From an uncultured bacterium (GTDB taxonomy: Bacteria; Zhuqueibacterota; QNDG01; DSAB01): a stretch of 64,000 nt of DNA. A model generated the notes under the pieces. That model made no database searches, was not told the DNA's origin, and worked only from the letters and a program-made list of their open reading frames with translations. The position numbers were made by a program, and so were the translations under genes. The number at the start of each line of letters is the position of its first letter. Positions within the stretch are counted from its first letter, which is position 1. The stretch lies in contig CAZYVD010000010.1 of NCBI GenBank assembly GCA_964651045.1, positions 828 through 64,827 on the forward strand. Direction: 5' to 3'. Shown piece by piece: positions 1 to 64,000 of the stretch.

Positions 1-377
1 TCCTTTCGCTTCCTCTTCCATCCGGAGACAAGATCATAACCCTCCTCCAGCTTCTTTATAAGGTTCGGAATCTCCAGAGGATCGTCCTGAAGATCTCCAT
101 CCATTGTAACTATCATTGCACCAGCAGCAACAGAGAAGCCTGCAGCAAGAGCCTCAGATTTACCGAAATTTTTTCTAAATTGAATGATCTTTGCCCGCCT
201 GTCTTTTTTGTGTATACTGCTCAGTATATCAAAAGATCTATCTGTAGAACAGTCGTCAACATAGATCACTTCGAACGAGAGTCTGTTTTTCTCGCACACC
301 CTGCAAATCTGATCATGAAGTTCTACAAGGGATCTCTCTTCATTATAGACAGGCACAACGACTGAAATATCAAGCAA
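1..377 (-). CDS. Glycosyltransferase family 2 (ArnC/DPM1-like), partial; runs off the window start
   Basis: Not in the ORF track. Manual translation from TTG at 377 gives MLDISVVVPVYNEERSL...YVDDCSTD...RKNFGKSEALAAGF...TMDGDLQDDP...GYDLVSGW; SD GGAGAGG upstream. Confidence 0.9.
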   Translation of the reverse strand, partial: MLDISVVVPVYNEERSLVELHDQICRVCEKNRLSFEVIYVDDCSTDRSFDILSSIHKKDRRAKIIQFRKNFGKSEALAAGFSVAAGAMIVTMDGDLQDDPLEIPNLIKKLEEGYDLVSGWKRKRK

Positions 378-405
378 CTTGATCCTCTCCTTTTTGGCTT
401 TATTA

Positions 406-1179
406 TTATAATTCAACTACCTCTACCCCATCTGGAATCTTTATATCAAACCATCTCTTGCTCATTGAGGGATTGACTCTTACAGTCTGATAGATAAGTG
501 TTACTCTTCTTCTAAGCGAGTAGTCTGTTATTCTGACAACTCTCGGCAGTACAATTCCCTTCACTCTCCGAAAACTCCTACCCTCCCATGAGAGCACCAC
601 ATCCCCAAAATCATTCACTCTTTCCCATTTTTCAACAACAAGATCACGGGATCTTATCCATACCCTCTCCCTGGGGTCATAACTTATCAGATACCTTCCA
701 CCATCTTTATTTATAGAGAATGTAGAATCCAGACCTTCAAATCTTGGAATAAAAAGTCCCAGCAGCCGTAAAATCATATCAGAAGAACTAAGATTCAGTG
801 GAAGAATATTCTCCTCCTGAAGTGCCTCTATTCTCCCCATATAGACCACATTCTCTCTCGGCATATAGAAAATCGATCTTCCCGCCCCAAAAGATCCAAC
901 CGCCACATCCACACCTAAAATTCCCTCCACCTTTATCCAGATCGAATCGGGCATCTTTATCCTGAGTCTTACCGAGCCCCTGAACGATCCTTCTGGAGAA
1001 ACAATCGCTATCTTTGCATTTGCCCTGCATGTTCTTATTTTTTGAGAGGCGAATTCGATCCTCTCCATTAATTCTTCTGCAGATAAATTCGATACTAGAT
1101 CGGGCCCGTAAAAGGTCCCTCTACAACTTAAAGAGAGTGCTGCCAAGAGAACAGTAAATCTTAAATGGACACTTTTCAT
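406..1179 (-). CDS. DUF4292-like outer-membrane lipoprotein (LolA/LolB-like fold)
   Basis: Lipobox LSLSC; RLRIKMPDSIWIKV...GVDVA pattern typical of the family; lies next to a TPR gene. Confidence 0.6.
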   Translation of the reverse strand: MKSVHLRFTVLLAALSLSCRGTFYGPDLVSNLSAEELMERIEFASQKIRTCRANAKIAIVSPEGSFRGSVRLRIKMPDSIWIKVEGILGVDVAVGSFGAGRSIFYMPRENVVYMGRIEALQEENILPLNLSSSDMILRLLGLFIPRFEGLDSTFSINKDGGRYLISYDPRERVWIRSRDLVVEKWERVNDFGDVVLSWEGRSFRRVKGIVLPRVVRITDYSLRRRVTLIYQTVRVNPSMSKRWFDIKIPDGVEVVEL

Positions 1180-1189
1180 CTATAAATGC

Positions 1190-2884
1190 TTATCTATTTC
1201 TCTCAATCTTCTTTTGAATCTCAAGATTATTCCTGTCCAGCTCAAGCGCCTTCTTCCACAACTCCACAGCCTTATCCTTCATGCCGAGTTTATCATAAAC
1301 GTCTCCCAGATGTTCTGCCACCTCTGCACTCGTATCCCGTACCATGAAGGCCTGTTTGATATACTTCAGTGCATCTTCATATCTGCCCATTTTAAAGTAT
1401 ATCCAGCCTATAGTATCGAGATAAGCGCCATTTTCTGGTTCGCTCTCGAGAGCGCGTTTAACCATCCTGAGAGCCTCATCTAGTCTAATGCCTCTTACAG
1501 ATAGACTGTATGCATAATTGTTCAATACAAGTGCATTGCTTGAATCCAGCTTTATGGCCCTTCGAAAAAGGCTGTCTGCAATCGAATATTTTTTTAATCT
1601 TTCATACTCTCCTGCAAGTGCTCCTAAAACAGCCACCCAATTAGGTCTGCGCTTCAAGACCTGTTCAAAATAGTAGATTGCCTCCTCAGACTTGTTGAGT
1701 TGAGAGAGCACTGAACCCAAATAGTAGTTCCCCAGAGTATTTTCTGGTTCAAAATCAAGAGCCTTTTTTAAATAGGACTGACTCTGTTCGAGGCTGTCGA
1801 GATGAACAAGAGATATTCCCACAAAGAGCCATCCCAAATACGATTCTGGATTAAGCTCGATGACCTTCTTAAACTTCCAGTATGCCTCCTCATACCTGGC
1901 ACCATCCAGATATAGCCGACCAAGTTCGAGGTATGAACGCCACTCCTGTGGGAATCTATCGATGATCATCTTAAAGGTCGCAATTGAGGAAGCCGTGTCT
2001 CCCTTCATCCTCTGAAGGTCTCCAATCTCAAGCCAGCTAACCATGTCTGAGGAATCGATCCTTACTGCATTGTTAAGAAGCTGAAGTGCATCATCCCACT
2101 TCCTCTGGTTAATGTATATCTGGCTTAATCTGACAACCGCCTCTTTGAGATCTGGAGATTTACTTATTGCCTCGTTGTAGTAGAATACAGCACCAGAAGT
2201 ATCACCGGCCGCCTCACGACTCAAACCCACTCCATAGTAGCCAAACCCCTCCTCGGGTTCAAGCCGGACCAGCTCTCTATATATATCACCTGCCTCATCG
2301 TAGCGCTTCATCTCGAGAAACAGGTCTCCGAGGCGCAGTAGAATCCCTGGATCTGGAATCTCCTGCATTGATAGAATCTTGCTGTATATGTCTGCAGCCT
2401 CTTTCAGCCTATCTGTCTGAAGATATATCTGGGCCAGATCAAAATAGAGATCAACTCTTGTACTGTCACTCTTCAGCATATCTTTAAAGATATTTTCAGC
2501 CATTGCCAGACGGCCGCTTCTAAGATAAACCTCTGCAAGAAACCTCTTCACATCTCCATTACTAGGATCCAGCCTAAGAGCCTTTTTGAAGAATATCTCA
2601 GCACTCTCGACCTTGCCCATCATGAAATAGTCCCTACCGACAGAAAAATAGATCTCAGATGATGTCGAATCGTAAAGGAGTGCTTCTTGATATGCTAAAA
2701 GAGCTGCTGGATAATTCTGGTCTATATCATACATAACACCATCGATAAAACACTCCAGGGCTCTCTTGTCGGGCCTGTCTATTTTAACCTCTTTCAGATT
2801 GGCCAATCTGTTGTTGCCTGCACATTGAATAAGCATCAAAAAAACAGGAACCGTTAAAATTATATAAAAACTTTTTCTAAGCAA
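1190..2884 (-). CDS. Multi-TPR lipoprotein
   Basis: Signal ending LIQC; many TPR repeats; C-terminal LNNYAYSL...YLDTIGWIYFKMG...EHLGDVY motif. Confidence 0.9.
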   Translation of the reverse strand: MLRKSFYIILTVPVFLMLIQCAGNNRLANLKEVKIDRPDKRALECFIDGVMYDIDQNYPAALLAYQEALLYDSTSSEIYFSVGRDYFMMGKVESAEIFFKKALRLDPSNGDVKRFLAEVYLRSGRLAMAENIFKDMLKSDSTRVDLYFDLAQIYLQTDRLKEAADIYSKILSMQEIPDPGILLRLGDLFLEMKRYDEAGDIYRELVRLEPEEGFGYYGVGLSREAAGDTSGAVFYYNEAISKSPDLKEAVVRLSQIYINQRKWDDALQLLNNAVRIDSSDMVSWLEIGDLQRMKGDTASSIATFKMIIDRFPQEWRSYLELGRLYLDGARYEEAYWKFKKVIELNPESYLGWLFVGISLVHLDSLEQSQSYLKKALDFEPENTLGNYYLGSVLSQLNKSEEAIYYFEQVLKRRPNWVAVLGALAGEYERLKKYSIADSLFRRAIKLDSSNALVLNNYAYSLSVRGIRLDEALRMVKRALESEPENGAYLDTIGWIYFKMGRYEDALKYIKQAFMVRDTSAEVAEHLGDVYDKLGMKDKAVELWKKALELDRNNLEIQKKIERNR

Positions 2885-2982
2885 TTTATTCTCCTGTAAT
2901 GATTATAATCGATCTTTAATATTAAATATATCATATAAAAAAAACATCTACAAGGAAAAAATATCTCAGAGCCTCATTTCCA

Positions 2983-3011
2983 TTGCATAAAACTTTTTAC
3001 ATTTTTATATT
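2983..3011 (+). promoter_or_regulatory. Putative sigma70-type promoter for priA
   Basis: TTGCAT (2983-2988), 17-bp spacer, TATATT (3006-3011). Confidence 0.5.
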
Positions 3012-3016
3012 GAAAT

Positions 3017-5446
3017 GTGAACCCGGGAAAAAATAAAAATGCTGAAGTAGTTTTTACGCAACCACCACTTCAATGTTTTACCTACGCCGTTCCCTCAAGG
3101 TTCCTGAATGATCTGAGACCAGGACACAGGGTCGTTGTACCTTTAAAAAATCGCAGAGTAATCGGGTTTGTAGTGAAACTTGCAGAAGAGAGCTCGATTC
3201 GCCAGCTCAAGGAAATAGAAGACATCTGTGATCCATATCCACTGCTTACTCCAGAACTGGTAAAGTTGACACGGTGGGTTTCAGAGTACTATCTTAGCTC
3301 ATGGGGAGATGTAATTCGCACATCACTGCCTCCAGGAATGCACAGAAAGAGCAGAATAATAATAGAGAAGATCGATCATGAAGATTTAAATAAAAGGCTG
3401 TCAGAAACGCAGAAAAAAATTTTGTCGATAATAGAGAGAGAAAAAAAGACCACTCTAAATAAAATAAAAATGAAGACTAACATAAAAGGGATACGATGGC
3501 ATCTCTATAGACTTGAGAGTGCAGGATTGATAAAACTAAAACATGTTCTCGATGAATCTGACATAGGTATAAAATCGGAAAAATGGATATATCTAAAGTC
3601 TGATCCTGATCCAGATCTATTGAACCAGCTGAAAAAGAGGGCACCCCGACAGTATGAAGTAATCATGCACCTTAAAGATTCAGACGGAATGGCCAGCAAG
3701 AAAGAACTATCTGTAGAGCTCTCAGTTCTTAACAGACTGAAGCAGAAGGGCATGATAGAAATCCTAAATAAAGAGGTGTTTAGGGACCCCTATTCCGAAA
3801 TCACAAAAAAAGGGCCAAAACCAGTAAAGCTTACTGAAGATCAGAAGAGCGCATTAAAAAAAATCAGAGAATCACTGAATAGAGAGGAATTCAGGGTATT
3901 TTTAATTCACGGAGTCACAGCCAGTGGAAAGACACAGGTCTACATAGAGTCGATACGCCATGCACTAAACAGGGGAAAATCGGCTCTTGTACTCATTCCT
4001 GAAATATCTCTTACTCCACAGGCCGTATCTCGCTATCGTGCCGTCTTTGGCGATAGTGTGGCAGTGCTTCACAGCAGAATGTCTCAGGGCGAGAGGTATG
4101 ACTCATGGAGAAAGATAAGAGAGGGCAGCTCTCTGATTGCACTTGGCCCAAGATCAACAGTCTTTGCCCCACTGAAAAACCTAGGTTTAATAATAGTGGA
4201 TGAGGAACATGACACATCGTATAAACAGATGAATCCATCTCCAAGATACAATGCAAGGGATGTTGCAGTAATGAGAGGTAAAATCAATGGATGCGTTGTA
4301 ATCCTTGGTTCTGCCACACCGAGTCTCGAATCCTACTTCAATACAACAAAGGGCAAATATGAACTGATAAGGCTTCCAAACAGGATCGATAACACCCCCC
4401 TTCCAAAAATAACCGTGGTCGATCAAAAGGAGTCGAGGAATGATGTATTTACAGATCATTTCATAGAAAGAATGAAAACACATCTGGAAAGGGGAGAGCA
4501 GATTATTCTACTTCAAAACCGCAGAGGTTATTCCTCGTTCCTCAGGTGCAGAGATTGTGGATACATAGAGCACTGTCCAAATTGTGATATCTCGCTCACA
4601 TATCATAAAAAGAATTATCTATTGATCTGCCACTACTGTGATTTCAAGAAAAAGCCACCAGACACCTGTTCCAGATGCGGCGGCTCAACATTGAACTACA
4701 GAGGTGTGGGCACTCAGAGGGTCGAGGCAGAACTCAATCGGCTCTTCCCCGACTTAAAAACAATTAGAATGGATCTCGACTCTACAAGAAGAAAAGGATC
4801 TCACGATCATATTATAAGAGAATTTGAAAAGGGAAGTGCTAAGATCCTCATAGGAACACAGATGGTTGCAAAGGGACACGACTTTCCAGATGTAAACTTC
4901 GTTGGAATCATCTCTGCAGATACTGGTCTCTATTTTCCAGATTTCCGCTCAACAGAGAGAACCTTCCACCTCTTGACACAGGCAGCAGGAAGGGCAGGAA
5001 GACGAAGGGTACAGGGTGAGGTCGTAATCCAGACCTACTCAACAGACAGCCCTGTGCTTCGATTTGCCCAAAAGCAGGATTACGATGCATTTTACAACCA
5101 CGAATCAACGCAGCGGAAAGAACTCAACTATCCTCCATGGGGGAAACTCATACTACTGCGGTTCATCTCTAAAAGCAGTGAAAGTGCAGAAAGGGCTTCA
5201 AAGATATTTTCTGATCTTATAAAAGAAGAAGATTTTTTTCAAAAGCTGGGGCCTGCGCCTTCACCAATTTCGAGAATAAGGGATAATTATAGATATCAGA
5301 TGATTTTCAAATCAAAAAAAAGTCTTGATCCCTCTGGAAAAAAAATCCGTGAAATAATAAGAAACAATCTTACGATCTTTTATGAGAAGACATATTTTCC
5401 AGATGTAAGAATCACAATAGATGTCGATCCAGTAGATATGATGTGA
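3017..5446 (+). CDS. priA: Primosomal protein N' (replication restart helicase)
   Basis: Walker A GVTASGKT, DEEH box, Cys-rich CRDC/CPNC/CHYC/CSRC zinc module, TQMVAKGHDFP, QAAGRAGR. Confidence 0.97.
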   Translation: MNPGKNKNAEVVFTQPPLQCFTYAVPSRFLNDLRPGHRVVVPLKNRRVIGFVVKLAEESSIRQLKEIEDICDPYPLLTPELVKLTRWVSEYYLSSWGDVIRTSLPPGMHRKSRIIIEKIDHEDLNKRLSETQKKILSIIEREKKTTLNKIKMKTNIKGIRWHLYRLESAGLIKLKHVLDESDIGIKSEKWIYLKSDPDPDLLNQLKKRAPRQYEVIMHLKDSDGMASKKELSVELSVLNRLKQKGMIEILNKEVFRDPYSEITKKGPKPVKLTEDQKSALKKIRESLNREEFRVFLIHGVTASGKTQVYIESIRHALNRGKSALVLIPEISLTPQAVSRYRAVFGDSVAVLHSRMSQGERYDSWRKIREGSSLIALGPRSTVFAPLKNLGLIIVDEEHDTSYKQMNPSPRYNARDVAVMRGKINGCVVILGSATPSLESYFNTTKGKYELIRLPNRIDNTPLPKITVVDQKESRNDVFTDHFIERMKTHLERGEQIILLQNRRGYSSFLRCRDCGYIEHCPNCDISLTYHKKNYLLICHYCDFKKKPPDTCSRCGGSTLNYRGVGTQRVEAELNRLFPDLKTIRMDLDSTRRKGSHDHIIREFEKGSAKILIGTQMVAKGHDFPDVNFVGIISADTGLYFPDFRSTERTFHLLTQAAGRAGRRRVQGEVVIQTYSTDSPVLRFAQKQDYDAFYNHESTQRKELNYPPWGKLILLRFISKSSESAERASKIFSDLIKEEDFFQKLGPAPSPISRIRDNYRYQMIFKSKKSLDPSGKKIREIIRNNLTIFYEKTYFPDVRITIDVDPVDMM

Positions 5447-5520
5447 ATATGGTTCACTTTTTGCAGTATGGCAGAATCAAACGATAAAAAACAATAACAG
5501 CTTGTGGAAGGAGATAATAC

Positions 5521-6249
5521 TTGAAGATAGCAATCATTTCAGATATTCACAGCAATCTCGAAGCACTCGAAAATGTCCTAAAGGACATCGAGATGGAAGG
5601 AGTCGATCATATCTTCTGCCTCGGCGACATAGTCGGTTATGGACCTAACCCGAACGAGTGTATAGAGATGGTACTCTCATCTGTAGAAAAGGCTGTAATG
5701 GGAAATCACGACTATGCTGCGGCAGACCTCTGTTCTGCTAGAAACTTCAACGATTATGCCAAAGAGGCCATATATTGGACAAGAGATGTATTAAAAAAGA
5801 AAAATGTAGAAAGAGTAAAGGAGTTCCCGTTTATCATAATAAAGGATGAAATAACACTGGTTCATTCATCGCCTCATGAGCCGCATAAATTTTACTATCT
5901 ATTCAGTGAGAGTGATGTCATCAACGGATTCGGTGCTTTGAAGAGCCGTCTCTGTTTTGTTGGACACACTCATACTCCTGTGGCATTTGTTATGGAAGAG
6001 GATAGAAAAATAACCGCACTGAGTGCATCAAACCTCACGATAAATGAAAAATATAGATATATAATCAACGTCGGAAGTGTGGGACAGCCTCGCGATGGCG
6101 ACAACAGAAGCTGCTATGGAATCTTTGACACAAGTGAAAACAGATTCTATTTAAGGCGAGTAGAATATCCAATTAAGATTGTTCAGAACAAAATGCGTTA
6201 TGAGAACTTGCCCTACTATCTAATAGAGCGTCTTTCAGAAGGAAGATAA
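5521..6249 (+). CDS. Metallophosphoesterase family protein
   Basis: SDIH, GDIVGYG, GNHD, GHTH and NVGSVGQPRDG motifs. Confidence 0.92.
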   Translation: MKIAIISDIHSNLEALENVLKDIEMEGVDHIFCLGDIVGYGPNPNECIEMVLSSVEKAVMGNHDYAAADLCSARNFNDYAKEAIYWTRDVLKKKNVERVKEFPFIIIKDEITLVHSSPHEPHKFYYLFSESDVINGFGALKSRLCFVGHTHTPVAFVMEEDRKITALSASNLTINEKYRYIINVGSVGQPRDGDNRSCYGIFDTSENRFYLRRVEYPIKIVQNKMRYENLPYYLIERLSEGR

Positions 6250-6267
6250 TCATGGTCAGATGTTGTA

Positions 6268-7575
6268 ATGAACACAAAAATCTATAAAAAGATAATAAAT
6301 GCATGGTGTATGTATGACTGGGCAAACTCGGCATTTGCCACGACCGTCATGGCTGCGGTTCTCCCAATATTTTTCAGAAATGTATCAACAGCCGCTATAC
6401 CACAATCGCACCACTACTTAGCAACATCGCTCTGGGGCTATACCGCCTCTGCCGCAATGCTTTTCATAGCAATCATCGCCCTCATCATGGGTCCCATAGC
6501 CGATCACTTTTCATCAAAGAAAATTTTCATTGGAATCTTCACCTCGATAGGTGTACTATTTACTGCTCTAATATCCCTAACCGGTTCAGGAGACTGGATC
6601 TGGGTTTCTATTTTTTTCATAGCTGCCAATATTGGCTTTGCGGGAAGCGAAATATTCTACGATTCCCTCCTGCCGCACATATCACGACCCGAACACATGG
6701 ACAGAGTCTCAACAAGAGGTTATGCAACAGGCTATTTCGGAGGAGGCCTTCTTTTAATAATCAATATTATAATGATCTGGCTGCTTCCAAAAACATCGAT
6801 TCAGGGCTCAAGTGTAATGCTTCCCATCCTAGGCATGAGGTTATCTATTCTGAGTGCAGCAGTCTGGTGGGGTCTTTTTTCTCTGTTTTTATTTAAGATC
6901 ATACCTGAACCAAAAATAGAATTCCATGACTCGATATCTACAAACCCATTAAAGATTTCTGCTGGCCGGTTGATAAATACATTCAAAGAGATAAAAAGAT
7001 ATAAAAACCTCTTTCTATTTCTACTCGCCTTCTGGTTTTATAACGACGGAATAGGTACTATCATAAAGATGGCTACAGCCTTTGGAGATGAGATCGGAAT
7101 AAGCACAATGGATCTGGTCGGAGCGCTTCTCCTTACACAGATAGTAGGATTCCCATCATCGCTTGGATTTGGTAAAATCGCTGAGAGGATAGGAGCCAAA
7201 AAAACAATTCTCATAGGGCTGGCAATATATATTATGGTATCTGTGGCGGCCTTTTTTATAACAAGGGCAATCCACTTCTGGATAGTAGCATTCATTATAG
7301 GACTCATTCAGGGCGGAACTCAGGCACTCAGCCGTTCACTGTTTGGCAGCATGGTACCAAGAAAAAAGAGCGCAGAATTTTTTGGTTTTTACAACATAAG
7401 CGGTAAGTTTGCTGGCATCATCGGACCGGCAATCTTTGGTATTGTCAGCCAGCTCGCAAAGACAAGCAGGCTGGGCGTCCTATCATTGATATTGTTTTTC
7501 GTTACAGGAGGTCTGCTACTTCTCAAGGTAGACACTGAAAAAAGTAACACGTCTAGAAACCAAACAATTTTATAA
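6268..7575 (+). CDS. MFS transporter (UMF1/ATG22-like)
   Basis: AWCMYDWANSAF N-terminus, about 12 hydrophobic segments, QALSRSLFG and EFFGFY motifs. Confidence 0.9.
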   Translation: MNTKIYKKIINAWCMYDWANSAFATTVMAAVLPIFFRNVSTAAIPQSHHYLATSLWGYTASAAMLFIAIIALIMGPIADHFSSKKIFIGIFTSIGVLFTALISLTGSGDWIWVSIFFIAANIGFAGSEIFYDSLLPHISRPEHMDRVSTRGYATGYFGGGLLLIINIIMIWLLPKTSIQGSSVMLPILGMRLSILSAAVWWGLFSLFLFKIIPEPKIEFHDSISTNPLKISAGRLINTFKEIKRYKNLFLFLLAFWFYNDGIGTIIKMATAFGDEIGISTMDLVGALLLTQIVGFPSSLGFGKIAERIGAKKTILIGLAIYIMVSVAAFFITRAIHFWIVAFIIGLIQGGTQALSRSLFGSMVPRKKSAEFFGFYNISGKFAGIIGPAIFGIVSQLAKTSRLGVLSLILFFVTGGLLLLKVDTEKSNTSRNQTIL

Positions 7576-7601
7576 TAATTTGTTGATATAAAATATTTTA
7601 C

Positions 7602-7630
7602 TTGACTTTTTGATAGATAATTTCTAATTT
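7602..7630 (+). promoter_or_regulatory. Putative sigma70-type promoter for the vWA/PorV gene pair
   Basis: TTGACT (7602-7607), 17-bp spacer, TAATTT (weak -10). Confidence 0.35.
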
Positions 7631-7642
7631 TTTCAAGCCTTA

Positions 7643-7742
7643 GGGGAAAACCAGCAAAAGCACTCATAAATTTATCAGACAGAGACTTGGGTATGGGCAG
7701 CAGGCAAAGATAAAGGAGTGCTGCTGGTGGGTGAGTCTCTGG
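7643..7742 (+). ncRNA. Candidate structured 5' leader RNA with pseudoknot (family unassigned)
   Basis: Nested stems ACCAGC/GCTGGT, AGCACTC/GAGTGCT and TTTATC/GATAAA. Loop CAGAGACT (7680-7687) is complementary to downstream AGTCTCTG (7734-7741). Confidence 0.4.
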
Positions 7743-7795
7743 TTCATATTGCTTGCAAATAAATCCTATAACATAAAATTTAAAAAGAGGTAGAA

Positions 7796-9868
7796 ATGTT
7801 CCAGAGACTAAATTTCAAAGACATTTTACCAATCTGCCTCATCACTTCCACAATCCTCCTAATACCATTCTCAACACTTGCTCAATCAGACTCTCTTCAG
7901 GTTATTTTCGAATCTGTTTCAATAGCAGACACAACTATCTTCAAAGGTGTTCATGGCGGCTTCCCAAATCCTGTTCTTTCACTAATTACAATTAAGAATC
8001 AGAAGGGGCTCTATATTCAGGGTCTTGCAGACACCTCTCGTTGGCTTGGACCAAGCGATACAACTCTCTCAGGAGCTGTGGTGGATTCTGTGTGGAAGGT
8101 GCTTCTTGAATACCATCAGGAAGATACAACTAAACCTGCCGATCCTGATATTAAAAAAAGCTCGCCAGAATATATGGTAACAGAGGTCTACAATGTGGAA
8201 GGAAGGGGAATATCGGCAGCACTGGCAATGGACTACAGCTTCAGCATGGGCAGCGATATTGAGAAGGCAGAGGATGCAGCCAGAATTTTTGTCCGTCAGA
8301 TGAATGATATAGACAGAGCAGCCATAATAAAATTCAACGGGGTTGTACATATTATTCAGGAATTTACAAGCGATACGAGCCTTTTGATAAATGCAATCTC
8401 AAAAAATATTTCCACTGCATCGGGAACCGCCTTTTACGATGCGCTATACTCTTCAATAGACCTTTGTCTGGCTGAGTCGTGGCGAAGAGCCGTCATTGCC
8501 TACACGGACGGGATAGACAACAAGAGTACACATACAATAGATGAGGTAATAGAGTATGCTGTAACAAATAAGATTCCAGTATTTACAATCGGACTAGGCG
8601 GACGTGTGAACGGAGACGATCTCAAGAGAATAGCAGACGAAACTGGAGGAATATATAAATATGCCCCAAATGCAGAAGACCTGGCTTCCATCTATCTATC
8701 CATCTACGGCCTGCTGAAAGGTTATTATGTTCTTGCTCATACATCTACGGATCCATTTACAAATGGAACCTGGCGGATAGTGGACATAACACTTCATCAT
8801 GGATCTGCCACTGGCCGGGGCAAGGGAATCTACTACGTACCAATGATTCCTCCAGACCTCAAGATCTCAAAAAAGGTAATATCGGATTCCGTATCTATAG
8901 AACATGGTGACACTCTATATTTTGCACATCAGGGCGACACGATTTCATACGAAATCACAATAAAGAATATAGGAGCAGGACTAGGGGGAAATATCAGAGT
9001 CGTAGATTTTCTTGCCGACTCTGTCTCCCCAATCGACTTTGAAGTCCAACCGGCCGTTCAGAGCGACGATTCTGTTGTATGGAATTTTTCACTGATCGGT
9101 GTTGGAGAAACAAAAAAGATAGGTTATCGATGTGTGGTCGGCTCGCACTTCTCACCATGGGAGCCAAGTCCGCAGGTAAATAGTGCTACTGTTTACTGCA
9201 GCGATGACCAGAACCCTTCGAATAATACGGCTACAGACACACTATGGGTAATAGGAACAAATCTACCAAAACCTGAAATTCAGGTCTCCCCTGCAATAAT
9301 CGAACCTTTTGATAGTGTTGAGGTAAGGGTAAGAGTCAAATCTGATATAAAGAAATGGGATCTTAAGGTCCTGTTTGAGGAGGGAACAATAATCGACACA
9401 TATGCAGACGAATTCATCGAGACTACAACTCTTACTCCAGATGTATGGATAAAAATAGAACCCGATTTCAGTGACACACGCATGAGAACAGATAAAAAGA
9501 AAGAAAGGGTGGGAGTGATCTTTGAGACAACAGGATTCTGGAACGAGACAAAATCGGATACTGCATATTTCACGATTCAGAGCTCAGATGAATTCTTCCT
9601 AGATGAAAACGTGTTCAAACCCGACGACTCAACACCTCTTGGAATGCGTTTCAAACTCAGCTCCAACCGATATGCCGAAATAAATGTCTATGACCTCTCT
9701 GGTGGTTTTATCAAGAAAGTTGTAAGCGGCAACTATTATGCTGGGTGGAACTTCACTACCTGGGATGGAAAAGATTCAAACGGCAATACAGTCGGGAGTG
9801 GAATCTATATTGCAATACTCATATCAGGTGATTTTCATAAGAGCCGCAAATTTATAGTAATAAGATGA
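7796..9868 (+). CDS. Secreted vWA-domain protein with DUF11-like and C-terminal FlgD Ig-like domain
   Basis: Signal peptide; MIDAS DYSFS...T...TDG; DTISYEITIKNIG...IRVVDFL (DUF11-like); C-terminal INVYDLSG..IKKV...WDGKDSNGNTVGSGIYI. Confidence 0.85.
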   Translation: MFQRLNFKDILPICLITSTILLIPFSTLAQSDSLQVIFESVSIADTTIFKGVHGGFPNPVLSLITIKNQKGLYIQGLADTSRWLGPSDTTLSGAVVDSVWKVLLEYHQEDTTKPADPDIKKSSPEYMVTEVYNVEGRGISAALAMDYSFSMGSDIEKAEDAARIFVRQMNDIDRAAIIKFNGVVHIIQEFTSDTSLLINAISKNISTASGTAFYDALYSSIDLCLAESWRRAVIAYTDGIDNKSTHTIDEVIEYAVTNKIPVFTIGLGGRVNGDDLKRIADETGGIYKYAPNAEDLASIYLSIYGLLKGYYVLAHTSTDPFTNGTWRIVDITLHHGSATGRGKGIYYVPMIPPDLKISKKVISDSVSIEHGDTLYFAHQGDTISYEITIKNIGAGLGGNIRVVDFLADSVSPIDFEVQPAVQSDDSVVWNFSLIGVGETKKIGYRCVVGSHFSPWEPSPQVNSATVYCSDDQNPSNNTATDTLWVIGTNLPKPEIQVSPAIIEPFDSVEVRVRVKSDIKKWDLKVLFEEGTIIDTYADEFIETTTLTPDVWIKIEPDFSDTRMRTDKKKERVGVIFETTGFWNETKSDTAYFTIQSSDEFFLDENVFKPDDSTPLGMRFKLSSNRYAEINVYDLSGGFIKKVVSGNYYAGWNFTTWDGKDSNGNTVGSGIYIAILISGDFHKSRKFIVIR

Positions 9869-9884
9869 TCAGCAGGGGGATACC

Positions 9885-12800
9885 ATGAAAAATATTAAAA
9901 CAAACATATCTATTCTTCTGCTTCTCACTCTTTCGATCCCTACCATACATACAAGAGGGCAGAACATCGGACTTCCATTCATGAAAATATATCCAGGTGC
10001 AAGACAAGCAGGCATGGGAGGTATATTCACAGGAGTCGGTGATGACATTTATACGATCTATTCAAACCCGGGTGGAGTCGGACTGATAAGAAGGTGGCAG
10101 TGGTCTGTAGCCTACAACAGATGGTTTGCTGATGTCTATCAAGCTGACTTTACCTTTCTTAAGCAGTTCCGGTTTCTCGGCAGTAAAAAGACCGCCTTAG
10201 GTTTCGGATTAAATTATGTTGGAATGCCCTCGTGGGATGCGACTGGAGGAAAGGCTGATCCAGTCTCGGCAAATCATCTTGTGGCAACAATCTCATTTGG
10301 CCAGAGACTCGACTGGCTTTCCCGATACCTTGCGCTTGGAGTCAATTTTAAATCGATCTCAAGCAGACTTTCCACATATTCAGCAACAGCAATGGCAGCA
10401 GATGCTGGAATTCTCTTCAGACCCGATCGCTTCAGATTAGGCAGATTCGGACTCTCCATCTTCGATTATGGAATATTCACGGCAGGGGTTGCACTATTAA
10501 ATTACGGAACAGGCATGCAGTTTGATAAAAATTACTCATCCCTGCCTCTTACACTTCGCGGAGGAGTATCGTTTCGTGCTGGAAGTTACAGGGCATGGAG
10601 TCTGTTAATCGCAACCGATGGAGTCAAAGTGGAAAATCGAGATTGGGTATTTGGGATTGGTGGAGAATTGTGGTGGAAAGATATCATAGGTGCACGCGTT
10701 GGATATATAATAAATGGAAAAGATCTGGGTGATTTTAGTTTTGGTTTTGGTTTCCGCTGGGGAGATGTCATAAATTCCATTTTTGGTCTTCCTTCAAGGT
10801 TTGGCGACAGTTTTGAAATCAACCTTGCAGAGGCAGGATATGGAGAGGTCCTTGAACCGGCCTACAGGGCAGCGATCTCACACTACCCAATCGCACCAGA
10901 GCCCTTCCATCTCCAAGAACCTCAAATAGTAGAATCGAGGGTGAGGGGAAAGTCATCACAAATCGAACTGGACTGGGAAGATGCATACGATCCAGATCCT
11001 TTTGATGAGGTTAAATATATCCTGCTTATCGACAGGGACAGATCAAGACTCCAGAGGATCGTAAAATCGACAGAAAAAGATGTTGAAAAATTCTTCCAGT
11101 CAAGTCTAAGAGATTCTGTCATGATTTCAGAGCTAACATCTTCAAGCTCCTATTCAACATCTGTCATGGAAGGAGGGATCTACTATTGGGCAGTCGTGGC
11201 CTATGATCTTGGAAAACATGCCCGACTCGCAAAGAGGGGAAGGGAAAATATATCAGAATTTGTGGTTAGCACTCCAGACCTGATAGTAAAAAAGATTGAG
11301 TTCGATCCTACTCAATGGATAACAGTAACACCAGAACAGGGCGATCTTATAATAACCGTGGGAAACTGCGGAACAAACTCGACAGGAGCATTCGATATTT
11401 TAGTAGAGGATCTTTTTAACGATCCCGAATTGAATCGATCAGTTTTAATGAAAAAAAGAATCGAAAATCTATCACCAGATCAGGATACAACAATTCAGAT
11501 TAGATGGGAAACAGAATACAATGGTATTCATTCTATTAGAGTAGCATTGGATCCAGATTCCCTAATTCTTGAAAGAGATAAAGACAATAACATAAAAGAA
11601 GAAAAATTTATATCTGTTCCAAAAGGGATTGTTGAGTCGCCCGACTCACTCGAAGTAATGTCAACAGGTTACGACTATATTGAACTTCCATTTGTTCCTG
11701 AAATCTACTTTGAAAAAAATTCGGCTGTAATCGATTCCTCATATTTCTCCGAAAACGATATAGCCCTTCCAACGCTCAGGACTCTTGCAGAGAGATTAAA
11801 AAAGAACAGAAGTGTCGTGATTGAGGTTATGGGCTCGATCGATGCTCTTAGTGGTGAAAAGGATCCTGCACTCGCCGATGATAGAGCAGAAAGTGTAAAA
11901 TCAATGTTAATCGATCTTGACGTAGCCCCTTCACAGATAAGGATAGTTAGGGATCATCCCGATAAGATCCTTGGACTCAGACCAATGCCATCAGATTCAC
12001 TCGATGCAAAGTGGGTCATGGAGCAGAACAGAGTAGTATCATTTAAGGTAGAACAGAAATATGAAGCAGAGATTTTCGGCCCCTACAAAATATCTGTTGA
12101 TACTACACTCAGCGGTGGCGGAATTCCATTCAATGCAGAAATCGTATCTTCCGGAGGAATACAATCATGGAGAATAAAGGGAAGGCCCGGACCATTTGAA
12201 GCAACCTCTCCCGATATTGTTTCTGGAAACTTTATTAGTGGCAAATTCAACTGGGATGGTATGAACCTAAGCGGCAGGCTTGTTCCTCGTAATGCCACAT
12301 ATAAATACAATCTCGTACTAAAAGATACAATTGGAAGAACATTCCGAACACATACAGACTCGGTCTTTATAGAAGAAAAAAGAACTCTTAGAAGATGGGA
12401 AATGTTCGGTGCTGCAAAATTTGCCAAGATCGAACCAGTATATCAATTCTACTGGGATCGTATGATGGATATTGCAAAACAGCTCATTAAGAATCCAGAC
12501 ATGCGTGTACGATTCGAAGGCCATGCATGTGCAATTGGGAATCAAAGCATAAATGAACAGTTATCATACAGAAGGGCTCAAAATTTTACCAGAGCATTTA
12601 AAGAAAGAGTTAAACAGAGATATCCATCAAAATATCAGATAATATGGAAAAGAATTGATCCACCTGTAGGATATGGTGAAAGCAGACCATTAAAGATACG
12701 GCTGAAGGGTAAGGGCGACGTTCTATTCGGTGATAACAATTCGCCTGTTGGCCGATATCTCAATCGAAGAATCATGGTTCTACTCTATAAAGAGAATTAA
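9885..12800 (+). CDS. PorV/PorQ-like beta-barrel fused to FN3-like, CARDB-like and OmpA-like domains
   Basis: N-terminal GARQAGMGGIFTGVGDD..IYSNPGG; PDLIVKKI...IRVALDPD...ERDKDNN (CARDB); C-terminal FEGHAC.IG...N.QLS.RRA...GYGESRP...NRR (OmpA-like), plus a more degenerate OmpA-like segment. Confidence 0.75.
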   Translation: MKNIKTNISILLLLTLSIPTIHTRGQNIGLPFMKIYPGARQAGMGGIFTGVGDDIYTIYSNPGGVGLIRRWQWSVAYNRWFADVYQADFTFLKQFRFLGSKKTALGFGLNYVGMPSWDATGGKADPVSANHLVATISFGQRLDWLSRYLALGVNFKSISSRLSTYSATAMAADAGILFRPDRFRLGRFGLSIFDYGIFTAGVALLNYGTGMQFDKNYSSLPLTLRGGVSFRAGSYRAWSLLIATDGVKVENRDWVFGIGGELWWKDIIGARVGYIINGKDLGDFSFGFGFRWGDVINSIFGLPSRFGDSFEINLAEAGYGEVLEPAYRAAISHYPIAPEPFHLQEPQIVESRVRGKSSQIELDWEDAYDPDPFDEVKYILLIDRDRSRLQRIVKSTEKDVEKFFQSSLRDSVMISELTSSSSYSTSVMEGGIYYWAVVAYDLGKHARLAKRGRENISEFVVSTPDLIVKKIEFDPTQWITVTPEQGDLIITVGNCGTNSTGAFDILVEDLFNDPELNRSVLMKKRIENLSPDQDTTIQIRWETEYNGIHSIRVALDPDSLILERDKDNNIKEEKFISVPKGIVESPDSLEVMSTGYDYIELPFVPEIYFEKNSAVIDSSYFSENDIALPTLRTLAERLKKNRSVVIEVMGSIDALSGEKDPALADDRAESVKSMLIDLDVAPSQIRIVRDHPDKILGLRPMPSDSLDAKWVMEQNRVVSFKVEQKYEAEIFGPYKISVDTTLSGGGIPFNAEIVSSGGIQSWRIKGRPGPFEATSPDIVSGNFISGKFNWDGMNLSGRLVPRNATYKYNLVLKDTIGRTFRTHTDSVFIEEKRTLRRWEMFGAAKFAKIEPVYQFYWDRMMDIAKQLIKNPDMRVRFEGHACAIGNQSINEQLSYRRAQNFTRAFKERVKQRYPSKYQIIWKRIDPPVGYGESRPLKIRLKGKGDVLFGDNNSPVGRYLNRRIMVLLYKEN

Positions 12801-12811
12801 GTATTAGTACG

Positions 12812-12827
12812 TGGCATGATTTATGCA
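12812..12827 (+). promoter_or_regulatory. Putative sigma54 (-24/-12) promoter
   Basis: TGGCATGATTTATGCA has GG-N10-GC spacing and shares GTGGCATGAT with the site at 15980. Confidence 0.55.
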
Positions 12828-12880
12828 AAAATTTTGTAATTGTAGCAGTGGTTTCATTTAGTATATTAAAGGCCAAACTA

Positions 12881-13423
12881 ATGAAAAAGATCACCTGTAT
12901 AATAATCTTGTTATGCCTTGCATCAAATCTACTAAGTTCAGATTTGATTGTCACGAAAAACAATAAGAAATATCGCGGACACTTTCTCAGAAGAACGGAA
13001 AGAGGCCTTCTACTGAAAACAGACAGCGGTACACTAATAGTGCTGCCCATAGAACAGATTTCAAAAATATACAGAAGCGACAAATCTATATGGGACTTTG
13101 AAACTAGAACCAGATACTATCTGAAAAAGAACCATCCATTTCTTCCATTCATTTTTTTAGGACTAGCAACGGGTGCTTATGCTGTGCAAAAATATCAGGA
13201 TTATCAAAAACATAAACAGCAGGCAGAAAGCGAAGAGCAAATGGCCAATGCAGACTATCTTGCAGACCAGTCAAAGAGAGATCTTGCGTGGTGTATCGTA
13301 TCCAGTCTCTTCAGTGCTGGATCTATCTATGTTGCCTTCATTCCAATGGAGGTAAAGGTTCCAATTGGCAGAATCAATCTAAGTGCAACCAGTAATGGAA
13401 TCAATATTGCCCTCCACTTTTAA
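12881..13423 (+). CDS. Hypothetical exported/membrane protein
   Basis: ORF 12848-13423; likely start ATG 12881 (MKKITCIIILLCLASNLLS signal); two internal hydrophobic segments. Confidence 0.6.
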   Translation: MKKITCIIILLCLASNLLSSDLIVTKNNKKYRGHFLRRTERGLLLKTDSGTLIVLPIEQISKIYRSDKSIWDFETRTRYYLKKNHPFLPFIFLGLATGAYAVQKYQDYQKHKQQAESEEQMANADYLADQSKRDLAWCIVSSLFSAGSIYVAFIPMEVKVPIGRINLSATSNGINIALHF

Positions 13424-13518
13424 CGTACCGAGTCTATTACCAACATTCGGAACTTTTTTTATGGGCAGGCGTAATATCGTAAATGTTACTATCCAGTAAA
13501 AAGTAAAGGAGAGAATAA

Positions 13519-14211
13519 ATGCCATTGTTCTTCTTTGATCCAACAATAATTATACTGTTGCCAGCAATTCTTCTTGCGGTATGGGCCCAATATCAGATTA
13601 AAACAACATATTCAAAATACAGCAAGATACCGGCCTCTTCTGGAATCACTGGAGGCATGGCGGCAAGAAATCTATTGGATGAGAACGGGCTCCAGAACAT
13701 CCACATCGAAGAGGTTGAAGGAAGGCTGACCGACCACTACGATCCAAGATCTCGAGTGTTGAGGCTCTCATCCTCTATCTTTAGAAGCAGGTCACTGGCA
13801 GCCCTTGCAATTGCTGCTCACGAGGTTGGACACGCCATTCAGCACAAAATGGCATATTCACCATTTCAGATAAGGCAATCAATCTTTCCTGTTGCCAGTA
13901 TCGGATCATCGATGGCATTCCCCCTGTTTTTCATTGGATTTCTATTTTACCCGTCTGCAAAATGGCTCATGGACCTCGGTATCTATCTCTTTGGAGCAGC
14001 TGTTTTTTTCCAGATCGTTACACTGCCTGTAGAATTCAATGCAAGCTCCAGAGCATTAAAACTTCTCAGATCGAGAGGTTATCTTGTAGAAGAGGAATCA
14101 CATCATGCAAAAAAGATATTGCAGGCCGCTGCTCTTACATATGTGGCAGCAAGTGCTGTTGCAGTGTTCCATCTGATAAGACTTCTTCTGCTTAGAAGTG
14201 CAAGGGACTGA
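13519..14211 (+). CDS. Membrane zinc metallopeptidase (YugP/Zn_peptidase_2-like)
   Basis: LTDHYDP, AAHEVGHAIQ (HExxH), TLPVEFNASSRA, AAALTYVA. Confidence 0.93.
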   Translation: MPLFFFDPTIIILLPAILLAVWAQYQIKTTYSKYSKIPASSGITGGMAARNLLDENGLQNIHIEEVEGRLTDHYDPRSRVLRLSSSIFRSRSLAALAIAAHEVGHAIQHKMAYSPFQIRQSIFPVASIGSSMAFPLFFIGFLFYPSAKWLMDLGIYLFGAAVFFQIVTLPVEFNASSRALKLLRSRGYLVEEESHHAKKILQAAALTYVAASAVAVFHLIRLLLLRSARD

Positions 14212-14256
14212 TTCTTGGTAGATAGAAAAATTTATAAATTATTTGGAGGTGATAAC

Positions 14257-15789
14257 ATGTGGACATCAAGAAAAAAAAGACTAACTGCTGCCGGACTGAT
14301 ATTAATCGGAATAGTCATCGGAATTGTTTTAACAGTCAATTTCAACTGGATACCAAAGGGAATCGCTTCACGCAACACAACAACTGTTGATATCGGTTCA
14401 AAAGAAAATAGCCCCCAGGCTAGATTTGATCTTCAGAGTACGGCGAAGGCATTTACAGCAGTTGCAAAAAGAGTAGTGCCAACGGTTGTCAGGATCTCTC
14501 CCCAAAAAACAATAACACGCAGAGTCGTTCCGTTCGATGATTTATTCAGACAATTCTTCGATTTCAAATACAAGCCTCAGAAAAGGGAAGATGTCATAAA
14601 AGGTCTCGGATCAGGAGTGATAATAAGCAGCGATGGATACATCCTGACCAACAATCATGTAGTGGCAGACATGGATGAACTCGATGTAACTCTGCCGGAT
14701 AACCGCTCATTTAAGGCAAAACTAATTGGAACAGATCCTTTAACAGAGATTGCAGTAATTAAAATCGATGGTAAAAATCTGCCTACAGCAAAGCTAGGCA
14801 ACTCAGACGAACTGGAAGTCGGAGAATGGGTACTCGCTGTTGGAAGTCCTCTTGGAGAGTATCTGAGTTCTACGGTAACTGCAGGAATAGTAAGTGCTCT
14901 TGGAAGAAATATTAACATAATAAGGGATGTAGAGACAAGCCCAGAATATGGCTCATATGCAATCGAAAATTTTATTCAAACAGATGCTGCTATAAATCCT
15001 GGAAATAGTGGCGGGCCACTTGTAAATTTAAAGGGTGAGGTCGTCGGAATAAATACGGCAATTGCAACTGGTACAGGATTTTATGCAGGATACGGATTTG
15101 CAGTACCTATCAATCTGGCAAAGAAGATAGCTTCTGATCTTATAGAAAAGGGATATGTGGTCCGTGCCTTTCTTGGAATATCCATGACCAACGTTGACGA
15201 AAATAAGGCAAAAAGATTTGGCTTAGATAAACCGACTGGAGTGCTCATCGAAAAGGTTCAGCCGGGAAGTCCAGCAGAGAAAGCAGGACTTCAGCAGTTC
15301 GATATCATACTAGAGATAGACGGGAAAAAAGTCAATGCAAGTAATCAGGTTCAGAGTTATATAGCATTAAAAAATCCAGGCGACTTTGTTGAGATAACAA
15401 TTCTTCGAAACCGTTTAAAGAAAACAATCAAGATCAAACTTGGACAGCGTGAGACTGGAAAGGAAAAACCCAAAAAACAGGAACAGGCTGCTGACTTTCC
15501 TGATATTGGGATCGTTGTAAAAAATCTTGATGACCAATATCGTCAGCAGTACGGAATCGATGAAGGCGACGAGGGTGTGATAGTTGTTGATATAGAGCGA
15601 TACGGTCCTGCATGGAAGGGTGGAATTCGCAACATTGGAACTCTCATCACAAAAATTGAAAATTACAAGATTAGATCAACTTCAGACTATCGAAAAGCAT
15701 TGAGGAAATTTAAAAAGGGAAGTGTCGTGATTTTTTATCTAAGATTCAGAGGTATCGATTCTCATGCATTTGTCGAGATACCAGATTAA
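14257..15789 (+). CDS. degP: Do/DegP (HtrA) family serine endopeptidase with two PDZ domains
   Basis: GLGSGVII, TNNHVV, QTDAAINPGNSGGPL; two PDZ-like segments; SD GGAGG before ATG 14257. Confidence 0.92.
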   Translation: MWTSRKKRLTAAGLILIGIVIGIVLTVNFNWIPKGIASRNTTTVDIGSKENSPQARFDLQSTAKAFTAVAKRVVPTVVRISPQKTITRRVVPFDDLFRQFFDFKYKPQKREDVIKGLGSGVIISSDGYILTNNHVVADMDELDVTLPDNRSFKAKLIGTDPLTEIAVIKIDGKNLPTAKLGNSDELEVGEWVLAVGSPLGEYLSSTVTAGIVSALGRNINIIRDVETSPEYGSYAIENFIQTDAAINPGNSGGPLVNLKGEVVGINTAIATGTGFYAGYGFAVPINLAKKIASDLIEKGYVVRAFLGISMTNVDENKAKRFGLDKPTGVLIEKVQPGSPAEKAGLQQFDIILEIDGKKVNASNQVQSYIALKNPGDFVEITILRNRLKKTIKIKLGQRETGKEKPKKQEQAADFPDIGIVVKNLDDQYRQQYGIDEGDEGVIVVDIERYGPAWKGGIRNIGTLITKIENYKIRSTSDYRKALRKFKKGSVVIFYLRFRGIDSHAFVEIPD

Positions 15790-15814
15790 ATTGGTCGTTA
15801 AACACAAAACAGGC

Positions 15815-15845
15815 AAAGAGGAGGCCCTTCATGCCTCCTCTTTTT
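15815..15845 (+). terminator. Intrinsic terminator after degP
   Basis: AAAGAGGAGGC-ccttcat-GCCTCCTCTTT followed by further T residues. Confidence 0.8.
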
Positions 15846-15980
15846 ATGCCAATATGACAACAAATTAACATTAATGTGTCACAATTTCATTTATAATGTT
15901 ATTCTGACACAATTCACATATTCAGATTCTTCATCCCTATCTAGTTTAATATCAAGAAGATAAGTCGACTTTCTAAACCG

Positions 15981-15996
15981 TGGCATGATGGTTGCA
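15981..15996 (+). promoter_or_regulatory. Sigma54 (-24/-12) promoter upstream of the hsp20-grpE-dnaJ-dnaK-clpB genes
   Basis: TGGCATGATGGTTGCA is near the consensus TGGCACGNNNNTTGCW with exact GG-N10-GC spacing; it follows a terminator and lies 48 bp before the hsp20 start. Confidence 0.75.
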
Positions 15997-16044
15997 CTTC
16001 CTGAAGGCAAAATCACAAAATGATTATGAAAGGAGGTATTAACC

Positions 16045-16491
16045 ATGACACTGATTCGCTGGTCACCATGGCGGGACCTGGCCCGTATCCAGGAAGACAT
16101 GGATCGTCTCTATAATGCCTTCTTTTCCGGAACGCCAACAAAGCTGGACAGTGGTTCGATGGTCTGGAACCCTGCCGTAGACATTCATGAAAACGATAAT
16201 GAGTTTATTGTAGTTGCCGAAATCCCAGGCATGAAGAAAGAGGATGTAAAGATTTCACTTCAGGACAATGTGCTGACTATATCCGGTGAAAAAAAGAGAG
16301 AAAAAGAAGAGGAGAAAAAAACCTACCACCGCATTGAACGGGAATACGGCTCGTTTGAGAGATCTTTCAGTCTGCCATCTTCTGTAAAGGTTGACAGTGT
16401 GAAGGCAACATATAAGGATGGACTGCTGACAATTACTCTACCTAAATCTGAGGAGGCAAAACCAAAAGAGATTAGCATCTCTGTCAGCTGA
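16045..16491 (+). CDS. Hsp20/alpha-crystallin small heat shock protein
   Basis: PAVDIHE...AEIPGMKKEDV..SLQDNVLTISGE...RIEREYGSFERSFSLP...ATYKDGLLTITLPK. Confidence 0.96.
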   Translation: MTLIRWSPWRDLARIQEDMDRLYNAFFSGTPTKLDSGSMVWNPAVDIHENDNEFIVVAEIPGMKKEDVKISLQDNVLTISGEKKREKEEEKKTYHRIEREYGSFERSFSLPSSVKVDSVKATYKDGLLTITLPKSEEAKPKEISISVS

Positions 16492-16514
16492 GTGTAAAAA
16501 ATCGATATAGCAAA

Positions 16515-16548
16515 AAGAGTCTGGATGTTGTATCGCATCCAGACTCTT
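16515..16548 (+). repeat. Perfect 13-bp-stem hairpin between hsp20 and grpE
   Basis: AAGAGTCTGGATG-ttgtatcg-CATCCAGACTCTT; no clear U-tract. Confidence 0.7.
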
Positions 16549-16573
16549 AAAATTTAATTAAATTGGGTAGAAA

Positions 16574-17125
16574 ATGGAAAATAAGAAAATAAACATTGAA
16601 ATAGAGGATACAGAAAAAGAGATCGATTCAGAAGAGCAGAATAAAAACTCAAGTAGTGAAAAGTGCTCAAACGAAACCGTGCGGCAAAAAGACGATGATT
16701 ATCTCGAGCAACTTCAGAGGCTTCAGGCCGATTTTATAAATTATAAAAGAAGAACAGAAAAAGAGTGGGCAGAAATTAGTTCAACGGCTAAGGGAGAACT
16801 AATCTCAAACTTACTACCTGTTCTTGATGACTTTAAAAGAATGATCAATCACAACAACGAAAACAACTTTATAGAAATCGATGGGGTAAAATTGATATAT
16901 AAGAAATTCAATAAAATCCTTGCCGATGAAGGTCTGGAGGAAATTCCAGCCGTGGGATGTGAATTTGATCCTGAGATTCATGAAGTCGTTGTAACCGAAG
17001 AAACAGATCAGGATAAAGACAGTATTGTGCTGGAAGAGTGGCAGACCGGATATCGATTCAGGGGAAAATTGCTGCGTCCCAGCAAAGTAAAGGTCGGCAA
17101 GTACAGAGACAATCGAAATGAATAG
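16574..17125 (+). CDS. grpE: Nucleotide exchange factor GrpE
   Basis: LQRLQADFINYKRR, LLPVLDDF, FDPEIHEVV, GY...KLLRPSKVKV. Confidence 0.95.
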   Translation: MENKKINIEIEDTEKEIDSEEQNKNSSSEKCSNETVRQKDDDYLEQLQRLQADFINYKRRTEKEWAEISSTAKGELISNLLPVLDDFKRMINHNNENNFIEIDGVKLIYKKFNKILADEGLEEIPAVGCEFDPEIHEVVVTEETDQDKDSIVLEEWQTGYRFRGKLLRPSKVKVGKYRDNRNE

Positions 17126-17130
17126 ATAAG

Positions 17131-18177
17131 ATGGGAGTCAAAGATTATTATAAAATACTTGGAGTATCAGAAAATGCCAGTCAGGATGAAATAAAACAGG
17201 CATTCAGGCGACTGGCAAAAATGTATCACCCCGATGCCAATCCAGGGAATAAAGAAGCAGAGGAAAAATTTAAAGACATCCAGGAAGCTCACGAAATCCT
17301 CAGCAATCCACAGAAGAGAGAAAAGTATGACCAGATGCGAAAATTCGGCACCGGGGCAAACTTTGATTTCAATAATTTCAACTTCGGAGGATTCCACAGA
17401 AAAGGCTGTCAAGGCGGAGGCGGATTCTCATTCGAAGGCTTCGATATTTTCAGTGATCTGGGAGATGTTTTCTCTCAAATCTTTGATATAGGTCAGAGAA
17501 CACGCAAGTCAAGACGTGGCCCCACTAAGGGTGATGATATTAGAGTCAATCTAACGATACCCTTTGAACTGGCCATCAACGGCGGGAAAACATCCTTCAG
17601 TGTAGAAAAAGAAAAGGTCTGTCCTGTCTGCAGTGGTGGCGGTGCCAAGCCCGGATCCAGAGTGGAGACGTGCCCTGAATGTAATGGACGAGGAACAGTA
17701 GTAATCGGATATGGAGGATTCGGAGTTAGCCGTCCATGCCCCAGATGCTATGGAAGGGGACACATTATTCACAACCCATGCGATAGATGTCATGGAAGAG
17801 GAGTCGCAAAGGGAAAAAGGACCTATTCGGTAAAGATACCAAAAGGTATAGATGAAATGGAAGAAATCAGGCTGAGGGGTGAAGGAGAACCAGGTATTGG
17901 TGGGGCACCTCCCGGCGACATGATCGTAAGAATTCATGTGCAGCCGCATCACTTCTTCAAACGTGAGGGTAACGATATTACATGTGAGATATATCTTGAT
18001 AAAGATCAGGCTGCAAGGGGTGCCACCGTTAAAGTAAAAACAGTACACGGCAGCAAGATTAAGCTTAAGATTCCCCCTGGTACACATGACGGATCAACAT
18101 TTAGATTGAGTGGAATGGGTATAAAACGAAATGGTCGAGAAGGAGATCAGTATATAACAGTCAGGGTTAAGGAATAA
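17131..18177 (+). CDS. dnaJ: Chaperone DnaJ
   Basis: J-domain with HPD, G/F-rich region, four CxxCxGxG repeats, PGDM..RI...H.FF.REGND. Confidence 0.95.
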   Translation: MGVKDYYKILGVSENASQDEIKQAFRRLAKMYHPDANPGNKEAEEKFKDIQEAHEILSNPQKREKYDQMRKFGTGANFDFNNFNFGGFHRKGCQGGGGFSFEGFDIFSDLGDVFSQIFDIGQRTRKSRRGPTKGDDIRVNLTIPFELAINGGKTSFSVEKEKVCPVCSGGGAKPGSRVETCPECNGRGTVVIGYGGFGVSRPCPRCYGRGHIIHNPCDRCHGRGVAKGKRTYSVKIPKGIDEMEEIRLRGEGEPGIGGAPPGDMIVRIHVQPHHFFKREGNDITCEIYLDKDQAARGATVKVKTVHGSKIKLKIPPGTHDGSTFRLSGMGIKRNGREGDQYITVRVKE

Positions 18178-18204
18178 TAGACAATCTAAAGAGAGGGAAA
18201 TATT

Positions 18205-18498
18205 ATGCCTACATACGAATATCGCTGTGATAAATGCAATCATGAGTTTGAGGTTTTTCAATTGATAACAGAAGAACCTTTGAGTAGATGTCCAAAGTGC
18301 AGGGGAAAAGTTACACGACTGATAAGCGCCGGAGCAGGGCTTATATTCAAGGGCTCTGGGTTTTACATCACCGATTACAAAAAGAAGGGAACAGGAGAAT
18401 CTGCTTCTGACTTAACCGCATCTTCTGATGCAAAGAGTAAAGAAAGGGATAAAAAGAGTGAAAATACAAAACCAAAAGATAAATCATCTGAAAAATAA
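18205..18498 (+). CDS. FmdB-family zinc ribbon protein
   Basis: MPTYEYRCDKC...CPKC...FKGSGFYITDY. Confidence 0.9.
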   Translation: MPTYEYRCDKCNHEFEVFQLITEEPLSRCPKCRGKVTRLISAGAGLIFKGSGFYITDYKKKGTGESASDLTASSDAKSKERDKKSENTKPKDKSSEK

Positions 18499-18543
18499 GA
18501 ATAACGATCTTTAATAAAATATTTTAAAAGGAGGTTTTCAACA

Positions 18544-20454
18544 ATGGGAAAAATAATTGGAATCGACTTGGGAACTACAAATTCATGTGTAGCTGTAATG
18601 GAGGGTGGTGAGCCGGTAGTAATTCCTAACGCTGAAGGCTCTCGAACAACTCCCTCCATGGTAGCATTCACTAAAAAAGGAGAAAGACTGGTCGGGGCAT
18701 CGGCAAAGCGTCAGGCAATTACAAATCCTGACAATACCATCTTCTCAATAAAGCGTTTCATGGGACGAATGTATGAAGAGGTTGAGGAGGAAATAAAAGA
18801 GGTTCCATATAAAGTAGTAAAAGGGAAGAACAATGTTGCCCGAGTAAAGATTGGTGATAAGGAATACTCCCCTCCTGAAATATCTGCAATGATACTGCAG
18901 AAAATGAAACAAACTGCCGAAGACTATCTCGGCCAGAAGGTCACAGAGGCGGTTATTACTGTACCTGCTTACTTCAACGACAGCCAGAGACAGGCCACAA
19001 AAGAAGCTGGAATAATTGCAGGTCTTGAGGTCAAACGGATAATCAATGAACCAACAGCAGCATCCCTAGCATATGGACTGGATAAAAAGAAAAACGAAAA
19101 GATCGCAGTGTTTGATCTCGGAGGTGGCACATTTGATATATCGATTCTTGAATTAGGTGACGGTGTTTTTGAAGTCAAATCCACAAATGGAGATACACAC
19201 CTCGGCGGCGACGATTTCGATCAGCGCATAATCAACTGGCTTGTAGATGAATTTAAGAAGGCAGAAGGTGTTGATCTCTCCAAAGATCCAATGGCTCTTC
19301 AGAGACTCAAAGAAGCAGCCGAAAAGGCAAAGATGGAGCTTTCAACATCTACACAGACAGAGATAAATCTTCCTTTCATAACAGCAACAGACTCTGGTCC
19401 AAAACATCTTAACATGACTCTCACCCGCGCAAAATTCGAGCAGCTGTGCGATGACCTCTTCACCAAAACAATAGAACCGTGTCAGATTGCATTAAATGAT
19501 GCAGGCCTGAAACCAACCGATATCGACGAAGTTGTGCTTGTAGGAGGCATGACCCGTGTTCCAAGAGTTCAGGAAATTGTAAAAGAGATCTTTGGTAAAG
19601 ATCCACACAAGGGTGTTAATCCAGACGAAGTTGTTGCCATTGGCGCTGCCATTCAAGGTGGAGTCCTTGGAGGGGATGTAAAGGATGTTCTTCTTCTCGA
19701 TGTTACACCTCTTTCTCTTGGAATCGAGACGCTCGGTGGAGTCTTTACAAAACTCATAGAGAAGAACACAACCATCCCAACCAGGAAGAGTGAGATCTTC
19801 TCTACCGCTGCAGACAACCAGACAACTGTCGAAATCCATGTATTGCAGGGTGAAAGAGAAATGGCCATTGATAACAAAACAATAGGTCGTTTCCATTTGG
19901 ACGGGATTCCACCTGCACCAAGAGGCGTGCCGCAGATCGAAGTCACCTTTGACATCGATGCCAACGGCATACTAAATGTCTCGGCAAAAGATAAGGCGAC
20001 AAACAAGGAACAGTCAATAAGAATCGAAGCTTCAAGCGGTCTTACCAAGGAAGAAATCGATAAGATGATAAAGGATGCCAAACAACACGCTGCTGAAGAT
20101 AAAAAACGAAGAGAAGAGGTCGATGCAAGAAATGCCGCAGACCAACTCGTATATCAAACAGAGAAGAATCTTAAAGAGTCGGGTGACAAAATCGATAGTG
20201 ACTTAAAGAATAAAATAGAGGCAGCAGTAGGACGAGTGAAAGAGGCAATGAAGGGTTCAAACATAGATGAGATAAAATCCGCAACTGATAATCTCAATCA
20301 ACTGTGGCAACAGGCCGTATCATATATGTATACACATGCAGCCGGAGCCCAGACCGGAACAGGCCAATCACAGACATCACAGACCGAAGAGAAAAAGGAA
20401 AAGAAGGCACAGGACGCAGACTTCGAGGTCGTTGACGATGATGAAGGAAAATGA
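18544..20454 (+). CDS. dnaK: Chaperone DnaK (Hsp70)
   Basis: [47 protein letters not shown]. Confidence 0.99.
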
Positions 20455-20461
20455 TAAAAAA

Positions 20462-20577
20462 GGGGCTGTATCAAGAGTATTAAAAAAGGGCAAAGATATA
20501 TCAAGATGGAAACACTTAAAAACCAACCTCTGCGCTCTTTAAGGTTCCAATAAGTTTCCGATTCTTGATACAACCCC
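20462..20577. repeat. 116-bp element with 15-bp terminal inverted repeats (MITE-like or long hairpin)
   Basis: GGGGCTGTATCAAGA (20462-20476) versus TCTTGATACAACCCC (20563-20577): 14/15 complementary. Confidence 0.55.
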
Positions 20578-20619
20578 CTATTTATATTATGGAATTATTT
20601 AAAAACTCGGAGGTCTTAA

Positions 20620-23235
20620 TTGATTGACATAAACAGGTTCACATTAAAATCTCAGGACGCAATACAAAAATCACACACTCTTGCCAGTGAATATGGAAAT
20701 CAACAGATAGAGCCCGAACACCTCCTCTACACCCTTCTGCAGGATAGAGAAGGACTTGTTTGTTCCATCCTAAAAAAACTTGGCACATCCGTCGAAGAAG
20801 CGGAAAGCAAAGTTCTAAACCAGATCGAGCGGTTCCCAAAAGTAACAGGAGGTGTGGGACAGGTATATCTTTCTCAAGAATTAAATCAGGTTCTCGAGAG
20901 AGGCCTCAAAAAAGCCGAGGCCCTCAAGGATGACTATATAAGCGTCGAGCATCTACTTCTTGCCATATCGGAATCCAGGAGCAAGGCAGGGGAAATTCTC
21001 AGAGAGGGAGGTGTTTCTGAGGAAAACATTCTAAACGTGCTTCGCTCTATTCGCGGCGGACACAGAGTAACAGATCAGAATCCAGAAGATAAATATCAGG
21101 CTCTGAAGCGGTATGCTCGCGATCTTAATGAACTTGCCAGGCAGGGCAAACTAGATCCTGTAATTGGAAGAGATGAAGAGATACGAAGAGTGTTGCAGGT
21201 TCTGTCGCGCAGGACGAAAAATAATCCTGTTCTCATTGGTGAGCCTGGTGTCGGAAAAACCGCCATTGTCGAGGGTATAGCTCATCGTATCATATCAGGA
21301 GATGTTCCGGAGAACCTTAAAACAAAACGCATCATTGCTCTTGATATTGGATCATTGATAGCAGGAGCAAAATACAGGGGTGAGTTTGAAGACAGACTCA
21401 AGGCCGTTCTAAAGGAGATCCACGAATCAGAAGGCCAGATAATTTTATTTATAGATGAGATGCATACACTTGTTGGAGCAGGAGCAGCAGAAGGCGCCGT
21501 GGATGCATCCAACATGCTTAAGCCTGCACTAGCACGTGGAGATTTGAGATGTGTTGGTGCTACAACACTAAACGAATATCGAAAACACATCGAGAAGGAT
21601 GCTGCTCTTGAGCGCAGGTTCCAGCCGGTATACGTCGGAGAGCCTTCTGTTGAAGATACGATATCCATTCTAAGAGGACTGAAAGAGAGATATGAAGTAC
21701 ATCATGGTGTCAGGATAAAGGATAGTGCACTTGTAGAGGCAGCAGTCCTTTCACACCGATACATCAGCGATCGTTTCCTCCCAGACAAGGCCATAGACCT
21801 GATCGATGAAGCTGCATCCAAACTTCGCATCGAAATCGATTCAATGCCAGAAGAGCTGGACGAAGTAGAGCGAAAAATAAAACAGCTTGAGATTGAACGA
21901 GAGGCCATGAAAAAGGAAAAAGATCCAGGCTCAAAAGAACGGCTCAGGAAAATTAAAGAGGAACTCTCGAATCTAAAAGAAAAAGCAGACGAGCTCAGGG
22001 CTCACTGGCAGATGGAAAAGGAGACAATCTCGCGCATTAGAAAATTAAAAGAAGAGATAGAAAATGTTAAGACAGAATCTGCAAAGGCAGAAAGAGACGG
22101 CGATCTTTCAAAGGCAGCAGAGTTAAAGTACGGGAAACTTCCGGAACTCGAGAAAGAGCTCAACGAGGTCAATGCAAAACTCGTAGAACTTCAGAAGGAT
22201 CGAAAGATGCTTAAAGAGGAAGTTGAAGAAGAAGATGTTGCAGAAATCGTCTCAAGATGGACAGGGATCCCTGTGTCGAGAATGATGGAAAGCGAGCGAG
22301 AAAAACTAATACACATGGAAGAACGCATCAGACAGAGAATCGTGGGCCAAGATGAGGCGGTTCGGGCTGTTGCAGATGCGATTCGAAGGGCAAGAGCAGG
22401 TCTTCAAGAAGAGGCTCGCCCCATTGGTTCATTCATCTTTCTTGGAACAACAGGTGTCGGTAAAACCGAACTTGCAAGGGCTCTAGCAGAATTTCTATTT
22501 GATGATGAACATGCAATGATAAGAATCGATATGTCAGAGTATATGGAACGACACTCTGTTTCTCGCCTCATTGGTGCACCTCCTGGTTATGTAGGATATG
22601 AGGAGGGGGGCCAGCTCACAGAAGCGGTAAGAAGACGGCCATACTCGGTAGTACTCTTAGATGAAATCGAAAAGGCCCATCCTGAAGTATTCAACATTCT
22701 ACTACAGATACTGGATGACGGTCAGCTTACAGACAATCAGGGAAGAAAAGTCAATTTTAAGAATACTATTATTATTATGACATCCAATATCGGTGCACCC
22801 TTCATAATGGAACGGTCTCAAAATATAACAGATGAAAATAGAGAACGCATATATCAGGAAATTAAAAACGAAGTAAACAGCCAGCTTAAAAAAACCTTAA
22901 GACCCGAACTCCTAAACAGAATCGACGAGATCATCGTATTTCATCCATTAGGAATGAAAGAGATAGAACAAATAGTATCTCTTCAGTTTAAAAAGATAGC
23001 GGAAAAGGCAAAGAAACAGGGGGTTAATATCGAACTTACCGAGGAGGCCAGGGCCTATCTAGCGAAAACAGGATATGATCCTGCCTTTGGTGCACGGCCT
23101 CTCAAACGTTCCCTTCAGAAGATGATTACAAATGAACTTGCAAAAAGAATATTGAGCGGCCAGATAAAAACTGGAGATAATATCAAAATCATATTCAAAG
23201 AAAATAGCCTTGATTTTATTCCTAAGACTAATTAA
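20620..23235 (+). CDS. clpB: ATP-dependent disaggregase ClpB
   Basis: Two AAA+ modules ([16 protein letters not shown]), coiled-coil middle domain, [17 protein letters not shown]. Confidence 0.97.
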
Positions 23236-23282
23236 ACTAACCGGTTAAAACATTGATGTTTACTTAATAAGGAGAGTAATCG

Positions 23283-23780
23283 ATGAGGAGCCTAATAACA
23301 GTATCATTTGCAGTGACAGTCATTATCATATCAATTACAGGATGCTTAAAACTCTCAGATGAACAGCTCATGAACAGGGCTGAAAAATTAGAGTCAGAGG
23401 AGAAATTCTCAAAGGCGGCCGAAATTTATGAAAAAGTTGCCTCCCTTCATCCTGAGAGTCCATTAGCAGATTCTGCCCTATACAGAGCGGCCATTGTCTA
23501 CACCGGCGGCCTAAAAAAATTCTCAAAGGCAATCTCTCTATTCAAACGAATCGTCGATGAATATCCTGAAAGTAGATCAGCTCCTCAATCTCAATTCATG
23601 ATAGGATACATTTATGCCAACACAATCGGCGACACAACCATGGCACGCAGGGCATATAAGAGATTTCTCGAAAAGTATCCCGATCATGAACTTGTTCCAT
23701 CAGTAAGATGGGAGTTGAAATATCTTGGGAGAGACATAAATGATATCCCGGAGCTGAAAAATTTAGAAGGTAAAAATTAA
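23283..23780 (+). CDS. TPR lipoprotein (YbgF/BamD-like repeats)
   Basis: Lipobox ITGC; YP.S..A..ALYR and APQSQFMIGYIY repeats. Confidence 0.8.
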   Translation: MRSLITVSFAVTVIIISITGCLKLSDEQLMNRAEKLESEEKFSKAAEIYEKVASLHPESPLADSALYRAAIVYTGGLKKFSKAISLFKRIVDEYPESRSAPQSQFMIGYIYANTIGDTTMARRAYKRFLEKYPDHELVPSVRWELKYLGRDINDIPELKNLEGKN

Positions 23781-23835
23781 TCTTTCTGGTCAGTGGAACT
23801 TTTATTAAACTGAAAAGTATGAAAAAATATAAAAT

Positions 23836-24870
23836 ATGGGGAGGTATATGAAACATAGTATAGTCAAACCCATCCTTTTAACAATACTTTTCTCAGCCAT
23901 ACTTTCAGGACAAACATATTCTATTCCAGACTCATCAGAAAATATAAGAGTAACTCTATCTGCAGAAATATCTCACAAATCTGTACCATTAAACCGTACA
24001 TTCTCACTATCAGTAAAGGTGTTGTGGGAAGGAGACCAGAACAGAATTGAAATCGTTAAGATCGAGGAGCCAATATTATCAAACTGCGAAATAACAGGAA
24101 CCTCTGTATCAAACAGAGTGACAGGAACATCGGGTAGTCAAAAGGCAGAAAGGGAGATTAGCTATAAACTTAAGCCACACTCCCTGGGAATGGCCTATAT
24201 AGAAGAGGTTCTTCTTACATACAAGGACAGAAAAACAGACAAAACCTACACACTCAAAACAGAGAGACTTTCTGTCGAAGTTGTTGATCCAGTCCCTGAA
24301 AATGTGCATAAGAGTAATCTGTGGATACTATTTCTATTCTTGGGGGTTCTGATAACTATCGTCATCATATCTCTATTTATAATTAAAAAAAGATCAGAAG
24401 GGAAGATCGCTCCCCAGCCTCAGAGAATCATAGAAGAAATTTATCTGGAGGAACTAAAAAAGAGCGTTGATCTTAAGGCAAAGAAAACAGATGAGGCCTT
24501 TGGTGTATTATCAAGACTCTTCAGAAGATATCTTTCCGAAAAATTTGGAATATCGGCAACACAGCTTACAACTCAGCAGCTGTTAAAAAAACTGGAAGAA
24601 ACTGATCTGGATGAGAACACAAGAAGGAAATGCGAAAAACTCTTTACAACTGCAGATGTTGTTAAATTCTCAGGCCATGATGCAACACAATCAGAATTAG
24701 AAGATGGCTACACAACGGTCGAAACCATTCTTGAATCGAATCTGTCAAAGATGATTGAGGAAAGGCAGAGAGCAGAACAGCAAATATCAAAAGGGAAAAA
24801 GATATTGAAGATATTTAAAAAAAGCGCTCATCAAGAACTTGAAAGGAGGTTCAATGGACACCAAGATTGA
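23836..24870 (+). CDS. BatD-like N-terminal domain membrane protein
   Basis: Signal, Ig-like region (VPLNRTFSLSV...YKLKP...G), one TM segment, RRYLSEKFG.SA..LTT..L...ADVVKFS; resembles 27730-28782. Confidence 0.55.
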   Translation: MGRYMKHSIVKPILLTILFSAILSGQTYSIPDSSENIRVTLSAEISHKSVPLNRTFSLSVKVLWEGDQNRIEIVKIEEPILSNCEITGTSVSNRVTGTSGSQKAEREISYKLKPHSLGMAYIEEVLLTYKDRKTDKTYTLKTERLSVEVVDPVPENVHKSNLWILFLFLGVLITIVIISLFIIKKRSEGKIAPQPQRIIEEIYLEELKKSVDLKAKKTDEAFGVLSRLFRRYLSEKFGISATQLTTQQLLKKLEETDLDENTRRKCEKLFTTADVVKFSGHDATQSELEDGYTTVETILESNLSKMIEERQRAEQQISKGKKILKIFKKSAHQELERRFNGHQD

Positions 24871-25843
24871 GGCCATCCACAAAAAAATACAGAAAGAGAG
24901 TATATTTATCGACAGGCTAATCGATGAAATTGGTAAGGTAATAGTCGGTCAAAAGTACATGATCGAAAGGCTACTTATAGGGCTTCTTTCCAACGGACAC
25001 GTGCTGCTCGAGGGTGTTCCAGGTCTGGCAAAAACAATGACTGTCAGGACACTCTCAGATGCAATTCAGACAAAATTTCAGCGCATCCAGTTCACTCCTG
25101 ATCTCCTTCCAGCAGATCTTATAGGAACGCTGATATATGATCAAAAGAACGGAAAGTTCCAGACCAAAAAAGGCCCAATTTTCTCGAACATAATTCTTGC
25201 CGACGAAATAAACCGATCACCTGCTAAGGTACAGTCGGCACTGCTTGAGGCAATGCAGGAACGAACAGTTACGATAGGAGACAATACATTTGCCCTTGAG
25301 GATCCATTTCTCGTTCTCGCCACTCAGAACCCGATAGAACAGGAAGGAACCTATCCCCTACCCGAAGCCCAGGTCGACCGCTTCATGCTTAAACTCTCAA
25401 TCGATTATCCGACACCAGAAGAGGAACTCGAGATCATGCGCCGCATGTCAGTAGGCCCTGAACCAAAGGCAGACCCTGTAATCGGGCCAAAGGAGATAAT
25501 TAATGCCAGATCGGTTGTTGAAGAAATTTACATAGATCCAAAGATTCAGCAATACATTGTTGACATCGTATTTGCAACACGAAAACCAAAAGAGTATGGA
25601 CTCGAAGACCTCGTGGAACTAATCGCATATGGCGCATCTCCAAGAGCATCGATCTATCTGTCAAAGGCAGCCAAGGCCCATGCATTCTTGAGAAAGAGGG
25701 GCTATGTGACACCAGAAGATGTAAGGGCAATCGGGATGGACATCCTGCGACACAGGATTATAGTAACATATGAGGCCGAAGCAGAAGAGGTTACATCAGA
25801 GGATGTTGTAAGAAAAGTACTCAACAGAATTGAGGTTCCATAA
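24854..25843 (+). CDS. moxR: MoxR family AAA+ ATPase
   Basis: HVLLEGVPGLAKT, RIQFTPDLLPAD, LADEINR, ATQNPIEQEGTYPLPEAQVDRF, YGASPRA. Confidence 0.96.
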   Translation: MDTKIEAIHKKIQKESIFIDRLIDEIGKVIVGQKYMIERLLIGLLSNGHVLLEGVPGLAKTMTVRTLSDAIQTKFQRIQFTPDLLPADLIGTLIYDQKNGKFQTKKGPIFSNIILADEINRSPAKVQSALLEAMQERTVTIGDNTFALEDPFLVLATQNPIEQEGTYPLPEAQVDRFMLKLSIDYPTPEEELEIMRRMSVGPEPKADPVIGPKEIINARSVVEEIYIDPKIQQYIVDIVFATRKPKEYGLEDLVELIAYGASPRASIYLSKAAKAHAFLRKRGYVTPEDVRAIGMDILRHRIIVTYEAEAEEVTSEDVVRKVLNRIEVP

Positions 25844-25862
25844 CAGAACAACAGGAATAACG

Positions 25863-26741
25863 ATGATTCCAAAAGAGGTTCTTAAAAAGGTCAAACGTCT
25901 CGAAATCACAACAAGGAGTCTTGTAAACGACGTCTTCTCAGGTGAGTACCACTCTGTATTTAAAGGAAGGGGAATGGAATTTTCTGAGGTAAGGGAGTAT
26001 CAAATTGGAGACGACATCCGCACAATAGACTGGAACGTTACAGCAAGATATGGACATCCCTATGTTAAGGTCTTTGATGAAGAGCGTGAGCTAACAGTGA
26101 TGCTACTCGTTGATGCCAGCTCATCTGGAGAATTCGGAACATTCGAGAGGATGAAGGGAGAAATAGGAGTCGAAATCTGTGCCCTACTTGCATTCTCTGC
26201 CATAAAAAACAATGATAAGGTAGGATTGATAATATTTACAGACAAGGTCGAAAAGTTTATCCCACCAAGAAAAGGAAGGACCCATGTTCTAAGGGTGCTG
26301 CGGGAGCTTCTCTATTTTCAGCCTGAGAAGAAAAAAACAGACATAGGTGAAGCACTCGAGTATTTCAACAGAGTAATTAAGAGAAGAAGCGTTGTGTTTC
26401 TTGTTTCAGATTTCATATCTGAAGATTACGAGAATGCACTCAGGATTGCAAATAAGAAGCACGATATAGTTGCTATAAACATAGTCGATCCAAGAGAAAT
26501 AGAGCTGCCCGCTATCGGATATGTGGAACTCGAGGATGCCGAGACAGGCGAGACAATACTGATAAACACATCAGACAGGCAAATACGAAAGGAATTCAAT
26601 GTAAGAACATCAGAAGCATTGATAAACAGAGAGAAACTATTCAAATCGATGAACGTCGACTCTATAATAATTCATACTGATGAATCCTATTTTGAACCTC
26701 TAATGAAATTTTTCAGAACCAGGGCAAAGAGGTTTAGATAA
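25863..26741 (+). CDS. DUF58 (VWA-like) protein
   Basis: SVFKGRGMEFSEVREYQIGDDIRTIDWNVTAR, VDASSS, FLVSDF. Confidence 0.95.
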   Translation: MIPKEVLKKVKRLEITTRSLVNDVFSGEYHSVFKGRGMEFSEVREYQIGDDIRTIDWNVTARYGHPYVKVFDEERELTVMLLVDASSSGEFGTFERMKGEIGVEICALLAFSAIKNNDKVGLIIFTDKVEKFIPPRKGRTHVLRVLRELLYFQPEKKKTDIGEALEYFNRVIKRRSVVFLVSDFISEDYENALRIANKKHDIVAINIVDPREIELPAIGYVELEDAETGETILINTSDRQIRKEFNVRTSEALINREKLFKSMNVDSIIIHTDESYFEPLMKFFRTRAKRFR

Positions 26742-26773
26742 TCGCAGTCATGAAAAAATTTAGAGGGTGGAAC

Positions 26774-27712
26774 ATGAAAAACCTGAACATTTCAATTCTC
26801 TGTACGATTCTATCATTGCTGCTAATATTTTCTCTCTGTTCGAATCCTCAAAAATCACAAGTGGATGCGGACAGAATCAGAAGCTATGCGAATGCCCTCT
26901 ATAACAGAGAACTTCATACTCAGGCAATAAGAGAGTATCAGCGTTATCTGGATCAATTTCCCGTCAGCAAAAAACAGAGAGCAAACATCAACTTCATTAT
27001 CGGCAACATCTATTTTGACAGACTCCATGATTATGAAAACGCCATGTCCTATTATCTCAAAGTAAAATATCTATTTCCAGAATCAGAATTAATCGAAAGT
27101 GTCAACAAGAAAATAGTCGAGTGTCTAGAGAGACTACAGCGAACCGCAGATGCCAAACAGGCTATGGATGAAACAATCCGTCTCGACTCGCATGCAGAGA
27201 AGGGTTCACGTCCTGGAGAAGTTATTGCAAGGATAGGTGAACGCAAAATAACATCTGGAGATCTGAAATACTACATAAGTCGACTGCCAGAATACCTTCA
27301 ATCCCAATTCAAAGACAGAAAATCAAAGATTGAATTTTTAAAAAACTACATCGCAACAGAGCTTTTCTACGACGCTGCAAAGCGAAAGGGTTTGGACAGA
27401 GATAAGGATGTTATAGAGGGAACATTCCAGGCAAAAAAACAGCTTATGGTTCAGAAATATCTTGAACAGGAGATATCTCCTGAGCTTAAGATTACTCCTG
27501 ATGAAGTAGAACTCTACTACAAGGCAAACATGGAAAAATATGTTGAAAAGGATGAAAAGGGTAAAATAAAGAGACAAAAACCGTTCAGTGAAGTAAGAGA
27601 AGATGTTGTTAGAGACCTGATGAAAGAAAAACAGAAGAATGCGCTCGAAAGACTGCTTGAGAGAATGATGAATGCAGAGAATGTAAAGATCTATGAGGAC
27701 CTGATAAAATAA
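26774..27712 (+). CDS. TPR plus PrsA/SurA-like foldase scaffold protein
   Basis: N-terminal TPR-like repeats; VIARIGERKIT..DL...ELFYDAAKRKGLD...ITPDEVELYY...KPFSEVR resembles the PrsA/SurA N/C domain. Confidence 0.6.
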   Translation: MKNLNISILCTILSLLLIFSLCSNPQKSQVDADRIRSYANALYNRELHTQAIREYQRYLDQFPVSKKQRANINFIIGNIYFDRLHDYENAMSYYLKVKYLFPESELIESVNKKIVECLERLQRTADAKQAMDETIRLDSHAEKGSRPGEVIARIGERKITSGDLKYYISRLPEYLQSQFKDRKSKIEFLKNYIATELFYDAAKRKGLDRDKDVIEGTFQAKKQLMVQKYLEQEISPELKITPDEVELYYKANMEKYVEKDEKGKIKRQKPFSEVREDVVRDLMKEKQKNALERLLERMMNAENVKIYEDLIK

Positions 27713-27729
27713 CCGGTAAGTTTTTGATT

Positions 27730-28782
27730 ATGAAGCCTAAATCGATTAAAATCATTTATCTGGTTGCGGTCATCCTGATGATCGTGGCCACAGCTTATGC
27801 AAATAAGTCGCCAATAACGATCACATCAAACGTTGATAAATCTCGAATAACAATCGGAGATCTTATAACCTACTCTATAATAGTAGAGCACGATAAAGAT
27901 GTAAGAGTCGAGATGCCTGGGATGGGCGCAAATCTGGGACAATTCGAGATCAGAGACTACAGGGTACATGAACCAAAGAAACAAAAGGAGAGAATAATAT
28001 CTAGATGGGATTATATCATCTCAACATTTTTTACTGGTGAGTTCGAAATTCCGCCATTGACCGTAAAGTATACTCTGCCACAAGATACTACTTCATACTA
28101 TCTTCAGACAGAAAAGATAAAAATTGTGGTAGAGAGCGTCAAGCCAAGCAAAGAGGGTGATATTCGCGACATAAAACCACCGGTCAATATTCCTGCAGAT
28201 CTGTGGTCAACACTGCGGTGGATAATATTAACAGTCCTGCTGATCAGTACTGGAATTGTGCTGTTTATTATTTACAGAAGAAAAAAGAGCGGTAAGGTGC
28301 CTCTTGCACAGCGGTTTACTCCTCCCAGGCCGCCCCATGAGACTGCTCTAGAGGAGCTGAATAATCTGAAAAATTCAAATCTACTGCAAGATGGGGAGAT
28401 AAAAAAGTACTACATTCGAATATCGGAAATAATCAGAAGATACATTGAAGGCAGATACTTCATAACGGCAATGGAAATGACAACTACAGAGGTACTTCTA
28501 CGCCTCTCCAGAGAGGATGTAAATAGTGAAGAGTTACGGCTTTTTGAACAGTTCCTGAACAGGTGCGACCTTGTTAAATTTGCCAAATTAAAACCATCGG
28601 ATGAAGAGAATGAAGAGGTTTTAAATCTTGCATACGAGATTATCAACAGAACAAAAGTAGTACTGGAAACTCAGCAGAACGAGGCAAATAAAGAACGGGC
28701 AGAAGCAGTTACAAGCGAGGAGGAAAAGGTTACAACATTGGAGCCAGAAGTTAGGAATGAAAATACAGAACAAATAAAATAA
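27730..28782 (+). CDS. Bat-cluster membrane protein (BatD-like N-terminus)
   Basis: VDKSRITIGD.ITYSI...GEFEIPPL...DIRDIKPP, one TM segment, PHETALEEL...IRRYIEGRY...DLVKFAK. Confidence 0.7.
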   Translation: MKPKSIKIIYLVAVILMIVATAYANKSPITITSNVDKSRITIGDLITYSIIVEHDKDVRVEMPGMGANLGQFEIRDYRVHEPKKQKERIISRWDYIISTFFTGEFEIPPLTVKYTLPQDTTSYYLQTEKIKIVVESVKPSKEGDIRDIKPPVNIPADLWSTLRWIILTVLLISTGIVLFIIYRRKKSGKVPLAQRFTPPRPPHETALEELNNLKNSNLLQDGEIKKYYIRISEIIRRYIEGRYFITAMEMTTTEVLLRLSREDVNSEELRLFEQFLNRCDLVKFAKLKPSDEENEEVLNLAYEIINRTKVVLETQQNEANKERAEAVTSEEEKVTTLEPEVRNENTEQIK

Positions 28783-28793
28783 GAGCCAGGCCG

Positions 28794-29783
28794 ATGTTTT
28801 TTAGATTTGCAAATCCACAATTTTTAATTCTGCTAATTCTGATTCCTCTTCTTATATATCTATATCTAAAAAAATTGAGAAGAGGAGGCACAATACGCTA
28901 TTCCAATCTTGGAATTCTCAAACAAATAAGCACAATCTCCTCAACAAGACCGAGACATCTTCTATTTATTATTCGAATATTTGTTCTCACTCTTCTCATA
29001 ATTGCCTTTGCAAGACCCCAGTCGGGAATCAAGGGCGAAGAAGTTATCACGCAAGGAGTAGACATAATACTGGCAATAGATATATCGAGCTCCATGCTCG
29101 CAGAGGATATTAAACCAAACAGGGTAGAGGCTGTGAAGGCCGTAGCATCAGAATTTATAAAGAGAAGAAAAAGCGACAGGATAGGCATGGTTGTATTTGC
29201 CGGTGAGGCCTACACACAGTGTCCACTGACTCTCGACTATGGAATTCTGCTCAATTTTCTTGAAAAGATCAAGGTGGGAATTATCGAGGATGGCACAGCA
29301 ATTGGAATGGGTCTTGCCACAGCAGTGAACCGTCTTCGCAGCAGTCAGGCCAAATCCAAGCTAATAATCCTTCTTACAGACGGACGAAACAACACAGGTG
29401 AGATCGATCCTATTACGGCTGCTCAGGCAGCTCAGGCCTTTGACATCAGGGTATATACCATAGGTGCAGGAACAAAGGGATCGGCCATGTACCCCGTCAA
29501 TGATCCAATATTCGGAAAAAGGTATGTTCCTGTTCCGGTCGATATTGATGAAAGTACGCTCAAGAAGATAGCAGAAATGACAGGTGGTAAATACTTCAGA
29601 GCAACAAACAGGAAGAGACTCTCAGACATATATAGAGAAATCGACAAAATGGAAAAGACAAAAATTAAGGTGAAGGAGTACACAAGGTATTCGGAACTCT
29701 TCTACTATTTCGCAGGTATCGCCTTTTTATTCATTATGGCAGAGATTGTTCTGGCCAATACAACACTAAGAAAAATTCCATAG
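28794..29783 (+). CDS. batA: VWA-domain protein BatA
   Basis: AFARPQ, DISSSMLAEDIKPNR, DGTAIGMGLA, LLTDGRNN, TGGKYFRA. Confidence 0.9.
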   Translation: MFFRFANPQFLILLILIPLLIYLYLKKLRRGGTIRYSNLGILKQISTISSTRPRHLLFIIRIFVLTLLIIAFARPQSGIKGEEVITQGVDIILAIDISSSMLAEDIKPNRVEAVKAVASEFIKRRKSDRIGMVVFAGEAYTQCPLTLDYGILLNFLEKIKVGIIEDGTAIGMGLATAVNRLRSSQAKSKLIILLTDGRNNTGEIDPITAAQAAQAFDIRVYTIGAGTKGSAMYPVNDPIFGKRYVPVPVDIDESTLKKIAEMTGGKYFRATNRKRLSDIYREIDKMEKTKIKVKEYTRYSELFYYFAGIAFLFIMAEIVLANTTLRKIP

Positions 29784-29800
29784 GAGGACAGTAGAGAAGA

Positions 29801-30832
29801 ATGTTCAGGTTTGGGTTTCAAAATCTTCTCTATCTTTTAATTCTGATTCCATGTCTGATCATTTTTTTCATCTATAGCTTCAGTCAGAAGCGCAAAGCAA
29901 TAAAGCGCTTCGGGAATTCCGATCTTATGAAACACCTTACACGATCTGTAAGCAAAAAACGGCAGATATGGAAAACAGTAATAATGACTTCTGCAATACT
30001 GTCTCTCATACTCTCCCTTGCACGTCCTCAGATAGGTACAAAGCTGAGAACAGTGAGCAGAGAGGGTCAGGATATAATGATTGCACTCGATGTATCGCTT
30101 TCCATGTTGGCAGAGGATATTAAACCAAATCGACTGGCCAAGGCAAAGCATGAAATAGCAACATTCATAGACAACCTTAAGGGAGACAGGGTGGGCCTCA
30201 TTGCATTTGCAGGAAAACCATTCGTACAGTGTCCGCTCACCCTTGACTATGGTGCAGCCAAGATGTTTCTCGATACCATGGAACCAGATATAATACCAGT
30301 TCCAGGAACCGCAATTGCAGGGGCAATTGAAAAAGCAATAGAGAGTTTTGATCAAAAGGAGCGAAAACATAAGGTATTGATTCTAATAACAGACGGGGAA
30401 GATCACGTTGGAAAACCTGTCGAGACGGCCAAGATTGCATCTAAGGAGGGAATAGTAATCTACTGTGTCGGGATCGGATCCCTCCAGGGAGTTCCAATTC
30501 CGGTATACGATTCGAGAGGAAACAGGACAGGATACAAAAAGGACAGAAATGGCAAAGTAGTGATGACAAAACTGGACGAGCTCACATTGGAGAAAATAGC
30601 TCTTGAGACAGGGGGCAAATACTACAGGGCAACGCCTGGGGAGGTTGAACTAAGTAAGATATATGATGAAATATTTAAGATGGAAAAGAAAAAACTGCGG
30701 TCAAAGCAGTATGCTCAATTTGAGGACCGATTCCAGATACTACTTGGATTTTCAATTTTTCTTCTTATTTTGGAGTATTTGATCCCAGAACGAAGAAGGA
30801 TAAAGAAGGAATGGAAAGGACGGTTCGTGTAA
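29801..30832 (+). CDS. batB: VWA-domain protein BatB
   Basis: LARPQIG, DVSLSMLAEDIKPNRL.KAK, ITDGEDH, second VWA gene in the cluster. Confidence 0.88.
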   Translation: MFRFGFQNLLYLLILIPCLIIFFIYSFSQKRKAIKRFGNSDLMKHLTRSVSKKRQIWKTVIMTSAILSLILSLARPQIGTKLRTVSREGQDIMIALDVSLSMLAEDIKPNRLAKAKHEIATFIDNLKGDRVGLIAFAGKPFVQCPLTLDYGAAKMFLDTMEPDIIPVPGTAIAGAIEKAIESFDQKERKHKVLILITDGEDHVGKPVETAKIASKEGIVIYCVGIGSLQGVPIPVYDSRGNRTGYKKDRNGKVVMTKLDELTLEKIALETGGKYYRATPGEVELSKIYDEIFKMEKKKLRSKQYAQFEDRFQILLGFSIFLLILEYLIPERRRIKKEWKGRFV

Positions 30833-30834
30833 AG

Positions 30835-31542
30835 ATGAAGAAGAGTGAAGGGAAATCTGCTCTATTATTTACATTCATTTTTATCCTACCTCTGGTCCTG
30901 AATGCTCAGTCTGTTCACAAAAAGGTAGCAGAGGCCAACAAACTCTTTCACGAACAGAAGTATGATCGGGCCATAAATAAATATCAGGATGCTCTGCTGG
31001 AAGATCCGACATCACCACTGATCCAGTTTAACATGGGAGACGTGCTATACAAAAAGAAAAGCTATGAGAAGGCACTAAAGGCATATCAGAAGGCACTGGA
31101 CTCAAGGGATCCAATGCTGCAATCCAAGGCCTATTATAATATCGGAAACACTCTCTATCGCGCGGGAAAGCTTCCAGAGAGCATAATTGCCTATCAGCAG
31201 GCTCTGAAACTTAATCCAGACGATCAGGATGCAAAATACAATCTTGAATTTGTTCGAAACAAGCTAAAACAAAACCCTAAAAAGCAACAACAGCAGCAGA
31301 ACCAGCAAAAACAACAAAGAGAGGAGAGTGATAAAAAAAACAGACCTGACAACAAGAGGCAGGATCAAAACAAAGAACAAAACGATCAGAAGCAAGAGCA
31401 AAGAAGTGCAGAACAAAAGAGGAAAGAGATGTCTAAGGAGGAGGCCGAAAACCTTCTGAATGCATTAAAAGAAAATCAGAAGAAGATGAAGAAAAAACTC
31501 GCCCGTGCAGGCGGAAAAATTAGGGTTTTAAAAGATTGGTAA
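30835..31542 (+). CDS. batC: TPR protein BatC
   Basis: TPRs (AYYNIGN, DAKYNLE), Gln-rich linker, C-terminal KDW. Confidence 0.85.
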   Translation: MKKSEGKSALLFTFIFILPLVLNAQSVHKKVAEANKLFHEQKYDRAINKYQDALLEDPTSPLIQFNMGDVLYKKKSYEKALKAYQKALDSRDPMLQSKAYYNIGNTLYRAGKLPESIIAYQQALKLNPDDQDAKYNLEFVRNKLKQNPKKQQQQQNQQKQQREESDKKNRPDNKRQDQNKEQNDQKQEQRSAEQKRKEMSKEEAENLLNALKENQKKMKKKLARAGGKIRVLKDW

Positions 31543-31553
31543 TAGAGAATAAG

Positions 31554-33416
31554 ATGAGAATAAGGGGAAAAATCTTTCTGTTTGCATTAACAGTAACGTC
31601 CATTTCTGCGGTCCAAGCGGCAGAGGATTTTCAAATAAAGGCATGGGTCGACAGGAGTGTGATCGGAATCAATGAACAGTTTATTCTAAATGTTGAGCTA
31701 TCGGGCAATGAAGCAGGCAGGGCTTCTACTCCACAGCTTCCAGACATGAATGAGTTTGCCGCTTTTCTTGGAAGTGGCTCATCACAAAATTTTCAGATAA
31801 TAAATGGTGTTACATCTATATCAAAAACAATAAATTACTATTTTCAGGCAACAAAGATAGGTAAGTTTACGATTGGCCCCATAAAAATAAAAGTTAAAAA
31901 TAAAACATATCAAACAGACCCAATCCCGATCGAGATTACTAAATCGTCATCAAAACCACGACAATCGGCTCAATCTCAGAGAAATGTTCAACAGGGACAG
32001 TCAGACATCTCCAATGAAGATATATTTATAAAGACCGTTGTTAATAAGAAAAAAGTTTATCAAAACGAGCCTGTAATAGTAACATATAAAATATATACCC
32101 GTGTAAACATGACTCCTGTGGGATTCACAAAACTTCCAGCTACTACTGGATTCTGGAAAGAAGAATTCCCAATGGGGCAGCAAATCCCCACTCACACAGA
32201 GATAGTTGACGGAAAACGCTATACTGTAGCAACAATTAAAAAAATGGCCCTCTTCCCGATGACTCCGGGGAAAAAGGTAATCGAGCCTCTCGTTCTTCAG
32301 TGCAGAATAAGGGTAAGGAAAAGACGGAGCATGTTCGACGATTTCTTTAATGACGATTTTTTCAGTGATCCATTTGGAAGAACAATCCAAAAAAATATAA
32401 GCTCTGAGCCTGTTATAATAAATGTTATCCCACTTCCAGAGAATGGAAAGCCGAAAGATTTCAAGGGCGTTGTGGGTGACTATAAAATATCTTCATTTGT
32501 AGATAAAGCAGATGTCAAGACAAATGAAGCAATAACATACACATTAACAATTTCAGGAACTGGTAACATACGCTCACTCCCAGAACCTGAAATATCCTTT
32601 TCACATGATCTTGAAGCCTACCCACCCGAGGTTTCAGAAAAGATTGAAAGAAAGGGAAATTCAATTTCTGGAACAAGAACATACGAATACGTTTTAATCC
32701 CCAGAGCTGCTGGCACCCAGAAGATTCAGCCTGTGACATTTACTTTCTTTGACCCTTCATCAAAAACATATAAAACACTTAGAACAGATCCAATAACAAT
32801 TCGCGTGCAAAAGGGAAGAGAGATATCAACACCAATCCCGCAAATAACATCAAAAGAAGAGGTGGAGCTGGTCGGAAAGGAGATCCGATTTATCATGACA
32901 GAACCCCCATCATTTCGGAAAATCGGTGAGGGAATCTTTAAATCTTATACTCTTATCATAATCTTTATTTCACCTCTAATCCTGCTATTTGCTGCAGTTT
33001 CTATAAGAAAACATCAGGATCGGCTGAGAGGAGACATTGCCTATGCCAGAAACAGGAGGGCAGGAAAATTTGCAAGGAAAAGACTCTCCATGGCTCGCTC
33101 TCTACTCAACGTTGAGAGTCAAAAAGAATTTTATGCAGAGGTAGGAAAGGCTCTTCTCGGCTATATCGGAGACAAACTCAATATAGAAGAGGCAGGAATA
33201 ATAAGGGATGAAGTAAAAAATATGTTGACTAAAAAGGGTGTAAGCGAAGAAGTACTGAATCGATTCTTTAAATGTCTCGATATTTGTGATATGAAGCGAT
33301 TCTCGCCCACAGGATCGACCATAGATGAGATGAAGAAATTTTTAAAAGAGGCAGAAGAGTGCCTTGTCATTATGGATCGGCATCTGGCAAAACAAAACAG
33401 GGATTTATCGTCATGA
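31554..33416 (+). CDS. batD: BatD family protein
   Basis: Repeated Ig-like modules; VYQNEPVIVTYKIY; P.DFKGVVG; YVLIPR..G; position after batC. Confidence 0.88.
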   Translation: MRIRGKIFLFALTVTSISAVQAAEDFQIKAWVDRSVIGINEQFILNVELSGNEAGRASTPQLPDMNEFAAFLGSGSSQNFQIINGVTSISKTINYYFQATKIGKFTIGPIKIKVKNKTYQTDPIPIEITKSSSKPRQSAQSQRNVQQGQSDISNEDIFIKTVVNKKKVYQNEPVIVTYKIYTRVNMTPVGFTKLPATTGFWKEEFPMGQQIPTHTEIVDGKRYTVATIKKMALFPMTPGKKVIEPLVLQCRIRVRKRRSMFDDFFNDDFFSDPFGRTIQKNISSEPVIINVIPLPENGKPKDFKGVVGDYKISSFVDKADVKTNEAITYTLTISGTGNIRSLPEPEISFSHDLEAYPPEVSEKIERKGNSISGTRTYEYVLIPRAAGTQKIQPVTFTFFDPSSKTYKTLRTDPITIRVQKGREISTPIPQITSKEEVELVGKEIRFIMTEPPSFRKIGEGIFKSYTLIIIFISPLILLFAAVSIRKHQDRLRGDIAYARNRRAGKFARKRLSMARSLLNVESQKEFYAEVGKALLGYIGDKLNIEEAGIIRDEVKNMLTKKGVSEEVLNRFFKCLDICDMKRFSPTGSTIDEMKKFLKEAEECLVIMDRHLAKQNRDLSS

Positions 33417-34177
33417 AAGGGAATATATATTTTTTAATAGCCATCTTTGCAATAACAGCATCCTACTGTTGCTTTGGCGATGAAAAGATCGATCTTTTTA
33501 ACAAGGGCAATGAATCATATAAGAATGGAAAATATAAGGAGTCGCTCGAAAGCTATTTAAAAATTCTTGATATGGGTTATGAAAGCGGAGAGCTATACTT
33601 CAATATAGGCAACTGCTACTATAAGCTAAACGACATTGGCAGATCAATCCTGTTTTATGAAAAGGCGAAAAAACTCATACCAGGCAATAAAGATTTGAAT
33701 GCAAACCTCCAACTTGCCAGATTAAAAGCAGTGGACAGGATTAAACCCCTGCCCGAATTCTTTTTGTTTAAACTAATAAGAACCATTATTTATCTCTTTC
33801 CTCTATCATTCATGATCTGGACAGCAGCAGGATTCTATACAGCAGCCTTCCTGTTTCTTATAATATGGACACTATCAAGAAAAAGATTTATTCGGCTCTT
33901 CAGCTTAAGAACCAGTATGGTGCTGGGTTCAATATTTCTGCTATTTTCTGTTGGGATAATTGGTCAGACTCTCACAGAGAAGAATAAAAAAGAGGCGGTA
34001 ATACTAGTGGACAAGGTGGATGTCAAGGGCTCACCCAGCGAGGATGGAATCGATGTCTTTTCCCTACATGAAGGAACAAAGGTTCGAATCGACCAGGAGT
34101 CTGACGAATGGATTGAGATTGTTCTTGCAGATGGAAAGGTTGGATGGATAAAGAAAACCATTGTCGGTATAATATGA
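33413..34177 (+). CDS. batE: BatE (TPR plus C-terminal SH3-like)
   Basis: YFNIGNCYYKL..IG.SIL.YEKA; C-terminal LHEGTKVRI...WIEI.LADGKVGWI. Confidence 0.9.
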   Translation: MKGNIYFLIAIFAITASYCCFGDEKIDLFNKGNESYKNGKYKESLESYLKILDMGYESGELYFNIGNCYYKLNDIGRSILFYEKAKKLIPGNKDLNANLQLARLKAVDRIKPLPEFFLFKLIRTIIYLFPLSFMIWTAAGFYTAAFLFLIIWTLSRKRFIRLFSLRTSMVLGSIFLLFSVGIIGQTLTEKNKKEAVILVDKVDVKGSPSEDGIDVFSLHEGTKVRIDQESDEWIEIVLADGKVGWIKKTIVGII

Positions 34178-34233
34178 TAGCGACTGCAATAATTTCAAAT
34201 TAACCGAACTTCGGTGCTGAAACTATGCCCTAT

Positions 34234-34271
34234 AAATATTGTTTATCTCTCTTTGATTTTTCTAAATTTTA
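34234..34271. repeat. 38-bp direct repeat, left copy
   Basis: AAATATTGTTTATCTCTCTTTGATTTTTCTAAATTTTA, identical to 34774-34811. Confidence 0.95.
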
Positions 34272-34277
34272 TTGATC

Positions 34278-34299
34278 CGCAGGGGCTCTTGCCCCTGCG
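34278..34299. repeat. REP-like palindrome, left
   Basis: CGCAGGGGC-tctt-GCCCCTGCG. Confidence 0.85.
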
Positions 34300-34318
34300 C
34301 TAAACAAGAAACAATCAA

Positions 34319-34724
34319 ATGGGTACAAGAGACTACATTCAATTGTATAATAATAGTGACACCTATTATTTTACAACTACTGCTATCGATTGGAAACATA
34401 TTTTTATAAAACGATCTGTTATTTGTACTATTATTTATTGTCAAGCTGCAAATTATACAAGAAGATGCAGATTTGTTATTAAAAAAATTTTATTCCACCA
34501 AATCATATCAAAAGGTCATTTCACAGATTCTGACAGAACGACTCGGATCTGGGGCAGTATATAGGGAAACATTTCTTCGGAGAAAATTAGCGTATATACA
34601 CAAGTACCCAATTCAGCCCCATTGGGTACTTGTAGAGCAACTCGAGGCATATCTTTTCAGCAGTTTTGGATATTGTCATACAGATCAAGACTGGAATGGT
34701 ATCAACATTTTATCATTATTGTGA
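34319..34724 (+). pseudogene. Decayed REP-associated tyrosine transposase (RAYT/Y1 TnpA-like)
   Basis: One frame gives YYFTTTAIDWKHIF...YCQ (RAYT-like N-terminus). Another gives KLAYIHKYPI...LVEQLEAYLFSS (like YIH.NPV..GLV...EDY.YSS). Frameshifted; no HUH motif visible. Confidence 0.7.
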
Positions 34725-34743
34725 GATTAATACAATTCAAAAT

Positions 34744-34765
34744 CGCAGGGGCAAGAGCCCCTGCA
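34744..34765. repeat. REP-like palindrome, right (inverted copy of the left)
   Basis: CGCAGGGGC-aaga-GCCCCTGCA matches the reverse complement of the left copy at 21/22 positions. Confidence 0.85.
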
Positions 34766-34773
34766 GAGCTTAA

Positions 34774-34811
34774 AAATATTGTTTATCTCTCTTTGATTTT
34801 TCTAAATTTTA
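34774..34811. repeat. 38-bp direct repeat, right copy
   Basis: Identical to 34234-34271, 540 bp away. Confidence 0.95.
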
Positions 34812-34818
34812 ATTTCAT

Positions 34819-35655
34819 CTACTCCTTTCCCCTCTCTGCAACACGACGTGACCTTTTTACTATAGCCGCAACAATCAAAGCGAGTCCCATAAAGCTAACA
34901 ACCGAAGGACCGCATGAAAAATCCAGTGAATAGGAAAATGCCAGTCCCACAATAGATGCAGAAATTCCCAGAAGCCAGGCTAGCAACATCCTTTTAAACC
35001 AGCTCGAAGTGAAAATTGCGGCAAATGTAGTCGGTATGATCAAGAATGAAAATATGGCTAAAACACCACCTATTCTGACTGAAATTGTTATAACCAATCC
35101 CATAGATACATAAAATAGAAAATCCCACCATGCTGCTCTGGAATCCTTCTCAATCGTCCTTCGATAATCTTTAGAAAGTGTTGTAAATTTATTTCTAAAA
35201 ATATAATGAAAAAGACCCACGATCAAATACACAGATGTACATATTAAAATATCATGCCATTTTGCCCATAATATGCTTCCTGTCAGCATATGCTCTAAAT
35301 GTACATCCCCTCCTGCAGCAAGAGCGAGTAGAAAAAGAGCAAGTGCTGCAGAGACGGCATACGATACACCGATAATTGCTTCCTGGGTTATCTGTGTAAC
35401 TCGCTTTATTATTTGTGAATAGAAAAATGCTGCCAGTATGGTAAATCCAAATGCTGAAAAATATGCAATTATGCTGGTATCCTCGATCCTCCACAGGGTA
35501 AAAACCAGTACAGTACCAACTGCTGCAACCTGGGCCAAAGCAATATCAATAAACACAATCTCCCTTTCAAGCACATGAATGCCTAAATAACCAAATATTC
35601 CTATCATGACCGCACATGCCACAAATGGAGGAAATAAAAATCCAATTACTTCCAT
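34819..35655 (-). CDS. Metal ABC transporter permease (ABC-3/ZnuB-like)
   Basis: GIHVLEREIVFIDIALAQVAA, EAIIGVSY, LTGSILW, FSFLIIP. Confidence 0.9.
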   Translation of the reverse strand: MEVIGFLFPPFVACAVMIGIFGYLGIHVLEREIVFIDIALAQVAAVGTVLVFTLWRIEDTSIIAYFSAFGFTILAAFFYSQIIKRVTQITQEAIIGVSYAVSAALALFLLALAAGGDVHLEHMLTGSILWAKWHDILICTSVYLIVGLFHYIFRNKFTTLSKDYRRTIEKDSRAAWWDFLFYVSMGLVITISVRIGGVLAIFSFLIIPTTFAAIFTSSWFKRMLLAWLLGISASIVGLAFSYSLDFSCGPSVVSFMGLALIVAAIVKRSRRVAERGKE

Positions 35656-35666
35656 TTTTCTTCCTT

Positions 35667-36494
35667 TCAGTTATTAGTACTGTATGCTTTTCTGTTCAAT
35701 CCGATCCGTATGATGAGAGCAAAAATAAAAAACAGGCCCAGAGAAAGTACCAGAGTGGGCCCATATGGCAGCCGGAAAAAATATGATGAAAACAGGCCTA
35801 CCATTGAAGCAACAAAACCAACAATCCAACCGATCCTCAGTGCATCGCCCCATCCCTTAGTAAACAGTGCTGCAATAGATGCCGGTATCATCAAGAATCC
35901 ATATGCTAAAAGCACTCCAGCAATAGGAACTATTAACACGGTTATAATACCAAGCGAGATGAAAAAGAAAAGGTCCCACAAATTCTCATTTGGTATTGTT
36001 CCTGGTTTTTCGGTTATTGTGATAAATTTATGACGATATTTATAGTGAAAGATCCCAAGAAGAATATAAACAAAAACTGTAACCACAACAAGCGGCCAGT
36101 TTACCCAGAGCATACATCCCGACTGAGTCTGGGTTACATATGAAGAGCCTCCACTAAATTTATCTGCTACCATGAAAGAGCTGACAAGGGCCAATCCATA
36201 TATTATGCCGATTACAGCCTCATGCGGAACTCGCTCTGATTTCGGCTTAACAAATGCAAGAAGTACCGAACCTATAAGCACTGCAACAAATGAGACAAAG
36301 TAGGAATAAGTCGATCCTCCTCCTATTCCCAATCCAATACCAATTATAATGCCCAGTGCAGCAAGCTGATCCAGTGCAAGATCACTGAATACAATACCTC
36401 TTCTGATTACATGCAGCCCCAGATATGTATGTACTGATGTTACTACAGCAAGCAGTACTATTTGAATCGATAAAAAATTAAACGTCTCCCACAT
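35667..36494 (-). CDS. Metal ABC transporter permease (ABC-3), paralog
   Basis: GLHVIRRGIVFSDLALDQLAA, EAVIGIIY, FLMIPA. Confidence 0.9.
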   Translation of the reverse strand: MWETFNFLSIQIVLLAVVTSVHTYLGLHVIRRGIVFSDLALDQLAALGIIIGIGLGIGGGSTYSYFVSFVAVLIGSVLLAFVKPKSERVPHEAVIGIIYGLALVSSFMVADKFSGGSSYVTQTQSGCMLWVNWPLVVVTVFVYILLGIFHYKYRHKFITITEKPGTIPNENLWDLFFFISLGIITVLIVPIAGVLLAYGFLMIPASIAALFTKGWGDALRIGWIVGFVASMVGLFSSYFFRLPYGPTLVLSLGLFFIFALIIRIGLNRKAYSTNN

Positions 36495-36519
36495 AAGATT
36501 CTCCTAAAATTGAGTAATT

Positions 36520-37554
36520 CTATTCTGAAACAGCCTCTACTATGTGATCGATCCAATAATCCATCAGTTTAAAATTATCTGAAACCTCTGGATTTCCGCC
36601 AACAGAAAGTGGAAGAAAAAGTGCCATAATTCCTGTCTTCTGGGCAATAGTGGTCGGTTTTCTCTTCTCAAAATAGTCTGCCACCAGCATGACATCAATC
36701 CCACTATCTTTAATGAGTTTAATCATCTTTTCAACATGCTTTGGTGTGGGAGGAATGCCTGGTTTTGGTTCAATGTATCCAAGAACCTTCATCCCAAAGT
36801 CATGAGCAAAATAGGCCCAGTTTTTATGATAGGCAATGACCTCCTTACCGTGCAGCGGCATGGCCTTTTTCATCCATCCACCGAGTCTTTTTACCAGCTT
36901 CTCGCCTCTAAATTCCCTTTCAATAAAATCAAAGAATGTGCCTGCCTTAACAAGATCCATCAGCTGCTGCCCGCCTATTAAATCAACGAGTTCATCGCCA
37001 AACATTGCCCTGTAAACACGGTCTACAAACCTTTTCTGTCTCTCTTCATAATATGATGCATGATCCGGATCTACCTTTTTCAATCCAATCAGGATATTCT
37101 CTGAAATAGGAATCCAGTTTCTGGGGCTGGTATGAATGTGAGGATTTCCATAAACATGAATATCTCCCTCTGTCCTGCTCAGAGCAGTCGTTGGTTTTTG
37201 CAAAAGCTCGATACCAGGATATACGGTAACATATCCAATCGCCCCATCCATGATCTTCTTGTTTCGCGCCTTGTCGAGCAGTGTTGTTGCCCAGAGCTCT
37301 AAATCCAGTCCTGTTGTTATAAAAAGATCTGCCTTTTTAAGCTTTATTGCAAGACTCGGCTTTGGAGGCACAAAATGGGGATCCTGATCGCCGTGTGACA
37401 GGTGATCAACAGTGACATAATCTCCGCCAATCTCCTTTACAATCGAAGCATAATCTGAAAATGTAGTAACAACATAGAGTTTGCCTTCCTGTGCAGATAT
37501 CATTGTAAATGTAAAAACTACTGCCAAAACGAAAATCAATTTACTCTTATTCAT
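36520..37554 (-). CDS. Metal ABC substrate-binding protein (ZnuA/TroA-like)
   Basis: GDQDPHFV, GLDLE, GDIHVYGNPHIH, YHKNW.YF, EPKPGIPPTPKH. Confidence 0.92.
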   Translation of the reverse strand: MNKSKLIFVLAVVFTFTMISAQEGKLYVVTTFSDYASIVKEIGGDYVTVDHLSHGDQDPHFVPPKPSLAIKLKKADLFITTGLDLELWATTLLDKARNKKIMDGAIGYVTVYPGIELLQKPTTALSRTEGDIHVYGNPHIHTSPRNWIPISENILIGLKKVDPDHASYYEERQKRFVDRVYRAMFGDELVDLIGGQQLMDLVKAGTFFDFIEREFRGEKLVKRLGGWMKKAMPLHGKEVIAYHKNWAYFAHDFGMKVLGYIEPKPGIPPTPKHVEKMIKLIKDSGIDVMLVADYFEKRKPTTIAQKTGIMALFLPLSVGGNPEVSDNFKLMDYWIDHIVEAVSE

Positions 37555-37606
37555 TGTCCACTCCTCTTTTAATTCATATAATAAAAAATACTATATAGAT
37601 TATTGA

Positions 37607-38926
37607 TCAATATGCTTCATGCTTATGGGGTCCCATTGACCAGACCGTCTGAATAAAGAATGTATGATCATTCTCTTCATAACTGCGGTAAGTATAGCTG
37701 TACTGGAACCTCATCATGACAAATTCTGACTGCCAGAAATCGACATAGGGAGTTATATCCCATTCATACTCCTTATTAACAACAGTTGGCAACTCCGAAT
37801 AACCCGCTCTGATACCTATCCAGAACCTGCGCCCGAGTTTATTGGAGATGTATGAATAGAAACCAAATCTATCGATTGCTCCATCCTTTCTGTTTCTGTG
37901 GCTGTAAAAAAATTCGTTTCTGAACTCTACAGTACGATAGTGAGCCCTGTCAACAGGAGCCCATTTATAGGTAATATCCAACCCCACAAGGGTCGTTCTG
38001 TACCCTGCCTTTTTATCGTTATATCCATTTGCACCTGAAAATCCAATCTCTATATAGGCATCTCTCGAAAGGTCATAATAGTTCTTCAGATGTGTAACAA
38101 ATATGACATTATCATTAGCATCATCAAAACTCACTCCATCTCCGCCTGTAACTATCTCTATATCGAGTTCGTTGACATGGGCCCACAGCCTGGGAAGCAA
38201 AAAGTTTGCTCCAACACCTATCCCTGCAAAATTATTCTTAGAAAAAAGATTGGTCAGCACCCTTGGACGGTCAACCTGAGGAAGACCGTGATCGTGCCAT
38301 CTGTTCAATATTCCAAACTGTGTATTAAACAGTCCAATCTTCAAGTTCATATTGGCCGGAAGATTGAGCCATTCCATATAGGCCTCTCCTATCATAAAAC
38401 TTAAGGGATATTCTCCTACTCCCGGTATGCCAAGAAAAAACTTACCTCTTGTAAATGGATCGAGTGGAGCAATGATATGAAATTCTGCCTCCCTCATATA
38501 AAACATATTCCGTCCATCTGTGAAATCGCCATCATTTACTATGACATCACTTTTCCCTGAGGATACACTTCCAAAAAAGTCACCAGTCATACTAATGTTG
38601 GGATTCAGCGCCTGAAGCTGTCTCTGCCCTCCTCTGAAGACTCTCGAAATCGTAGCTTCCTCTTTTTTCTTTGTCCTCGAGAGATCGCTTGCAGCATTGA
38701 GAAGTGCCTCCATTTCTGCCTTCTCCTTCTCTTCCTTTCTCGCCTTCTCTATGGCAGAGATTCTGCTGTCCAGATCCTTCAATTTTTTCAGATAGCAGTT
38801 CCTTAGCGAATCGAGCTCTGATAAGGCCTTTTTTATATCACTGTCCTTCTTTTTTTGAGCAGCCACGCCTGTACTCAAAGAGAGCATAAACATACACCCT
38901 GCAAATAGAGTAATCCATCTCATCAT
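37607..38926 (-). CDS. Outer-membrane beta-barrel (metal-uptake associated porin) with N-terminal coiled coil
   Basis: Signal, coiled coil, LNPNISMTGDF, FGILNRWHDHGLPQVDRP, alternating beta-strands, C-terminal MGPHKHEAY. Confidence 0.75.
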   Translation of the reverse strand: MMRWITLFAGCMFMLSLSTGVAAQKKKDSDIKKALSELDSLRNCYLKKLKDLDSRISAIEKARKEEKEKAEMEALLNAASDLSRTKKKEEATISRVFRGGQRQLQALNPNISMTGDFFGSVSSGKSDVIVNDGDFTDGRNMFYMREAEFHIIAPLDPFTRGKFFLGIPGVGEYPLSFMIGEAYMEWLNLPANMNLKIGLFNTQFGILNRWHDHGLPQVDRPRVLTNLFSKNNFAGIGVGANFLLPRLWAHVNELDIEIVTGGDGVSFDDANDNVIFVTHLKNYYDLSRDAYIEIGFSGANGYNDKKAGYRTTLVGLDITYKWAPVDRAHYRTVEFRNEFFYSHRNRKDGAIDRFGFYSYISNKLGRRFWIGIRAGYSELPTVVNKEYEWDITPYVDFWQSEFVMMRFQYSYTYRSYEENDHTFFIQTVWSMGPHKHEAY

Positions 38927-38991
38927 AAACTCCTTTCTTATGACTTAAAATAGAAGCTCAATAACAAGTATTATAATTTTAATTATAGTCT

Positions 38992-39294
38992 CTATGCAGG
39001 CGGGGCACGCGGATTGGGTCTTGATGATAAGACTTTTTGTGGTGTTAGAATGATTTCTTCTAAGGATATGTATTCAATGGTTATTGGCTGGACACATGTT
39101 GAACCCATGATGGGCATGATCTCCGGGATATCATTCTTTATTTGAATCTCCCAATGGCATGCCGGGCAATTATCATGGAATCTAAAATCCTGCTTGTGAT
39201 TGTGTAAAAGGGGGCTTAATAAATATATTGCTAAAAAATATGTCAGTACAATAGAGAATAATATTTTATATATAATTTTATAATTATGATTCAT
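38992..39294 (-). CDS. DUF2946-like leader protein with CxxC and C-terminal RAPP motif
   Basis: Hydrophobic N-terminus, HNH...HDNCPACH, ends PNPRAPPA-stop; 65 bp upstream of the porin gene. Confidence 0.75.
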   Translation of the reverse strand: MNHNYKIIYKILFSIVLTYFLAIYLLSPLLHNHKQDFRFHDNCPACHWEIQIKNDIPEIMPIMGSTCVQPITIEYISLEEIILTPQKVLSSRPNPRAPPA

Positions 39295-39325
39295 AATATA
39301 AACACTAATATTTTAAAGTAAAACT

Positions 39326-39354
39326 AAGATAAATAATTTTATTCTCGAATGCAA
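39326..39354 (-). promoter_or_regulatory. Putative sigma70-type promoter of the metal uptake operon
   Basis: On the minus strand TTGCAT, 17-bp spacer, TATCTT. Confidence 0.55.
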
Positions 39355-39471
39355 GCATTTTCCGCCGAACCATATTAATTAAAAATAAAATATCGATCGA
39401 TAGCTACATATATAATTTGAAAATACAAACACTTAGATTCTGTCTATTCATGGTAAGGGTAACATTTAAAT

Positions 39472-39503
39472 AAAAAAGCCCTACTCTATTAAGAGTAAGG
39501 CTT
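39472..39503 (-). terminator. Intrinsic terminator after the sigma54-type regulator
   Basis: Minus strand AAGCCTTACTCT-taat-AGAGTAGGGCTT followed by TTTT. Confidence 0.75.
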
Positions 39504-39527
39504 CATCTGTTTAAACTTCTGCTACTT

Positions 39528-40454
39528 TTAAAACTCTTTCTTTGAGAAACCATACTTTTTCATCTTGTAGCGCAGAGCGGCCTCTGAAATCTTAAGAGCC
39601 CTTGCCGATTTTGTCTGATTTCCTGCATATCTGCGGAGCGACTTGCGAATCATATACTTCTCGACTTCACCCACAGAACTCGGCAGATCCATGCCATCCA
39701 AGAATTCAAAGGGATGCCTCCTCACCTCAAATGGTAAATACTCTATCGAAAGCTTATCCTCTGGTGACAGCAGTATCAAATTCTCTATGGCATTCTTCAA
39801 TTCTGTTACATTACCTGGCCACTCATACTCCATAATCGACTCGAATAAAAGTGTTGGAACTGCGGGCATCTCCTCCTGCGAATCTTTAAAATGTTCGTTC
39901 ATAAAGTGGTTAAAAAGAATAGGAATGTCCTGCCTCCTGTTCCTCAGTGGTGGGAGATAGATTTTGAGTTGACTCAGAAGAGCCAGAAAATCCTGCCGAA
40001 ATGTCTCCTTTTTCAGTTTCTTCTCATCCGTGGCAGAAGCTATCAAGCGAATATCTATCTTTACATACTCATCCTCTGAAGGCCTTTTGAATTTACCCTC
40101 TTTAAAAATATTGAAAAATCTTTTCTGATACTCTGGATCAAGATCTTCTACGTTTTCAAGAAATAGTATGCCTCTGTTCGCCTTCTCAATAATACCGAGT
40201 TTGCGTTCAAAACCCTTCGGGCCTTCTACTCTCTTTCCAAATATCTCATCATCCGTAATCGTGTCGCCAACCGCAGGACAATTCAAAACCACAAATGGCT
40301 TCCTGACCCTTGTACTCCGATGGCGTATCTCAAGAGCCGTGTGTTTTCTTCCTGTCCCGACCTCCCCAATTATCAACACATTAACATCCGACTTGCCGGC
40401 TTCTCGTATTATTCTTCTTGCCGTCAATATTTCAGGACTCTGTCCTAATAACAT
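39528..40454 (-). CDS. Sigma54-interaction-domain/Fis-HTH regulator, degenerate, with no sensor domain
   Basis: Start ATG 40454 with AGGAGG. bEBP layout (LPPLRNRRQDIP, YEWPGNVTEL, GNQTKSARALKIS) but altered Walker A, Walker B and GAFTGA positions. Confidence 0.85.
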   Translation of the reverse strand: MLLGQSPEILTARRIIREAGKSDVNVLIIGEVGTGRKHTALEIRHRSTRVRKPFVVLNCPAVGDTITDDEIFGKRVEGPKGFERKLGIIEKANRGILFLENVEDLDPEYQKRFFNIFKEGKFKRPSEDEYVKIDIRLIASATDEKKLKKETFRQDFLALLSQLKIYLPPLRNRRQDIPILFNHFMNEHFKDSQEEMPAVPTLLFESIMEYEWPGNVTELKNAIENLILLSPEDKLSIEYLPFEVRRHPFEFLDGMDLPSSVGEVEKYMIRKSLRRYAGNQTKSARALKISEAALRYKMKKYGFSKKEF

Positions 40455-40700
40455 AATACACCTCCTATTGCTATTCTCATCTTTAATATCTCTTTCACCT
40501 CTAATTCTCTTAAAATAAAATATAATATTTTTTTCGAATAAATCAAGATAAATAATAAATATTTTTATTTTATTCACAATTAACTTGTGGGAGAAATCGA
40601 ATTCAGCAGAGTTAAAAGGTATTCTTTAGCTGAATTAACAATTTTAGCTGCTGTGAGAATAATTTGGTAGGCCTATTAGCAATAATTCAATCAATGTGGA

Positions 40701-43700
40701 TTAAATAGATAACCTCTTGAATTTTATAGAAATCTTCTCAAAAGTAACATATAGAACCGGAATTACTGTAAGCACCATTACCGTAGATGCGATTAAACCT
40801 CCAATTGTTGCAAGTGCAAGTGCATACCAGATGTCACCAGATTCGCTTCCTAAAATCACAAGTGGAAGCAGGCCACCAATGGTAGTAAACGTTGTCATCA
40901 GGATCGGCCTCATTCTGTTTGAGGTTCCATTAATGACAGCCTCTTTAATACTTAAACCTTCCCTTCTCAATCTGTTTATATGATCAATTAAAATGATCGA
41001 GTCGTTAACAACAATTCCTCCAAGCAGTATAACACCAATATATGCAGAACGATCAAAAGATGTACCGGTCAGATAGAATATTAAAAAAACACCTGAGAGT
41101 GAAAACGGTACAGTCAGAAGAATGAGAAAAGGATGAAGAATCGACTCAAAAAGACCGGCAGTTACCAGAAATACGAGCAGAAGAGAAATACCGAGTATAA
41201 AAAAGATTTCATTCTTCTCTTTTTTGCTCATTCTATAACTTCTGCCATTATCCACACTGTACCCTGGCGGAACATGTGTTGTATTTATTATGCTCTCAAT
41301 GAGACGATTACATAGCTTCTGAGGACCTCTAAACTCAAATCCAACATATCGCATGTACTGCTGATTCTCTCTCAAAATCTCCTCCATTGTCTTTCGTTTT
41401 GTTATGAGAGCAACCTCACCTAAACGTACCCCCTCTCCCCTCTTTGTTGGTATGAGCAGATTCTTTAAATCCATCATTGAAAAATCTTTATAAGTTTTAA
41501 ACTTAATTGTACACCCTATCTCATCACCGCCCATTCTGACCCGCTGGGCACCAAGATTTTCCCTCAAAAAAGCACTCACATTGTATAGAACCTCCAATAT
41601 TGTGATATCGTATTTCATCAACTTTTCTCTATCAATACTAAGAACAGTCTCATATGAGTTTCCATATGAATAGACATAAGCCATATCTTCATTCACATTT
41701 TTCACTCTTACATATTTCCTGAGCCTTTTTCCTATATCGTGTGCTATCTTTTTTATTCTGTCATAGTTGTATCCAAGAATCTTTATACTATTTCCCATTA
41801 CCCAATAGGAAGATCCTATAGAGAATGGCTCACCAAAACCATATATTGAAACATCTATGCCCGACATCTGTGCTGCAACTCCTATCAACTCCTCTTTTAG
41901 AATATATGGAAAACTTGTGGATAGAACCTCCTCAGGGAATTTTATTCTCATGCTTGCACTTTCATCATAAACATTTGTTGAAATCTTTTCCACAAAATTT
42001 TTTTTGAGAGCTATGTTTTCAAATTTTCTAATAATCTTATCGGTGCGCTCCAGTTCTGCACCTTTTGGCAGTCTTATGCCTACATACAGGACCTCTCTTC
42101 TTCCCCAGCCCGACCATATCCTTCCCTTCGTAACATACCTGTCAAAAATATAGTATGAAAATCCAAGCAGGATGAGGAGAACAGACAATACAACTCCCCT
42201 GTGATCAACCATCCTGCTCAATGTTCGCTTAAACCATCCCAGAGGTTTAAAAACCCGAATCTTTTCGACAGCAAGTTCTTCTTCTGAAAAAAACCTTGCT
42301 GTGAGTGAAGGGGTCAGTGAAAATGCAACAACTATTGAAGAAAGAAGAGAAAAACCAACGGCCATTGCAAATGGAAGATAGTAGATGCGAAGCTCGCCTG
42401 TCATGTACAAAAAAGGCAAAAAGGCTACAACTGTTGTAAGAGTAGATGCCATTATTGGAAGCACAACCTCTTTTGTACCATGTATAGCAGAATCGATCAG
42501 CCTCTCGCCACCTCCACATCTTCTTATTATATTCTCCACAACAACAATGGCATTGTCAACAAGCATACCAAACCCAAGAGTGAGCCCAGCTAATGTGAGA
42601 AGATTGAGAGTGATTTTAAAGATTAAAAACAGATTGAGACTCATGAGAACCGAGAAAAAGATTGTGGAAATTATGATTATCGGTGAACGATATGTGTGTA
42701 AAAATATCATAAGAACAAGAAAAATAACCACAACGGAAAACAGGGATTTCTGAGCAAGTGAGGAGAGATTGTCCCGAATCTCTCTACTCTGATCATCATC
42801 AACAATCATTGTAAGGTTGGCGGGCAGCCTATCTTTAATTACATCAAGCTTTTCCATTATTCTATCTGCACAACTTACAATGTTTGTTCCGATCTCCCTG
42901 TCGATATTGATAACCACTGCAGGATTACCATTTATTCTGGAAAGGCTCCTTGCACGCCCAAAAGTATCAAAAACCTGGGCAACATCTTTGATTCTGACAA
43001 CTCCACCATCCTTTGTGGTCTTGATTATAGCATTACTGATTTCATCAGCATCTTTTATTGGAGTATCTATAAATATGGACTGACGAGTTCCTCCCTGATC
43101 TATTGCACCAATATTCTCTTTCATCCCAAGCTCATTGAGCACAGCAGCAATACTGTAGAGTGAGAGTCCATATGAATCTAACCTGTGTTTATCCACAAGA
43201 ATCTCTATTTCACGATCCTGTCCTCCAATCACTGTAACATTTGCCACACCCTTTATTCCTAAAAGATATGGTCTGATTCTATCGAGTGCTATACTCCGAA
43301 GATCATTTATCGTGTAAGGCCCTGTCAGGCGAATTGAAAAGAAACGTCCTGTTCTGAATTTCCTCGGCTCATATCTGCTGATAGAAGGAGGCGACACGCC
43401 GTGGGGAAGCTCTTCTCGTACCATTGATAACTTTTCACTGAGCTCCATCTTTGCAAATTCCATATCGGTTCCACGACTGAACTGAAGTGTTACCTGAGAA
43501 TTTCCCTCACTTGAACTCGATGTTACTTTCTGAACACCCCTGATGGTATTTGCCACTGCCTCCAGTGGTGCTGTGACAAATGCCTCCATTACTTCTGGAG
43601 ATGTATAGGGCCATGAAACAGTGATTGTCAACTGGGGAAACTCTACATTTGGAGTAATCTCAAGAGGCAGATGAGTTGCAGAAAAAAAGCCTGTGAAGAG

Positions 43701-43763
43701 AATGACCAGAAAAATCATTGCAATTGCAATTGGACGTCTTATCGATGTTTCTATTAGATCCAT
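40701..43763 (-). CDS. RND efflux permease (AcrB/AcrD/AcrF family)
   Basis: P.VEFPQLTITV, GMLVDNAIVVVENI, RMRPILMTT, about 12 TM segments. Confidence 0.95.
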   Translation of the reverse strand: MDLIETSIRRPIAIAMIFLVILFTGFFSATHLPLEITPNVEFPQLTITVSWPYTSPEVMEAFVTAPLEAVANTIRGVQKVTSSSSEGNSQVTLQFSRGTDMEFAKMELSEKLSMVREELPHGVSPPSISRYEPRKFRTGRFFSIRLTGPYTINDLRSIALDRIRPYLLGIKGVANVTVIGGQDREIEILVDKHRLDSYGLSLYSIAAVLNELGMKENIGAIDQGGTRQSIFIDTPIKDADEISNAIIKTTKDGGVVRIKDVAQVFDTFGRARSLSRINGNPAVVINIDREIGTNIVSCADRIMEKLDVIKDRLPANLTMIVDDDQSREIRDNLSSLAQKSLFSVVVIFLVLMIFLHTYRSPIIIISTIFFSVLMSLNLFLIFKITLNLLTLAGLTLGFGMLVDNAIVVVENIIRRCGGGERLIDSAIHGTKEVVLPIMASTLTTVVAFLPFLYMTGELRIYYLPFAMAVGFSLLSSIVVAFSLTPSLTARFFSEEELAVEKIRVFKPLGWFKRTLSRMVDHRGVVLSVLLILLGFSYYIFDRYVTKGRIWSGWGRREVLYVGIRLPKGAELERTDKIIRKFENIALKKNFVEKISTNVYDESASMRIKFPEEVLSTSFPYILKEELIGVAAQMSGIDVSIYGFGEPFSIGSSYWVMGNSIKILGYNYDRIKKIAHDIGKRLRKYVRVKNVNEDMAYVYSYGNSYETVLSIDREKLMKYDITILEVLYNVSAFLRENLGAQRVRMGGDEIGCTIKFKTYKDFSMMDLKNLLIPTKRGEGVRLGEVALITKRKTMEEILRENQQYMRYVGFEFRGPQKLCNRLIESIINTTHVPPGYSVDNGRSYRMSKKEKNEIFFILGISLLLVFLVTAGLFESILHPFLILLTVPFSLSGVFLIFYLTGTSFDRSAYIGVILLGGIVVNDSIILIDHINRLRREGLSIKEAVINGTSNRMRPILMTTFTTIGGLLPLVILGSESGDIWYALALATIGGLIASTVMVLTVIPVLYVTFEKISIKFKRLSI

Positions 43764-43830
43764 TTTCGATATATAATAATCTTAAAAAGTTAACTTCCAG
43801 CAATCCTCAGTATTGTAGCAATTAAACAAT

Positions 43831-46800
43831 CTAAACAGCCTCCTCCCTGCTCTGTCTCCTCTCAGAAACCAGGCTGTAGAGTACTGGAATCATAATAAGG
43901 GTTAGCACCGTAGATGTAAAGAGCCCACCTATAATTGCCAGTGCCAGTGGACGTTGCAGTTCTGCACCTGCACCCAGTCCACTGGCCATTGGTGCAAGCC
44001 CAAGTATGGTTGTTACTGATGTCATCACAATTGGCCTGAACCTCTTTCTTCCAGCATCCATTATTGCCCTCCGTACAGAACTGCCCCTCCTTCTTTCCTG
44101 ATTAATAAAATCTATCTTGACAATAGCATCATTGACTGCAATACCCACAAGCACAACAACACCTATCATAGAGATTACATTCAGAGACTGACCTGTCAAC
44201 AGCAAAAGCCATATTGTTCCCACAGCAGCCATCGGTATTGAGAATATTATGATAAGGGGATGAATTAAAGACTCAAACTGGGCAGCCATAATCATATAAA
44301 CAAGTACAATGGCCAGAATTCCTGCCCACATTAGACTTTTATACGATTGTGCCATCTCCTGCTTGGCACCACCTATTGAAATGTATGTGTCTGTACTCAG
44401 GGGAATGTCATCCATTTTATTCTCGAGCTTTTTTATCACCTGGGCGAGTGACTTTCCAGAAACATTAGCATAAAGACTTATTACCCTCGTCTGATCCTCA
44501 CGATGTATCTCTACAGCACCCCTTGACTTTGATATTGTTGCCACCTCTCTCAGTGGAATACCACTGTGTCCTGTAGGAATCGTTGTATTCATCAATCTCT
44601 CAATATCCATTCTGTTGGAAAATCGAGGTTTGACTCTGATATCTATCTTCTGCTCCATCTCCTTGAATTGAGAAGCAAGATCGCCTGTTAAATCATTCTT
44701 TATGAACCTTGCTATATTTCTAACCGAGAGTCCATACATCCCTGCTCTCTCTCTATCGATAACTATCCGATATTCCGGCCTGCCCACTTCGAAGTCGGAT
44801 TTTAAATCGGTTATCCCCGGCACTTCTCTACACTTCTCTTTTATCTTTTCTATAATCCCAAGAGCTTCCTCAAGCTTCTCACCGTAGACCTGAATAACTA
44901 TATCTGCTTCTGTGGTACCGAGTATCTGGCTTAGCACAGTCTGACCAGTACCAAATGTAACTTCTGCAGCACTGTTTGCAAATCTTTTTCTAAGATTATC
45001 CATTATACTTTTTGTCTTAACACCCCTCTTAACACGTACACGTATCTCGGCCTTATTGAGACCCGTATTTGCCATCCCGGTTCCTATCTGCTGTCGAATT
45101 AATCCCACACTGGAAAAAACATCCTGCACTCCATCTGTTTGCATTATTTCCCTTTCCATCTGCAAGACCAATTCATTTACTGCCGATAGAGATGTACCCG
45201 GCTCCATCCGCACCTCTATCCTGAACTCTCTCTGGTCGACTCTTGGCATAAGCTCTCTCGGAAGAATAAATCCTGCACCTGCGGTTATGAAGAGTATTAG
45301 TGCCATGATGAGCAGAGCAGCAACCCTGTTATCAAGTGCTGTATTTAAAACCTTCTCATACTTCTGCATGAGGAAAGATAGTATCCTGTTGAACTGTTTG
45401 AATATTGGATTTGTAAATCTATAAAACATAGCTCCGCATCTTTTAAGAATCAGAGATATAAGACTCATAACAATCCGATAAATATATCTGATAAGTTTAA
45501 ATATCGCTCCTAATACGATCCTGAAAGGAAACAGTATCCATCTTATCGGCCGCCTGTTTATGAAATCGATTTTCCCACCCCCAATCTCCTCTACATGGTC
45601 CACTTTACCATCACGCGAAAATCTTGATGCAAGCACTGGAAGAAGGGTTAATGAAACTACTAGAGAAGAAAGTAGTGCAAATGTTACTGTTATTGCCTGG
45701 TCCTTGAAAAGCTGTCCGGCAATTCCACGAACATACAATACCGGGAAAAATACTGCGATTGTCGTAAAGGTCGAAGCAGTTACTGCCATTGCTACCTCTT
45801 TTGTCCCATTCACTGCAGCTCTAACCATACCTGCACCACCTTCTCTATGGCGAAAGATGTTTTCGAGTACAACTATAGAACAATCCACAAGCATGCCCAC
45901 ACCAAGTGCAAGCCCACCAAGCGACATGAGATTCAGGCTCACACCAGTAAAATATAATAAAATGAATGTTCCGATTATCGATATTGGAATCGCAACAGAT
46001 ATACTAAGAGGATTTCTTATATCATTCATGAAAAAGAACAGTATAAAAAAGGCAAGAATACCTCCTAACACAATCGCCTGCAGAACGTTAGAAACTGCCT
46101 TTGATATGAAATCTGCCTGATCATAGGCTATGACTATTGGTATTCTTGGATACTCCATCCTCAGTTGTGATAGAACCTGCTTTACTCTTTTCGATACTCT
46201 TACGGTATTTGCGCCGGCCTCTTTGGTCAGCAGTATTCCTATGCTCTCTTCTCCATTGTAGTGGGTTATGTTCTGCCTCTCTTTGAAACCCTGTTTTACA
46301 ACTGCCACATCTCTGAGATGTATTATTGAACCATCCCTTTCTCTTTTTATTACTACAGATTCCATCTCTTTTACATTCTGGAAAGAACCGATTGTACGAA
46401 GAGAGTAGCGATATCTGCCCTTTTTGATGGTGCCCCCAGGCATATCAACATTTGCATTATCAATTGCAGCCGAGATATGATCTATAGTCAAACCGAGGGC
46501 CTCGATCTTCTCTTTGTCTACATCTACCTGGACCTCTCTCTCCATTCCGCCAACCACATCGGCAAGTGCAACTCCCCTTATCTGTTCCAATCTTCTCTTG
46601 AAAACATTCCTGCTTATCTCTTTTAATGAAACAAGATCCCTTCCCGAAACAGAAAGAGCAATGATCGGCTGCTGTGAAGGATCGAGATGAATGAGTGTTG
46701 GCCTTCCAGCATCTTCAGGAAGACTCCTGCTAATTGCATCGAGCTTCTCTCTTACGTGAAGAGAGGCAAAATCCATGTTCTGTCCCCAGTTGAATTCCAG

Positions 46801-47076
46801 GATTATCTGGGAAAGCCCCTCTTTTGAGAACGATCTTATTTTACGAATCCCTGCTACTGTTGATACACTCTGTTCAATTGGTTTTGTTATCAGTCGCTCG
46901 ACCTCCTCTGGTACTGCATTTGGAAATACAGTATACACAGTTAACTTTGGATAAGAAAGATCCGGCAGCAAATCCACAGACAACCTGCCAAGTGACACAA
47001 AACCCAAAAGAAGTATGCCCGTATAGAACATTATTACTGCAACGGGACGTCTTGTTACGAGTTCTGCAATATGCAT
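43831..47076 (-). CDS. RND efflux permease, paralog
   Basis: DLLPDLSYP, GMLVDCSIVVLENI, AQFESLIHP, RFRPIVMTS. Confidence 0.95.
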   Translation of the reverse strand: MHIAELVTRRPVAVIMFYTGILLLGFVSLGRLSVDLLPDLSYPKLTVYTVFPNAVPEEVERLITKPIEQSVSTVAGIRKIRSFSKEGLSQIILEFNWGQNMDFASLHVREKLDAISRSLPEDAGRPTLIHLDPSQQPIIALSVSGRDLVSLKEISRNVFKRRLEQIRGVALADVVGGMEREVQVDVDKEKIEALGLTIDHISAAIDNANVDMPGGTIKKGRYRYSLRTIGSFQNVKEMESVVIKRERDGSIIHLRDVAVVKQGFKERQNITHYNGEESIGILLTKEAGANTVRVSKRVKQVLSQLRMEYPRIPIVIAYDQADFISKAVSNVLQAIVLGGILAFFILFFFMNDIRNPLSISVAIPISIIGTFILLYFTGVSLNLMSLGGLALGVGMLVDCSIVVLENIFRHREGGAGMVRAAVNGTKEVAMAVTASTFTTIAVFFPVLYVRGIAGQLFKDQAITVTFALLSSLVVSLTLLPVLASRFSRDGKVDHVEEIGGGKIDFINRRPIRWILFPFRIVLGAIFKLIRYIYRIVMSLISLILKRCGAMFYRFTNPIFKQFNRILSFLMQKYEKVLNTALDNRVAALLIMALILFITAGAGFILPRELMPRVDQREFRIEVRMEPGTSLSAVNELVLQMEREIMQTDGVQDVFSSVGLIRQQIGTGMANTGLNKAEIRVRVKRGVKTKSIMDNLRKRFANSAAEVTFGTGQTVLSQILGTTEADIVIQVYGEKLEEALGIIEKIKEKCREVPGITDLKSDFEVGRPEYRIVIDRERAGMYGLSVRNIARFIKNDLTGDLASQFKEMEQKIDIRVKPRFSNRMDIERLMNTTIPTGHSGIPLREVATISKSRGAVEIHREDQTRVISLYANVSGKSLAQVIKKLENKMDDIPLSTDTYISIGGAKQEMAQSYKSLMWAGILAIVLVYMIMAAQFESLIHPLIIIFSIPMAAVGTIWLLLLTGQSLNVISMIGVVVLVGIAVNDAIVKIDFINQERRRGSSVRRAIMDAGRKRFRPIVMTSVTTILGLAPMASGLGAGAELQRPLALAIIGGLFTSTVLTLIMIPVLYSLVSERRQSREEAV

Positions 47077-47114
47077 ATTTTACTAATCCAGAATTTTATT
47101 AAAATTTTAACAAA

Positions 47115-48386
47115 TCACTTTCTTACTTTAACTGGTGCATCGTGAGCAAGCGTGTAGTTTCCTTTTGTGACTACAAGTTCTCCCGGTTTGAGATTGAACT
47201 TTGAACTCAATACTTCTTTATACATCTCATTTTCAAGACCTGTAGTCACATAACTCCACTTTGCCTTTCCATCTCTCACAATAAATACTACTTCACGCTG
47301 ATCCCTCAGAACAACCGCCTCCTTCGGCACAAGGAACCTCTCCTTATATATTTTTGCTACTATCTTTACATCTGCAGACATTCCAGACTTTATCCTGTAT
47401 CCTGGATTATCGATACAAATTGTTACACGACACATTCTCTTTTCCTGATCAATAATAGGATTTATCGAGATCACTTCTCCTCTGAATGTATCACCAGGAA
47501 AGGCGAGAAACTCTGCAGTTGCCTCCCGGCCGACCATGATCGATCCAATCTCACTCTCAAGAACATTTGCCTCTATTCTTATTTTTGAAAGATCTACAAG
47601 CTTAAAACACTCCCTACCACTGTTTACATACTGTCCCAAAAATACCTGCTGGTCACCAAGAATTCCTGAGAATGGGGCTCTGATTTCTGTGTTCAAAAGA
47701 TTGAATCTGGCACGCCTGAGAGATATTACCGCATCATCCAGACCGCTCCTAATTGAAAATCTATCTATTCGACTCTGGGCAACAAAATCTTTTGTCACAT
47801 CGTACCATATTTTGAATTTCGAAAACTCTTTCTCAGATATTTTTCCAGCCTCCTTCAAAGCCATAGCATTCTCATAACTCTGCCTCATCTTCTCTAAATA
47901 TACTGGATCTGATCTGTTTGAGTCAGTATCAGAGGGCATGAGAGAGAGGGTCCCTCCTGAGAACAACTTTTCTACAAAAGATGCCTGAGCCTTCTTCAGG
48001 TTGTTTTCGGCCTCTTCCAGATCGAGACGATATCTGCTGTCATCGATCTTAAAAATCATCTCCCCTTCTTTCACCTCAGAGCCCTCTTGCACCGGAAGCT
48101 CGACTATCCTTCCACTTACTCGTGGAATTATGGTCACCTCACTCCAGGGTCTTGCAACACCAGAGGCAGATACTCTGATTATTAGATCTCCAACAAATGC
48201 CGGCCTCGCCTCAACAATCACAGGATTTATAAACTTTGATTCATCTGTCTTGAATTCTACTGTCTTATCTGCCCTGTTCCTTGCCTCCTTCCTCTTTTGA
48301 ATAAAATACAATGACAGCAAAACAATAATAATTGTAGGTATTATCCATCTCAGTGAAGATTTTAAGATTTTAATAAATTTTTTCAT
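47115..48386 (-). CDS. RND periplasmic adaptor (membrane fusion protein)
   Basis: N-terminal TM, VSGRIVELPVQEGSEVKEG, TEIRAPFSG, IKSGMSADV, VPKEAV. Confidence 0.93.
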   Translation of the reverse strand: MKKFIKILKSSLRWIIPTIIIVLLSLYFIQKRKEARNRADKTVEFKTDESKFINPVIVEARPAFVGDLIIRVSASGVARPWSEVTIIPRVSGRIVELPVQEGSEVKEGEMIFKIDDSRYRLDLEEAENNLKKAQASFVEKLFSGGTLSLMPSDTDSNRSDPVYLEKMRQSYENAMALKEAGKISEKEFSKFKIWYDVTKDFVAQSRIDRFSIRSGLDDAVISLRRARFNLLNTEIRAPFSGILGDQQVFLGQYVNSGRECFKLVDLSKIRIEANVLESEIGSIMVGREATAEFLAFPGDTFRGEVISINPIIDQEKRMCRVTICIDNPGYRIKSGMSADVKIVAKIYKERFLVPKEAVVLRDQREVVFIVRDGKAKWSYVTTGLENEMYKEVLSSKFNLKPGELVVTKGNYTLAHDAPVKVRK

Positions 48387-48508
48387 GGCACACCCAACAA
48401 TTTTTGTTTGATTAATAACAGTGATGAGTAATTATCACTAATATTATAATTTATTGTAAAAAAATCAAGCTATAAATTATAATATTTTGGAAAAATAATG
48501 TGGATAGA

Positions 48509-49033
48509 TTAAAAAATAATTGCAGAAATGTGTGGCAGTTCTCTGAATTTATTATCATAATCGAGACCGTAACCAACAATGAATTCATCTGGTACAACAA
48601 AGCCTACATAATCTGCCCTAAATGGAATGGAACGACGAGAAGGCTTATCAAGCAGTACGCATGTCTTAAAGAGTGAGGGACTTTTCTCCTTTAGATGATG
48701 GGCAACAAAGTTGAGTGTTGTTCCCGTGTCAAGTATATCGTCTACAAGAAGCACCTGTTTGCCAGAGATTTCTGTTGAGATATCCCGTATCAGCTCAATC
48801 CTTCCGGATGGCTCGGTGCCAGAGCCATAAGATGAAACGGTCATAAAATCAAGCAGAAGAGAGAATCCGCTTCTGTAGAGTTCCCGCACAAGATCTGCCA
48901 TGAAAATAAAACTCCCCTTTAGAAGACCTATCACAACCAGATCTTTCTTTTTAAAATCTTTGATTATCAGCTCAGCAAGAGATTTAACGCACTCTCTTAT
49001 TTGAAACTCATCATATAGAAGCCTAAGGTTCAT
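48509..49033 (-). CDS. hpt: Hypoxanthine phosphoribosyltransferase
   Basis: GLLKGSFIFMADL, VLLVDDILDTGTT, FIVGYGLDY. Confidence 0.95.
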   Translation of the reverse strand: MNLRLLYDEFQIRECVKSLAELIIKDFKKKDLVVIGLLKGSFIFMADLVRELYRSGFSLLLDFMTVSSYGSGTEPSGRIELIRDISTEISGKQVLLVDDILDTGTTLNFVAHHLKEKSPSLFKTCVLLDKPSRRSIPFRADYVGFVVPDEFIVGYGLDYDNKFRELPHISAIIF

Positions 49034-50099
49034 CTCGCATTTCCAAATCTATTATTCCCGATTCATTTATTATCCTTATACCACTGTTCAACTCCATGGA
49101 TATCTCGTTCAGGTAATCAATTATTCTCTTTCTGCCCCTTCCATAAACACTCCGCGGCTGAAAATTTACCTTATAGTTATTCACATAAATTGGAATCAAA
49201 TGGCATGACAAAGTGTTGTATCCAAACCGTACTTTCAACAGCATTCCAAAATCAACATTTTTACTGTAAGATCCAAAAACATAATTGCCGAGACTGTATG
49301 CTATCAAACGGTTATTGTATATCTCAAATCCCTGGACAACATGGGGATGATGTCCGATGACAAGATCGGCTCCATATTCCACTGCCTTATGGGCCCAGTA
49401 TCTCTGGTATCCCTTGGGCCGATCCATGAGTTCGCCACCCCAATGAAAGGAAACAACCACAATATCTGCCTCCTCCCTCTTCATCCTCTCGATTCGGGCC
49501 CTTAATCTTTTATTCATTGGAAACGCAGTTCCACATTTTTTTGAGGATGCCCAGAAATCTGACGGGTACGTTAGTGAGTATGCGAGAAATCCAACCCTCC
49601 AACACCCTTTTTGTACTACGACCCCCTCCTCTGCACTCTCCAAATCCCTGCCTGCGCCACAGGAGGAGATATTCAATCTTTTGAGAACATTCAATGTGGA
49701 ATAAAGCCCCTCATATCCATAATCCAAAATATGATTGTTTGCCAGAGTCAATACATCGAAACCAGCCCTTAATACACCATCTGCATAATCTGTTGGTACC
49801 TTGAATCTATATTTCTTCTTTTCAAAATATGTTCCACCTTGTGTAAAAGGAGCTTCCAGATTTGCAACAGCAAAGTCGGCATTCAATATATAATTACGAG
49901 TGGAATCAAATGGATAGTCGACTCCCCTCTTATCAATTATAGGAAGAGCACTTCCACCCATCATCAAATCTCCTGCAGCAATAATCACAACAAACTCCGA
50001 AGAATCATCAGGGACTCTCTCGATACAAAAAGCCCTGCTATTTACATAACAGGAAAAGAGAAACAAAATGGAAAATATATTAACTAAAACTTTCAACAT
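49023..50099 (-). CDS. CapA family (poly-gamma-glutamate synthesis-like metallophosphatase)
   Basis: AAGDLM, ANLE, LANNHILDYG, SFHWG.E, IGHHPHVVQG, YSLGNYVF. Confidence 0.93.
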   Translation of the reverse strand: MLKVLVNIFSILFLFSCYVNSRAFCIERVPDDSSEFVVIIAAGDLMMGGSALPIIDKRGVDYPFDSTRNYILNADFAVANLEAPFTQGGTYFEKKKYRFKVPTDYADGVLRAGFDVLTLANNHILDYGYEGLYSTLNVLKRLNISSCGAGRDLESAEEGVVVQKGCWRVGFLAYSLTYPSDFWASSKKCGTAFPMNKRLRARIERMKREEADIVVVSFHWGGELMDRPKGYQRYWAHKAVEYGADLVIGHHPHVVQGFEIYNNRLIAYSLGNYVFGSYSKNVDFGMLLKVRFGYNTLSCHLIPIYVNNYKVNFQPRSVYGRGRKRIIDYLNEISMELNSGIRIINESGIIDLEMRDEP

Positions 50100-50122
50100 C
50101 TAACAAGGGAAAAAAGTGAAAA

Positions 50123-50527
50123 TCAAGATCTCTTTTTACTCTTTGACTCATCTTTTTTAGGGGTCTGAGCCTTTGGTTTTGCCGGTGCAGGAGGCTTCTT
50201 CTCTGCTGTCTTTTTCTTTTGTGATGTCTCCTTCTTTATCTTCTCAATCTCGGTCTCCTTTGCCTTCAGATCTGCCTTGAGTTGCTTAATCTCTGCAACA
50301 ATCTTTTTTATCCTGTCACTCGTGCCAACATCTGTCTGTTTCTTCTTTTCAAAGAGTTTGTATACCTCCTGTCCAAGAGTCGAATACTTCTTCTCCAGGC
50401 TTCTCTTGATATTGAGAATATCAACCTTTAACTTTCCTATTCTTGTGTACTCCTCTGTCTTCTCTGCCGCAACAGAAAGACCATCTTTAAGACTCTTTTT
50501 AATATTATCCCATATTGATGCTCCCAT
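50123..50527 (-). CDS. Hypothetical coiled-coil protein with Lys-rich tail
   Basis: ATG 50527 preceded by GGAGGAG; coiled-coil pattern. Confidence 0.7.
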   Translation of the reverse strand: MGASIWDNIKKSLKDGLSVAAEKTEEYTRIGKLKVDILNIKRSLEKKYSTLGQEVYKLFEKKKQTDVGTSDRIKKIVAEIKQLKADLKAKETEIEKIKKETSQKKKTAEKKPPAPAKPKAQTPKKDESKSKKRS

Positions 50528-50636
50528 GAAGACTCCTCCTATATTGATAAATTGGTCTGTTGATAAAATAAAAAGGGGACTCGAAAAAATCAAGTCCCAT
50601 CTTCTTTCAATGACTTTTTATTGGAATTAATTAAAG

Positions 50637-51158
50637 CTACTCTTTTGGAGAATCGACGAGTTCTACTGAAATCTTTTTGCTGCTTCCCATATAGGCCCAG
50701 ACATCGATTATATTAACATCGATTATCTTTCCCTGTTCGCCATCAAATGGAAGGTAATCATTTGTGGGAAATTTAGGTCTCATGAAGATATAGGTGGAAT
50801 CTGGCTCTATGCAGCCCAGCTTTTCAAACTCATACCCTATATCATTTAGCTCATAGGTCAGATCGTCTGTTCTGAAATAGATTACATGTTCGAGCCCATC
50901 TGGAGGTCCCTGCATGTGGGCGATTCCGTAAAACTCCAGTGCCTCTGGCTGAAAATTATACACAGTGATCTTAAACTTAACAACATTGACCTTTGTTGCC
51001 TCAAGCCCTGAAAAAGGAGGAGTAGCCGGAACATAATCTGTCCCTATATGTTCAATAAACACCTGTTTAGGAAGGAGGCTATCTTTAGGGGGATTCGATG
51101 GATAATTGCTGCAGCCAGCAATTAGAACCATTAGCACTACTATCAATCCTCTCTTCAT
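50637..51158 (-). CDS. Hypothetical lipoprotein
   Basis: Lipobox LIAGC; SD-like GGGGAG upstream. Confidence 0.7.
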   Translation of the reverse strand: MKRGLIVVLMVLIAGCSNYPSNPPKDSLLPKQVFIEHIGTDYVPATPPFSGLEATKVNVVKFKITVYNFQPEALEFYGIAHMQGPPDGLEHVIYFRTDDLTYELNDIGYEFEKLGCIEPDSTYIFMRPKFPTNDYLPFDGEQGKIIDVNIIDVWAYMGSSKKISVELVDSPKE

Positions 51159-51338
51159 GGTAATATCTCCCCATATGTGGTAAATTTTTCCTTATATAAA
51201 TAGATCATAAAATTCCATAAGTATCTAATAAATAATAATCTTACATGCAAACACAAGAACCGTTTTAAAATAGACTGCAAATTAGATACCACATGGGAAA
51301 TTATTACAGAAGTTTAAAATCTGGATATTTAACCTTAC

Positions 51339-51367
51339 AAAAACCGCCGGATTTTGTTGTCCAGCGG
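51339..51367 (-). terminator. Minus-strand intrinsic terminator in the large intergenic region
   Basis: Minus strand CCGCTGGA-caacaaaa-TCCGGCGG-TTTTT (one G-U pair). Confidence 0.55.
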
Positions 51368-51611
51368 CCTAAGGTGAGGGAGGAGAAAAATGATGTATAT
51401 CTAATCAGAATCTAACTTTTATAAGTGCAATTGTTATACCACTCCAATCCAAATTTTTCGAACCTGTATAATCTATTGTTATTATTAAAGCGAGCCTGTT
51501 TGGGAAAAATTGTTTATTAAATGGATATCCACGAAATGGCCGATTATCAACCAAAAATATTTTCAGGGTGGCTGTTTGTAAACAGCCGTTTCACATCAGA
51601 CCAGAATTTGC

Positions 51612-51640
51612 TTGACTGTTGGCGATTAATTTTGTATCTT
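51612..51640 (+). promoter_or_regulatory. Sigma70-type promoter of the Fe-S/metal cluster
   Basis: TTGACT (51612-51617), 17-bp spacer, TATCTT (51635-51640). Confidence 0.65.
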
Positions 51641-51641
51641 G

Positions 51642-51661
51642 TTACGAGCATATGCTCATAA
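51642..51661. promoter_or_regulatory. Palindromic operator, copy 1
   Basis: TTACGAGCATATGCTCATAA, 18/20 self-complementary, overlapping the predicted transcription start. Confidence 0.7.
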
Positions 51662-51712
51662 TATAGTTTGTAACAATGTAGAACCTATTATGATATATAT
51701 AAGGTTTAAATC

Positions 51713-52573
51713 ATGATCATTTCAATTGCAAGCGGAAAGGGTGGAACAGGAAAAACTACTGTTGCCACAAACCTTGCCTCCTCTATTTCAAACAGCAGTA
51801 TTACTTTCATCGACTGTGATGTAGAAGAACCCAACAGTCACCTCTTCCTCAGACCTGCTGTGGAAAAAGAACAGACATGCCTGACATTCATTCCGAAGGT
51901 CGATACAGAAAAGTGCACCCTTTGCGGCAAATGTTCAGAGCTGTGTCAATTCAAGGCCATAGTAAAAATTGCAGACACTATGCTTGTATTTCCTGAACTG
52001 TGTCATGGATGTGAAGGATGCAAATTGATCTGTCCGGTAGATGCAATTTCGGACGACCAGAAACAGATCGGTACGATATCGGTGGCAACCTCAGGCAGGA
52101 TTCGTTTTGTAGGCGGAAGGCTCAAAATCGGAGAGGCCCTTTCTCCACCACTTATCAGGGAGGTCATACAGACAGCATTAAAAGAAAATAAATCCGATAT
52201 AAATATTATCGATTCGCCTCCGGGTACTTCATGTCCTGTGATAGAATCTATTAAGGTATCAGATTTTGTTGTTCTTGTAACAGAGCCCACTCCCTTTGGA
52301 CTAAACGACCTCAGGCTGGCCGTAGAAACCGTCAGGGTTCTTGGAATTCCGTTCGGAGTTGTCATAAACAGATCAACAATCGGGAATAACAATATCACCA
52401 AATACTGTGATGAACAGTCAATTCCTATCCTCCTCGAGATACCAGACGACAGAAAGATTGCCGAGGCCTACTCAAGGGGATATCTAATTATTGATCATCT
52501 CCCCCAATACAAAAGCCATTTTGAGCTCCTATTAGATAATATAAAAAAGATCAGCGATTCCGATAAGGAGTAG
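51713..52573 (+). CDS. MinD/CobQ-like P-loop ATPase with two 4Fe-4S motifs
   Basis: SGKGGTGKT, DCDVEEPN, CTLCGKCSELC, CHGCEGCKLIC, DSPPGTSC, VTEPTPFG. Confidence 0.92.
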   Translation: MIISIASGKGGTGKTTVATNLASSISNSSITFIDCDVEEPNSHLFLRPAVEKEQTCLTFIPKVDTEKCTLCGKCSELCQFKAIVKIADTMLVFPELCHGCEGCKLICPVDAISDDQKQIGTISVATSGRIRFVGGRLKIGEALSPPLIREVIQTALKENKSDINIIDSPPGTSCPVIESIKVSDFVVLVTEPTPFGLNDLRLAVETVRVLGIPFGVVINRSTIGNNNITKYCDEQSIPILLEIPDDRKIAEAYSRGYLIIDHLPQYKSHFELLLDNIKKISDSDKE

Positions 52574-52580
52574 TAGATAG

Positions 52581-53441
52581 ATGAAAGAGATAGTGATAAT
52601 AAGTGGAAAGGGCGGAACAGGTAAAACAACAATCACCGCCTCCCTCGCATCCCTGATTCCCGATAAGGTTATTGCAGACTGTGATGTTGATGCTGCAGAT
52701 CTTCATCTTCTTCTCGATCCAGAGATTAAGGAGAGAAACGACTTTTATGGCGGTGTAAAGGCCTCAATAGATCTCGACAAGTGTACGGGCTGTGGCAGAT
52801 GTCTGGAAGTATGTAGATACGATGCAATATCTTCCGATTTTATAGTAAACGATATTAACTGTGAGGGATGCGGAGTATGTCCCTATTTTTGCCCTGAAGA
52901 TGCCATAACTCTTATCGACCGTCACTCGGGAGAATGGTATATCTCTGAAACAAGATTCGGACCAATGGTCCATGCAAGACTCGGAATAGCAGAAGAAAAT
53001 TCTGGAAAGCTGGTCAGCCTGATCAGGCGCCAGGCAAAAACCATTGCTGAGGATAGAGGGTTTGACACGATCCTTATAGACGGGTCGCCAGGAATAGGGT
53101 GCCCGGTAATAAGTTCTATCACAGGTGCATCAATAGTTGTTGTTGTTACAGAACCAACCATATCCGGAATACACGATCTTAAAAGAGTCATATCTTTAAA
53201 CCAGCACTTCAAGATAGAATCTGTAGTCTTAATCAACAAGTCGGACATAAACGAAGAGATGACAGGAAAGATAAGAAAAAGAGCTGAAGAACAGGGGATC
53301 GAAGTAATAGGTATGATTCCCTATGACCCTGTTGTCACAAGGGCAATGGTTCATAAAAAGACAGTTGTAGAATTTACAAACAGCAAAGTGGCAATGGAAA
53401 TCATCAAGGCAGGAGATGTGATTTTTAATAAAATAAGATAA
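52581..53441 (+). CDS. MinD/CobQ-like P-loop ATPase with two 4Fe-4S motifs, paralog
   Basis: SGKGGTGKT, DCDVDAAD, CTGCGRCLEVC, CEGCGVCPYFC, DGSPGIGC. Confidence 0.92.
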   Translation: MKEIVIISGKGGTGKTTITASLASLIPDKVIADCDVDAADLHLLLDPEIKERNDFYGGVKASIDLDKCTGCGRCLEVCRYDAISSDFIVNDINCEGCGVCPYFCPEDAITLIDRHSGEWYISETRFGPMVHARLGIAEENSGKLVSLIRRQAKTIAEDRGFDTILIDGSPGIGCPVISSITGASIVVVVTEPTISGIHDLKRVISLNQHFKIESVVLINKSDINEEMTGKIRKRAEEQGIEVIGMIPYDPVVTRAMVHKKTVVEFTNSKVAMEIIKAGDVIFNKIR

Positions 53442-53485
53442 TAAAGGAACTATATACAGCTTTCAGCGTTATGTATTAAGATATG

Positions 53486-53505
53486 TTTTGAGTATATGTT
53501 CAAAA
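53486..53505. promoter_or_regulatory. Palindromic operator, copy 2, directly before the DUF134 gene
   Basis: TTTTGAGTATATGTTCAAAA; same length and dyad core as copy 1. Confidence 0.65.
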
Positions 53506-53515
53506 CGAGGTTTTT

Positions 53516-53869
53516 ATGCCCCGACCAAAAAAATGCCGATGGATAAGCGCCCGACCAGGTGCTTCATTTTTCAAGCCACAGGGCATTCCGCTCAGAATGC
53601 TCGATCAGGTTTGTCTGGAGATGGATGAACTTGAGGCAATTCGCCTCGCAGATCTTGAAGGTCTCAGTCATGAACTCGCGGCAAAAAAGATGAATGTATC
53701 GAGAGCAACTTTCGGGCGAATAGTTGCAGGTGGCAGAAAAAAAGTAGCAGAAGCCCTCGTTGTAGGAAAGGCAATACGAATCGAGGGAGGAGAGGTAGAG
53801 CTGCGTCCTCCCCTTCCGATAGACTGGCCAGGGGGGCCTCATGGACGTGGAAAGGGACCATGGTTTTAA
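53516..53869 (+). CDS. DUF134 (UPF0251) putative DNA-binding protein
   Basis: MPRPKKCR...FKP.GIP...DELEAIRLADLEGLS...A.KMNVSRATFGRI...RKKVAEALV.GKAIRIEGG. Confidence 0.92.
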   Translation: MPRPKKCRWISARPGASFFKPQGIPLRMLDQVCLEMDELEAIRLADLEGLSHELAAKKMNVSRATFGRIVAGGRKKVAEALVVGKAIRIEGGEVELRPPLPIDWPGGPHGRGKGPWF

Positions 53870-53887
53870 TCTGAGGAACCGCAACCG

Positions 53888-54334
53888 ATGAAGAACAGAG
53901 AAGAAGATATATTCGAGAGGCTTGAAGCCTACTTTATGGGTCAGGCTTCTGAACGATTTTCAGAAAAAGTAATCTCGCTTGCCTATGATCCTATAAATGT
54001 TGGAGAAATAAAAAATCCTGATGGTCTCGGATTCATCAAAGGCCCATGCGGAGATAGAATGGCAATCTTTTTAAAAATTACAGAGGGAAAAATCTCGGAA
54101 GCAAAATTTCTTGCCGACGGATGCGGAGCCACAATAGCATGCGGCTGTGCTGTAACAGATCTGGCCATTGGGAAGAGCCCCATAGAGGCAGAATCGATAA
54201 ATGTTCTGGAGATACTGAGATATCTAAATGATCTTCCAGCTTCCCATGAACACTGTGCAGTACTCGCAGTGAATACTCTCAAAGAGGCTTTAAAAAACAT
54301 GAAAAAAATAGGTAGTTTAAAAATAAGGAGGTAA
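53888..54334 (+). CDS. IscU/NifU N-terminal-like Fe-S scaffold
   Basis: P.NVG, GPCGD, DGCG..IAC, HCA.LA: three conserved Cys. Confidence 0.88.
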   Translation: MKNREEDIFERLEAYFMGQASERFSEKVISLAYDPINVGEIKNPDGLGFIKGPCGDRMAIFLKITEGKISEAKFLADGCGATIACGCAVTDLAIGKSPIEAESINVLEILRYLNDLPASHEHCAVLAVNTLKEALKNMKKIGSLKIRR

Positions 54335-54337
54335 ATC

Positions 54338-54667
54338 ATGCCAAGAGGAGATGGAACAGGCCCCATGGGAATGGGACCAATGACAGGTAGGGCGGCCGGC
54401 TACTGCGCTGGCTACTCGGTGCCGGGATTCATGAATCCCTATGGAGGAAGATTTGGTGGAGGATTTGGCAGAGGAAGAGGATTTGGATGGAGAAGATGGG
54501 CTGGTTTTCCTTCGGCCTACCAGTATCCTCTTCCCTATGGAACAGGCTTTACTCAGGATCAGGAGATCGAACTCCTTCAAAATCATGCGAAGATATTGAA
54601 AGATCAGCTCGAGAACATCGAAAAACGGATCTCAGATCTTGAGAGCAAGTCAGCCAAAGAGGCATAG
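54338..54667 (+). CDS. DUF5320 family Gly/Arg-rich protein
   Basis: MPRGDGTGPMGMGPMTGRAAGYCAG, GRGRGFG, C-terminal coiled coil. Confidence 0.88.
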   Translation: MPRGDGTGPMGMGPMTGRAAGYCAGYSVPGFMNPYGGRFGGGFGRGRGFGWRRWAGFPSAYQYPLPYGTGFTQDQEIELLQNHAKILKDQLENIEKRISDLESKSAKEA

Positions 54668-54677
54668 TAGTTCATGA

Positions 54678-54709
54678 GGATCCCGGTGTTAGTAAAAACG
54701 CCGGGATCC
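54678..54709. repeat. GC-rich intra-operon hairpin followed by an A-tract
   Basis: GGATCCCGGTGTT...AACGCCGGGATCC followed by 10 A; not a canonical terminator on either strand. Confidence 0.6.
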
Positions 54710-54741
54710 AAAAAAAAAATTAAAAATGAGGATTAAAAGGC

Positions 54742-54993
54742 ATGCCGACCTATGAATATGAATGCACCGTATGCGGACACCGATTCACAAAATTTCAATC
54801 AATAAATGATGAGCCCGTAAAAAAATGCCCTGAGTGTTCTGGTAAGGTTAACAGGTTGATCTCTGGCGGAATGGGAGTGATATTCAAGGGCTCAGGATTT
54901 TATTCCACAGACTACAAGAAAAAGAGCAGCGGTGATTCATGCTGTAGTCAGGGAAATCAGTGCGAAAATCCAAAACGCTGCTGTGGAAGATAA
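54742..54993 (+). CDS. FmdB-family zinc ribbon protein with Cys-rich tail
   Basis: [11 protein letters not shown]...CPEC...[11 protein letters not shown]...SCC...C...CCGR. Confidence 0.88.
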
Positions 54994-55013
54994 TCTGCAG
55001 GCTGGATTATACC

Positions 55014-55394
55014 ATGTCTGTATCTATTGATAAAAATATCTGCAGGGGATGTGGAGTATGTATAGAAAGCTGTCCTGCTGGTGCCATCAAAATGGAGAGA
55101 ACTATTGTTGTTGACCCAGAAAAATGTACTGAATGCAGCAGATGTATGAATGCCTGCCCATTCGGTGCTATCACCTTACAGAACAACTCTCCTGCTGACA
55201 GACCGCATTCTCATTCTGAATCAGCACAAATATTTCTTCCAAATAGTACCAGAATCAAAGTCCAGAAACCCCTGCAACCGGATAAATCTTACAATGATTC
55301 GCTAAACGACCTTCGTGCTCAAAAGGAGAATCTCGAGAGACGCCTTGAAGAAGTTCAGAAGAGAATTGACAGATTAAAACATTGTTTAAAATAA
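55014..55394 (+). CDS. 2x[4Fe-4S] ferredoxin fused to a C-terminal coiled coil
   Basis: CRGCGVCIESCP, CTECSRCMNACP; tail LNDLRAQKENLERRLEEVQKRI. Confidence 0.85.
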   Translation: MSVSIDKNICRGCGVCIESCPAGAIKMERTIVVDPEKCTECSRCMNACPFGAITLQNNSPADRPHSHSESAQIFLPNSTRIKVQKPLQPDKSYNDSLNDLRAQKENLERRLEEVQKRIDRLKHCLK

Positions 55395-55410
55395 AGAAAG
55401 GAGGCATATT

Positions 55411-55638
55411 ATGCCAAGAGGAGATGGAACTGGTCCTGCAGGACAGGGCCCTGGAACAGGAAGAGGAATGGGAAGGGGAGGCGGAGGTAGAGGAAGAATG
55501 GGCGGTAATCGCCCTGGAGCAGGTCCTGGCGGAAGCTGTGTATGTCCAAGCTGCGGTGCAAAGGTAGTCCACAAACAGGGAGAGCCTTGCTATACAATCA
55601 GCTGTCCCCAATGTGGAGCAAAGATGATGAGAGAATAG
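55411..55638 (+). CDS. DUF5320-like Gly-rich protein with a Cys-rich zinc-finger-like C-terminus
   Basis: MPRGDGTGP...GRGRMGG...CVCPSCG...PC...CPQCG; SD AGGAGG. Confidence 0.82.
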   Translation: MPRGDGTGPAGQGPGTGRGMGRGGGGRGRMGGNRPGAGPGGSCVCPSCGAKVVHKQGEPCYTISCPQCGAKMMRE

Positions 55639-55650
55639 AGGAGAAAACAT

Positions 55651-56421
55651 ATGAAGATAGCCATAACCTCTCAGGGAACCGATCTGAATGCAGAAATCGA
55701 CCCTCGCTTTGGCAGATGTAGCTACTTTATCATCTACGATACTGAAAAGGAAAATTATGAGGTAGTTGAAAATTCGAGCATAAATCTTGGTGGTGGTGCA
55801 GGAATCCAGGCAGCCCAGACAATCTCTGAAAATGGAGTGAGAGTTCTGCTCACAGGCAATGTAGGACCAAACGCTTTTCAGACACTTTCTGCTGCATCCA
55901 TCGAAATATATACCGGCCTGAGTGGAAAAATTTCAGAAGTTGTAGAAAAGTTCAAGAGTGGGAACTTGGAAAAGAGTTCTGCCCCATCGGTGGATTCCCA
56001 TCACGGTTTGAACAAATCGCAGGCTTCGGTATCGGCCCAGGTGTCGAAAAAACGAATAGCAGTCGCCTCAGAAGATGACAGGGGGCTCGAATCAAACGTA
56101 AGCGCTCATTTTGGAAGATGCCCCTACTACACAATGGTCGAAGTCGAGGGTGACAGGATCGTACTCAGCTATAAGGTAGAGAATCCCTTTTTTCATGCAC
56201 ATGGACAGCCCGGTCAGGTTCCAACATTTATCCGTGACCAGGGATCCAATGTTATAATAGCCGGAGGCATGGGCCAGCGTGCCGTTGAATTTTTTAACCA
56301 GTTTGGAATAGAGGTAGTAACGGGTACAGCAAGAAAGGTAAACGATGTCGTGAACCAATACATTCAGGGAAGAATAAAGGGCTATACCCCCTGTGACCAC
56401 GAACATGAACCTTGTGATTGA
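55651..56421 (+). CDS. Tandem NifB/NifX (FeMo-cofactor-binding-like) domain protein
   Basis: Two repeats: RFGRCSYF...GGAG...GNVGPNA and HFGRCPYY...GGMGQRA; C-terminal CDHEHEPCD. Confidence 0.9.
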   Translation: MKIAITSQGTDLNAEIDPRFGRCSYFIIYDTEKENYEVVENSSINLGGGAGIQAAQTISENGVRVLLTGNVGPNAFQTLSAASIEIYTGLSGKISEVVEKFKSGNLEKSSAPSVDSHHGLNKSQASVSAQVSKKRIAVASEDDRGLESNVSAHFGRCPYYTMVEVEGDRIVLSYKVENPFFHAHGQPGQVPTFIRDQGSNVIIAGGMGQRAVEFFNQFGIEVVTGTARKVNDVVNQYIQGRIKGYTPCDHEHEPCD

Positions 56422-56468
56422 TTAACCCAATCTATGGAATAAAAATTAAGGGAAAGGAAATAGTCTCT

Positions 56469-57293
56469 ATGAATAAGGATCAGGAAAAAGTTAAGACAAT
56501 GGAAGAACAGAACCGCCGAATCGACGAAAATTTAAAAAAGATAAAACACAGGATAGTCATATTCAGCGGCAAAGGAGGAGTCGGCAAGAGTACAGTTGCC
56601 GTGAATTTAGCCTACTCACTCACGCTTAAGGGGCTTAAAGTCGGCCTTTTAGATGCAGACATCACAGGGCCAAACATACCAAAAATGATCGGTCTCAAAG
56701 GATTTCCGAGAATCGACCCGGAAGAAAAAAACATTCTTCCCCAAGAAAAAGACGGGTTATATGTTATCTCTATCGCCCCAATGGTTCCTCAGGATGCTCC
56801 TGTCATCTGGCGTGGGCCGCTGCGATCCGGCGCAATTACTCAATTTCTATCAGATGTGGTCTGGGGAGATCTTGACTTTCTACTTGCAGATCTTCCACCC
56901 GGCACAGGAGACGAGGTCTTGACTACTGCTCAGAAAATGATTCCTCAAATGGCAATAATAGTAACGACTCCGCAGGAGGTATCCCTGATAGACTGCCGAA
57001 GGGCAGTAAACATGGCAAAGAAGCTGAATATCGGGAAAATAGGCGTTGTGGAAAACATGTCGGGTCTTCTCTGTCCGCACTGTGGAAAAGAGATTGATCT
57101 GTTCGATTCTGGCGGTGGTGAAAAGATGGCAAACGAGATGGGGGTCACATTTCTTGGCCGAATTCCCATTGAGATCGAAACTCGCAAAGGAGGCGATTCG
57201 GGAAATCCTGTTGTCCTCTCAAACAAGAAAAGCGGTACTGCCGACTCGTTTGCTCTGATTGCAGAAAATACAATAAAACTCGTATCACTGTGA
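56469..57293 (+). CDS. mrp: Mrp/NBP35 (ApbC-like) Fe-S carrier ATPase
   Basis: SGKGGVGKS, LDADITGP, VIWRGP, DLPPGTGD, TTPQ, ENMSG..CPHC. Confidence 0.93.
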   Translation: MNKDQEKVKTMEEQNRRIDENLKKIKHRIVIFSGKGGVGKSTVAVNLAYSLTLKGLKVGLLDADITGPNIPKMIGLKGFPRIDPEEKNILPQEKDGLYVISIAPMVPQDAPVIWRGPLRSGAITQFLSDVVWGDLDFLLADLPPGTGDEVLTTAQKMIPQMAIIVTTPQEVSLIDCRRAVNMAKKLNIGKIGVVENMSGLLCPHCGKEIDLFDSGGGEKMANEMGVTFLGRIPIEIETRKGGDSGNPVVLSNKKSGTADSFALIAENTIKLVSL

Positions 57294-57299
57294 TGAAAA

Positions 57300-57935
57300 A
57301 TGAGCAGACAAATGGAAAATAAAATTCATCAGAAAAAACAACCTCTCCCAACATGCGACCTGTGCAAATCGAAAAAATGTAGGGAGGGAGAAGACTGCTT
57401 CTCCATGTCCAACCAGATAGTTTCAGAATATACAGGAGATAGACTCAAACTTGCACGAGTCTCATCTATGATCGAGGGCAGATACTATATGAAAAAGACC
57501 CGTCTGGAGGAGATAATTCTTTTTTCAAATGAAATGGGATACAAGAGGCTTGGGATCGCATTCTGTATTGGACTTTCCGATGAGGCAAGTATGCTTGCCA
57601 AACTTCTCAGAGACAAATTCGAGGTCGTTTCTGTATGCTGCAAGGTTTGCGGAATAGAGAAAAGTTATTTTAACTTCGAGAAAATAGATCCCGGAAGTGC
57701 TGAGTCGATGTGCAATCCAATAGGCCAGGCAATCCTTCTCAATAGTGCAGAGACCGATCTAAATATCATCTGCGGACTTTGCATTGGTCACGATATACAA
57801 TTCACACAATTTTCAAAGGCTCCTGTAACAACCTACATCGTCAAAGACCGCCTGCTTGCCCACAACACTGCAGGCATGCTCTACTGCGGATATTTGAAAA
57901 AAAGAATCCAAAAAAACGGCAGGAGAGAGAAATGA
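57300..57935 (+). CDS. DUF1847 domain protein
   Basis: C..C...C..GEDC, TRLEE, GIAFCIGL, CCKVCG, CNPIGQA, GLCIGHD, KDR.LAHN. Confidence 0.9.
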   Translation: MSRQMENKIHQKKQPLPTCDLCKSKKCREGEDCFSMSNQIVSEYTGDRLKLARVSSMIEGRYYMKKTRLEEIILFSNEMGYKRLGIAFCIGLSDEASMLAKLLRDKFEVVSVCCKVCGIEKSYFNFEKIDPGSAESMCNPIGQAILLNSAETDLNIICGLCIGHDIQFTQFSKAPVTTYIVKDRLLAHNTAGMLYCGYLKKRIQKNGRREK

Positions 57936-58960
57936 CAGAAATAGTATCTGTTATCAAACATTCATTAATGATAACAACGTTTGTCTTTGTAATGATGCTG
58001 ATAGTAGACTACATCAATGTCATCACATCAGGACGGTTATCGGTTTTAATGAAAGGAGGAAAATGGCGGCAGTACATGACAAGCTCCTTTTTAGGTGCAA
58101 CTCCTGGCTGTCTCGGATCATTCATGAATGTCTCATTCTATGTACATGGACTCATAGGTTTCGGGGCGATCGTGGGAGGAATGATTGCAACATCTGGGGA
58201 CGAGGCCTTTGTCATGCTTACCCTCTTTCCTGGAAAAGCGCTTATCCTCTTTGGACTTCTGATGATAATGGGCATTATATTTGGGTTTGTAGCCGACAGG
58301 ATCGCAAGTGTTCTTAAAATCACACCGTGCCAGGAGTGCGACCTTCAACAGATACATACAATCGAAACCTGTCAGTGTTTTGATAAAACCGAGCTTTCCA
58401 AAAACTTTTTTAATATATCCATCCAACGAGCAGTACTTGTTCTCGGTACAGTTATTATCATTGTTGCACTGACAACAGGGATCATCGGACCCGAGGAGTG
58501 GAACTGGGAGAAAGTCACACTGACGATTCTCGTGGCTGTGGCTGCAGTCATTGTGGGAAGTGTACCCAATCATTATCTCAGAGAACACATCTGGGATCAT
58601 ATTGTAAGAAAACATCTTTGGAAAATCTTTCTCTGGTCACTACTTGCACTCTTTGTTATAAACATTGGGTTAGAACACTGGAACCTGGAATCCTTTATCA
58701 AGAGTCACATGGGGTGGGTGCTCATCATCAGTGGTATTGCCGGAATCATCCCTGAATCCGGTCCGCACATGATTTTTGTCATAATGTTTGCTCAGGGTCT
58801 AATCCCATTCTCTGTGCTTCTTACGAGTTCTTTTGTTCAGGACGGCCATGGAATGCTGCCGCTTCTATCCTATTCAGTAAGGGATTCTGTGATGATCAAG
58901 GCCTTTAATCTTGTTTTTGGACTCGTGGTCGGTGGACTGCTCTTCGCAATCGGATGGTAG
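57932..58960 (+). CDS. Putative manganese/metal transporter (DUF2899-like)
   Basis: LGATPGCLG, IATSGDEAFVM, IPESGPH, QDGHGMLPLL; multiple TM segments. Confidence 0.8.
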   Translation: MTEIVSVIKHSLMITTFVFVMMLIVDYINVITSGRLSVLMKGGKWRQYMTSSFLGATPGCLGSFMNVSFYVHGLIGFGAIVGGMIATSGDEAFVMLTLFPGKALILFGLLMIMGIIFGFVADRIASVLKITPCQECDLQQIHTIETCQCFDKTELSKNFFNISIQRAVLVLGTVIIIVALTTGIIGPEEWNWEKVTLTILVAVAAVIVGSVPNHYLREHIWDHIVRKHLWKIFLWSLLALFVINIGLEHWNLESFIKSHMGWVLIISGIAGIIPESGPHMIFVIMFAQGLIPFSVLLTSSFVQDGHGMLPLLSYSVRDSVMIKAFNLVFGLVVGGLLFAIGW

Positions 58961-58978
58961 ACAGGAGTCGGAATAGAT

Positions 58979-59932
58979 ATGATAATATTCGGCCCAGTTC
59001 CATCCAGAAGACTCGGAAGAAGCCTTGGAATAAACAACATACCATACAAGGCATGTACATATTCATGCATCTACTGCCAGCTTGGAAAAACCAAAAAGTT
59101 AACTGCAGAGCCTCAGCAATATTACGATCCAGAACAGATTCTTACCATGACAGCAGATTCAGTAGATAAATTACAAGAAAATAAAGAGCATATAGACTAC
59201 ATCACCTTTGTTCCTGATGGAGAACCCACTCTCGATATTAATCTTGGAAGAGAGATAGAGCTGCTCAAGGGGCTTGGGATAAAAGTTGCCGTGATAACAA
59301 ATTCCTCTCTTATATGGAGAGATGATGTGCGGCAAAGGCTTTCAAAGGCCGATCTGGTATCTTTGAAGGTAGACTCATTAACAGAACAGTCGTGGCACAG
59401 AATCAACAGGCCGCATCCTCTTCTCAATATCGATGATATTAAAGAATCTATGATCTCATTTGCAAAGGATTACCGCGGCACCATTATAACAGAGACCATG
59501 CTTGTGGGCGGAATAAATGATGACTTAGAAGAGATAAAAAGGATAGGTGAATTCTTGTTAAAGCTCAGGCCCAAAACCGCATATCTCTCTATTCCAACAC
59601 GTCCTCCAGCAGAAAAATGGGTCAAGAGTCCGAGTCCTGCCCTACTCGCCCAGTCATTTAAGACTCTAAAGGATTCAGGCCTCTTTCCAGAATATCTAAC
59701 AGAATACGAGGGAAATCTTTTCTCGAAAAGAAATGACCTCAGAGAAGACCTTTTAAGCATTACTTCAGTCCATCCCATGCGCGAGGAGGGTGTTAGAGAA
59801 TTTCTGTTAAAAAATGACGGTGACTGGTCACTGGTAGATGAACTCATTAGAGACGGGCTTATTGTTAAAAAAGAATATGATGGGAAGATCTTTTATCGCA
59901 GAAGATTTTCAGGGAATGACAAAAAACTTTAA
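58979..59932 (+). CDS. Radical SAM protein
   Basis: FGPVPSRRLGRSLGIN, CTYSCIYC, GEPTL. Confidence 0.93.
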   Translation: MIIFGPVPSRRLGRSLGINNIPYKACTYSCIYCQLGKTKKLTAEPQQYYDPEQILTMTADSVDKLQENKEHIDYITFVPDGEPTLDINLGREIELLKGLGIKVAVITNSSLIWRDDVRQRLSKADLVSLKVDSLTEQSWHRINRPHPLLNIDDIKESMISFAKDYRGTIITETMLVGGINDDLEEIKRIGEFLLKLRPKTAYLSIPTRPPAEKWVKSPSPALLAQSFKTLKDSGLFPEYLTEYEGNLFSKRNDLREDLLSITSVHPMREEGVREFLLKNDGDWSLVDELIRDGLIVKKEYDGKIFYRRRFSGNDKKL

Positions 59933-59942
59933 AAGAGGAAAA

Positions 59943-60389
59943 ATGAAAAACAAAAAAGAGAATAAACTAAAAAGGCTGGCAAGATCATTCTACGGTGCAT
60001 TAAAGAGCCTCGGCTTTGCACTGCCTGCCATTGTAGTAGTGATTCTTTTAACCGGTCTTTTCAGGACATTCATCTCAAAAAAGATGATAGTGTCGATATT
60101 CAGTGGACATGGACTGCTCGATACACTGGTTGGATCAATATCAGGCAGCATATCTGCAGGCAACCCGATCACAAGTTATATAATCGGAGGAGAACTTTTA
60201 AAAAACAGTGTGAGCCTCTTTGCAGTCACCTCATTCATTGTGGCATGGGTCACTGTGGGAATAATCCAGCTCCCTGTGGAGTCTGCATTCCTCGGTAAAA
60301 GATTTGCCGTTGTGCGAAACGGCGTAAGTTTTATCCTCTCTATTCTCGTATCGATTGCTACGGTACTGACATTGAGGACAATCTCATGA
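59943..60389 (+). CDS. Small permease (DUF318/ArsP-like, half-size)
   Basis: GSISAGNPITSYIIGGELL..GV-type motif, QLPVE..FLGKRFAV.RN. Confidence 0.72.
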   Translation: MKNKKENKLKRLARSFYGALKSLGFALPAIVVVILLTGLFRTFISKKMIVSIFSGHGLLDTLVGSISGSISAGNPITSYIIGGELLKNSVSLFAVTSFIVAWVTVGIIQLPVESAFLGKRFAVVRNGVSFILSILVSIATVLTLRTIS

Positions 60390-60922
60390 AAAACAATAAA
60401 CCTGAAAACGCAAAGAAAAAAACCAGAAAGGGAAATTACAGGTACTACCTTCTCCTCGCCAGCCTCTTCCTTTATGCGATCCTTTTTATTTTAAAACCAG
60501 AAGATACACTGAAGGCAATGAAGACTTCCCTTGCCACATTGATTCAGATCGTTCCGATCCTTCTCGGAGTCATACTTTTCATGGGAATGTTCAACTACTT
60601 TATAAATCCTAAAAAACTTTCATATTATCTCGGAAAAGAATCCGGAGTCAAGGGATGGTTTCTTGCAGTATCTGCAGGAGTTTTAAGCCACGGCGCAATT
60701 TATGTGTGGTACAGCCTGTTAAAAGAGTTGAGGGAACATGGAATGAGGAGCGGTCTGGCTGCAGTCTTTCTGTACAACAGGGCAATAAAGATTCCCTTCA
60801 TACCAGTCATGGTATATTACTTTGGAATCAAGTATGTAATTGTACTGCTTCTCTATATGATAATCTTGTCTGTGTTAGAAGGAAAAATTGTGGAGGTATT
60901 AATAGATGAAAAAACTCACTAA
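60386..60922 (+). CDS. Small permease (DUF318/ArsP-like partner)
   Basis: LGKESGVKGW, GVLSHGAIYVWY.LL.EL...GM, FLYNRAIKIP; overlaps the previous gene by 4 bp. Confidence 0.7.
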   Translation: MKNNKPENAKKKTRKGNYRYYLLLASLFLYAILFILKPEDTLKAMKTSLATLIQIVPILLGVILFMGMFNYFINPKKLSYYLGKESGVKGWFLAVSAGVLSHGAIYVWYSLLKELREHGMRSGLAAVFLYNRAIKIPFIPVMVYYFGIKYVIVLLLYMIILSVLEGKIVEVLIDEKTH

Positions 60923-61613
60923 TATTAACTTCATCATCGATGCAATTCTATTCATCATTGTAATGGCAATGGGTGGAATCGGATTTCTGATGAAATTCAT
61001 ACTTATCCCCGGTACTGAACGCTGGGATGTCTATGGAAGCAATGTTGAGCTCAAACTCTGGGGATGGGACAGACACCAGTGGGGGTCTCTTCATCTCATT
61101 CTAGGATATGTTTTCCTCGCTCTTCTTCTGCTTCACATCATCCTCCACTGGAATCAGATCAAATGTATTTTCAATAATATGGTTAGAAGAAGGGCTCACA
61201 GAGTAATCATTACACTTATCTTTTTAATATTGAGCCTTGTTGTTTTTCTCTTCGCATTCTTTGTTCCATTTGACGTAATTGCTGTTGAAAGCGGGCAGGG
61301 AAGGAAAATAGAACCCCAAGACCAAATTAAAACGCACTCCCAGCAGTCAATAAAAGATTCGCAAGAGAAATCATCAAGAAGCAGTGGAAAACAGAAAGGT
61401 CAAAACAGGACTGTAATGGTCAATGGATCAATGACCCTTGAAGAAGCTGGAGAAAAATATCGAATACCTGCAGACACCCTTAAAAGATTGCTCAACATCC
61501 CGCCCGAAACATCCAGTAGCCAGAGACTCGGAATACTGAGAAAAATGTACGGCTTTCGCATGAGCGATGTTGAGCGCTCAATCGAAAAATATATAGAATC
61601 AAAAAGAGAGTAA
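60906..61613 (+). CDS. DUF4405-like membrane protein
   Basis: WGSLHLILG...LHIILHW (His in TM helices); C-terminal GSMTL.E...Y.IP domain. Confidence 0.78.
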   Translation: MKKLTNINFIIDAILFIIVMAMGGIGFLMKFILIPGTERWDVYGSNVELKLWGWDRHQWGSLHLILGYVFLALLLLHIILHWNQIKCIFNNMVRRRAHRVIITLIFLILSLVVFLFAFFVPFDVIAVESGQGRKIEPQDQIKTHSQQSIKDSQEKSSRSSGKQKGQNRTVMVNGSMTLEEAGEKYRIPADTLKRLLNIPPETSSSQRLGILRKMYGFRMSDVERSIEKYIESKRE

Positions 61614-61624
61614 AAAATTGAGCT

Positions 61625-62266
61625 ATGAAAATAACCATAATATATGACAACACACAGCATCAGGAAGAGCTTCAGCCCGACTGGGGTTTTTCAGCTCTTG
61701 TTGAACTCGATAACAACTCTAAAATACTATTCGATGCAGGAGCAGATGGCTTGATCCTTCTATCCAATATGGAAAAACTCGGAATAGATCCTAAATCAAT
61801 TAGTACTGTATTCATCTCCCATGCACATTACGACCATATAGGTGGACTTTCAACTTTCCTCAATACCAATAATGATGTAAGGGTATTTGTACCTGTTTCA
61901 CTAAAGGGAATCCACAGAGCAAGAGAGGTGATCTCCATAGTAGGTCCAATGGAAATAGGCGAAAATCTATTCTCAACAGGCGAGCTGGATAGAATCGAAC
62001 AGTCTCTTGTTGTAAGAATCGAAAAAGGAGTCCTGCTCATAGTTGGCTGCTCGCATCCTAAGATGGAACACATCTTCAGTGCCGCCGAACAATATGGAAA
62101 TATTCGCGCAATAGTTGGAGGCATGCATGGACTGAGGAAATTTGATCTGTTCAGAGATTTAGAGCTCATCTGCCCCACACATTGCACACAGAACAAGGAT
62201 GAAATAGAATATATGTTTCCTAAAAAGTATATAGAAGGCGGAGCAGGAAAGGTTATATCATTTTAA
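61625..62266 (+). CDS. MBL-fold metallo-hydrolase
   Basis: WGFS.L, LFDAG, SHAHYDHIGG, GCSHP, GGMH, PTHCT. Confidence 0.9.
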   Translation: MKITIIYDNTQHQEELQPDWGFSALVELDNNSKILFDAGADGLILLSNMEKLGIDPKSISTVFISHAHYDHIGGLSTFLNTNNDVRVFVPVSLKGIHRAREVISIVGPMEIGENLFSTGELDRIEQSLVVRIEKGVLLIVGCSHPKMEHIFSAAEQYGNIRAIVGGMHGLRKFDLFRDLELICPTHCTQNKDEIEYMFPKKYIEGGAGKVISF

Positions 62267-62293
62267 TCCTGATATCATAGAAAGGAGCAAACC

Positions 62294-62737
62294 ATGAAAA
62301 GAATTGGCATTATCATTTGCGCAAGATATCAGTCGTGCGGAGGAGGAAAATGCCTGAGGTCAATGCGCGAACATGTTGGTGCTTTCTCTATTTATCCAGA
62401 AGATGAAAAATTAGAACTCGTTGGTTATTCATACTGCGGAGGTTGTCCAGGGGGAAATGTGGAATATGTTCCTGAAGAGATGATAAACAATGGTGCAGAA
62501 GTAATCCACCTTGCAACAGGACTAGTTGTGGGATATCCTCCGTGTCCGAGGATAAGACAATTTAAAGAATTCATCGAGTCAAATTATAAAATTCCGGTTG
62601 TCATTGGAACACATCCAATTCCCCTGAAGTACTGGGATGCACATAAGAAGCTCTCATTCTGGAAAAAGATGAAAATGGAAAAGATTGCTACAACCCTTAT
62701 GGAAGAAGATAAAAAAATCATGGAAGCATATAATTAA
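62294..62737 (+). CDS. CGGC domain protein
   Basis: CGGGKC, CGGCPG, IHLATG...YPPCP, GTH. Confidence 0.9.
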   Translation: MKRIGIIICARYQSCGGGKCLRSMREHVGAFSIYPEDEKLELVGYSYCGGCPGGNVEYVPEEMINNGAEVIHLATGLVVGYPPCPRIRQFKEFIESNYKIPVVIGTHPIPLKYWDAHKKLSFWKKMKMEKIATTLMEEDKKIMEAYN

Positions 62738-62776
62738 TAGATACTCATCTTACTATCACCATGAAAGGAATGAATA

Positions 62777-63844
62777 ATGGAGATGAAAAATCTTAAACTA
62801 TTCGAGAAAGACCTCGATAGATGCATTCGCTGCGCTTACTGTTTCGAAGGATGTCCTGTATATAAAGAACTTGAATGGGAAACAGACAGTCCGAGAGGCA
62901 AAATGGTAATTGCCTATGGACTGCTTACAGGAGAATTAGAGGTTTCAGATTATGTTGTTGAAAAACTTTTTCAGTGCACATTTTGCAAGGATTGTATAGA
63001 GAGATGTTCTGCTCATGTTTCAGTACCAGATATTATTGCAGCAGCACGTAGCGACCTTTTTAATGAGGGCTATTCATACAACTCTCATAAGTCTCTTCTG
63101 GATAAAATCGAAATGAGCGGAAACATCTTTGGTAAAAGGCTCGAATCACCACCAACGGATGGAGAGAAGACAGTGCTGCTTGGCTGCAGACTTCTCGACA
63201 GGAAATCGGACGCACAAAAATACCTCTTAATTCTCGAAAAACTTGGCATAAAACCAAAAACCTTTGATGAGACCTGCTGCGGAATGCCATTTGCCGTTCT
63301 TGGCGATAAAAATGGTTTTTCCAGACAGCAGGATAAATTCACTGAATCGATACCAGACAGAAAGGAAGAGATACTCTGCGTCTGTACAACATGTGCATTC
63401 TTTATTCAAAAAAAATATCCCGATTTAAGGTCAAAATATATCATAAATGAAATTATTGAAAGATTATCTAAATTTAAAAATAACATAAAAAAATTAAACA
63501 TGACAGTTACATATCACGATCCGTGCAATGTTGCAAGAGGCCTTGGCATGGTGGATCAGCCCAGATGGCTTCTTGAAAAGATCGGAGTCAATTTGGTAGA
63601 GATGGCAACTTATGGAATGGAGGCAGAGTGCTGTGGTGGCGGAGGAGGTGTGCTTGTTACAGATAAAAAGTTATCGGAGGCCATGGCCGATCATCGGATA
63701 AGACAGGCAATCGAAACAGGTGCAGAATATCTTGTAACTCTCTGCCCAACCTGTGAACTAAACCTCCACAATGCGGCAGAAAGGGCTGGGGGAAAACTAA
63801 AAGTTAAAAATGTGCTCGACCTTGTATACGATGCACTTGTTTGA
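62777..63844 (+). CDS. HdrD/GlpC-like Fe-S oxidoreductase (2x4Fe-4S plus CCG domains)
   Basis: CIRCAYCFEGCP, CTFCKDCIERC, TCCG, YHDPC, CCGGGGG, CPTC. Confidence 0.9.
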   Translation: MEMKNLKLFEKDLDRCIRCAYCFEGCPVYKELEWETDSPRGKMVIAYGLLTGELEVSDYVVEKLFQCTFCKDCIERCSAHVSVPDIIAAARSDLFNEGYSYNSHKSLLDKIEMSGNIFGKRLESPPTDGEKTVLLGCRLLDRKSDAQKYLLILEKLGIKPKTFDETCCGMPFAVLGDKNGFSRQQDKFTESIPDRKEEILCVCTTCAFFIQKKYPDLRSKYIINEIIERLSKFKNNIKKLNMTVTYHDPCNVARGLGMVDQPRWLLEKIGVNLVEMATYGMEAECCGGGGGVLVTDKKLSEAMADHRIRQAIETGAEYLVTLCPTCELNLHNAAERAGGKLKVKNVLDLVYDALV

Positions 63845-63868
63845 TATTCTTTGTAAAGTTTATCATTA

Positions 63869-63897
63869 GGATGCCATCGCTTTAAACGATGGCATCC
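63869..63897 (+). terminator. Hairpin ending the Fe-S/metal cluster
   Basis: GGATGCCATCG-ctttaaa-CGATGGCATCC followed by a pyrimidine-rich tail. Confidence 0.6.
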
Positions 63898-63947
63898 CTT
63901 CTCATTGAAAGAATTCAAAACCTCTACATAATTCTCAAGTAAAGGGA

Positions 63948-63975
63948 AAGTCCCCTCATTAATATGAGGGGACTT
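63948..63975. repeat. Second perfect hairpin near the window end
   Basis: AAGTCCCCTCAT-taat-ATGAGGGGACTT. Confidence 0.6.
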
Positions 63976-64000
63976 AAAAAAATGGGATGATTCTCCCTTT

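What the first reader, a model, noticed from the sequence alone, without database searches (positions are those of the whole stretch)
15850..23235. Core chaperone operon (hsp20-grpE-dnaJ-fmdB-dnaK-clpB) apparently under sigma54 control, without CIRCE
Seen: after the degP terminator the clearest promoter-like element is TGGCATGATGGTTGCA. There is no TTAGCACTC-N9-GAGTGCTAA site and no hrcA here. About 70-105 bp upstream lie repeated TG(T/A)CACAATT boxes (15877-15886, 15905-15914), which also form a GTGTCA...TGACAC inverted pair. Established: dnaK operons are normally controlled by sigma32, HrcA, HspR or CtsR; sigma54 heat-shock control is known for individual genes (E. coli ibpB, Myxococcus lonD via HsfA), and sigma54 requires an enhancer-binding activator. 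Inference: an activator-dependent heat-shock circuit, with these boxes as enhancer sites.
Basis: partly seen in the sequence, partly recalled or inferred. Interest (0 to 1): 0.65.

Follow-up and report, generated by a model that had tools for sequence, protein, structure and literature searches.

The report
Sigma-54 promoter driving a chaperone operon
An uncultured hydrothermal-vent bacterium (related to candidate division KSB1) appears to switch on its main protein-repair genes from a sigma-54 promoter with a conserved upstream enhancer, a design already seen in Flavobacterium; the added value here is a sharply defined candidate enhancer sequence.

Summary
TGGCATGATGGTTGCA (15981-15996, +) is the only exact TGGCAY-N5-TTGCW match in 64 kb. 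It lies 49 nt upstream of hsp20, after the degP terminator. No CIRCE, sigma-32, CtsR or HAIR element is present.

Comparative data make chance untenable. In about 20 related genomes, spanning 34-59% GC and including KSB1-labelled ones, the same -24/-12 motif sits upstream of hsp20 or grpE. In one subclade a second copy sits upstream of dnaK.

A 13-bp palindrome, TGYCA-N3-TGRCA, lies 70-140 nt upstream of these promoters and almost nowhere else. There were 13 sites in 2.6 kb of upstream sequence, against 0 in 175 kb of the same loci.

In the window the full copy is at 15847-15859.

A second conserved sigma-54 promoter (12812-12827) precedes the unknown-gene/Zn-peptidase/degP cluster.

Not shown: the transcription start, rpoN, the activator, heat induction, and read-through of the hairpin after hsp20.

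The kind is already known. Flavobacterium psychrophilum has mapped sigma-54 promoters on groESL, dnaK, grpE-dnaJ, clpB, lon and htpG (PMC9723704), and a 2025 survey predicts this across Bacteroidota (PMC12316311). This is a new member of that kind, with a newly defined candidate enhancer.

The parts
15815..15848 (+). Intrinsic terminator of the upstream degP unit (11-bp perfect stem AAAGAGGAGGC/GCCTCCTCTTT followed by a T run). It separates degP transcription from the hsp20 promoter.
15847..15859 (.). Candidate enhancer copy 1: TGCCAATATGACA. This is the only strict TGYCA-N3-TGRCA palindrome in the 64-kb window. Its centre is about 154 nt upstream of the predicted start.
15877..15889 (.). Degenerate candidate enhancer copy 2: TGTCAcaaTTTCA (left half-site perfect).
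   Evidence: sequence. It scores below the matrix threshold. Support comes from a recurrent 29-32 / 18 bp spacing of sites in L004 and L006.
15897..15909 (.). Degenerate candidate enhancer copy 3: TGTTAttcTGACA (right half-site perfect).
15981..15996 (+). Sigma-54 type -24/-12 promoter TGGCATGATGGTTGCA (P2). The start is predicted near 16007.
   Evidence: conservation
16030..16036 (+). Shine-Dalgarno sequence AAGGAGG of hsp20. The predicted 5' UTR of about 38 nt shows no significant structure, so there is no sign of an RNA thermometer.
16045..16491 (+). hsp20 (small heat-shock protein, 148 aa)
16515..16548 (+). Strong hairpin after hsp20 (-22.9 kcal/mol, z = -5.0) with no U tract on the + strand. 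It is a likely attenuator or stabiliser. A hairpin at this position occurs in all hsp20-bearing relatives, several with U tracts.
16574..17125 (+). grpE
17131..18177 (+). dnaJ
18205..18498 (+). FmdB-family zinc-ribbon protein, conserved between dnaJ and dnaK throughout the lineage
18544..20454 (+). dnaK
20620..23235 (+). clpB. It follows a 165-nt spacer with no -24/-12 motif, so co-transcription with dnaK is inferred and not shown.
12812..12827 (+). Second conserved sigma-54 type promoter (P1), TGGCATGATTTATGCA. It precedes an unknown lipoprotein-like gene (12881-13423), a Zn peptidase (13519-14211) and degP (14215-15789).

Best explanation
The site at 15981-15996 is a genuine sigma-54 (RpoN) promoter for the hsp20-grpE-dnaJ-fmdB-dnaK(-clpB) cluster.

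Proposed mechanism:
1. RNA polymerase with sigma-54 binds the -24 GG and -12 GC and stays in a closed complex.
2. An enhancer-binding AAA+ activator, encoded elsewhere in the genome, binds the palindromic sites TGYCA-N3-TGRCA. These are a full copy at 15847-15859 and two degenerate copies at 15877-15889 and 15897-15909, centred about 100-155 nt upstream of the start.
3. The activator reaches the polymerase by looping across an AT-rich spacer and uses ATP hydrolysis to open the promoter.
4. Transcription starts near 16007.
5. A hairpin after hsp20 lets only part of the transcripts continue into grpE-dnaJ-fmdB-dnaK and probably clpB. This would give more small heat-shock protein than DnaK-system mRNA.

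A second sigma-54 promoter (12812-12827) drives the adjacent envelope-protease cluster. Together, 12.8-23.2 kb forms a sigma-54 controlled protein-quality-control region.

Shown: the motifs, their positions, and their conservation with the genes. Inferred: sigma-54 dependence, the enhancer role of the palindrome, read-through of the hairpin, and induction by heat or protein-folding stress. The last is by analogy with the Flavobacterium sigma-54 regulon.
For: - The motif is unique in the window and correctly placed, 49 nt before the hsp20 ATG and after the degP terminator.
- Among GrpE-anchored loci, the exact motif is on the coding strand upstream of hsp20 (L001, L002, L086, L092, L166, L173). 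It is upstream of grpE where hsp20 is absent (L003, L004, L006, L093, L005, L007, L008, L089, L171, L172). It occurs again upstream of dnaK in the subclade with degP inside the operon (L005, L007, L008, L010, L089).
- KSB1-labelled L165 has CGGCAC-N5-TTGCA at both positions.
- Outgroups with grpE-dnaK-dnaJ order lack the motif.
- Only 4 stray matches occur in ~1.5 Mb of other sequence.
- Conservation holds from 34% to 59% GC.
- The palindrome gives 13 strict sites in the -200..-40 regions of 16 promoters (12 of 16 have at least one). It gives 0 in the other 175 kb of the same loci and 5 in 1.35 Mb of unrelated loci. Across all 173 loci, every lineage hit lies upstream of a -24/-12 motif (L171 and L172 sequences).
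- No sigma-70-like site of at least 9/12 on the + strand lies between degP and hsp20.
- No CIRCE, sigma-32, CtsR or HAIR element was found.
- Only about 25 nt separate the hsp20 hairpin from the grpE start, leaving no room for a separate promoter there.
- Precedent: mapped sigma-54 promoters on grpE-dnaJ, dnaK, clpB, groESL, lon and htpG in F. psychrophilum (PMC9723704).
Against: - There is no transcript data, since no RNA run holds this sequence. The start site and sigma-54 dependence are therefore unproven.
- No rpoN and no GAFTGA-bearing activator were found in the window, in 10-kb contig extensions, or in any lineage locus.
- The only sigma-54-interaction-domain gene in the window (39528-40454, -) lacks GAFTGA and the Walker B glutamate.
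- Hairpins after hsp20 carry U tracts in several relatives. hsp20 may therefore be largely monocistronic.
- No -24/-12 motif precedes clpB.
One scores 8.2 and the other falls below threshold, against 14-24 for strict sites.
- P1 has no palindrome upstream.
Confidence: 0.8

Rival explanations
1. The sigma-54 promoter serves essentially only hsp20. The hairpin at 16515-16548 terminates most transcripts. grpE-dnaJ-fmdB-dnaK and clpB are expressed mainly from other promoters, for example housekeeping-sigma promoters inside hsp20 or in the dnaK-clpB spacer.
For: A strong hairpin follows hsp20 in the window and in every hsp20-bearing relative. Clear U tracts follow it in L001, L086/L085 and L166. 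A 165-nt spacer precedes clpB without a -24/-12 motif. In F. psychrophilum the chaperone genes have separate promoters.
Against: In relatives lacking hsp20, the same promoter and palindrome sit directly in front of grpE. The grpE operon is therefore the ancestral target. In the window the hairpin has no U tract on the + strand and ends about 25 nt before the grpE ATG. No sigma-70-like site was flagged there on the + strand.
Confidence: 0.25
2. The TGYCA-N3-TGRCA palindrome is not the binding site of a canonical activator. It is instead an operator for a different regulator. One candidate is the lineage-specific 308-aa GAFTGA-less AAA+/HTH_8 protein (window 39528-40454, -), acting as a repressor, an anti-activator, or a sigma-54-independent regulator.
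For: That protein family is confined to the same lineage and has an almost invariant helix-turn-helix. This fits a lineage-wide invariant DNA target. It lies on the same contig as the chaperone operon in at least 7 genomes, judged by matching contig lengths. It sits next to a Lon-like protease in a KSB1 genome.
Against: The palindromes lie 70-140 nt upstream of the -24 element, the classic enhancer position, and do not overlap the promoter. No palindrome or -24/-12 motif occurs near the regulator gene itself. The linkage may only reflect conserved long-range gene order, since the chaperone-TPR-MoxR-Bat cluster is syntenic throughout. There is no binding data.
Confidence: 0.15
3. The -24/-12 match is a chance occurrence in AT-rich intergenic DNA, and the operon is read from an unrecognised housekeeping promoter.
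For: A single match in 64 kb is not significant alone, since 16 of 100 shuffles give at least one. A perfect TATAAT hexamer lies at 15892-15897.
Against: The motif recurs at the orthologous position in about 20 genomes of very different base composition, together with a co-occurring palindrome. The TATAAT has no acceptable -35 partner, so it is not listed. It lies about 150 nt from the ATG, inside the repeat region.
Confidence: 0.02

Closest known systems
Sigma-54 (motif SM4) proteostasis regulon of Flavobacterium psychrophilum (Bacteroidota), PMC9723704
   Same: Both have -24/-12 promoters in front of grpE-dnaJ, dnaK, clpB and other quality-control genes in an FCB-group bacterium. The cognate activator is unassigned in both.
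   Different: - There, each gene or gene pair has its own promoter with an experimentally mapped start. Here, one promoter fronts a long hsp20-grpE-dnaJ-fmdB-dnaK(-clpB) cluster, or two promoters do in a sister clade, and nothing is mapped.
- The organism here is a KSB1-like lineage that uses Shine-Dalgarno sites.
- A specific enhancer palindrome is defined here. Whether Flavobacterium shares it was not testable.
In-silico survey of sigma-54 regulons (PMC12316311, 2025)
   Same: It predicts enrichment of GroEL/ES, IbpA, GrpE, DnaJ, DnaK, ClpB and Lon genes behind sigma-54 promoters in Bacteroidota and Planctomycetota.
   Different: KSB1, Calditrichota and allied candidate phyla are not mentioned. 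No enhancer motif is given for the chaperone genes.
Myxococcus xanthus HsfA/HsfB control of lonD, and the E. coli ibpB sigma-54 promoter
   Same: Heat-responsive genes are transcribed from sigma-54 promoters that need an enhancer-binding activator.
   Different: Those are single genes added to a sigma-32 or other main circuit. Here the core DnaK system itself carries the promoter.
E. coli PspF/pspA phage-shock system (from my own knowledge)
   Same: It is a stress-responsive sigma-54 promoter with upstream palindromic activator sites. Its activator has only AAA+ and HTH domains, the same architecture as the 308-aa protein in the window.
   Different: PspF has GAFTGA and an intact Walker B. The window protein has neither. 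No pspA-like partner was seen.
HrcA-CIRCE, sigma-32, HspR-HAIR and CtsR heat-shock circuits
   Same: They control the same target genes (dnaK operon, clpB, small heat-shock protein).
   Different: None of their DNA elements is present, and no hrcA precedes grpE.

Membership tests
Sigma-54 (RpoN)-dependent promoter | GG and GC doublets exactly 10 nt apart within a TGGCAC-N5-TTGCW-like sequence | tested here: met
   TGGCATGATGGTTGCA at 15981-15996
Sigma-54 (RpoN)-dependent promoter | Correct strand and distance to a downstream gene, and not inside a coding region | tested here: met
   It lies in the degP-hsp20 intergenic region, 49 nt before the hsp20 ATG and downstream of the degP terminator.
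Sigma-54 (RpoN)-dependent promoter | Conservation of the element at orthologous positions in relatives | tested here: met
   About 20 lineage genomes carry it upstream of hsp20, grpE or dnaK, against 4 stray hits in ~1.5 Mb.
Sigma-54 (RpoN)-dependent promoter | Upstream activator (enhancer) sites roughly 80-150 nt upstream | tested here: met
   The TGYCA-N3-TGRCA palindrome lies 70-140 nt upstream of the -24 element in most promoters. There are 13 sites in 2.6 kb against 0 in 175 kb.
Sigma-54 (RpoN)-dependent promoter | Transcription start about 12 nt downstream of the GC, and loss of expression without rpoN | not testable with these tools
   No RNA runs hold the sequence, and the organism is uncultured.
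Sigma-54 (RpoN)-dependent promoter | The genome encodes RpoN and at least one GAFTGA-bearing enhancer-binding protein | tested here: inconclusive
   None is present in the 64-kb window, the contig extensions or the lineage loci. The only PF00158 protein lacks GAFTGA. The rest of the genome is not available.
FCB-type sigma-54 proteostasis regulon (as in F. psychrophilum) | Sigma-54 promoters in front of several different chaperone and protease units | tested here: met
   Window: P2 before hsp20-grpE-dnaJ-fmdB-dnaK, and P1 before the unknown-gene/Zn-peptidase/degP cluster. Relatives: separate promoters before dnaK and before hsp20-Zn-peptidase. groESL, lon and htpG are not in the window.
FCB-type sigma-54 proteostasis regulon (as in F. 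psychrophilum) | Induction under stress conditions | not testable with these tools
   No expression data.
HrcA-CIRCE regulon | TTAGCACTC-N9-GAGTGCTAA inverted repeat at the promoter, with hrcA usually upstream of grpE | tested here: not met
   No match with up to 3 mismatches in 64 kb. degP and hsp20, not hrcA, precede grpE.
Sigma-32 heat-shock promoter | TTGAAA-N12-16-CCCCAT | tested here: not met
   No match in the window.
CtsR and HspR operators | GGTCAAA-NAN-GGTCAAA direct repeat, or CTTGAGT-N7-ACTCAAG inverted repeat, near the promoter | tested here: not met
   Only chance-level 3-mismatch hits occur, far from the operon.
Canonical bacterial enhancer-binding protein (for window ORF 39528-40454, -) | GAFTGA loop, Walker A GxxGxGK and Walker B hhhhDE in the AAA+ domain | tested here: not met
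   GAFTGA is replaced by GPKGFE, Walker A reads GTGRK, and Walker B reads LFLEN. The loss is conserved across the 308-aa family.

The most novel reading that the evidence does not exclude
In KSB1-like FCB bacteria the whole cytoplasmic and envelope protein-quality-control set would be governed by sigma-54 together with one dedicated, still unidentified enhancer-binding 'heat-shock activator'. That activator would recognise TGYCA-N3-TGRCA and replace sigma-32 and HrcA as master regulator. The lineage-specific GAFTGA-less, hydrolysis-dead AAA+/HTH protein (39528-40454) might act on the same sites as a modulator. If the same palindrome is found at the Flavobacterium and Bacteroides sigma-54 chaperone promoters, it would identify the missing heat-shock regulator of the whole FCB group.
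Probability: 0.35. Interest if true: 0.65.

Novelty: new member of a known kind. Interest (0 to 1): 0.42.

Why it matters
How Bacteroidota and their candidate-phylum relatives sense and respond to protein-folding stress is poorly understood. Sigma-54 promoters on chaperone genes have been mapped in one flavobacterium and predicted more widely, but no activator or enhancer has been assigned in the papers I could search.

This window and its relatives extend the pattern to an uncultured KSB1-like lineage. They also give a very specific 13-bp palindrome that marks these promoters. That palindrome is a concrete handle for finding the cognate activator by DNA-affinity or DAP-seq methods. It also allows the regulon to be defined in complete genomes.

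Tried and rejected
- Transcript start mapping: only DNA metagenome runs hold the locus, and no RNA runs were found.
- Rfam scan of the window: no hit, so no known thermometer or leader. The predicted 5' UTR is unstructured.
- CIRCE, sigma-32, CtsR and HAIR searches were negative.
- A strict IHF consensus between enhancer and promoter was found in none of 20 promoters. The spacer is merely AT-rich.
- GAFTGA and RpoN-box regex over six frames of the window and all loci: only two hits, both in unrelated outgroup loci.
- Extending the contig 10 kb beyond both window ends found no rpoN or activator.
- The window's PF00158 protein was considered as the activator. It was rejected as a canonical one, because it lacks GAFTGA and its Walker B is degenerate. 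Its neighbourhoods and flanks show neither palindrome nor -24/-12 motif.
- A -24/-12 motif upstream of clpB or between hsp20 and grpE: none was found.
- The dnaK-clpB spacer fold is not significant (z = -1.85).
- A B. thetaiotaomicron transcriptome paper was checked for sigma-54 chaperone promoters and mentions none.
- The scripting machine was lost, so later counts come from pattern searches only.
I therefore could not test the palindrome in Bacteroidota genomes or scan the complete relatives' genomes.

Full report
**What is in the window.** The region holds these genes (NCBIfam; gene calls on identical metagenome contigs):
- degP, 14215-15789
- hsp20, 16045-16491
- grpE, 16574-17125
- dnaJ, 17131-18177
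- an FmdB-type zinc-ribbon gene, 18205-18498
- dnaK, 18544-20454
- clpB, 20620-23235

degP ends in a perfect 11-bp hairpin with a T run at 15815-15848. The sequence TGGCATGATGGTTGCA sits at 15981-15996 (+). It is the only exact match to TGGCAY-N5-TTGCW in 64 kb. Chance expectation is 0.2, and 16 of 100 shuffles give at least one match.

They belong to a 21-nt direct repeat and a 17-nt inverted repeat.

No competing heat-shock element is present:
- CIRCE is absent even with three mismatches.
- Sigma-32, CtsR and HAIR consensus searches are negative or at chance level.
- No sigma-70-like site of at least 9/12 lies on the + strand between degP and hsp20.

By itself, however, the single motif is only suggestive.

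**Source organism.** Identical copies of the locus come from hydrothermal-vent metagenomes. The best named matches of DnaK (79-82% identity) are candidate division KSB1, 'Candidatus Oleimicrobiaceae' and Calditrichaeota. The flanking genes point to the FCB group: DUF4292, FlgD_ig/CARDB surface proteins, and a MoxR-DUF58-BatA-D cluster. The exact phylum was not determined.

**Comparative test of the promoter.** I anchored on GrpE. I took 30 homologues, 80 loci from species-representative genomes and 80 from metagenomes. I then added targeted look-ups of KSB1-labelled and other long contigs.

A lineage defined by the gene order grpE-dnaJ-(degP)-fmdB-dnaK-clpB-TPR emerges. In every member with enough upstream sequence, the -24/-12 motif lies on the coding strand just upstream of one of the following:
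- hsp20: L001, L002, L086, L092, L166, L173.
- grpE, where hsp20 is absent: L003, L004, L006, L093, L171, L172.
- grpE and again dnaK, in a subclade with degP inside the operon: L005, L007, L008, L089 and L165. In L010 the grpE upstream region is cut off, so only the dnaK site is seen.

L165 uses CGGCAC-N5-TTGCA. L087 has TGGCAC-N5-TTGTA.

Outgroups with the usual grpE-dnaK-dnaJ order have no such motif. Only four exact matches occur elsewhere in ~1.5 Mb of fetched sequence. The lineage spans 34-59% GC, so base composition cannot explain the conservation.

**The enhancer.** The regions upstream of these promoters share a 13-bp palindrome, TGYCA-N3-TGRCA, with extended consensus cTGTCAaatTGACAg.
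- In the -200..-40 regions of 16 non-redundant promoters there are 13 strict sites, and 12 of the 16 promoters have at least one.
- The other 175 kb of the same loci have none.
- 1.35 Mb of unrelated loci have five.
- A later search over all 173 loci gave the same picture and added L087, L165, L166, L171 and L173.
- L172 has two one-mismatch copies.

Sites start 70-140 nt upstream of the TGGCA. This puts their centres roughly 100-165 nt upstream of the predicted start, which is the classic position of activator sites.

In the window the only strict copy is TGCCAATATGACA at 15847-15859. L171, which has the same upstream synteny as the window, carries TGCCGATATGACG followed by TGTCAATGTGGCA.

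These are TGTCAcaaTTTCA at 15877-89 and TGTTAttcTGACA at 15897-909. The second scores 8.2 on the site matrix, against 14-24 for strict sites. The first falls below threshold.

The centre-to-centre spacings in the window are 32 and 18 bp. These resemble those in L004 (29, 18) and L006 (18). This is modest support that the weak copies are real.

**Extent of the transcription unit.** A -22.9 kcal/mol hairpin (z = -5.0) follows hsp20 at 16515-16548. On the + strand it has no U tract, and it ends about 25 nt before the grpE ATG.

All hsp20-bearing relatives have a different but equally strong hairpin at this position. Several have U tracts. No second -24/-12 motif lies between hsp20 and grpE.

In hsp20-less relatives the promoter fronts grpE directly. 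The simplest reading is therefore an ancestral sigma-54 grpE operon into which hsp20, with a leaky terminator or attenuator, was inserted. This remains an inference.

clpB follows a 165-nt spacer without a -24/-12 motif. Its inclusion in the unit is the least certain part.

**A second promoter.** TGGCATGATTTATGCA at 12812-12827 lies between an OmpA-like gene and three genes in a row. These are a lipoprotein-like unknown (12881-13423), a Zn_peptidase_2 gene (13519-14211) and degP.

The core TGGCAYGnTTTnTGCAAAA is the only conserved block in the orthologous intergenic regions of L001 and L086. It recurs in L171 at 4559-4574. In L166 and L173 a sigma-54 promoter with a palindrome fronts hsp20-Zn_peptidase. 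P1 has no palindrome nearby, so its activator site is unknown.

**Activator.** No rpoN and no GAFTGA protein is encoded in the window, in the 10-kb contig extensions, or in any lineage locus.

The window does encode one PF00158 + HTH_8 protein (39528-40454, -, 308 aa from the likely ATG). It has no N-terminal sensor domain, like PspF. Aligned to ZraR, its GAFTGA is GPKGFE, its Walker A is GTGRK and its Walker B is LFLEN.

It belongs to a lineage-restricted family of about 308-aa proteins. In this family the loss of GAFTGA and of the Walker B glutamate is conserved, while the helix-turn-helix is nearly invariant.

The family lies on the same contigs as the chaperone operon in several genomes, judged by matching contig lengths. 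It sits near the end of the Bat cluster in L174 and L177, and next to a Lon-like protease in a KSB1 genome. Neither the palindrome nor a -24/-12 motif occurs beside it.

It cannot be a canonical sigma-54 activator. Whether it binds the palindrome is an open lead.

**Comparison with what is known.** A transcription-start map of Flavobacterium psychrophilum assigned a -24/-12 motif (SM4) to groES-groEL, lon, dnaK, grpE-dnaJ, htpG, skp and clpB. That study noted three candidate activators but made no assignment (PMC9723704).

A 2025 matrix-based survey found GroEL/ES, IbpA, GrpE, DnaJ, DnaK, ClpB and Lon genes enriched behind predicted sigma-54 promoters in Bacteroidota and Planctomycetota (PMC12316311). 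It does not mention KSB1 or Calditrichota.

I found no paper in the searchable library that assigns an enhancer sequence or activator to these promoters.

**Verdict.** This is a real and well-conserved sigma-54 promoter with a well-defined candidate enhancer in front of the core chaperone genes of a KSB1-like lineage. It is a new member of a known kind. It matters mainly because the palindrome gives a direct route to the unknown activator. Nothing about expression, sigma-54 dependence or stress induction has been shown experimentally.

Noticed in passing
window 12812-12827 (+), with genes 12881-13423, 13519-14211 and 14215-15789: A second sigma-54 type promoter, TGGCATGATTTATGCA, precedes a lipoprotein-like unknown, a Zn_peptidase_2 gene and degP. 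The core TGGCAYGnTTTnTGCAAAA is conserved in L001, L086 and L171, but no palindromic enhancer lies nearby.
   Followed up: partly
window 39528-40454 (-): A 308-aa AAA+ (PF00158) + HTH_8 protein with PspF-like architecture. It belongs to a lineage-specific family that has conservatively lost GAFTGA and the Walker B glutamate but keeps an almost invariant helix-turn-helix. It shares a contig with the chaperone operon in several genomes and sits next to a Lon-like protease in KSB1 locus L176.
   Followed up: partly
window 51276-51291 (-) and 51426-51441 (-): Two TGGTAT-N5-TTGCA sites lie 150 nt apart in the 555-nt intergenic region upstream of a lipoprotein-like ORF (50637-51158, -). That ORF is followed by an unknown ORF and a PGA_cap gene. 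They may be further sigma-54 promoters.
   Followed up: no
window 18205-18498 (+) and all lineage loci: An FmdB-family zinc-ribbon gene is invariably placed between dnaJ (or degP) and dnaK in this lineage. Its role in the chaperone operon is unknown.
   Followed up: no
window 16515-16548; L001, L002, L085/L086, L092 and L166 intergenic hsp20-grpE: A strong hairpin follows hsp20 in every relative, although the sequences are unrelated. This suggests selection for attenuation or for stabilising the hsp20 message.
   Followed up: partly
window 20455-20619: The dnaK-clpB spacer carries a long-range inverted repeat (about 20462-76 / 20562-77), but the fold is not significant (z = -1.85). L001 and L002 have a second hsp20 gene at this position.
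   Followed up: partly
L005, L007, L008, L010, L089, L165, L166, L173: A sister clade has degP inserted between dnaJ and fmdB. It also has a second sigma-54 promoter with its own palindrome directly upstream of dnaK.
   Followed up: yes
window 23283-34177; L166, L172, L173, L174: The chaperone operon is followed throughout the lineage by a conserved BamD-like TPR gene and a MoxR-DUF58-BatA-D cluster. This gives long-range synteny that can mimic functional linkage.
   Followed up: no

Follow-up and report, generated by a model that had tools for sequence, protein, structure and literature searches.

A putative non-autonomous mini-REPtron bracketed by a 38-bp direct repeat between two converging operons of an uncultured bacterium

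Locus, flanking genes, and direct repeat

The analyzed stretch of DNA (64 kb at its full length, hereafter the window), which derives from hydrothermal-vent metagenomes, contained a repeat-bracketed cassette in the spacer between two converging operons (Table 1). To the left, positions 23836-34177 harbored a complete Bat/MoxR-type operon, encoding a BatD-like protein, a MoxR AAA_3 ATPase, a DUF58 protein, two products without a family match, BatA, BatB, BatD, and a TPR-SH3 protein. The BatD gene preceded the TPR-SH3 gene on the + strand; their open reading frames overlapped by 58 nt as listed, and the pair ended at 34177. Upstream of this operon, PorV/PorQ, priA, dnaK, and clpB were located, and this gene content taken together fits a host of the FCB group. 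To the right, an operon for ZnuA and two ABC-3 permeases ended at 34819 on the - strand. The nearest homolog of the permease was 69% identical and its locus was non-syntenic, and named relatives belonged to candidate division KSB1, Krumholzibacteriota, and Latescibacteria. The flanking genes were thus as described in an earlier sequence-only reading of this DNA, which had placed the cassette where batE and the metal operon converge. A search of the whole window against Rfam yielded no match.

Table 1. Positions of the cassette, its parts, and its neighboring genes in the window.
Feature	Positions	Strand	Basis or remark
Left flanking gene, TPR and SH3 protein (BatE-like), last of the Bat/MoxR operon	33359-34177	+	
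Left copy of the exact 38-bp direct repeat	34234-34271		Repeat search
Left REP unit, 42 nt	34265-34306	+	T-run, TTGATCC, and a hairpin with a 9-bp stem at 34278-34299
Whole element (putative non-autonomous mini-REPtron), ~508 bp	34266-34773	+	Where the flanks of other copies diverge
RAYT remnant, N-terminal piece, residues 1-39	34319-34435	+	tblastn of P0001, E=2e-11
Junction of the 212-nt internal deletion	34429-34449	+	
RAYT remnant, C-terminal piece, residues 109-205	34431-34724	+	tblastn of P0001 (to 34721), E=5e-28
Right inverted REP (iREP) and TIR arm	34744-34777	-	Hairpin at 34744-34765
Right copy of the exact 38-bp direct repeat	34774-34811		Repeat search
Right flanking gene, ABC-3 metal-transporter permease, last of the ZnuA/ABC-3 operon	34819-35655	-	

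The 38-mer, AAATATTGTTTATCTCTCTTTGATTTTTCTAAATTTTA, occurred exactly twice in the 64-kb window, with its copies 540 bp apart, where the expected number of chance matches was 0 in shuffled sequence; the perfect direct repeats that had been claimed were therefore found as such. The repeat grew to 41 nt when one mismatch was allowed, and its right copy stopped 7 nt short of the stop codon of the permease. The order that had been read from the letters, i.e., direct repeat, REP, broken RAYT, inverted REP, and direct repeat, was correct by the positions of the repeats, the hairpins, and the tblastn matches.

This layout was recovered in independent assemblies. The ENA contig k141_436786 (92 kb, MEGAHIT k=141) covered the whole locus at 99.9% identity, and k141_10543, from a second sample, contained the left flank, the first repeat copy, the element, and the second repeat copy up to 34819. 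Position 34588 was C in both ENA assemblies and T in the window, the sole difference inside the element among the three assemblies; the window therefore represents a third source, and the inserted copy is nearly invariant across samples. Furthermore, Logan contigs crossed each junction with 0 mismatches (X9 record 10, 34074-34388; X7 record 18, 34687-34837), these contigs being 151-315 nt in length and derived from low-coverage runs. A chimeric path through the repeat graph that joins an empty site to an element from elsewhere could in principle produce such a locus, as the element family is repetitive and the k=31 Logan unitigs are interrupted precisely where the 38-mer meets its surroundings. 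However, such breaks are expected for any 38-bp repeat, and the agreement of two k=141 assemblies of different samples with the source of the window, together with the contigs across both junctions, argues strongly against an artefact. The window copy was also unique, differing by ~10% from other copies, and single-copy, with its own unitigs matching the depth of the flanks (e.g., 17-19 vs. 16.9 in X1). The depth of the 38-mer unitig in X2 (15.9, vs. 8.1 and 6.2 in the flanks) was consistent with two copies per genome. An assembly error, which the earlier reading had wanted to exclude by read mapping, thus appears extremely improbable on the evidence of contigs and unitigs.

No contig that skipped the 540 nt was detected in 12 hydrothermal-vent metagenome runs, in which k=31 contigs separate empty and filled alleles by depth only, and searches for exact matches to the proteins of both flanking genes yielded nothing but the filled locus or contigs that were broken at the element. 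The equal depth of the window copy and its flanks also argues against a sizeable subpopulation with an empty site. The insertion appears to be fixed, and its precise excision by recombination between the two 38-mers, which had been proposed, is plausible.

REP hairpins and the RAYT remnant

The left hairpin, GCAGGGGCTCTTGCCCCTGC, was located at 34279-34298 and the right hairpin, GCAGGGGCAAGAGCCCCTGC, at 34745-34764; the right inverted REP, read on the - strand, was identical to the left REP in its hairpin and loop. These were the only hairpins of this kind in the 64-kb window. Both lay within 34-nt inverted arms (34266-34299 and 34744-34777) that were 85% complementary, and both showed strong single-stranded DNA folding compared to shuffled sequence (z about -4). 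The arrangement that defines a REPtron, a transposase gene between a REP and an inverted REP, was found at the locus, and the relatives carried similar inverted hairpins with covariation in the stem. The boundaries of the element, each uncertain by a few nt, were taken from vent contigs matched to the locus, in which the flanks of other copies diverged at 34265-34280 on the left and at 34773-34776 on the right. The 42-nt left REP unit also occurred as a solo REP in an unrelated context (X4 record 27).

The right REP (34744-34765, - strand), followed by ATTTTGAATT, was the only terminator-like site found in 34000-35000, and it sat 54 nt downstream of the stop codon of the ABC-3 permease. Judged from this position, the metal-transporter operon may now end at a terminator supplied by the insertion.

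All intact relatives for which sufficient flanking sequence was available (L001, L004, L006, L096, L098, and L101) displayed the same layout, which consisted of (G)CTCC-GCAGGGGC-loop-GCCCCTGC-GG upstream of the gene and its inverse downstream. In L016 and L017, at ~50% protein identity, the hairpin read GCAGAGGC...GCCTCTGC, with a compensatory GC>AU change in the stem. When 19 ends were aligned, 96.8% of the cells paired, compared to 40-47% when the partner column was shifted. The consensus of these 19 ends was TTTT-NN-GCTCC-GCAGGGGC and contained no GTAG. Each strand of the element starts, from 5' to 3', with a T-run, 2-5 nt, (G)CTCC, and then the identical hairpin including its loop; the conserved tag 5' of the foot of the palindrome is thus (G)CTCC, with a T-run ahead of it. 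The earlier reading was right that GCAG takes the place of the usual GTAG, but here it forms part of the stem.

The only two REPs in the 64 kb were those of the cassette. Solo REPs were identified in metagenomes and in a related MAG (X4 record 27, L015, and L098). A search for the REP pattern in GTDB representative genomes detected one solo REP in another MAG and nothing from the host genome. In L098, a solo inverted REP was located at about 387-406, ~1 kb upstream of an intact RAYT, and the MAG to which this contig belongs (CAYUAG01) contained another solo REP on a different contig (L015:3541-3560). Dispersed REPs thus coexist with one intact RAYT in this genome. Two left REPs were arranged in tandem at L017:222-316. 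Two other types of palindromic repeats, TCCTCGTTCC-N13-GGGAACGAGGA and GCACGACC-ACAAG-GGTCGTGC, adjoined REPs or copies of the element, namely in right flanks behind 34764, 34774, and 34775, at L015:3490-3530, and at L002:about 480-510, which suggests BIME-like mosaics of several repeat families.

The gene between the two hairpins was compared by tblastn with P0001, an intact 205-aa relative. Residues ~40-108, including the HUH motif MPNHxHW, were gone via a 212-nt deletion, and the remnant carried three private lesions, namely an insertion of 1 nt near 34497, a TGG>TGA change at 34531-34533, and a loss of 1 nt near 34553. The lesions thus totaled four (the deletion, two frameshifts, and one nonsense codon), and the claim of a frameshifted RAYT that lacks its HUH segment was borne out by the tblastn gap at residues 40-108 and by the two frameshifts. 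MPNH[IL]HW was found in all intact relatives and was absent from the remnant; the window copy is therefore a pseudogene. The motif of the catalytic tyrosine, Y-I-x-x-N-P in the C-terminal helix, was kept as YIHKYP at 34593-34610; its counterparts in the alignment were YIH(N/K)(N/Y)P in the relatives and YIYINP in 4ER8.

Scans of the two open reading frame pieces and of their read-through against Pfam and NCBIfam detected no Y1_Tnp or RAYT match. A weak match of the remnant to YafQ (E=0.024) was dismissed. The read-through of both pieces matched a small set of 205-aa proteins (E=5e-34 to 5e-18), of which P0001, P0004, P0005, and P0006 scored 81-96 bits on NCBIfam NF047646 (REP-associated tyrosine transposase, cutoff 80). 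These relatives matched Pfam Y1_Tnp weakly (21-31 bits, cutoff 23), and as a profile they matched PDB 4ER8, the TnpArep of E. coli (E=1e-7). The similarity to Y1_Tnp on which the earlier reading had staked the assignment was thus absent from the remnant itself but weakly present in its 205-aa relatives, and by strong transitive homology the remnant is a RAYT, although no profile detects it directly. The subfamily is rare, with 11 clusters at E<=1e-30 among 1.84 billion representative proteins. A metagenome scan with the RAYT alignment yielded two close relatives (L016 and L017), the other matches being distant Y1 proteins.

Copies in vent metagenomes and the history of the insertion

Assembled contigs and unitigs from the 12 vent runs (X-numbered) were compared with the locus. 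The summed contig depth inside 34247-34785 was ~20-400, compared to 4-17 in the flanks, and the copies continued into many different flanks, so that the element family, which is rare, is multicopy in vent communities. Full-length copies were present in X1, X3, X4, X8, X10, and X12, where contigs continued past 34428 with an intact CCTCATCAATAG... sequence. A second variant spanned the same 212-nt deletion junction as the window copy, colinearly and without a gap, at depths of 32, 18, 3, and 16 in X1, X4, X7, and X8, respectively. It differed from the window at ~13 of the 114 positions next to the junction; on the right-hand side of the junction, it was identical to intact L001 and free of the three private lesions of the window copy, and its left flank in a 519-nt contig of X7 was unrelated to that of the window. 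As the 212-nt deletion is common to a diverged copy at another left flank, the deletion predates the split of the two copies and the deleted form has spread. Shorter derivatives were also detected: contigs in X1-X5 and X8 skipped 34342-34565 (also 34341-34563 and 34603-34717) at depths of 5-23, and the form that skips 34342>34565 would measure ~286 bp. Forms of ~720 bp, 508 bp, and ~286 bp look like a REPtron that is shrinking towards a REPIN-like doublet.

The sequence-only reading had called the cassette a fossil. In such a scenario, an autonomous REPtron was inserted or inherited here, its RAYT decayed in place, and the repeat dates from that arrival. This would be in line with a gene that is broken in four ways, with the presence of only one copy in the 64-kb window, and with the notion that RAYTs are usually single-copy and vertically inherited (PMC5581495, PMC3333891). 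However, decay in place does not account for a 212-nt deletion that is common to a diverged copy with a different left flank, nor for a multicopy family with many flanks, and a perfect 38/38 repeat is unlikely beside an element divergence of ~10%. The fossil scenario is accordingly quite improbable. The shared deletion and the coexistence of intact and shorter copies indicate that the element was already non-autonomous at insertion. The claim that the cassette arrived as a unit was supported, and it was presumably trans-mobilized by an intact RAYT, as far as co-occurring sequences can tell.

The window element was 90.2% identical at the DNA level to its nearest intact copy, L001. If the 38-bp repeat were as old as this divergence, the probability of 38/38 identity would be ~3e-4 to 2e-2, a calculation that takes 76 nt as unchanged at 5-10% divergence and presumes neutral and equal rates and no gene conversion between the copies. 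The repeat is thus inferred to be young relative to the element and to the decay of its gene, in agreement with the earlier proposal that the duplication is recent. The repeat copies directly adjoin both termini of the element, which is the geometry of a target duplication. The last 6 nt of the left copy (ATTTTA, 34266-34271) are the conserved left terminus of the element, and at least four copies whose flanks are unrelated had ATTTTA ahead of the TTGnTCC-REP; in the right copy, AAA (34774-34776) lies within the bottom-strand T-run 5' of the REP. The inner ends of both repeat copies hence overlap the T-rich termini, and microhomology or a T-rich target motif at the junctions is possible.

No flanking direct repeat of at least 9 nt was found at ~12 other copies of the family, for which both sides were checked. 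These included L001 and L096, which belong to the young subfamily of the window copy; only 2-3 of the comparison copies belonged to this subfamily, and the rest are possibly old enough for a repeat to have decayed. Pairing the left and right flanks of other copies for hidden duplications was limited by unitigs that were too short, and the sole resemblance was another palindromic repeat. The lack of a flanking repeat at the ~12 other copies indicates that the 38-bp duplication is a one-off and not a regular product of transposition. The earlier suggestion of a route that leaves a long duplication is thus not supported, as far as a regular route is meant.

Long duplications of variable length could nevertheless be regular in this family if the RAYT joined each strand of the REPtron to one T-rich motif per target strand, and the other copies would then lack repeats because they are old or were inserted by a single-strand route. 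The element is symmetric in the required way, with a T-run, N, (G)CTCC, and the identical hairpin on each strand, and the sequences at the borders of the 38-mer are ...AAATTTTA (top strand) and ...AATATTT (bottom strand). On the other hand, none of the ~12 other copies, including the young L001 and L096, had a flanking repeat, the reaction has no known biochemical precedent, and T-rich motifs arise easily by chance in AT-rich sequence. Regular duplication is therefore highly doubtful. It is a similarly long shot that the 38-bp repeat represents the first footprint of a REPtron moving as a double-stranded unit, with the RAYT acting on both strands. If this were true, the strands would be joined to two inverted T-rich motifs on opposite target strands, the length of the duplication after fill-in would correspond to the spacing of these motifs, and it would reveal a target-duplication route that has not been described for HUH/Y1 transposons.

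The duplication might also be independent of the insertion. In one version, a tandem of 38+38 nt existed beforehand and the element hit its junction; in a multi-step version, insertion without target duplication was followed by a 540-bp tandem duplication, after which a Y1 transposase excised the second element precisely, as enzymes of the IS200/IS605 type do. A possible parallel occurs at the left terminus of the same family, where L001:1270-2003 contained a 366-bp head-to-tail duplication with 1 mismatch, comprising the left REP and the first ~300 nt of the intact RAYT. The boundary of this duplication was 3 nt inside the left terminus of the element, with ATTG microhomology at the junction; it may represent either a genuine tandem or an assembly loop in a 2.7-kb MAG contig, and it suggests that the ends of this element family are prone to duplication events. 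However, an independent origin of the 38-bp repeat needs two to three events with end points within a few nt of both element termini, and no trace of a tandem 38-mer was found elsewhere in the 64-kb window. Such a history is unlikely, albeit slightly less so than decay in place or regular duplication. Matches to the REP and 38-mer patterns in viral contigs were not found, so that an att-site or phage origin is without support. An origin by Campbell-type integration was also rejected, since a circle with the 38-mer could have come from no locus other than this one.

The favored interpretation, with a probability of roughly 0.6, is that a non-autonomous mini-REPtron that was dead before its arrival was moved in trans and that the 38-bp repeat is a one-off target duplication of this insertion. 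The internal 212-nt deletion would have removed the HUH segment before the element reached its present site, and an intact 205-aa RAYT of the kind that co-occurs in the same metagenomes would have acted in trans on the two hairpin ends. The element would then have landed between the converging Bat and metal-ABC operons, in a spacer of ~100 bp, where the target was probably duplicated during that single insertion and not by regular transposition chemistry. The duplication could have arisen (a) by microhomology-guided joining or template switching at a hairpin-stalled fork, or (b) by joining of the element strands at two T-rich motifs in inverted orientation, spaced by 38 bp, with subsequent fill-in. 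Among Y1/HUH elements, whose insertion is described as free of target duplication (PMC2817692), neither (a) nor (b) has a known precedent. One point against the favored interpretation is that the state before insertion, with one 38-mer or two, was unseen in the search for an empty site.

The same vent communities thus contained intact REPtrons of ~720 bp, a dead copy of 508 bp, derivatives of ~286 bp, and solo REPs, which form a graded series. Such a series is expected if REPINs arise from REPtrons by internal deletion and are still mobile in trans. REPtrons have been described as incapable of transposition as a whole unit. The vent family offers a natural system for studying the en-bloc mobility of REPtrons and what a non-GTAG RAYT requires of its ends and targets. 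The 38-bp duplication, if reproducible, would bear on the mechanism of insertion; otherwise, it is a one-off accident of repair or replication at a hairpin-ended insertion.

Comparison with known systems

Similar to the E. coli-type REPtron (tnpA_REP/RayT; 4ER8; PMC3333891, PMC8266576), the family carries a Y1/HUH gene of the RAYT clade between inverted REP hairpins, and solo REPs are dispersed elsewhere. In contrast, GTAG is lacking here and is replaced by a T-run and (G)CTCC, with GCAG inside the stem, which pairs perfectly over 9-10 bp without a bulge, and the protein, at 205 aa, is ~45 aa longer than the model. REP density is also low, with two REPs in 64 kb, both in the cassette. The element itself is multicopy and accompanied by deletion derivatives; it has been moved as one unit, and one copy has a 38-bp duplication. 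The window element also resembles the REPIN-RAYT system of Pseudomonas (PMC3116915, PMC5581495), in which two inverted REPs form a mobile non-autonomous unit that depends on a RAYT in trans. However, the spacer is 445 bp in the window element and still contains a RAYT pseudogene, and derivatives of ~286 bp occur as well. The element has the appearance of a stage between REPtron and REPIN, not of a short REPIN doublet, and hundreds of copies per genome are not indicated.

The family shares with IS200/IS605 elements (IS608, ISDra2) and their palindrome-associated, MITE-like derivatives a Y1 transposase, hairpin ends, and internally deleted non-autonomous copies, as well as a short stretch of conserved sequence, perhaps a target motif, on the 5' side of the left end. 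As in MITE-like families, the same internally deleted, non-coding form was found at more than one locus, with intact copies as the putative autonomous partner in the same runs; the constant-length, short target-site duplication of such families was absent, as only the window copy has a repeat and this measures 38 bp. IS200/IS605 elements carry hairpins on one strand, have no terminal inverted repeats, and generate no target duplications (PMC2817692), whereas the window element has 34-nt inverted arms and a 38-bp direct repeat. Some RAYT groups do show IS-like duplication (PMC5581495). TIRtrons and their TIRYTs (PMC3733652) are similar in that a tyrosine transposase gene is located between TIRs that include a stem-loop and in that the host genome is probably REP-poor, to judge from the 64-kb window; on the other hand, the protein of the present family scores as a bona fide RAYT, and the core of its TIR is a REP that is also found solo.

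Follow-up and report, generated by a model that had tools for sequence, protein, structure and literature searches.

A cluster of co-directional genes on the minus strand of the window (the whole stretch of 64,000 nucleotides that was analysed) may encode an ATPase-free uptake relay of porin, binding protein and permeases for a divalent transition metal, with Zn(II) the likeliest candidate; we give this reading a probability of roughly 55%. Zn and Mn ABC importers normally encode an NBD in the operon (ZnuC, PsaB or TroB type), and ABC importers are defined by their ATPase.

Architecture of the operon

The cluster consists of four co-directional genes, separated by intergenic gaps of 52, 25 and 11 nt, and a leader ORF. 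In the direction of transcription the features are:

39295-39504, minus strand: upstream non-coding region, which would hold the operon promoter; consensus matches only, none established
39475-39504, minus strand: terminator-like hairpin of the preceding regulator gene, in the upstream non-coding region
38992-39294, minus strand: leader ORF, 100 aa, 65 nt upstream of the porin gene
37607-38926, minus strand: outer-membrane porin, 439 aa; no Pfam match, 16-strand AlphaFold barrel
36520-37554, minus strand: predicted ZnuA-type periplasmic binding protein, 344 aa; PF01297 at 158.8 bits
35667-36494, minus strand: permease A, 275 aa; divergent ABC-3 membrane domain, PF00950 at 68.4 bits
34819-35655, minus strand: permease B, 278 aa; divergent ABC-3 membrane domain, PF00950 at 92.5 bits
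34744-34765, minus strand: terminator-like hairpin 54 nt downstream of permease B; 9-bp stem with 7 G-C pairs, followed by a T-rich tail

Terminator-like hairpins thus lie on both sides of the unit, and the one at 34744-34765, judged from its sequence, is the likely end of the operon. An earlier note on this DNA had described a closed operon of a porin, a ZnuA-like protein and two permeases; the genes and their order stand, but the unit starts one gene earlier, with the leader ORF. No convincing -24/-12 match to a sigma-54 promoter was seen when the sequence upstream of the operon was read by eye. The system is small, at three or four genes.

The leader ORF has a hydrophobic N-terminal segment, an H-D-N-C-P-A-C-H-W-E motif and R-A-P-P-A ahead of the stop, and finds no match in Pfam or NCBIfam. 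In 14 of the related loci described below a homologue stands ahead of the porin; these homologues share C-P-A-C-(Q/H)-W-E and, at the C-terminus, R-(A/G/S)-P-P. All-against-all clustering of 37 loci gave no further conserved neighbours: beyond the core genes and the leader, it recovered only antisense shadow ORFs.

Absence of a cognate ATPase

The window lies on a 67-kb contig (C10) of a MAG of 102 contigs that is 99.82% complete. A six-frame search with ABC_tran (PF00005) found 35 places in this genome and none on C10, which bears out the earlier statement that no gene with Walker A and ABC-signature motifs lies in or beside the operon. The only ABC-3 genes of the genome are the two cassette permeases, and neither a FecCD system nor any other type II importer was found in it. 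An orphan ZnuC-like NBD was also sought throughout the genome and none was found: the best score of the E. coli ZnuC model was 85 bits, with a cut-off of 306, and that of a profile of the phylum's ZnuC-like NBDs was 139.7 bits, as against 290-454 for true members. A ZnuC merely relocated was likewise rejected, these two models and an anchored-repeat NBD model all giving background matches only. The first ten NBDs of the genome carry the NCBIfam names LptB, MacB/LolD-like, MlaF-like, MsbA, ECF ATPase (EcfA), GldA-like and FtsE; of all 25, those without an adjacent multi-TM partner are LptB, an ECF ATPase pair and an MsbA-type piece, both at contig ends, and a 101-aa fragment. One apparent orphan, a LolD-like NBD on contig C19, was set aside on finding an FtsX permease directly upstream.

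The order porin, binding protein, permease recurs in 42 related loci (37, and a further 5 whose genes were called independently) that span at least six phyla, so the arrangement is not due to chance. For loci L033-L048 the named source records are MAGs, with the labels Gemmatimonadota, Planctomycetota (Pirellulales, Phycisphaerae), Chthoniobacterales, Thermoanaerobaculia and Bacteroidaceae. Not one of the 42 operons holds an NBD; the finding that would have overturned the earlier inference, a cognate NBD consistently linked in relatives, thus did not appear in this count. By comparison, the classical znuA-znuC-znuB operons of the same phylum contain the ATPase in 12 cases out of 12. A ZnuC-like NBD is present in 16 of 41 relatives, every one adjoining a classical ABC-3 permease, and among 24 relatives that bear the cassette, 15 have no ZnuC-like NBD and 9 have a classical ZnuC. 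In two complete Gemmatimonadota chromosomes the single ABC-3 gene is the cassette's own and there is no ZnuC-type ATPase; the best NBD matches lie in a FecCD operon and an Mla operon.

The permease pair could nevertheless be a normal ABC importer that borrows its ATPase, and since the genome has neither a ZnuC nor a FecE type, the donor would have to be the NBD of another system. Unlinked, shared ATPases have been proven for the CUT1 sugar ABC importers (PMC9601137). A genome known only as a 102-contig MAG leaves some room for such a partner, as do the classical ZnuC present in some relatives, which could be borrowed (at locus L089 it lies about 5 kb from the cassette), and the porin family's additional occurrence with an NBD-containing ZnuCB-A set. 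Weighing against borrowing, no type II NBD is found in the genome, nor in chromosome G043, where the best match is MlaF; each NBD of the genome is accounted for by a partner of its own or a known role; and for an NBD of one ABC class docking onto another we know of no precedent. Intermediate NBDs of other genomes (150-181 bits) were considered as partners in trans, and the five that were checked against Pfam sit in complete FecCD, Mla or CysA-type sets. On balance, and with the evidence from the permeases below, we regard borrowing as unlikely. The earlier suggestion that the NBD acts in trans or is dispensed with remains compatible with all this and is narrowed towards the second option, which is not proven; a borrowed ATPase is not excluded.

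The permeases

Both permeases exceed the PF00950 cut-off of 20.1 bits by a wide margin. They are 33% identical to each other, as fits the earlier description of two distinct permeases, and in the tree the first-position permeases group apart from the second-position ones, a pattern that suggests an old duplication retained as a pair; a heterodimer is thus likely, though it is inferred. Together the cassette permeases make up a clade of their own, on a long branch and with SH-aLRT support of 100; the clade of permease A likewise has 100. The AF2 model of permease B (pLDDT 95.1) has a TM-score of 0.80 to PsaC (7kyp) and of 0.64-0.69 to HI1471, BtuC and BhuU, and so meets the criterion for the type II importer fold.

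Within this fold, two sites have changed. The TM2 coordination site, Asp-x-x-x-His (D46/H50 in PsaC; PMC8346216), is missing from both permeases, just the Asp being retained: the corresponding residues are D38-x-x-x-D42 in permease A and D37-x-x-x-A41 in permease B. The coupling-loop motif of the phylum's classical permeases, F-D-x-x-x-A-x-x-S-G, is also gone from both; permease B has S-K-D-Y-R-R-T-I-E-K-D in its place, and the cytoplasmic TM5-TM6 loop of permease A is 4 residues shorter than the classical one. The loop lies at the 95th to 99th percentile of entropy in the cassette permeases, as against the 62nd in classical ones, with permease B at the 99th and varying in length through indels. 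The sequence signature for docking an ATPase is therefore lost. The structural element itself is not gone, to judge from the model of permease B, which has short helices at the position of the coupling helix (154-162 and 164-170). The coupling helix that the earlier note wished to see examined is thus still predicted, without its signature.

These loops bear in both directions on a borrowed ATPase. The helix in permease B, and the remnant S-x-x-P-x-x-A-x-x-x-G that many single-permease relatives retain in the loop, with its A-x-x-x-G, would suit an NBD that still docks. A hypervariable loop with indels would not, and the unlike loop lengths of A and B mean that a symmetric NBD dimer would face two dissimilar sites. 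Some related permeases are longer than usual, and none of the extensions is an NBD: L065 and L067 have one additional TM segment and a helical cytoplasmic domain, that of L057 is DUF805, and that of L045 resembles an ORF extended too far.

The binding protein and the choice of metal

The binding protein has a signal peptide without a lipobox Cys and an additional insertion of about 40 aa (residues 181-222). H60, H139 and H243 are the same in all 30 family members, and in solved relatives the residues aligned with these three histidines occupy the ligand positions; the fourth, Mn-type, position lacks an Asp. On these residues it is predicted to be a ZnuA-type protein with a three-His site, for which there are no metal-binding data. 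It falls below the cut-off of every NCBIfam equivalog (ZnuA, AztC, MntC), of which AztC comes nearest, with 82.6 bits where 350 are required.

Three invariant histidines at ZnuA ligand positions and the lack of the Mn-type Asp are the reason for reading the metal as zinc, which is most likely but rests on ligand residues alone. One relative has the cassette within a metal-uptake island, in keeping with uptake. An ATPase-free machine for Cu, Ni, Co or Mn is a doubtful, still live, alternative. The C-P-A-C and His motif of the leader would also fit Cu or Ni, and at L089 the cassette lies beside a NikR-type regulator, which would also suit Ni or Cu, and CbiM/CbiQ genes; the permease site has only carboxylates (D, D, D) rather than Asp/His, and the binding protein has two additional invariant histidines, H133 and H273. 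Set against these are the three-His site without a carboxylate ligand, which is the ZnuA pattern, and the complement of the genome: neither ZIP nor classical Znu systems were found in it, and it has an Nramp for Mn/Fe, but beyond the cassette nothing recognisable as a zinc importer. A Vibrio cluster with a similar parts list, whose kinship is not established, is moreover zinc-regulated (PMC9817125, PMC3794297).

The porin and its modelled contact with the binding protein

In its AF2 model (pLDDT 88.6) the porin has a signal peptide, a long helix to about residue 88 and then a 16-strand barrel. The best Foldseek match in the PDB is OprP (2o4v, E 8.5e-12), followed by OprO and DcaP; no Pfam family is matched at E<=0.01, and there is no match to Plug or TonB_dep_Rec; a TonB-dependent receptor would have a barrel of 22 strands. 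The earlier note's non-TonB barrel is accordingly an OprP-like porin. Its description as His-tailed is right in that a C-terminal motif, G-P-H-K-H-E-A-Y, follows the last strand and is nearly invariant across 50 homologues, but the tail is no more than this short motif. The long third loop carries a second conserved motif, N-R-W-H-D-H (alignment A2).

The family comprises at least 1264 clusters at 50% identity (E<=1e-30), is present in 100 of 167 sampled genomes of the phylum, and has homologues under KSB1, Latescibacterota and Bacteroidota names, all called 'hypothetical' and without a Pfam entry. With a family of this size and distribution, the label 'metal ABC transporter' in many genome annotations probably misstates the energy source.

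A contact between porin and binding protein is inferred from modelling only. The model of the complex has an ipSAE of 0.64, a mark attained by 58 of 80 solved complexes and by just 2 out of 110 mismatched pairs; the best control gave 0.01. Agreement between runs is 79% of contacts or better, and the partner pLDDT is 86. In the modelled interface the cleft face of the binding protein meets the barrel at all seven of its periplasmic turns, along with the C-terminal tail, so that the metal cleft would sit over the periplasmic mouth of the porin. Hand counts on the porin side of the interface gave 8 conserved residues out of 31, with 54 of 340 overall, and were given no weight.

Proposed mechanism

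In the relay that we propose, a dedicated porin of trimeric type, with conserved histidines in both the constriction loop and the C-terminal tail, would admit the metal ion; the soluble three-His ZnuA-type protein would dock on its periplasmic mouth, pick up the ion and ferry it to the inner membrane; and a heterodimer of permeases A and B would pass it into the cytoplasm without an ABC ATPase. The pair may be a binding-protein-gated uniporter or an ion-coupled carrier; the inside-negative membrane potential, together with a cytoplasmic metal sink, would drive it. The energy source is inferred; no transport or energy-use data lie behind the ATPase-free reading.

The direction of transport is inferred as well. 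Metal might move outward, from inner membrane to binding protein to porin, or the cassette might serve as a periplasmic metal buffer or sensor; there are no transport data at all, and the modelled contact leaves the direction unfixed. We nonetheless hold both to be very improbable. To our knowledge every characterised ZnuA/ABC-3 system imports, and export of a cation against an inside-negative potential needs an energy source, which is missing here. R31 of the permeases is invariant (alignment A4), with an Arg there also in the phylum's classical permeases, and we take it, on the pattern of other type II importers, for a residue that docks the binding protein. Efflux genes (RND, a putative label) are separate from the cassette and upstream of it, at ORFs 40701-47076.

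If the ATPase-free relay is correct, a large, conserved family that has binding protein and membrane domain but no motor would mean that the type II membrane fold can act as a secondary carrier or gated channel, which bears on the gating and evolution of type II importers; a direct hand-off from porin to binding protein would be a new way for metals to cross the periplasm. That this is the first transporter class to combine the membrane domain of an ABC importer with a binding protein but no ATPase, driven by the membrane potential and with the ion handed over directly by the porin mouth and His tail, is a tentative proposal that we would put somewhat short of even odds. No paper on an ATPase-less ABC-3 system was found in full-text literature searches.

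Comparison with known systems

The porins OprP/OprO and DcaP share the 16-strand barrel of the operon porin, and DcaP also its long N-terminal helix, of the type that forms a periplasmic coiled coil. The resemblance is one of fold only, with merely 11-13% identity and no match to the Pfam family Porin_O_P. The operon porin has conserved histidines where an arginine ladder would be, and it differs further in its conserved periplasmic tail and its genetic tie to a binding protein.

Similar in parts list, by published description only, is the omr-znuAII(Vpa1307)-znuBII cluster of Vibrio parahaemolyticus, where second copies of ZnuA (of a 'novel subfamily') and ZnuB accompany a gene for an outer-membrane protein and no znuC is listed; it is Zur-regulated and induced 283- to 1034-fold by zinc deficiency, and the ZnuAII binding protein is required for growth under TPEN (PMC3794297, PMC9817125). 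The missing ATPase is not discussed in either paper. Peptides derived from the Vibrio primers, D-K-Q-D-P-H-Y-V and H-G-N-P-H, resemble G-D-Q-D-P-H-F-V and G-N-P-H of the cassette family, and the first two His ligands of ZnuAII have the same 79-residue spacing as in the cassette binding protein. Sequence kinship is not established. Patterns derived from the vpa1307 primers had no match in metagenome scans, and a plasmid search was also negative. The Vibrio cluster differs in that its outer-membrane gene is annotated as a TonB-dependent receptor and in having one permease rather than two, and Vibrio also has ZnuC and ZrgC, so that borrowing is possible there.

TRAP and TTT transporters resemble the cassette in the proposed principle, a periplasmic binding protein feeding a carrier driven by an ion gradient or potential without ATP; their membrane proteins (DctQM, TctAB) are unrelated and their substrates are organic anions, and we know of no porin partner for them.

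The cluster A-I importers (ABC-3, TC 3.A.1.15; ZnuABC, PsaBCA/MntABC, TroABCD) have in common with the cassette a ZnuA-fold binding protein with His ligands and permeases of the type II fold, with PF00950 above threshold. PsaC shares the acidic residue at the TM2 coordination position (PMC8346216), and TroABCD likewise has two permease paralogues, TroC and TroD. The cassette departs from all of them in having no ATPase in the operon, the related loci or the genome, in the lost coupling-loop signature of its permeases, in the change of the Asp/His pair to D..D in permease A and D..A in permease B, in NCBIfam equivalog scores far below cut-off, and in its obligatory linkage to a porin gene.

Operon layout

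The cassette is a minus-strand operon of five genes, bracketed by two terminator-like hairpins (39475-39504 and 34744-34765), with gaps of 65, 52, 25 and 11 nt between successive genes.

Genes of the cassette
38992-39294, minus strand, leader ORF, 100 aa
37607-38926, minus strand, porin, 439 aa, without a Pfam or NCBIfam match
36520-37554, minus strand, ZnuA-family binding protein (PF01297, 158.8 bits)
35667-36494, minus strand, permease A, ABC-3 (68.4 bits)
34819-35655, minus strand, permease B, ABC-3 (92.5 bits)

The extent given in the earlier note takes in the four large genes and leaves out the leader ORF. On the downstream side a Bat operon converges on the cassette. The upstream neighbor is an enhancer-binding-protein-like gene (39528-40577, minus strand), set off from the operon by a terminator-like hairpin; its AAA+ product resembles sigma-54 activators, has a Fis-type HTH and lacks a sensor domain. 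The leader ORF family has no Pfam match, and its 15 sequences (the window's and homologues in loci L049-L067) share two motifs, H-D-N-C-P-A-C-(Q/H)-W-E and, at the C-terminus shortly ahead of the stop, R-(A/G/S)-P-P; as far as motifs alone can tell, this would fit a metal-sensing, ribosome-stalling leader.

Absence of an ATPase

Of central interest is the lack of an ABC ATPase (NBD) in this operon, from which the earlier note had inferred that the permeases use an NBD in trans or none at all; the observation is confirmed here and the inference supported. A six-frame search with PF00005 matched 35 places in the 102-contig assembly, which is rated 99.82% complete, and none on the window's own 67-kb contig. 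Searches of the genome for a ZnuC-like NBD gave only background scores: the best was 85 bits against the E. coli ZnuC model (cut-off 306), inside a smooth background, and 139.7 bits against a phylum ZnuC-like profile built from twelve NBDs (alignment A1), whose true members score 290-454. The only ABC-3 genes are the cassette's two and no FecCD gene was found, so the genome has no other type II importer. The first ten of its NBDs carry the NCBIfam names LptB, MacB/LolD-like, MlaF-like, MsbA, ECF ATPase (EcfA), GldA-like and FtsE. Nearly all of the 25 NBDs whose gene context was inspected adjoin a multi-TM partner, the exceptions being LptB, a contig-end pair of ECF ATPases, a contig-end MsbA-type piece and a 101-aa fragment.

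The same arrangement is found well beyond this genome. Among 37 loci compared (the window, 20 in other genomes of its phylum and 16 outside it), every sufficiently long contig has the order porin, binding protein, one or two permeases, with no NBD in or adjoining the operon, and five more loci with independent gene calls and precomputed Pfam labels show the same pattern. A cognate NBD consistently linked in relatives, which would have refuted the earlier inference, is thus missing from all 37 + 5 loci. The named source records of L033-L048 are MAGs of Gemmatimonadota, Planctomycetota (Pirellulales, Phycisphaerae), Chthoniobacterales, Thermoanaerobaculia and Bacteroidaceae, while porin homologues carry the names KSB1, Latescibacterota and Bacteroidota.

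Where these relatives gave weak ABC-3 matches, the operon is a classical znuA-znuC-znuB one, and in 12 of 12 an NBD lies between binding protein and permease. ZnuC-like NBDs occur in 16 of 41 relatives, each adjoining a classical permease; the cassette occurs in 24, and 15 of these, several of them 97-99% complete, have no ZnuC-like NBD. In each of two complete Gemmatimonadota chromosomes (the source records of L039 and L043) the cassette's ABC-3 gene is the only one, and the best NBD matches there lie in a binding protein-FecCD-NBD-TonB receptor operon and an Mla operon. Given these NBD-less relatives and the FecCD and Mla context of the best matches in the complete chromosomes, the cognate NBD has not simply moved elsewhere: these genomes have none.

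In locus L089 (2332-12659) the ATPase-less cassette lies directly behind a classical TonB receptor-ZnuA-NBD-ABC-3 operon, with a NikR-type regulator and the CbiM/PDGLE/CbiQ genes beside it; together these make up a metal-uptake island. Four genomes of one genus in the same order (G013, G019, G025 and G030) carry a second NBD class, whose scores with the ZnuC-like profile are 210-213 bits. In the P0004 search, which did not include the ABC-3 family model, two of the four gave no match to permease B; one contig of G019 bears an ABC-3 gene together with a distant, incomplete form of the porin.

The porin

The AlphaFold model of the outer-membrane protein, made from 50 homologues (mean pLDDT 88.6), has 16 strands after a helix reaching about residue 88. 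Its best PDB matches, at about 11% identity, are OprP (2o4v, E 8.5e-12), OprO, general porins and DcaP, and no plug domain was found. On this model the protein is a porin, which bears out the non-TonB barrel proposed earlier. Two histidine sets are conserved in the family. The first, N-R-W-H-D-H, lies in the long loop joining strands 5 and 6, the constriction loop of porins; the second, the nearly invariant G-P-H-K-H-E-A-Y, comes after the last strand and hence would be periplasmic. A word-indexed search returned 598 family members, every one labelled 'hypothetical', and a profile search (E<=1e-30) gave 1264 clusters at 50% identity. Within the window's phylum, 100 of the 167 genomes sampled have the porin, a tally that takes in two unpublished genomes (G163 and G167). 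The cassette is widespread and barely studied, and the window holds its two-permease form.

One locus, L094 (6225-10166; JGI 3300036768 contig Ga0373638_0000408), has a single 681-aa ORF, P0266, in which residues 9-261 are a classical-scoring ABC-3 permease (180 bits) and residues 345-677 a porin-family barrel; an ABC_tran gene lies upstream of it and a ZnuA gene lies downstream. Either the fusion is real and spans both membranes, or a stop or frameshift was missed; the locus shows that the porin family can also accompany Znu systems that have an ATPase.

The binding protein and its modelled contact with the porin

H60, H139 and H243 of the binding protein are invariant and align to three ligand positions of solved ZnuA/MntC relatives, and a proline stands where Mn/Fe-type proteins have the fourth-ligand Asp, a pattern that, judged from the alignment, would favor zinc. 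H133 and H273 are also invariant, and a K-P-G-I-P-P motif and an insertion of about 40 residues (181-222) are specific to the cassette family. The insertion is conserved, lies between the two lobes outside the modelled porin interface, and is missing from classical ZnuA proteins of the same phylum. Since the genome has no ZIP, no classical Znu system and one Nramp, we infer that the cassette is its sole recognizable candidate for high-affinity zinc uptake.

The porin and binding-protein genes are linked in every sufficiently long locus, and the pair was therefore chosen for complex modelling. The model reaches an ipSAE of 0.64, a mark attained by 58 of 80 solved complexes and by 2 of 110 mismatched pairs, while the best control gave 0.01; at least 79% of contacts are shared between runs, and the partner pLDDT is 86. 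The model thus supports binding between the two. No comparable complex is known to us to have been solved, and it therefore seems unlikely that the prediction merely reproduces a known structure. The predicted interface is topologically sensible: the porin contributes all seven periplasmic turns and tail residue 433, and the binding protein its metal-cleft face (residues 54-73, 87-105, 266-268 and 293-296). That is the face which normally docks on the permease, so the binding protein would shuttle between porin and permease rather than bridge them, though this comes from a model and not from measurement.

The permeases and a possible mechanism

In a quick, midpoint-rooted tree the cassette permeases form a clade apart from classical ABC-3 permeases, on a long branch with support 100. 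Single-permease forms are basal within it, and first- and second-position genes fall into two separate clades, which indicates one old duplication retained as a pair. The heterodimer suggested earlier gains support from these paired clades, though not proof. Permease B is predicted to retain a PsaC-like fold (pLDDT 95.1; TM-score 0.80 to PsaC). The metal-coordinating TM2 pair of PsaC, Asp46/His50 (PMC8346216), is represented by D38..D42 in permease A and D37..A41 in permease B. Among same-phylum relatives, the single permeases of L065 (7810-9150, minus strand) and L067 (7861-9174, minus strand) have a C-terminal extension of about 170 aa, comprising one more TM segment and a helical cytoplasmic domain without a Pfam match, and the second permease of L057 carries a fused DUF805.

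The cytoplasmic TM5-TM6 loop sets the cassette permeases apart. In the phylum's classical permeases it is fixed in length, with a conserved F-D-x-x-x-A-x-x-S-G; in the cassette this motif is missing and the loop is four residues shorter in A and length-variable in B. By column entropy it ranks within the protein at the 95th to 99th percentile, compared with the 62nd for classical permeases. New invariant residues stand ahead of it (F-H-Y-x-x-R) and behind it (W-D-F), and H150, R154 and D178 on its flanks are specific to the family. The ATPase-docking sequence signature is lost; the structural element is not demonstrably gone, since short helices are still predicted in the loop of permease B and many single-permease relatives keep a remnant, S-x-x-P-x-x-A-x-x-x-G.

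The main rival explanation, that the pair borrows an ATPase encoded elsewhere, has a precedent in sugar importers, for which shared, unlinked ATPases are proven (PMC9601137), but here the donor would have to be of another ABC class and to dock on two fast-evolving loops that differ from each other, and we regard this rival as rather unlikely. An outward-moving or non-transport role seems very improbable. The most economical reading, to which we would assign a probability of about 0.55, is a relay in which the porin would hand the ion to the binding protein, and the binding protein to the permease pair, without an ATPase. An inside-negative potential can by itself drive the accumulation of divalent cations.

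Comparison with known systems

A full-text literature search found no paper describing an ATPase-less ABC-3 system. The omr-znuAII-znuBII cluster of Vibrio parahaemolyticus, induced 283- to 1034-fold by zinc deficiency (PMC9817125), is listed without a znuC, a point on which neither PMC9817125 nor PMC3794297 comments. Its kinship with the cassette is untested, without a full sequence comparison, and rests on primer motifs only: the peptide motifs read from published primers for ZnuAII (Vpa1307), a protein assigned to a 'novel subfamily of ZnuA' and required for growth under zinc chelation (PMC3794297), resemble the binding-protein family of the cassette.

Follow-up and report, generated by a model that had tools for sequence, protein, structure and literature searches.

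The window, i.e. the whole 64-kb stretch of DNA that was analysed, carries on its minus strand five genes in the order leader, porin, ZnuA and two ABC-3 permeases. The leader ORF (38992..39294, minus strand; ATG at 39294-39292, TAG stop at 38994-38992) encodes a protein of 100 aa, MNHNYKIIYKILFSIVLTYFLAIYLLSPLLHNHKQDFRFHDNCPACHWEIQIKNDIPEIMPIMGSTCVQPITIEYISLEEIILTPQKVLSSRPNPRAPPA, which is composed of one N-terminal transmembrane (TM) helix, followed by HNHKQDFRFHDNCPACH and then by RAPPA and the stop. It is also a called gene on a JGI contig, where it has no Pfam domain. The Kyte-Doolittle scan detects a single hydrophobic segment (residues ~4-30; 39205..39285, minus strand), with K6 and K10 on its N side, and AF2 models a helix over residues 4-30 (pLDDT 86-98), as expected of a signal-anchor or TM helix. 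Next to it lies a putative metal-binding motif, H31-N-H33-x6-H40-D-N-C43-P-A-C46-H47 (39154..39204, minus strand), delimited from the conservation within the family; its CPAC corresponds to residues 43-46, at 39168-39157. A spacer of 49 residues (47-95; 39010..39156, minus strand), predicted by AF2 to be disordered (pLDDT 58-71), leads to the RAPP motif (CGT GCC CCG CCT; residues 96-99; 38998..39009, minus strand), which a single Ala separates from the stop. Over the six frames of the window R[AG]PP occurs only once, as this leader RAPP. No obvious Shine-Dalgarno (SD) sequence was found for the leader. Upstream, an intrinsic-terminator-like hairpin (39475..39504, minus strand) closes the gene of a sigma-54 activator and bounds the transcription unit of the leader on that side.

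A sequence-only reading of this DNA had described the 100-aa ORF, its hydrophobic segment, the string HNH...HDNCPACH, the RAPPA before the stop and a distance of 65 nt to the porin gene. All these features are present as described, and the distance is exact (38927-38991, the next ATG being at 38926).

The porin-ZnuA-permease operon

The gene following the leader (37607..38926, minus strand) encodes a protein of 439 aa that AF2 and Foldseek identify as a porin-like outer-membrane protein. The Pfam scan returned nothing for it, and likewise none of its 598 homologues has a Pfam domain. Its AF2 model (pLDDT 83) shows a beta-barrel of porin type, preceded by a coiled coil at the N-terminus; the top Foldseek matches of this model are OprP/OprO and general porins, the best PDB entry being OprP 2o4v. 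Then comes a substrate-binding protein of the ZnuA family, cluster A-I (36520..37554, minus strand; PF01297, 2e-46), for which the best NCBIfam match, under its cutoff, is AztC, and PDB alignments place a His at the third ligand position. The last two genes (36494-35667 and 35655-34819, minus strand) encode ABC-3 permeases (PF00950). The five genes define an uptake cassette with no ATPase gene and with a new porin family, characterized by conserved His clusters (NRWHDHGLPQ and GPHKHEAY).

The order leader-porin-ZnuA-permease-permease is found in all 80 loci retrieved, wherever the extent of the contig allows, and the cassette is present in at least 324 species-level genomes. The leader was found in 75 of the 78 porin-ZnuA-permease loci having enough upstream sequence, and the leader-bearing loci span KSB1, Latescibacterota, Bacteroidota and others. 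The gap between leader and porin, 65 nt in the window, varies from 47 to 587 nt across 74 loci, and the leader is never coupled to the next gene. The architecture that the sequence-only reading had set apart from the known one, a leader preceding a porin and ZnuA/ABC-3 parts, is therefore conserved in distant genomes.

Conservation of the leader and of its spacer

A word-indexed search with the leader protein returned itself as the sole match. The exhaustive HMMER search found about 50 clusters of relatives of ~100 aa at E<=1e-3. Among 51 relatives H31, C43 and C46 are invariant and H33, H40, A45 and W48 are kept in at least 90%, a level also reached by R96, P98 and P99; the extra His residues to which the earlier reading had drawn attention thus belong to the conserved set. 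Conservation is limited to the anchor, the His/Cys motif and R-[A/G/S]-P-P shortly before the stop (RAPP in 41 cases, RGPP in 7 and RSPP in 1), the mean column identity being 27%. From 1 to 8 residues follow the C-terminal motif, with a mode of 3; in the window leader the motif occupies residues 96-99 of 100. The distance from CxxC to R is 49 residues in 43 of 49 members, while the sequence of this spacer is not conserved. A spacer free in sequence, fixed in length and modelled as disordered is typical of a ruler and would be odd for a folded partner. A chance ORF was rejected on account of the ~50 clusters of relatives, the residue conservation and the uniqueness of R[AG]PP in the window: judged from these alignments, the leader ORFs form a conserved family of proteins. 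More distant relatives, aligned with the leader family by hhalign at 99.5%, head TBDT-ZnuA-ABC-ABC-3 and ZnuA-ABC-3 operons.

In Bacteroidota the orthologous operons are headed by a two-TM leader, with an anchor, six invariant His, a spacer of 54±1 and [R/H]APP, His often taking the place of the Arg. The second TM ends ~30 residues ahead of [R/H]APP. Homology between the CxxC-type and His-type leaders was rejected, since hhalign gave a probability of 12% and aligned the C-terminal motif alone. The compartment of the C-terminus also differs, being predicted as periplasmic for the single-TM class and cytoplasmic for the two-TM class. A plan shared without shared sequence, with C-termini in different compartments, points to a role at the ribosome. 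In ApcA, ApdA and ApdP the Arg of the motif is irreplaceable, and its replacement abolished arrest (PMC12992588). The HAPP of Bacteroidota thus means either that those ribosomes differ or that the C-terminal motif has another role.

RNA features from the leader end to the porin start

The 65-nt intergenic region (38927..38991, minus strand) contains the porin SD, AAGGAG, at 38935-38930. The sequence-only reading had raised a separate promoter within 38927-38991 as evidence against control by the leader. No sigma-70-like promoter, and no terminator-like site, was called there on the minus strand; on the other side, this interval contains two bare TATAAT hexamers, so that an internal promoter may exist. 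Between 38700 and 39700 Rfam gave no match apart from noise on the upstream terminator. The 8-mer census upstream of the leaders, in search of a shared operator, gave AT-rich words alone, and no sigma-54 consensus with <=3 mismatches lies between 39018 and 40752. A GG-N9-GC is present at 39363-39351, one base short of the canonical sigma-54 spacing.

The last 100 nt of the leader ORF (38992..39091, minus strand) form a C-rich, G-poor tract, a candidate Rho-loading (rut-like) site. With 31 C and 12 G it ranks in the top 0.2% of the 1630 coding windows of the window. The same skew exists at the leader end in 73 of 73 related loci, at third codon positions too (p=5e-10); this richness in C does not extend to the 65-nt gap (5 C, 9 G). 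Amino-acid composition or anti-SD-like Pro codons could account in part for this tract.

According to MFE and ensemble folds, a local hairpin (38919..38968, minus strand) would sequester both the SD and the start codon of the porin gene; taken alone, the z-score for this region (-1.2) is not significant. A second predicted helix, external to the first (38900..38998, minus strand), pairs the Pro99-Ala-stop region (38998-38990) with porin codons 6-9 (38910-38900). In the window the porin start region has a predicted unpaired probability of 0.08, which rises to no more than 0.25 if the leader end is kept open. A ribosome stopped at RAPP would be predicted to cover only the outer helix and not the local hairpin. 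For the window itself, unmasking of the start region was not supported: its leader end, at -7.2 kcal/mol, ranks 25 of 74 and has no special complementarity.

Over the other loci, per-locus folding gives the footprint of the stalled ribosome as the top pairing partner of the porin start region in 30 of 62 cases, and the maximum of the pairing profile lies at 0 to +17 nt relative to the first Pro codon (p=1e-4). Leader ends pair better with their own start region than with those of others (-10.1 vs -7.3 kcal/mol, p=1.4e-5), and in this cognate versus non-cognate duplex test a control window displayed no own-locus preference (p=0.17). Forcing the footprint open raises the predicted accessibility across loci from 0.38 to 0.43 only. 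RNAalifold predicted no pairs on 18 Bacteroidales gaps, the alignment being too divergent.

Interpretation and comparison with known leaders

From these sequences and by analogy with characterized leaders, the leader ORF probably acts in cis as a nascent-chain metal sensor, of the type of CruR and CutF. We infer the following course for the arrest, the binding of metal, the sense of control and the read-out. The N-terminal helix would direct the nascent chain to the membrane. Arrest would be expected with the P site occupied by Pro98 (39003-39001) and the A site by Pro99 (39000-38998), a position predicted from the toeprints of CruR and ApdA/ApdP (PMC12992588). The H-x-H-x6-H-x2-C-x2-C module would then be fixed ~50 residues from the peptidyl-transferase centre and thus lie just past the exit tunnel, either at the translocon or through it. 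When metal is scarce the stall would persist and the porin-ZnuA-permease genes would stay expressed. Bound metal would cause the module to fold or to be held, the resulting pull would free the arrest, and termination would occur two codons on. Release of the arrest would lower downstream expression, which is the CruR logic and is fitting for an uptake operon. As for the read-out, the stalled ribosome could either (a) sit on the C-rich, G-poor tract and block Rho, or (b) open the helix masking the porin start region. The sequence-only reading had proposed such a CruR-like logic with a different cargo; at the sequence level this proposal appears well founded, agreeing with every prediction that could be computed.

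The metal sensed is most likely zinc, a point on which our confidence is lower. This guess comes from the relatives heading ZnuA/ABC-3 operons, from weak DUF2607 matches and from the His of the substrate-binding protein, which occupies the position separating Zn/TroA-type from Mn-type sites. The evidence for this choice is circumstantial: Mn and Fe, too, are transported by members of the ZnuA family, and a CxxC is classically a site for Cu(I).

The leader could instead be a stable component of the importer, i.e. an anchored periplasmic metal-binding protein or chaperone passing metal from the porin to ZnuA, or else a sensor acting in trans, the C-terminal PP motif being then a protein-interaction element and no arrest site. 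CutF, CopL and CzcI were initially thought to have such a role, as ZrgD still is. A conserved His/Cys motif beside a membrane anchor would suit such a component, as would its strict co-occurrence with the transporter genes. The two-TM, His6 version of Bacteroidota, often ending in HAPP, goes in the same direction because replacing the Arg ended arrest in the tested peptides, and some CutF-like proteins lack any proline motif (PMC9973294). However, the 49-residue spacer, half of the protein, is sequence-free, length-fixed and modelled as disordered; the C-terminal motif is kept though the C-termini would face different compartments; and the substitutions found at the Ala position are those preserving arrest. 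The gene is moreover always first, with a non-overlapping gap and a locus-specific RNA complementarity. We consider both the stable component and the interaction element unlikely.

An arrest peptide might also monitor membrane insertion or secretion (Sec/YidC), or envelope redox through a CxxC disulfide, and not metal; pulling by the translocon would then free the arrest, as in SecM, MifM, ApdA and ApdP. An N-terminal anchor combined with RAPP is the architecture of a monitoring substrate. In force profiles TM insertion pulls hardest at a distance of ~30 residues, which is about where the second TM of the Bacteroidota leaders stands before [R/H]APP. Disulfide formation has also been proposed to relieve the CutF stall (bioRxiv 2025.02.05.636593). 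Yet no locus has Sec, YidC or Dsb genes downstream, importer genes (porin, ZnuA/ABC-3) being present in each, and it is metal ligands, His3Cys2 or His6, that are conserved; such monitoring seems very unlikely to us. That control is purely transcriptional, by a Zur/Fur-type repressor or the neighbouring sigma-54 activator, with the leader as a passenger or an RNA element acting in its place, we hold to be extremely unlikely. Zur or MntR control is usual for such uptake operons, a gene of the FUR family is located close to one distant relative (L084) and the sigma-54 activator gene is directly upstream in the window, but no sigma-54 consensus, shared operator word or Rfam family was found near the leader, and the conservation is at the protein level with a precise spacing of motifs. 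A transcriptional layer may well operate in addition to the leader.

The nascent-chain metal sensor can be carried further, to a proposal that we offer tentatively and with some doubt: the leader would be the first non-copper, probably zinc-responsive sensor of this kind, and the Bacteroidota would have His6 leaders with HAPP arrest. If true, a His3Cys2 module placed exactly 49 residues from RAPP would report metal at the translocon to the ribosome, and the ribosome would in turn gate the dedicated porin-ZnuA-permease importer of KSB1, Latescibacterota and related phyla. The Bacteroidota operon would have gained an unrelated two-TM His6 leader, with a motif that is often Y-H-A-P-P; the “irreplaceable” Arg of RAPP would be replaceable by His on Bacteroidota ribosomes, and leaders of such design would have arisen or been swapped repeatedly.

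To our knowledge the metal-sensing arrest leaders studied so far are CruR and CutF only, both proteobacterial and both for copper. Here the same leader design, under strong selection, stands ahead of zinc-type (ZnuA/ABC-3) importers, and no description of a leader branch tied to such importers was found in the searchable literature. Annotation-based surveys miss this leader in phyla rich in uncultured members because the next gene is an unannotated porin. The natural variants (spacer of 49 vs 45, His3Cys2 vs CxxC, single-TM vs two-TM, RAPP vs HAPP) bear on how ligand binding becomes arrest release.

CruR (Bp2923 of Bordetella pertussis; PF11162) has a CxxC and a RAPP separated by a spacer of 45±2, a change of +5 impairing regulation (PMC9426467), and its RAPP arrest was demonstrated in vitro (PMC12992588). 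What the sequence-only reading stated about CruR, DUF2946 and RAPP matches these publications (PMC9426467, PMC12992588). The window leader resembles CruR as a small exported protein, first in its operon, with a CxxC and a spacer to RAPP that is fixed in length and free in sequence; the stop comes a few codons past RAPP, the gap is non-overlapping and an outer-membrane uptake gene is next. By the same likeness, metal should turn the uptake operon off (PMC9426467). To the export signal of >95% of DUF2946 members corresponds the Lys-preceded helix 4-30, and to the first-gene position and long gap correspond the upstream terminator and the 65-nt gap. Differences nevertheless appear: a spacer of 49 against 45±2, three conserved His ahead of CxxC, an anchor that looks uncleaved against a signal peptide, and a cargo made of porin, ZnuA and two ABC-3 permeases against a TonB-dependent transporter and PepSY_TM. 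The host is an AT-rich member of the FCB group whose gap is AU-rich and 65 nt long, as compared to 162 nt in a locus of 72% G+C, and the metal is probably not copper. Copper-type neighbours (TBDT/OprC, PepSY_TM, PCuAC, ScoC, YcnI, CopC) are absent from the porin loci, all of which have the porin/ZnuA/ABC-3 genes.

The HMM search against DUF2946 suggested by the sequence-only reading went against membership, as the window protein has no match at E<=1. Matches were obtained for 4 of 51 close relatives (best E=0.02) and for 8 of 21 more distant ones (best E=0.0012), and the distant relatives weakly matching DUF2946 have spacers of 43-47 residues. A profile search of 5.8 billion proteins gave no match bearing a precomputed PF11162 domain, and tblastn of a distant relative against plasmids, seeking true DUF2946 sequences, gave nothing. 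DUF2946 membership is thus not borne out by the Pfam scan, nor by the HMMER and profile searches, which yielded the leader family but no annotated DUF2946 protein. The apparent link is weak and consists of low per-sequence Pfam matches through intermediates heading ZnuA operons; given the Pfam miss, the leader is CruR-like in logic and not a demonstrable DUF2946 member.

CutF of Rhodobacter capsulatus is an exported nascent sensor whose periplasmic Cys motif modulates a C-terminal proline stall (PMC9973294), and this stall melts a stem-loop masking the ribosome-binding site of the next gene (PMC9973294; bioRxiv 2025.02.05.636593). A masking helix of the same kind is predicted in about half of the loci studied here. 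CutF differs by its CxxxC, by a PPP motif relieved by EF-P and by the opposite logic, copper prolonging the stall and turning on a detoxifying oxidase. The “CutF-like” proteins form 29 SSN clusters, and they too include His-only clusters, which are found beside HupE/UreJ; ZnuA, ABC-3 or porin neighbours are not mentioned in the CutF papers.

One group of distant leader relatives (P0244) is connected to ZrgD (DUF2607, PF10795), being named DUF2607 by NCBI and weakly matching PF10795. Such matches concern 3 of 21 distant relatives (E>=0.0015), and the Pfam scan gave none for the window leader protein. ZrgD belongs to the Zur-regulated zrg operon of Vibrio, which serves zinc uptake, and zinc limitation strongly induces it along with a zinc importer (PMC9817125).

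Proteomes strongly avoid RAPP, but the motif is over-represented at the C-terminal end of small exported proteins whose genes precede regulated ones (PMC12992588). The RAPP-uORF census of Fujiwara et al. 2025 lists metal-related downstream classes and sorted its uORFs according to how the gene after them is annotated (PMC12992588); as that gene is here an unannotated porin, the leader would fall under “hypothetical protein”. “Zinc” and “ZnuA” are absent from the main text of the census, and the accessible part of its supplements yielded no “ZnuA”, “metal ABC transporter” or “substrate-binding” (PMC12992588). Cu-related uORFs are reported in it as lacking in Bacteroidota, HAPP not being considered (PMC12992588).

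At the Ala of RAPP, changes to Gly and Ser retain arrest, while the Arg and both Pro are essential (PMC12992588). The leader family resembles the RAPP peptides (ApdA, ApdP, ApcA, and the SecM-like RAGP) by an R-A/G-P-P near the C-terminus of a small protein, secretory or membrane-bound, encoded upstream of a regulated gene, and its natural variants are precisely these tolerated substitutions, the Arg and both Pro being kept. The ApdA/ApdP class monitors Sec/YidC, whereas the window leader precedes a porin and a metal importer. We place it in a widely distributed branch of regulatory leaders of the CruR/CutF type.

Leader ORF, surroundings and porin cassette

The leader is an ORF of 100 codons (39294..38992, minus strand). 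Its translation has a single hydrophobic helix (residues 4-30, by hydropathy scan and AF2), followed on the C-terminal side by the motif H31-N-H33-KQDFRF-H40-DN-C43-PA-C46-H47, a spacer of 49 residues between this motif and Arg, and the end R96-A-P-P-A-stop. The porin gene starts 65 nt further 3' (ATG 38926, minus strand). Thus every detail of the sequence-only reading, i.e. the 100-aa ORF, its hydrophobic segment, HNH...HDNCPACH, the terminal RAPPA and the 65-nt distance, was recovered in the window sequence. This RAPP is the sole R[AG]PP in the six frames of the 64 kb. In the AF2 model only the anchor and, at CPAC, a short helix are structured, the remainder being disordered.

Since a terminator-like hairpin (39504-39475, minus strand) closes the preceding sigma-54 activator gene, the leader appears to head its own unit. 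According to Pfam this activator is devoid of receiver or sensor domain, and no sigma-54 consensus was found between 39018 and 40752. It belongs to a stretch lying directly 5' on the same strand (39528-48386), together with a membrane-fusion protein and two RND-type pumps of ~1000 aa (by-eye calls). By eye only, a plus-strand gene run at 24839-34177, with vWA-like and TPR-like products, resembles an aerotolerance cluster of the MoxR/DUF58/BatA-BatE type. Two palindromes flank the leader: the 10-bp ATCGATCGAT at 39396-39405, ~100 nt 5' of its start, and the AT palindrome TATAATTAAAATTATA at 38971-38987 in the 65-nt gap, together with two perfect TATAAT hexamers. A -35 element is recognisable for neither.

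The porin gene (37607-38926, minus strand) opens a cassette (34819-38926, minus strand) in which a ZnuA-family binding protein and two ABC-3 permeases follow. Its 439-aa product matches no Pfam domain and is modelled as a barrel with an N-terminal coiled coil of ~60 residues (AF2 pLDDT 83; top PDB matches OprP and OprO). None of its 598 homologues carries an annotation or a Pfam domain. His-rich motifs (N-R-W-H-D-H-G-L-P-Q and, at the C-terminus, W-S-M-G-P-H-K-H-E-A-Y) are invariant in this family, which may act as a channel selective for metal.

Scanning GTDB with one genome for each species gave 324 porin loci, 80 of which were read. The order porin-ZnuA-permease-permease is found in all 80 wherever the contig allows, and a separate contig look-up recovered the identical cassette; the architecture first proposed, a porin plus Zn/Mn-type ABC-3 parts, is thus present in the window and recurs across the read loci. 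An ORF of 95-135 aa ending in [R/H]-[A/G/S]-P-P plus a few residues precedes the porin gene in 75 of the 78 loci with sufficient upstream sequence (the exceptions being loci L004, L014 and L069). It lies 47-587 nt from the porin gene (median ~80) and never overlaps it; because the porin start of each other locus was set at the first in-frame ATG past the preceding in-frame stop, an assigned start may fall slightly 5' of the leader stop. Neither the window nor, within ±6 kb, 43 of the 46 long related loci contain an ABC ATPase gene. The permeases either rely on an ATPase from another locus or function without one.

Leader families

A word-indexed search with the leader protein returned only the self-match; an exhaustive HMMER search against 1.84 billion representatives gave ~50 clusters of proteins of ~100 aa, alignable with it over the full length. 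H31, C43 and C46 are invariant and H33, H40, A45, W48, R96, P98 and P99 are kept in at least 90%, so that the extra histidines beyond CxxC, pointed out in the sequence-only reading, are conserved in the family. The other positions are essentially free (mean column identity 27%). The distance from CxxC to Arg is nevertheless 49 residues in 43 of 49 members: as in CruR, whose spacer is 45±2 residues and in which an addition of five impairs copper control (PMC9426467), it is fixed in length and free in sequence. The C-terminal motif is RAPP in 41 members, RGPP in 7 and RSPP in 1, with 1-8 residues before the stop. Judged from the alignment, this variation is exactly that tolerated in the saturation mutagenesis of ApcA, ApdA and ApdP, where arrest needs Arg and the Pro residues but accepts Ala-to-Gly fully and Ala-to-Ser partly (PMC12992588).

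The window protein, likened initially to the DUF2946 protein CruR, does not match PF11162 at E<=1, and only 4 of 51 relatives touch this profile (E>=0.02). A profile search brought a more distant set, clearly homologous (hhalign 99.5%), with a DUF2946-like CxxC-to-RAPP spacing of 43-47 and weak matches to DUF2946 (8/21) or DUF2607 (3/21), the family of ZrgD in the Vibrio Zur regulon (PMC9817125). Members of this set head a TonB-dependent receptor with a complete ZnuABC (TBDT-x-ZnuA-ABC-ABC-3), then a cation-efflux gene (locus L082, 6001-12309); a 489-aa protein lacking any Pfam match, then ZnuA and ABC-3, close to a FUR-family gene (L084, 6001-9698); and a ZnuA-ABC-3 operon (L085, 6001-9416). 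Sequence comparison therefore makes the window leader a subfamily of its own within a CruR/CutF-like superfamily, without demonstrable DUF2946 membership. Relative to DUF2946/CruR its spacer is four residues longer and His ligands are added.

Three leader types precede the same operon. KSB1-like genomes, window included, have the HNH...CPAC...RAPP type; in some Latescibacterota a CPLC type occurs, which adds a second hydrophobic stretch; Bacteroidota loci (L017-L080) have a two-TM leader that lacks Cys and has three HxH pairs, all invariant. The latter ends in NYHAPP, LRAPP, YRAPP or RGPP, 54±1 residues after the last HxH and ~30 residues after the second TM. His and Arg thus interchange in Bacteroidota at a position called irreplaceable for RAPP arrest (PMC12992588). 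Profile-profile comparison of CxxC-type and His-type leaders detected no homology beyond the last few residues (probability 12%); the plan of anchor, metal ligands, ruler and proline motif therefore recurs without shared sequence. The C-termini of the two types would be expected in different compartments, and the sole context common to them is the ribosome.

Candidate read-outs of the proposed stall

A stalled ribosome could act by blocking Rho, as proposed for CruR, where it would mask a Rho-loading site (PMC9426467), or by opening a helix that masks the porin start, as in CutF (PMC9973294; bioRxiv 2025.02.05.636593). Compared with the porin gene, the final 100 nt of the leader ORF are rich in C and poor in G in 73/73 loci, at all three codon positions, third included (p=5e-10, a significance overstated because related loci are not phylogenetically independent). 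In the window this tract (38992-39091, minus strand) has 31 C for 12 G, within the top 0.2% of coding windows. By analogy with CruR, it looks as a ribosome-masked, rut-like site would; anti-SD-like Pro codons or the amino-acid composition may account for part of the skew.

For the masking helix, -120 to +60 nt was folded per locus. The best partner of the porin start region is the stalled-ribosome footprint in 30 of 62 loci, and the pairing profile peaks sharply at 0 to +17 nt relative to the first Pro codon (p=1e-4). A leader end also pairs better with the start region of its own locus than with foreign ones (-10.1 vs -7.3 kcal/mol; p=1.4e-5); both p-values overstate significance, given the kinship among loci. 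A control window 60 nt upstream shows no such preference (p=0.17). Across the family a SecM/CutF-like arrangement is thus predicted. This signal is absent in the window itself: a predicted local hairpin (38968-38919) holds the porin SD and ATG, the stalled ribosome would cover no more than an outer helix (stop-codon region with porin codons 6-9), forced opening of the footprint raises predicted start accessibility from 0.08 to 0.25 only, and the fold does not beat those of shuffled sequences (z=-1.2). For the window, a putative Rho-type route is for this reason rated somewhat more likely than start unmasking.

Probable metal sensed and comparison with known systems

We infer the function of the leader throughout from sequence, comparison and published analogues. 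Our best guess for the metal is zinc, because of the ZnuA/ABC-3 cargo, the His that the binding protein has as third ligand (Glu in Mn-type proteins), the His3Cys2 or His6 sensor, the TBDT-ZnuABC operon of relatives and the DUF2607/Zur link; Mn, Fe, Ni, Co and Cu are possible.

The principle is already known from CruR in 2022 (PMC9426467) and CutF in 2023 and 2025 (PMC9973294; bioRxiv 2025.02.05.636593). Neither ZnuA nor ABC-3 nor zinc is named in the CutF and CruR papers, and we found no publication combining ZnuA with arrest peptides in the searchable literature. In a 2025 census, RAPP/RGPP small ORFs precede many metal-related genes and Cu-related uORFs are lacking in Bacteroidota; the HAPP motif was not considered (PMC12992588). 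As the uptake operon should be on while metal is scarce, the logic of CruR is favoured: metal binding would release the stall and turn the operon off. Such a metal-released switch-off suits an uptake operon, unlike the logic of CutF.
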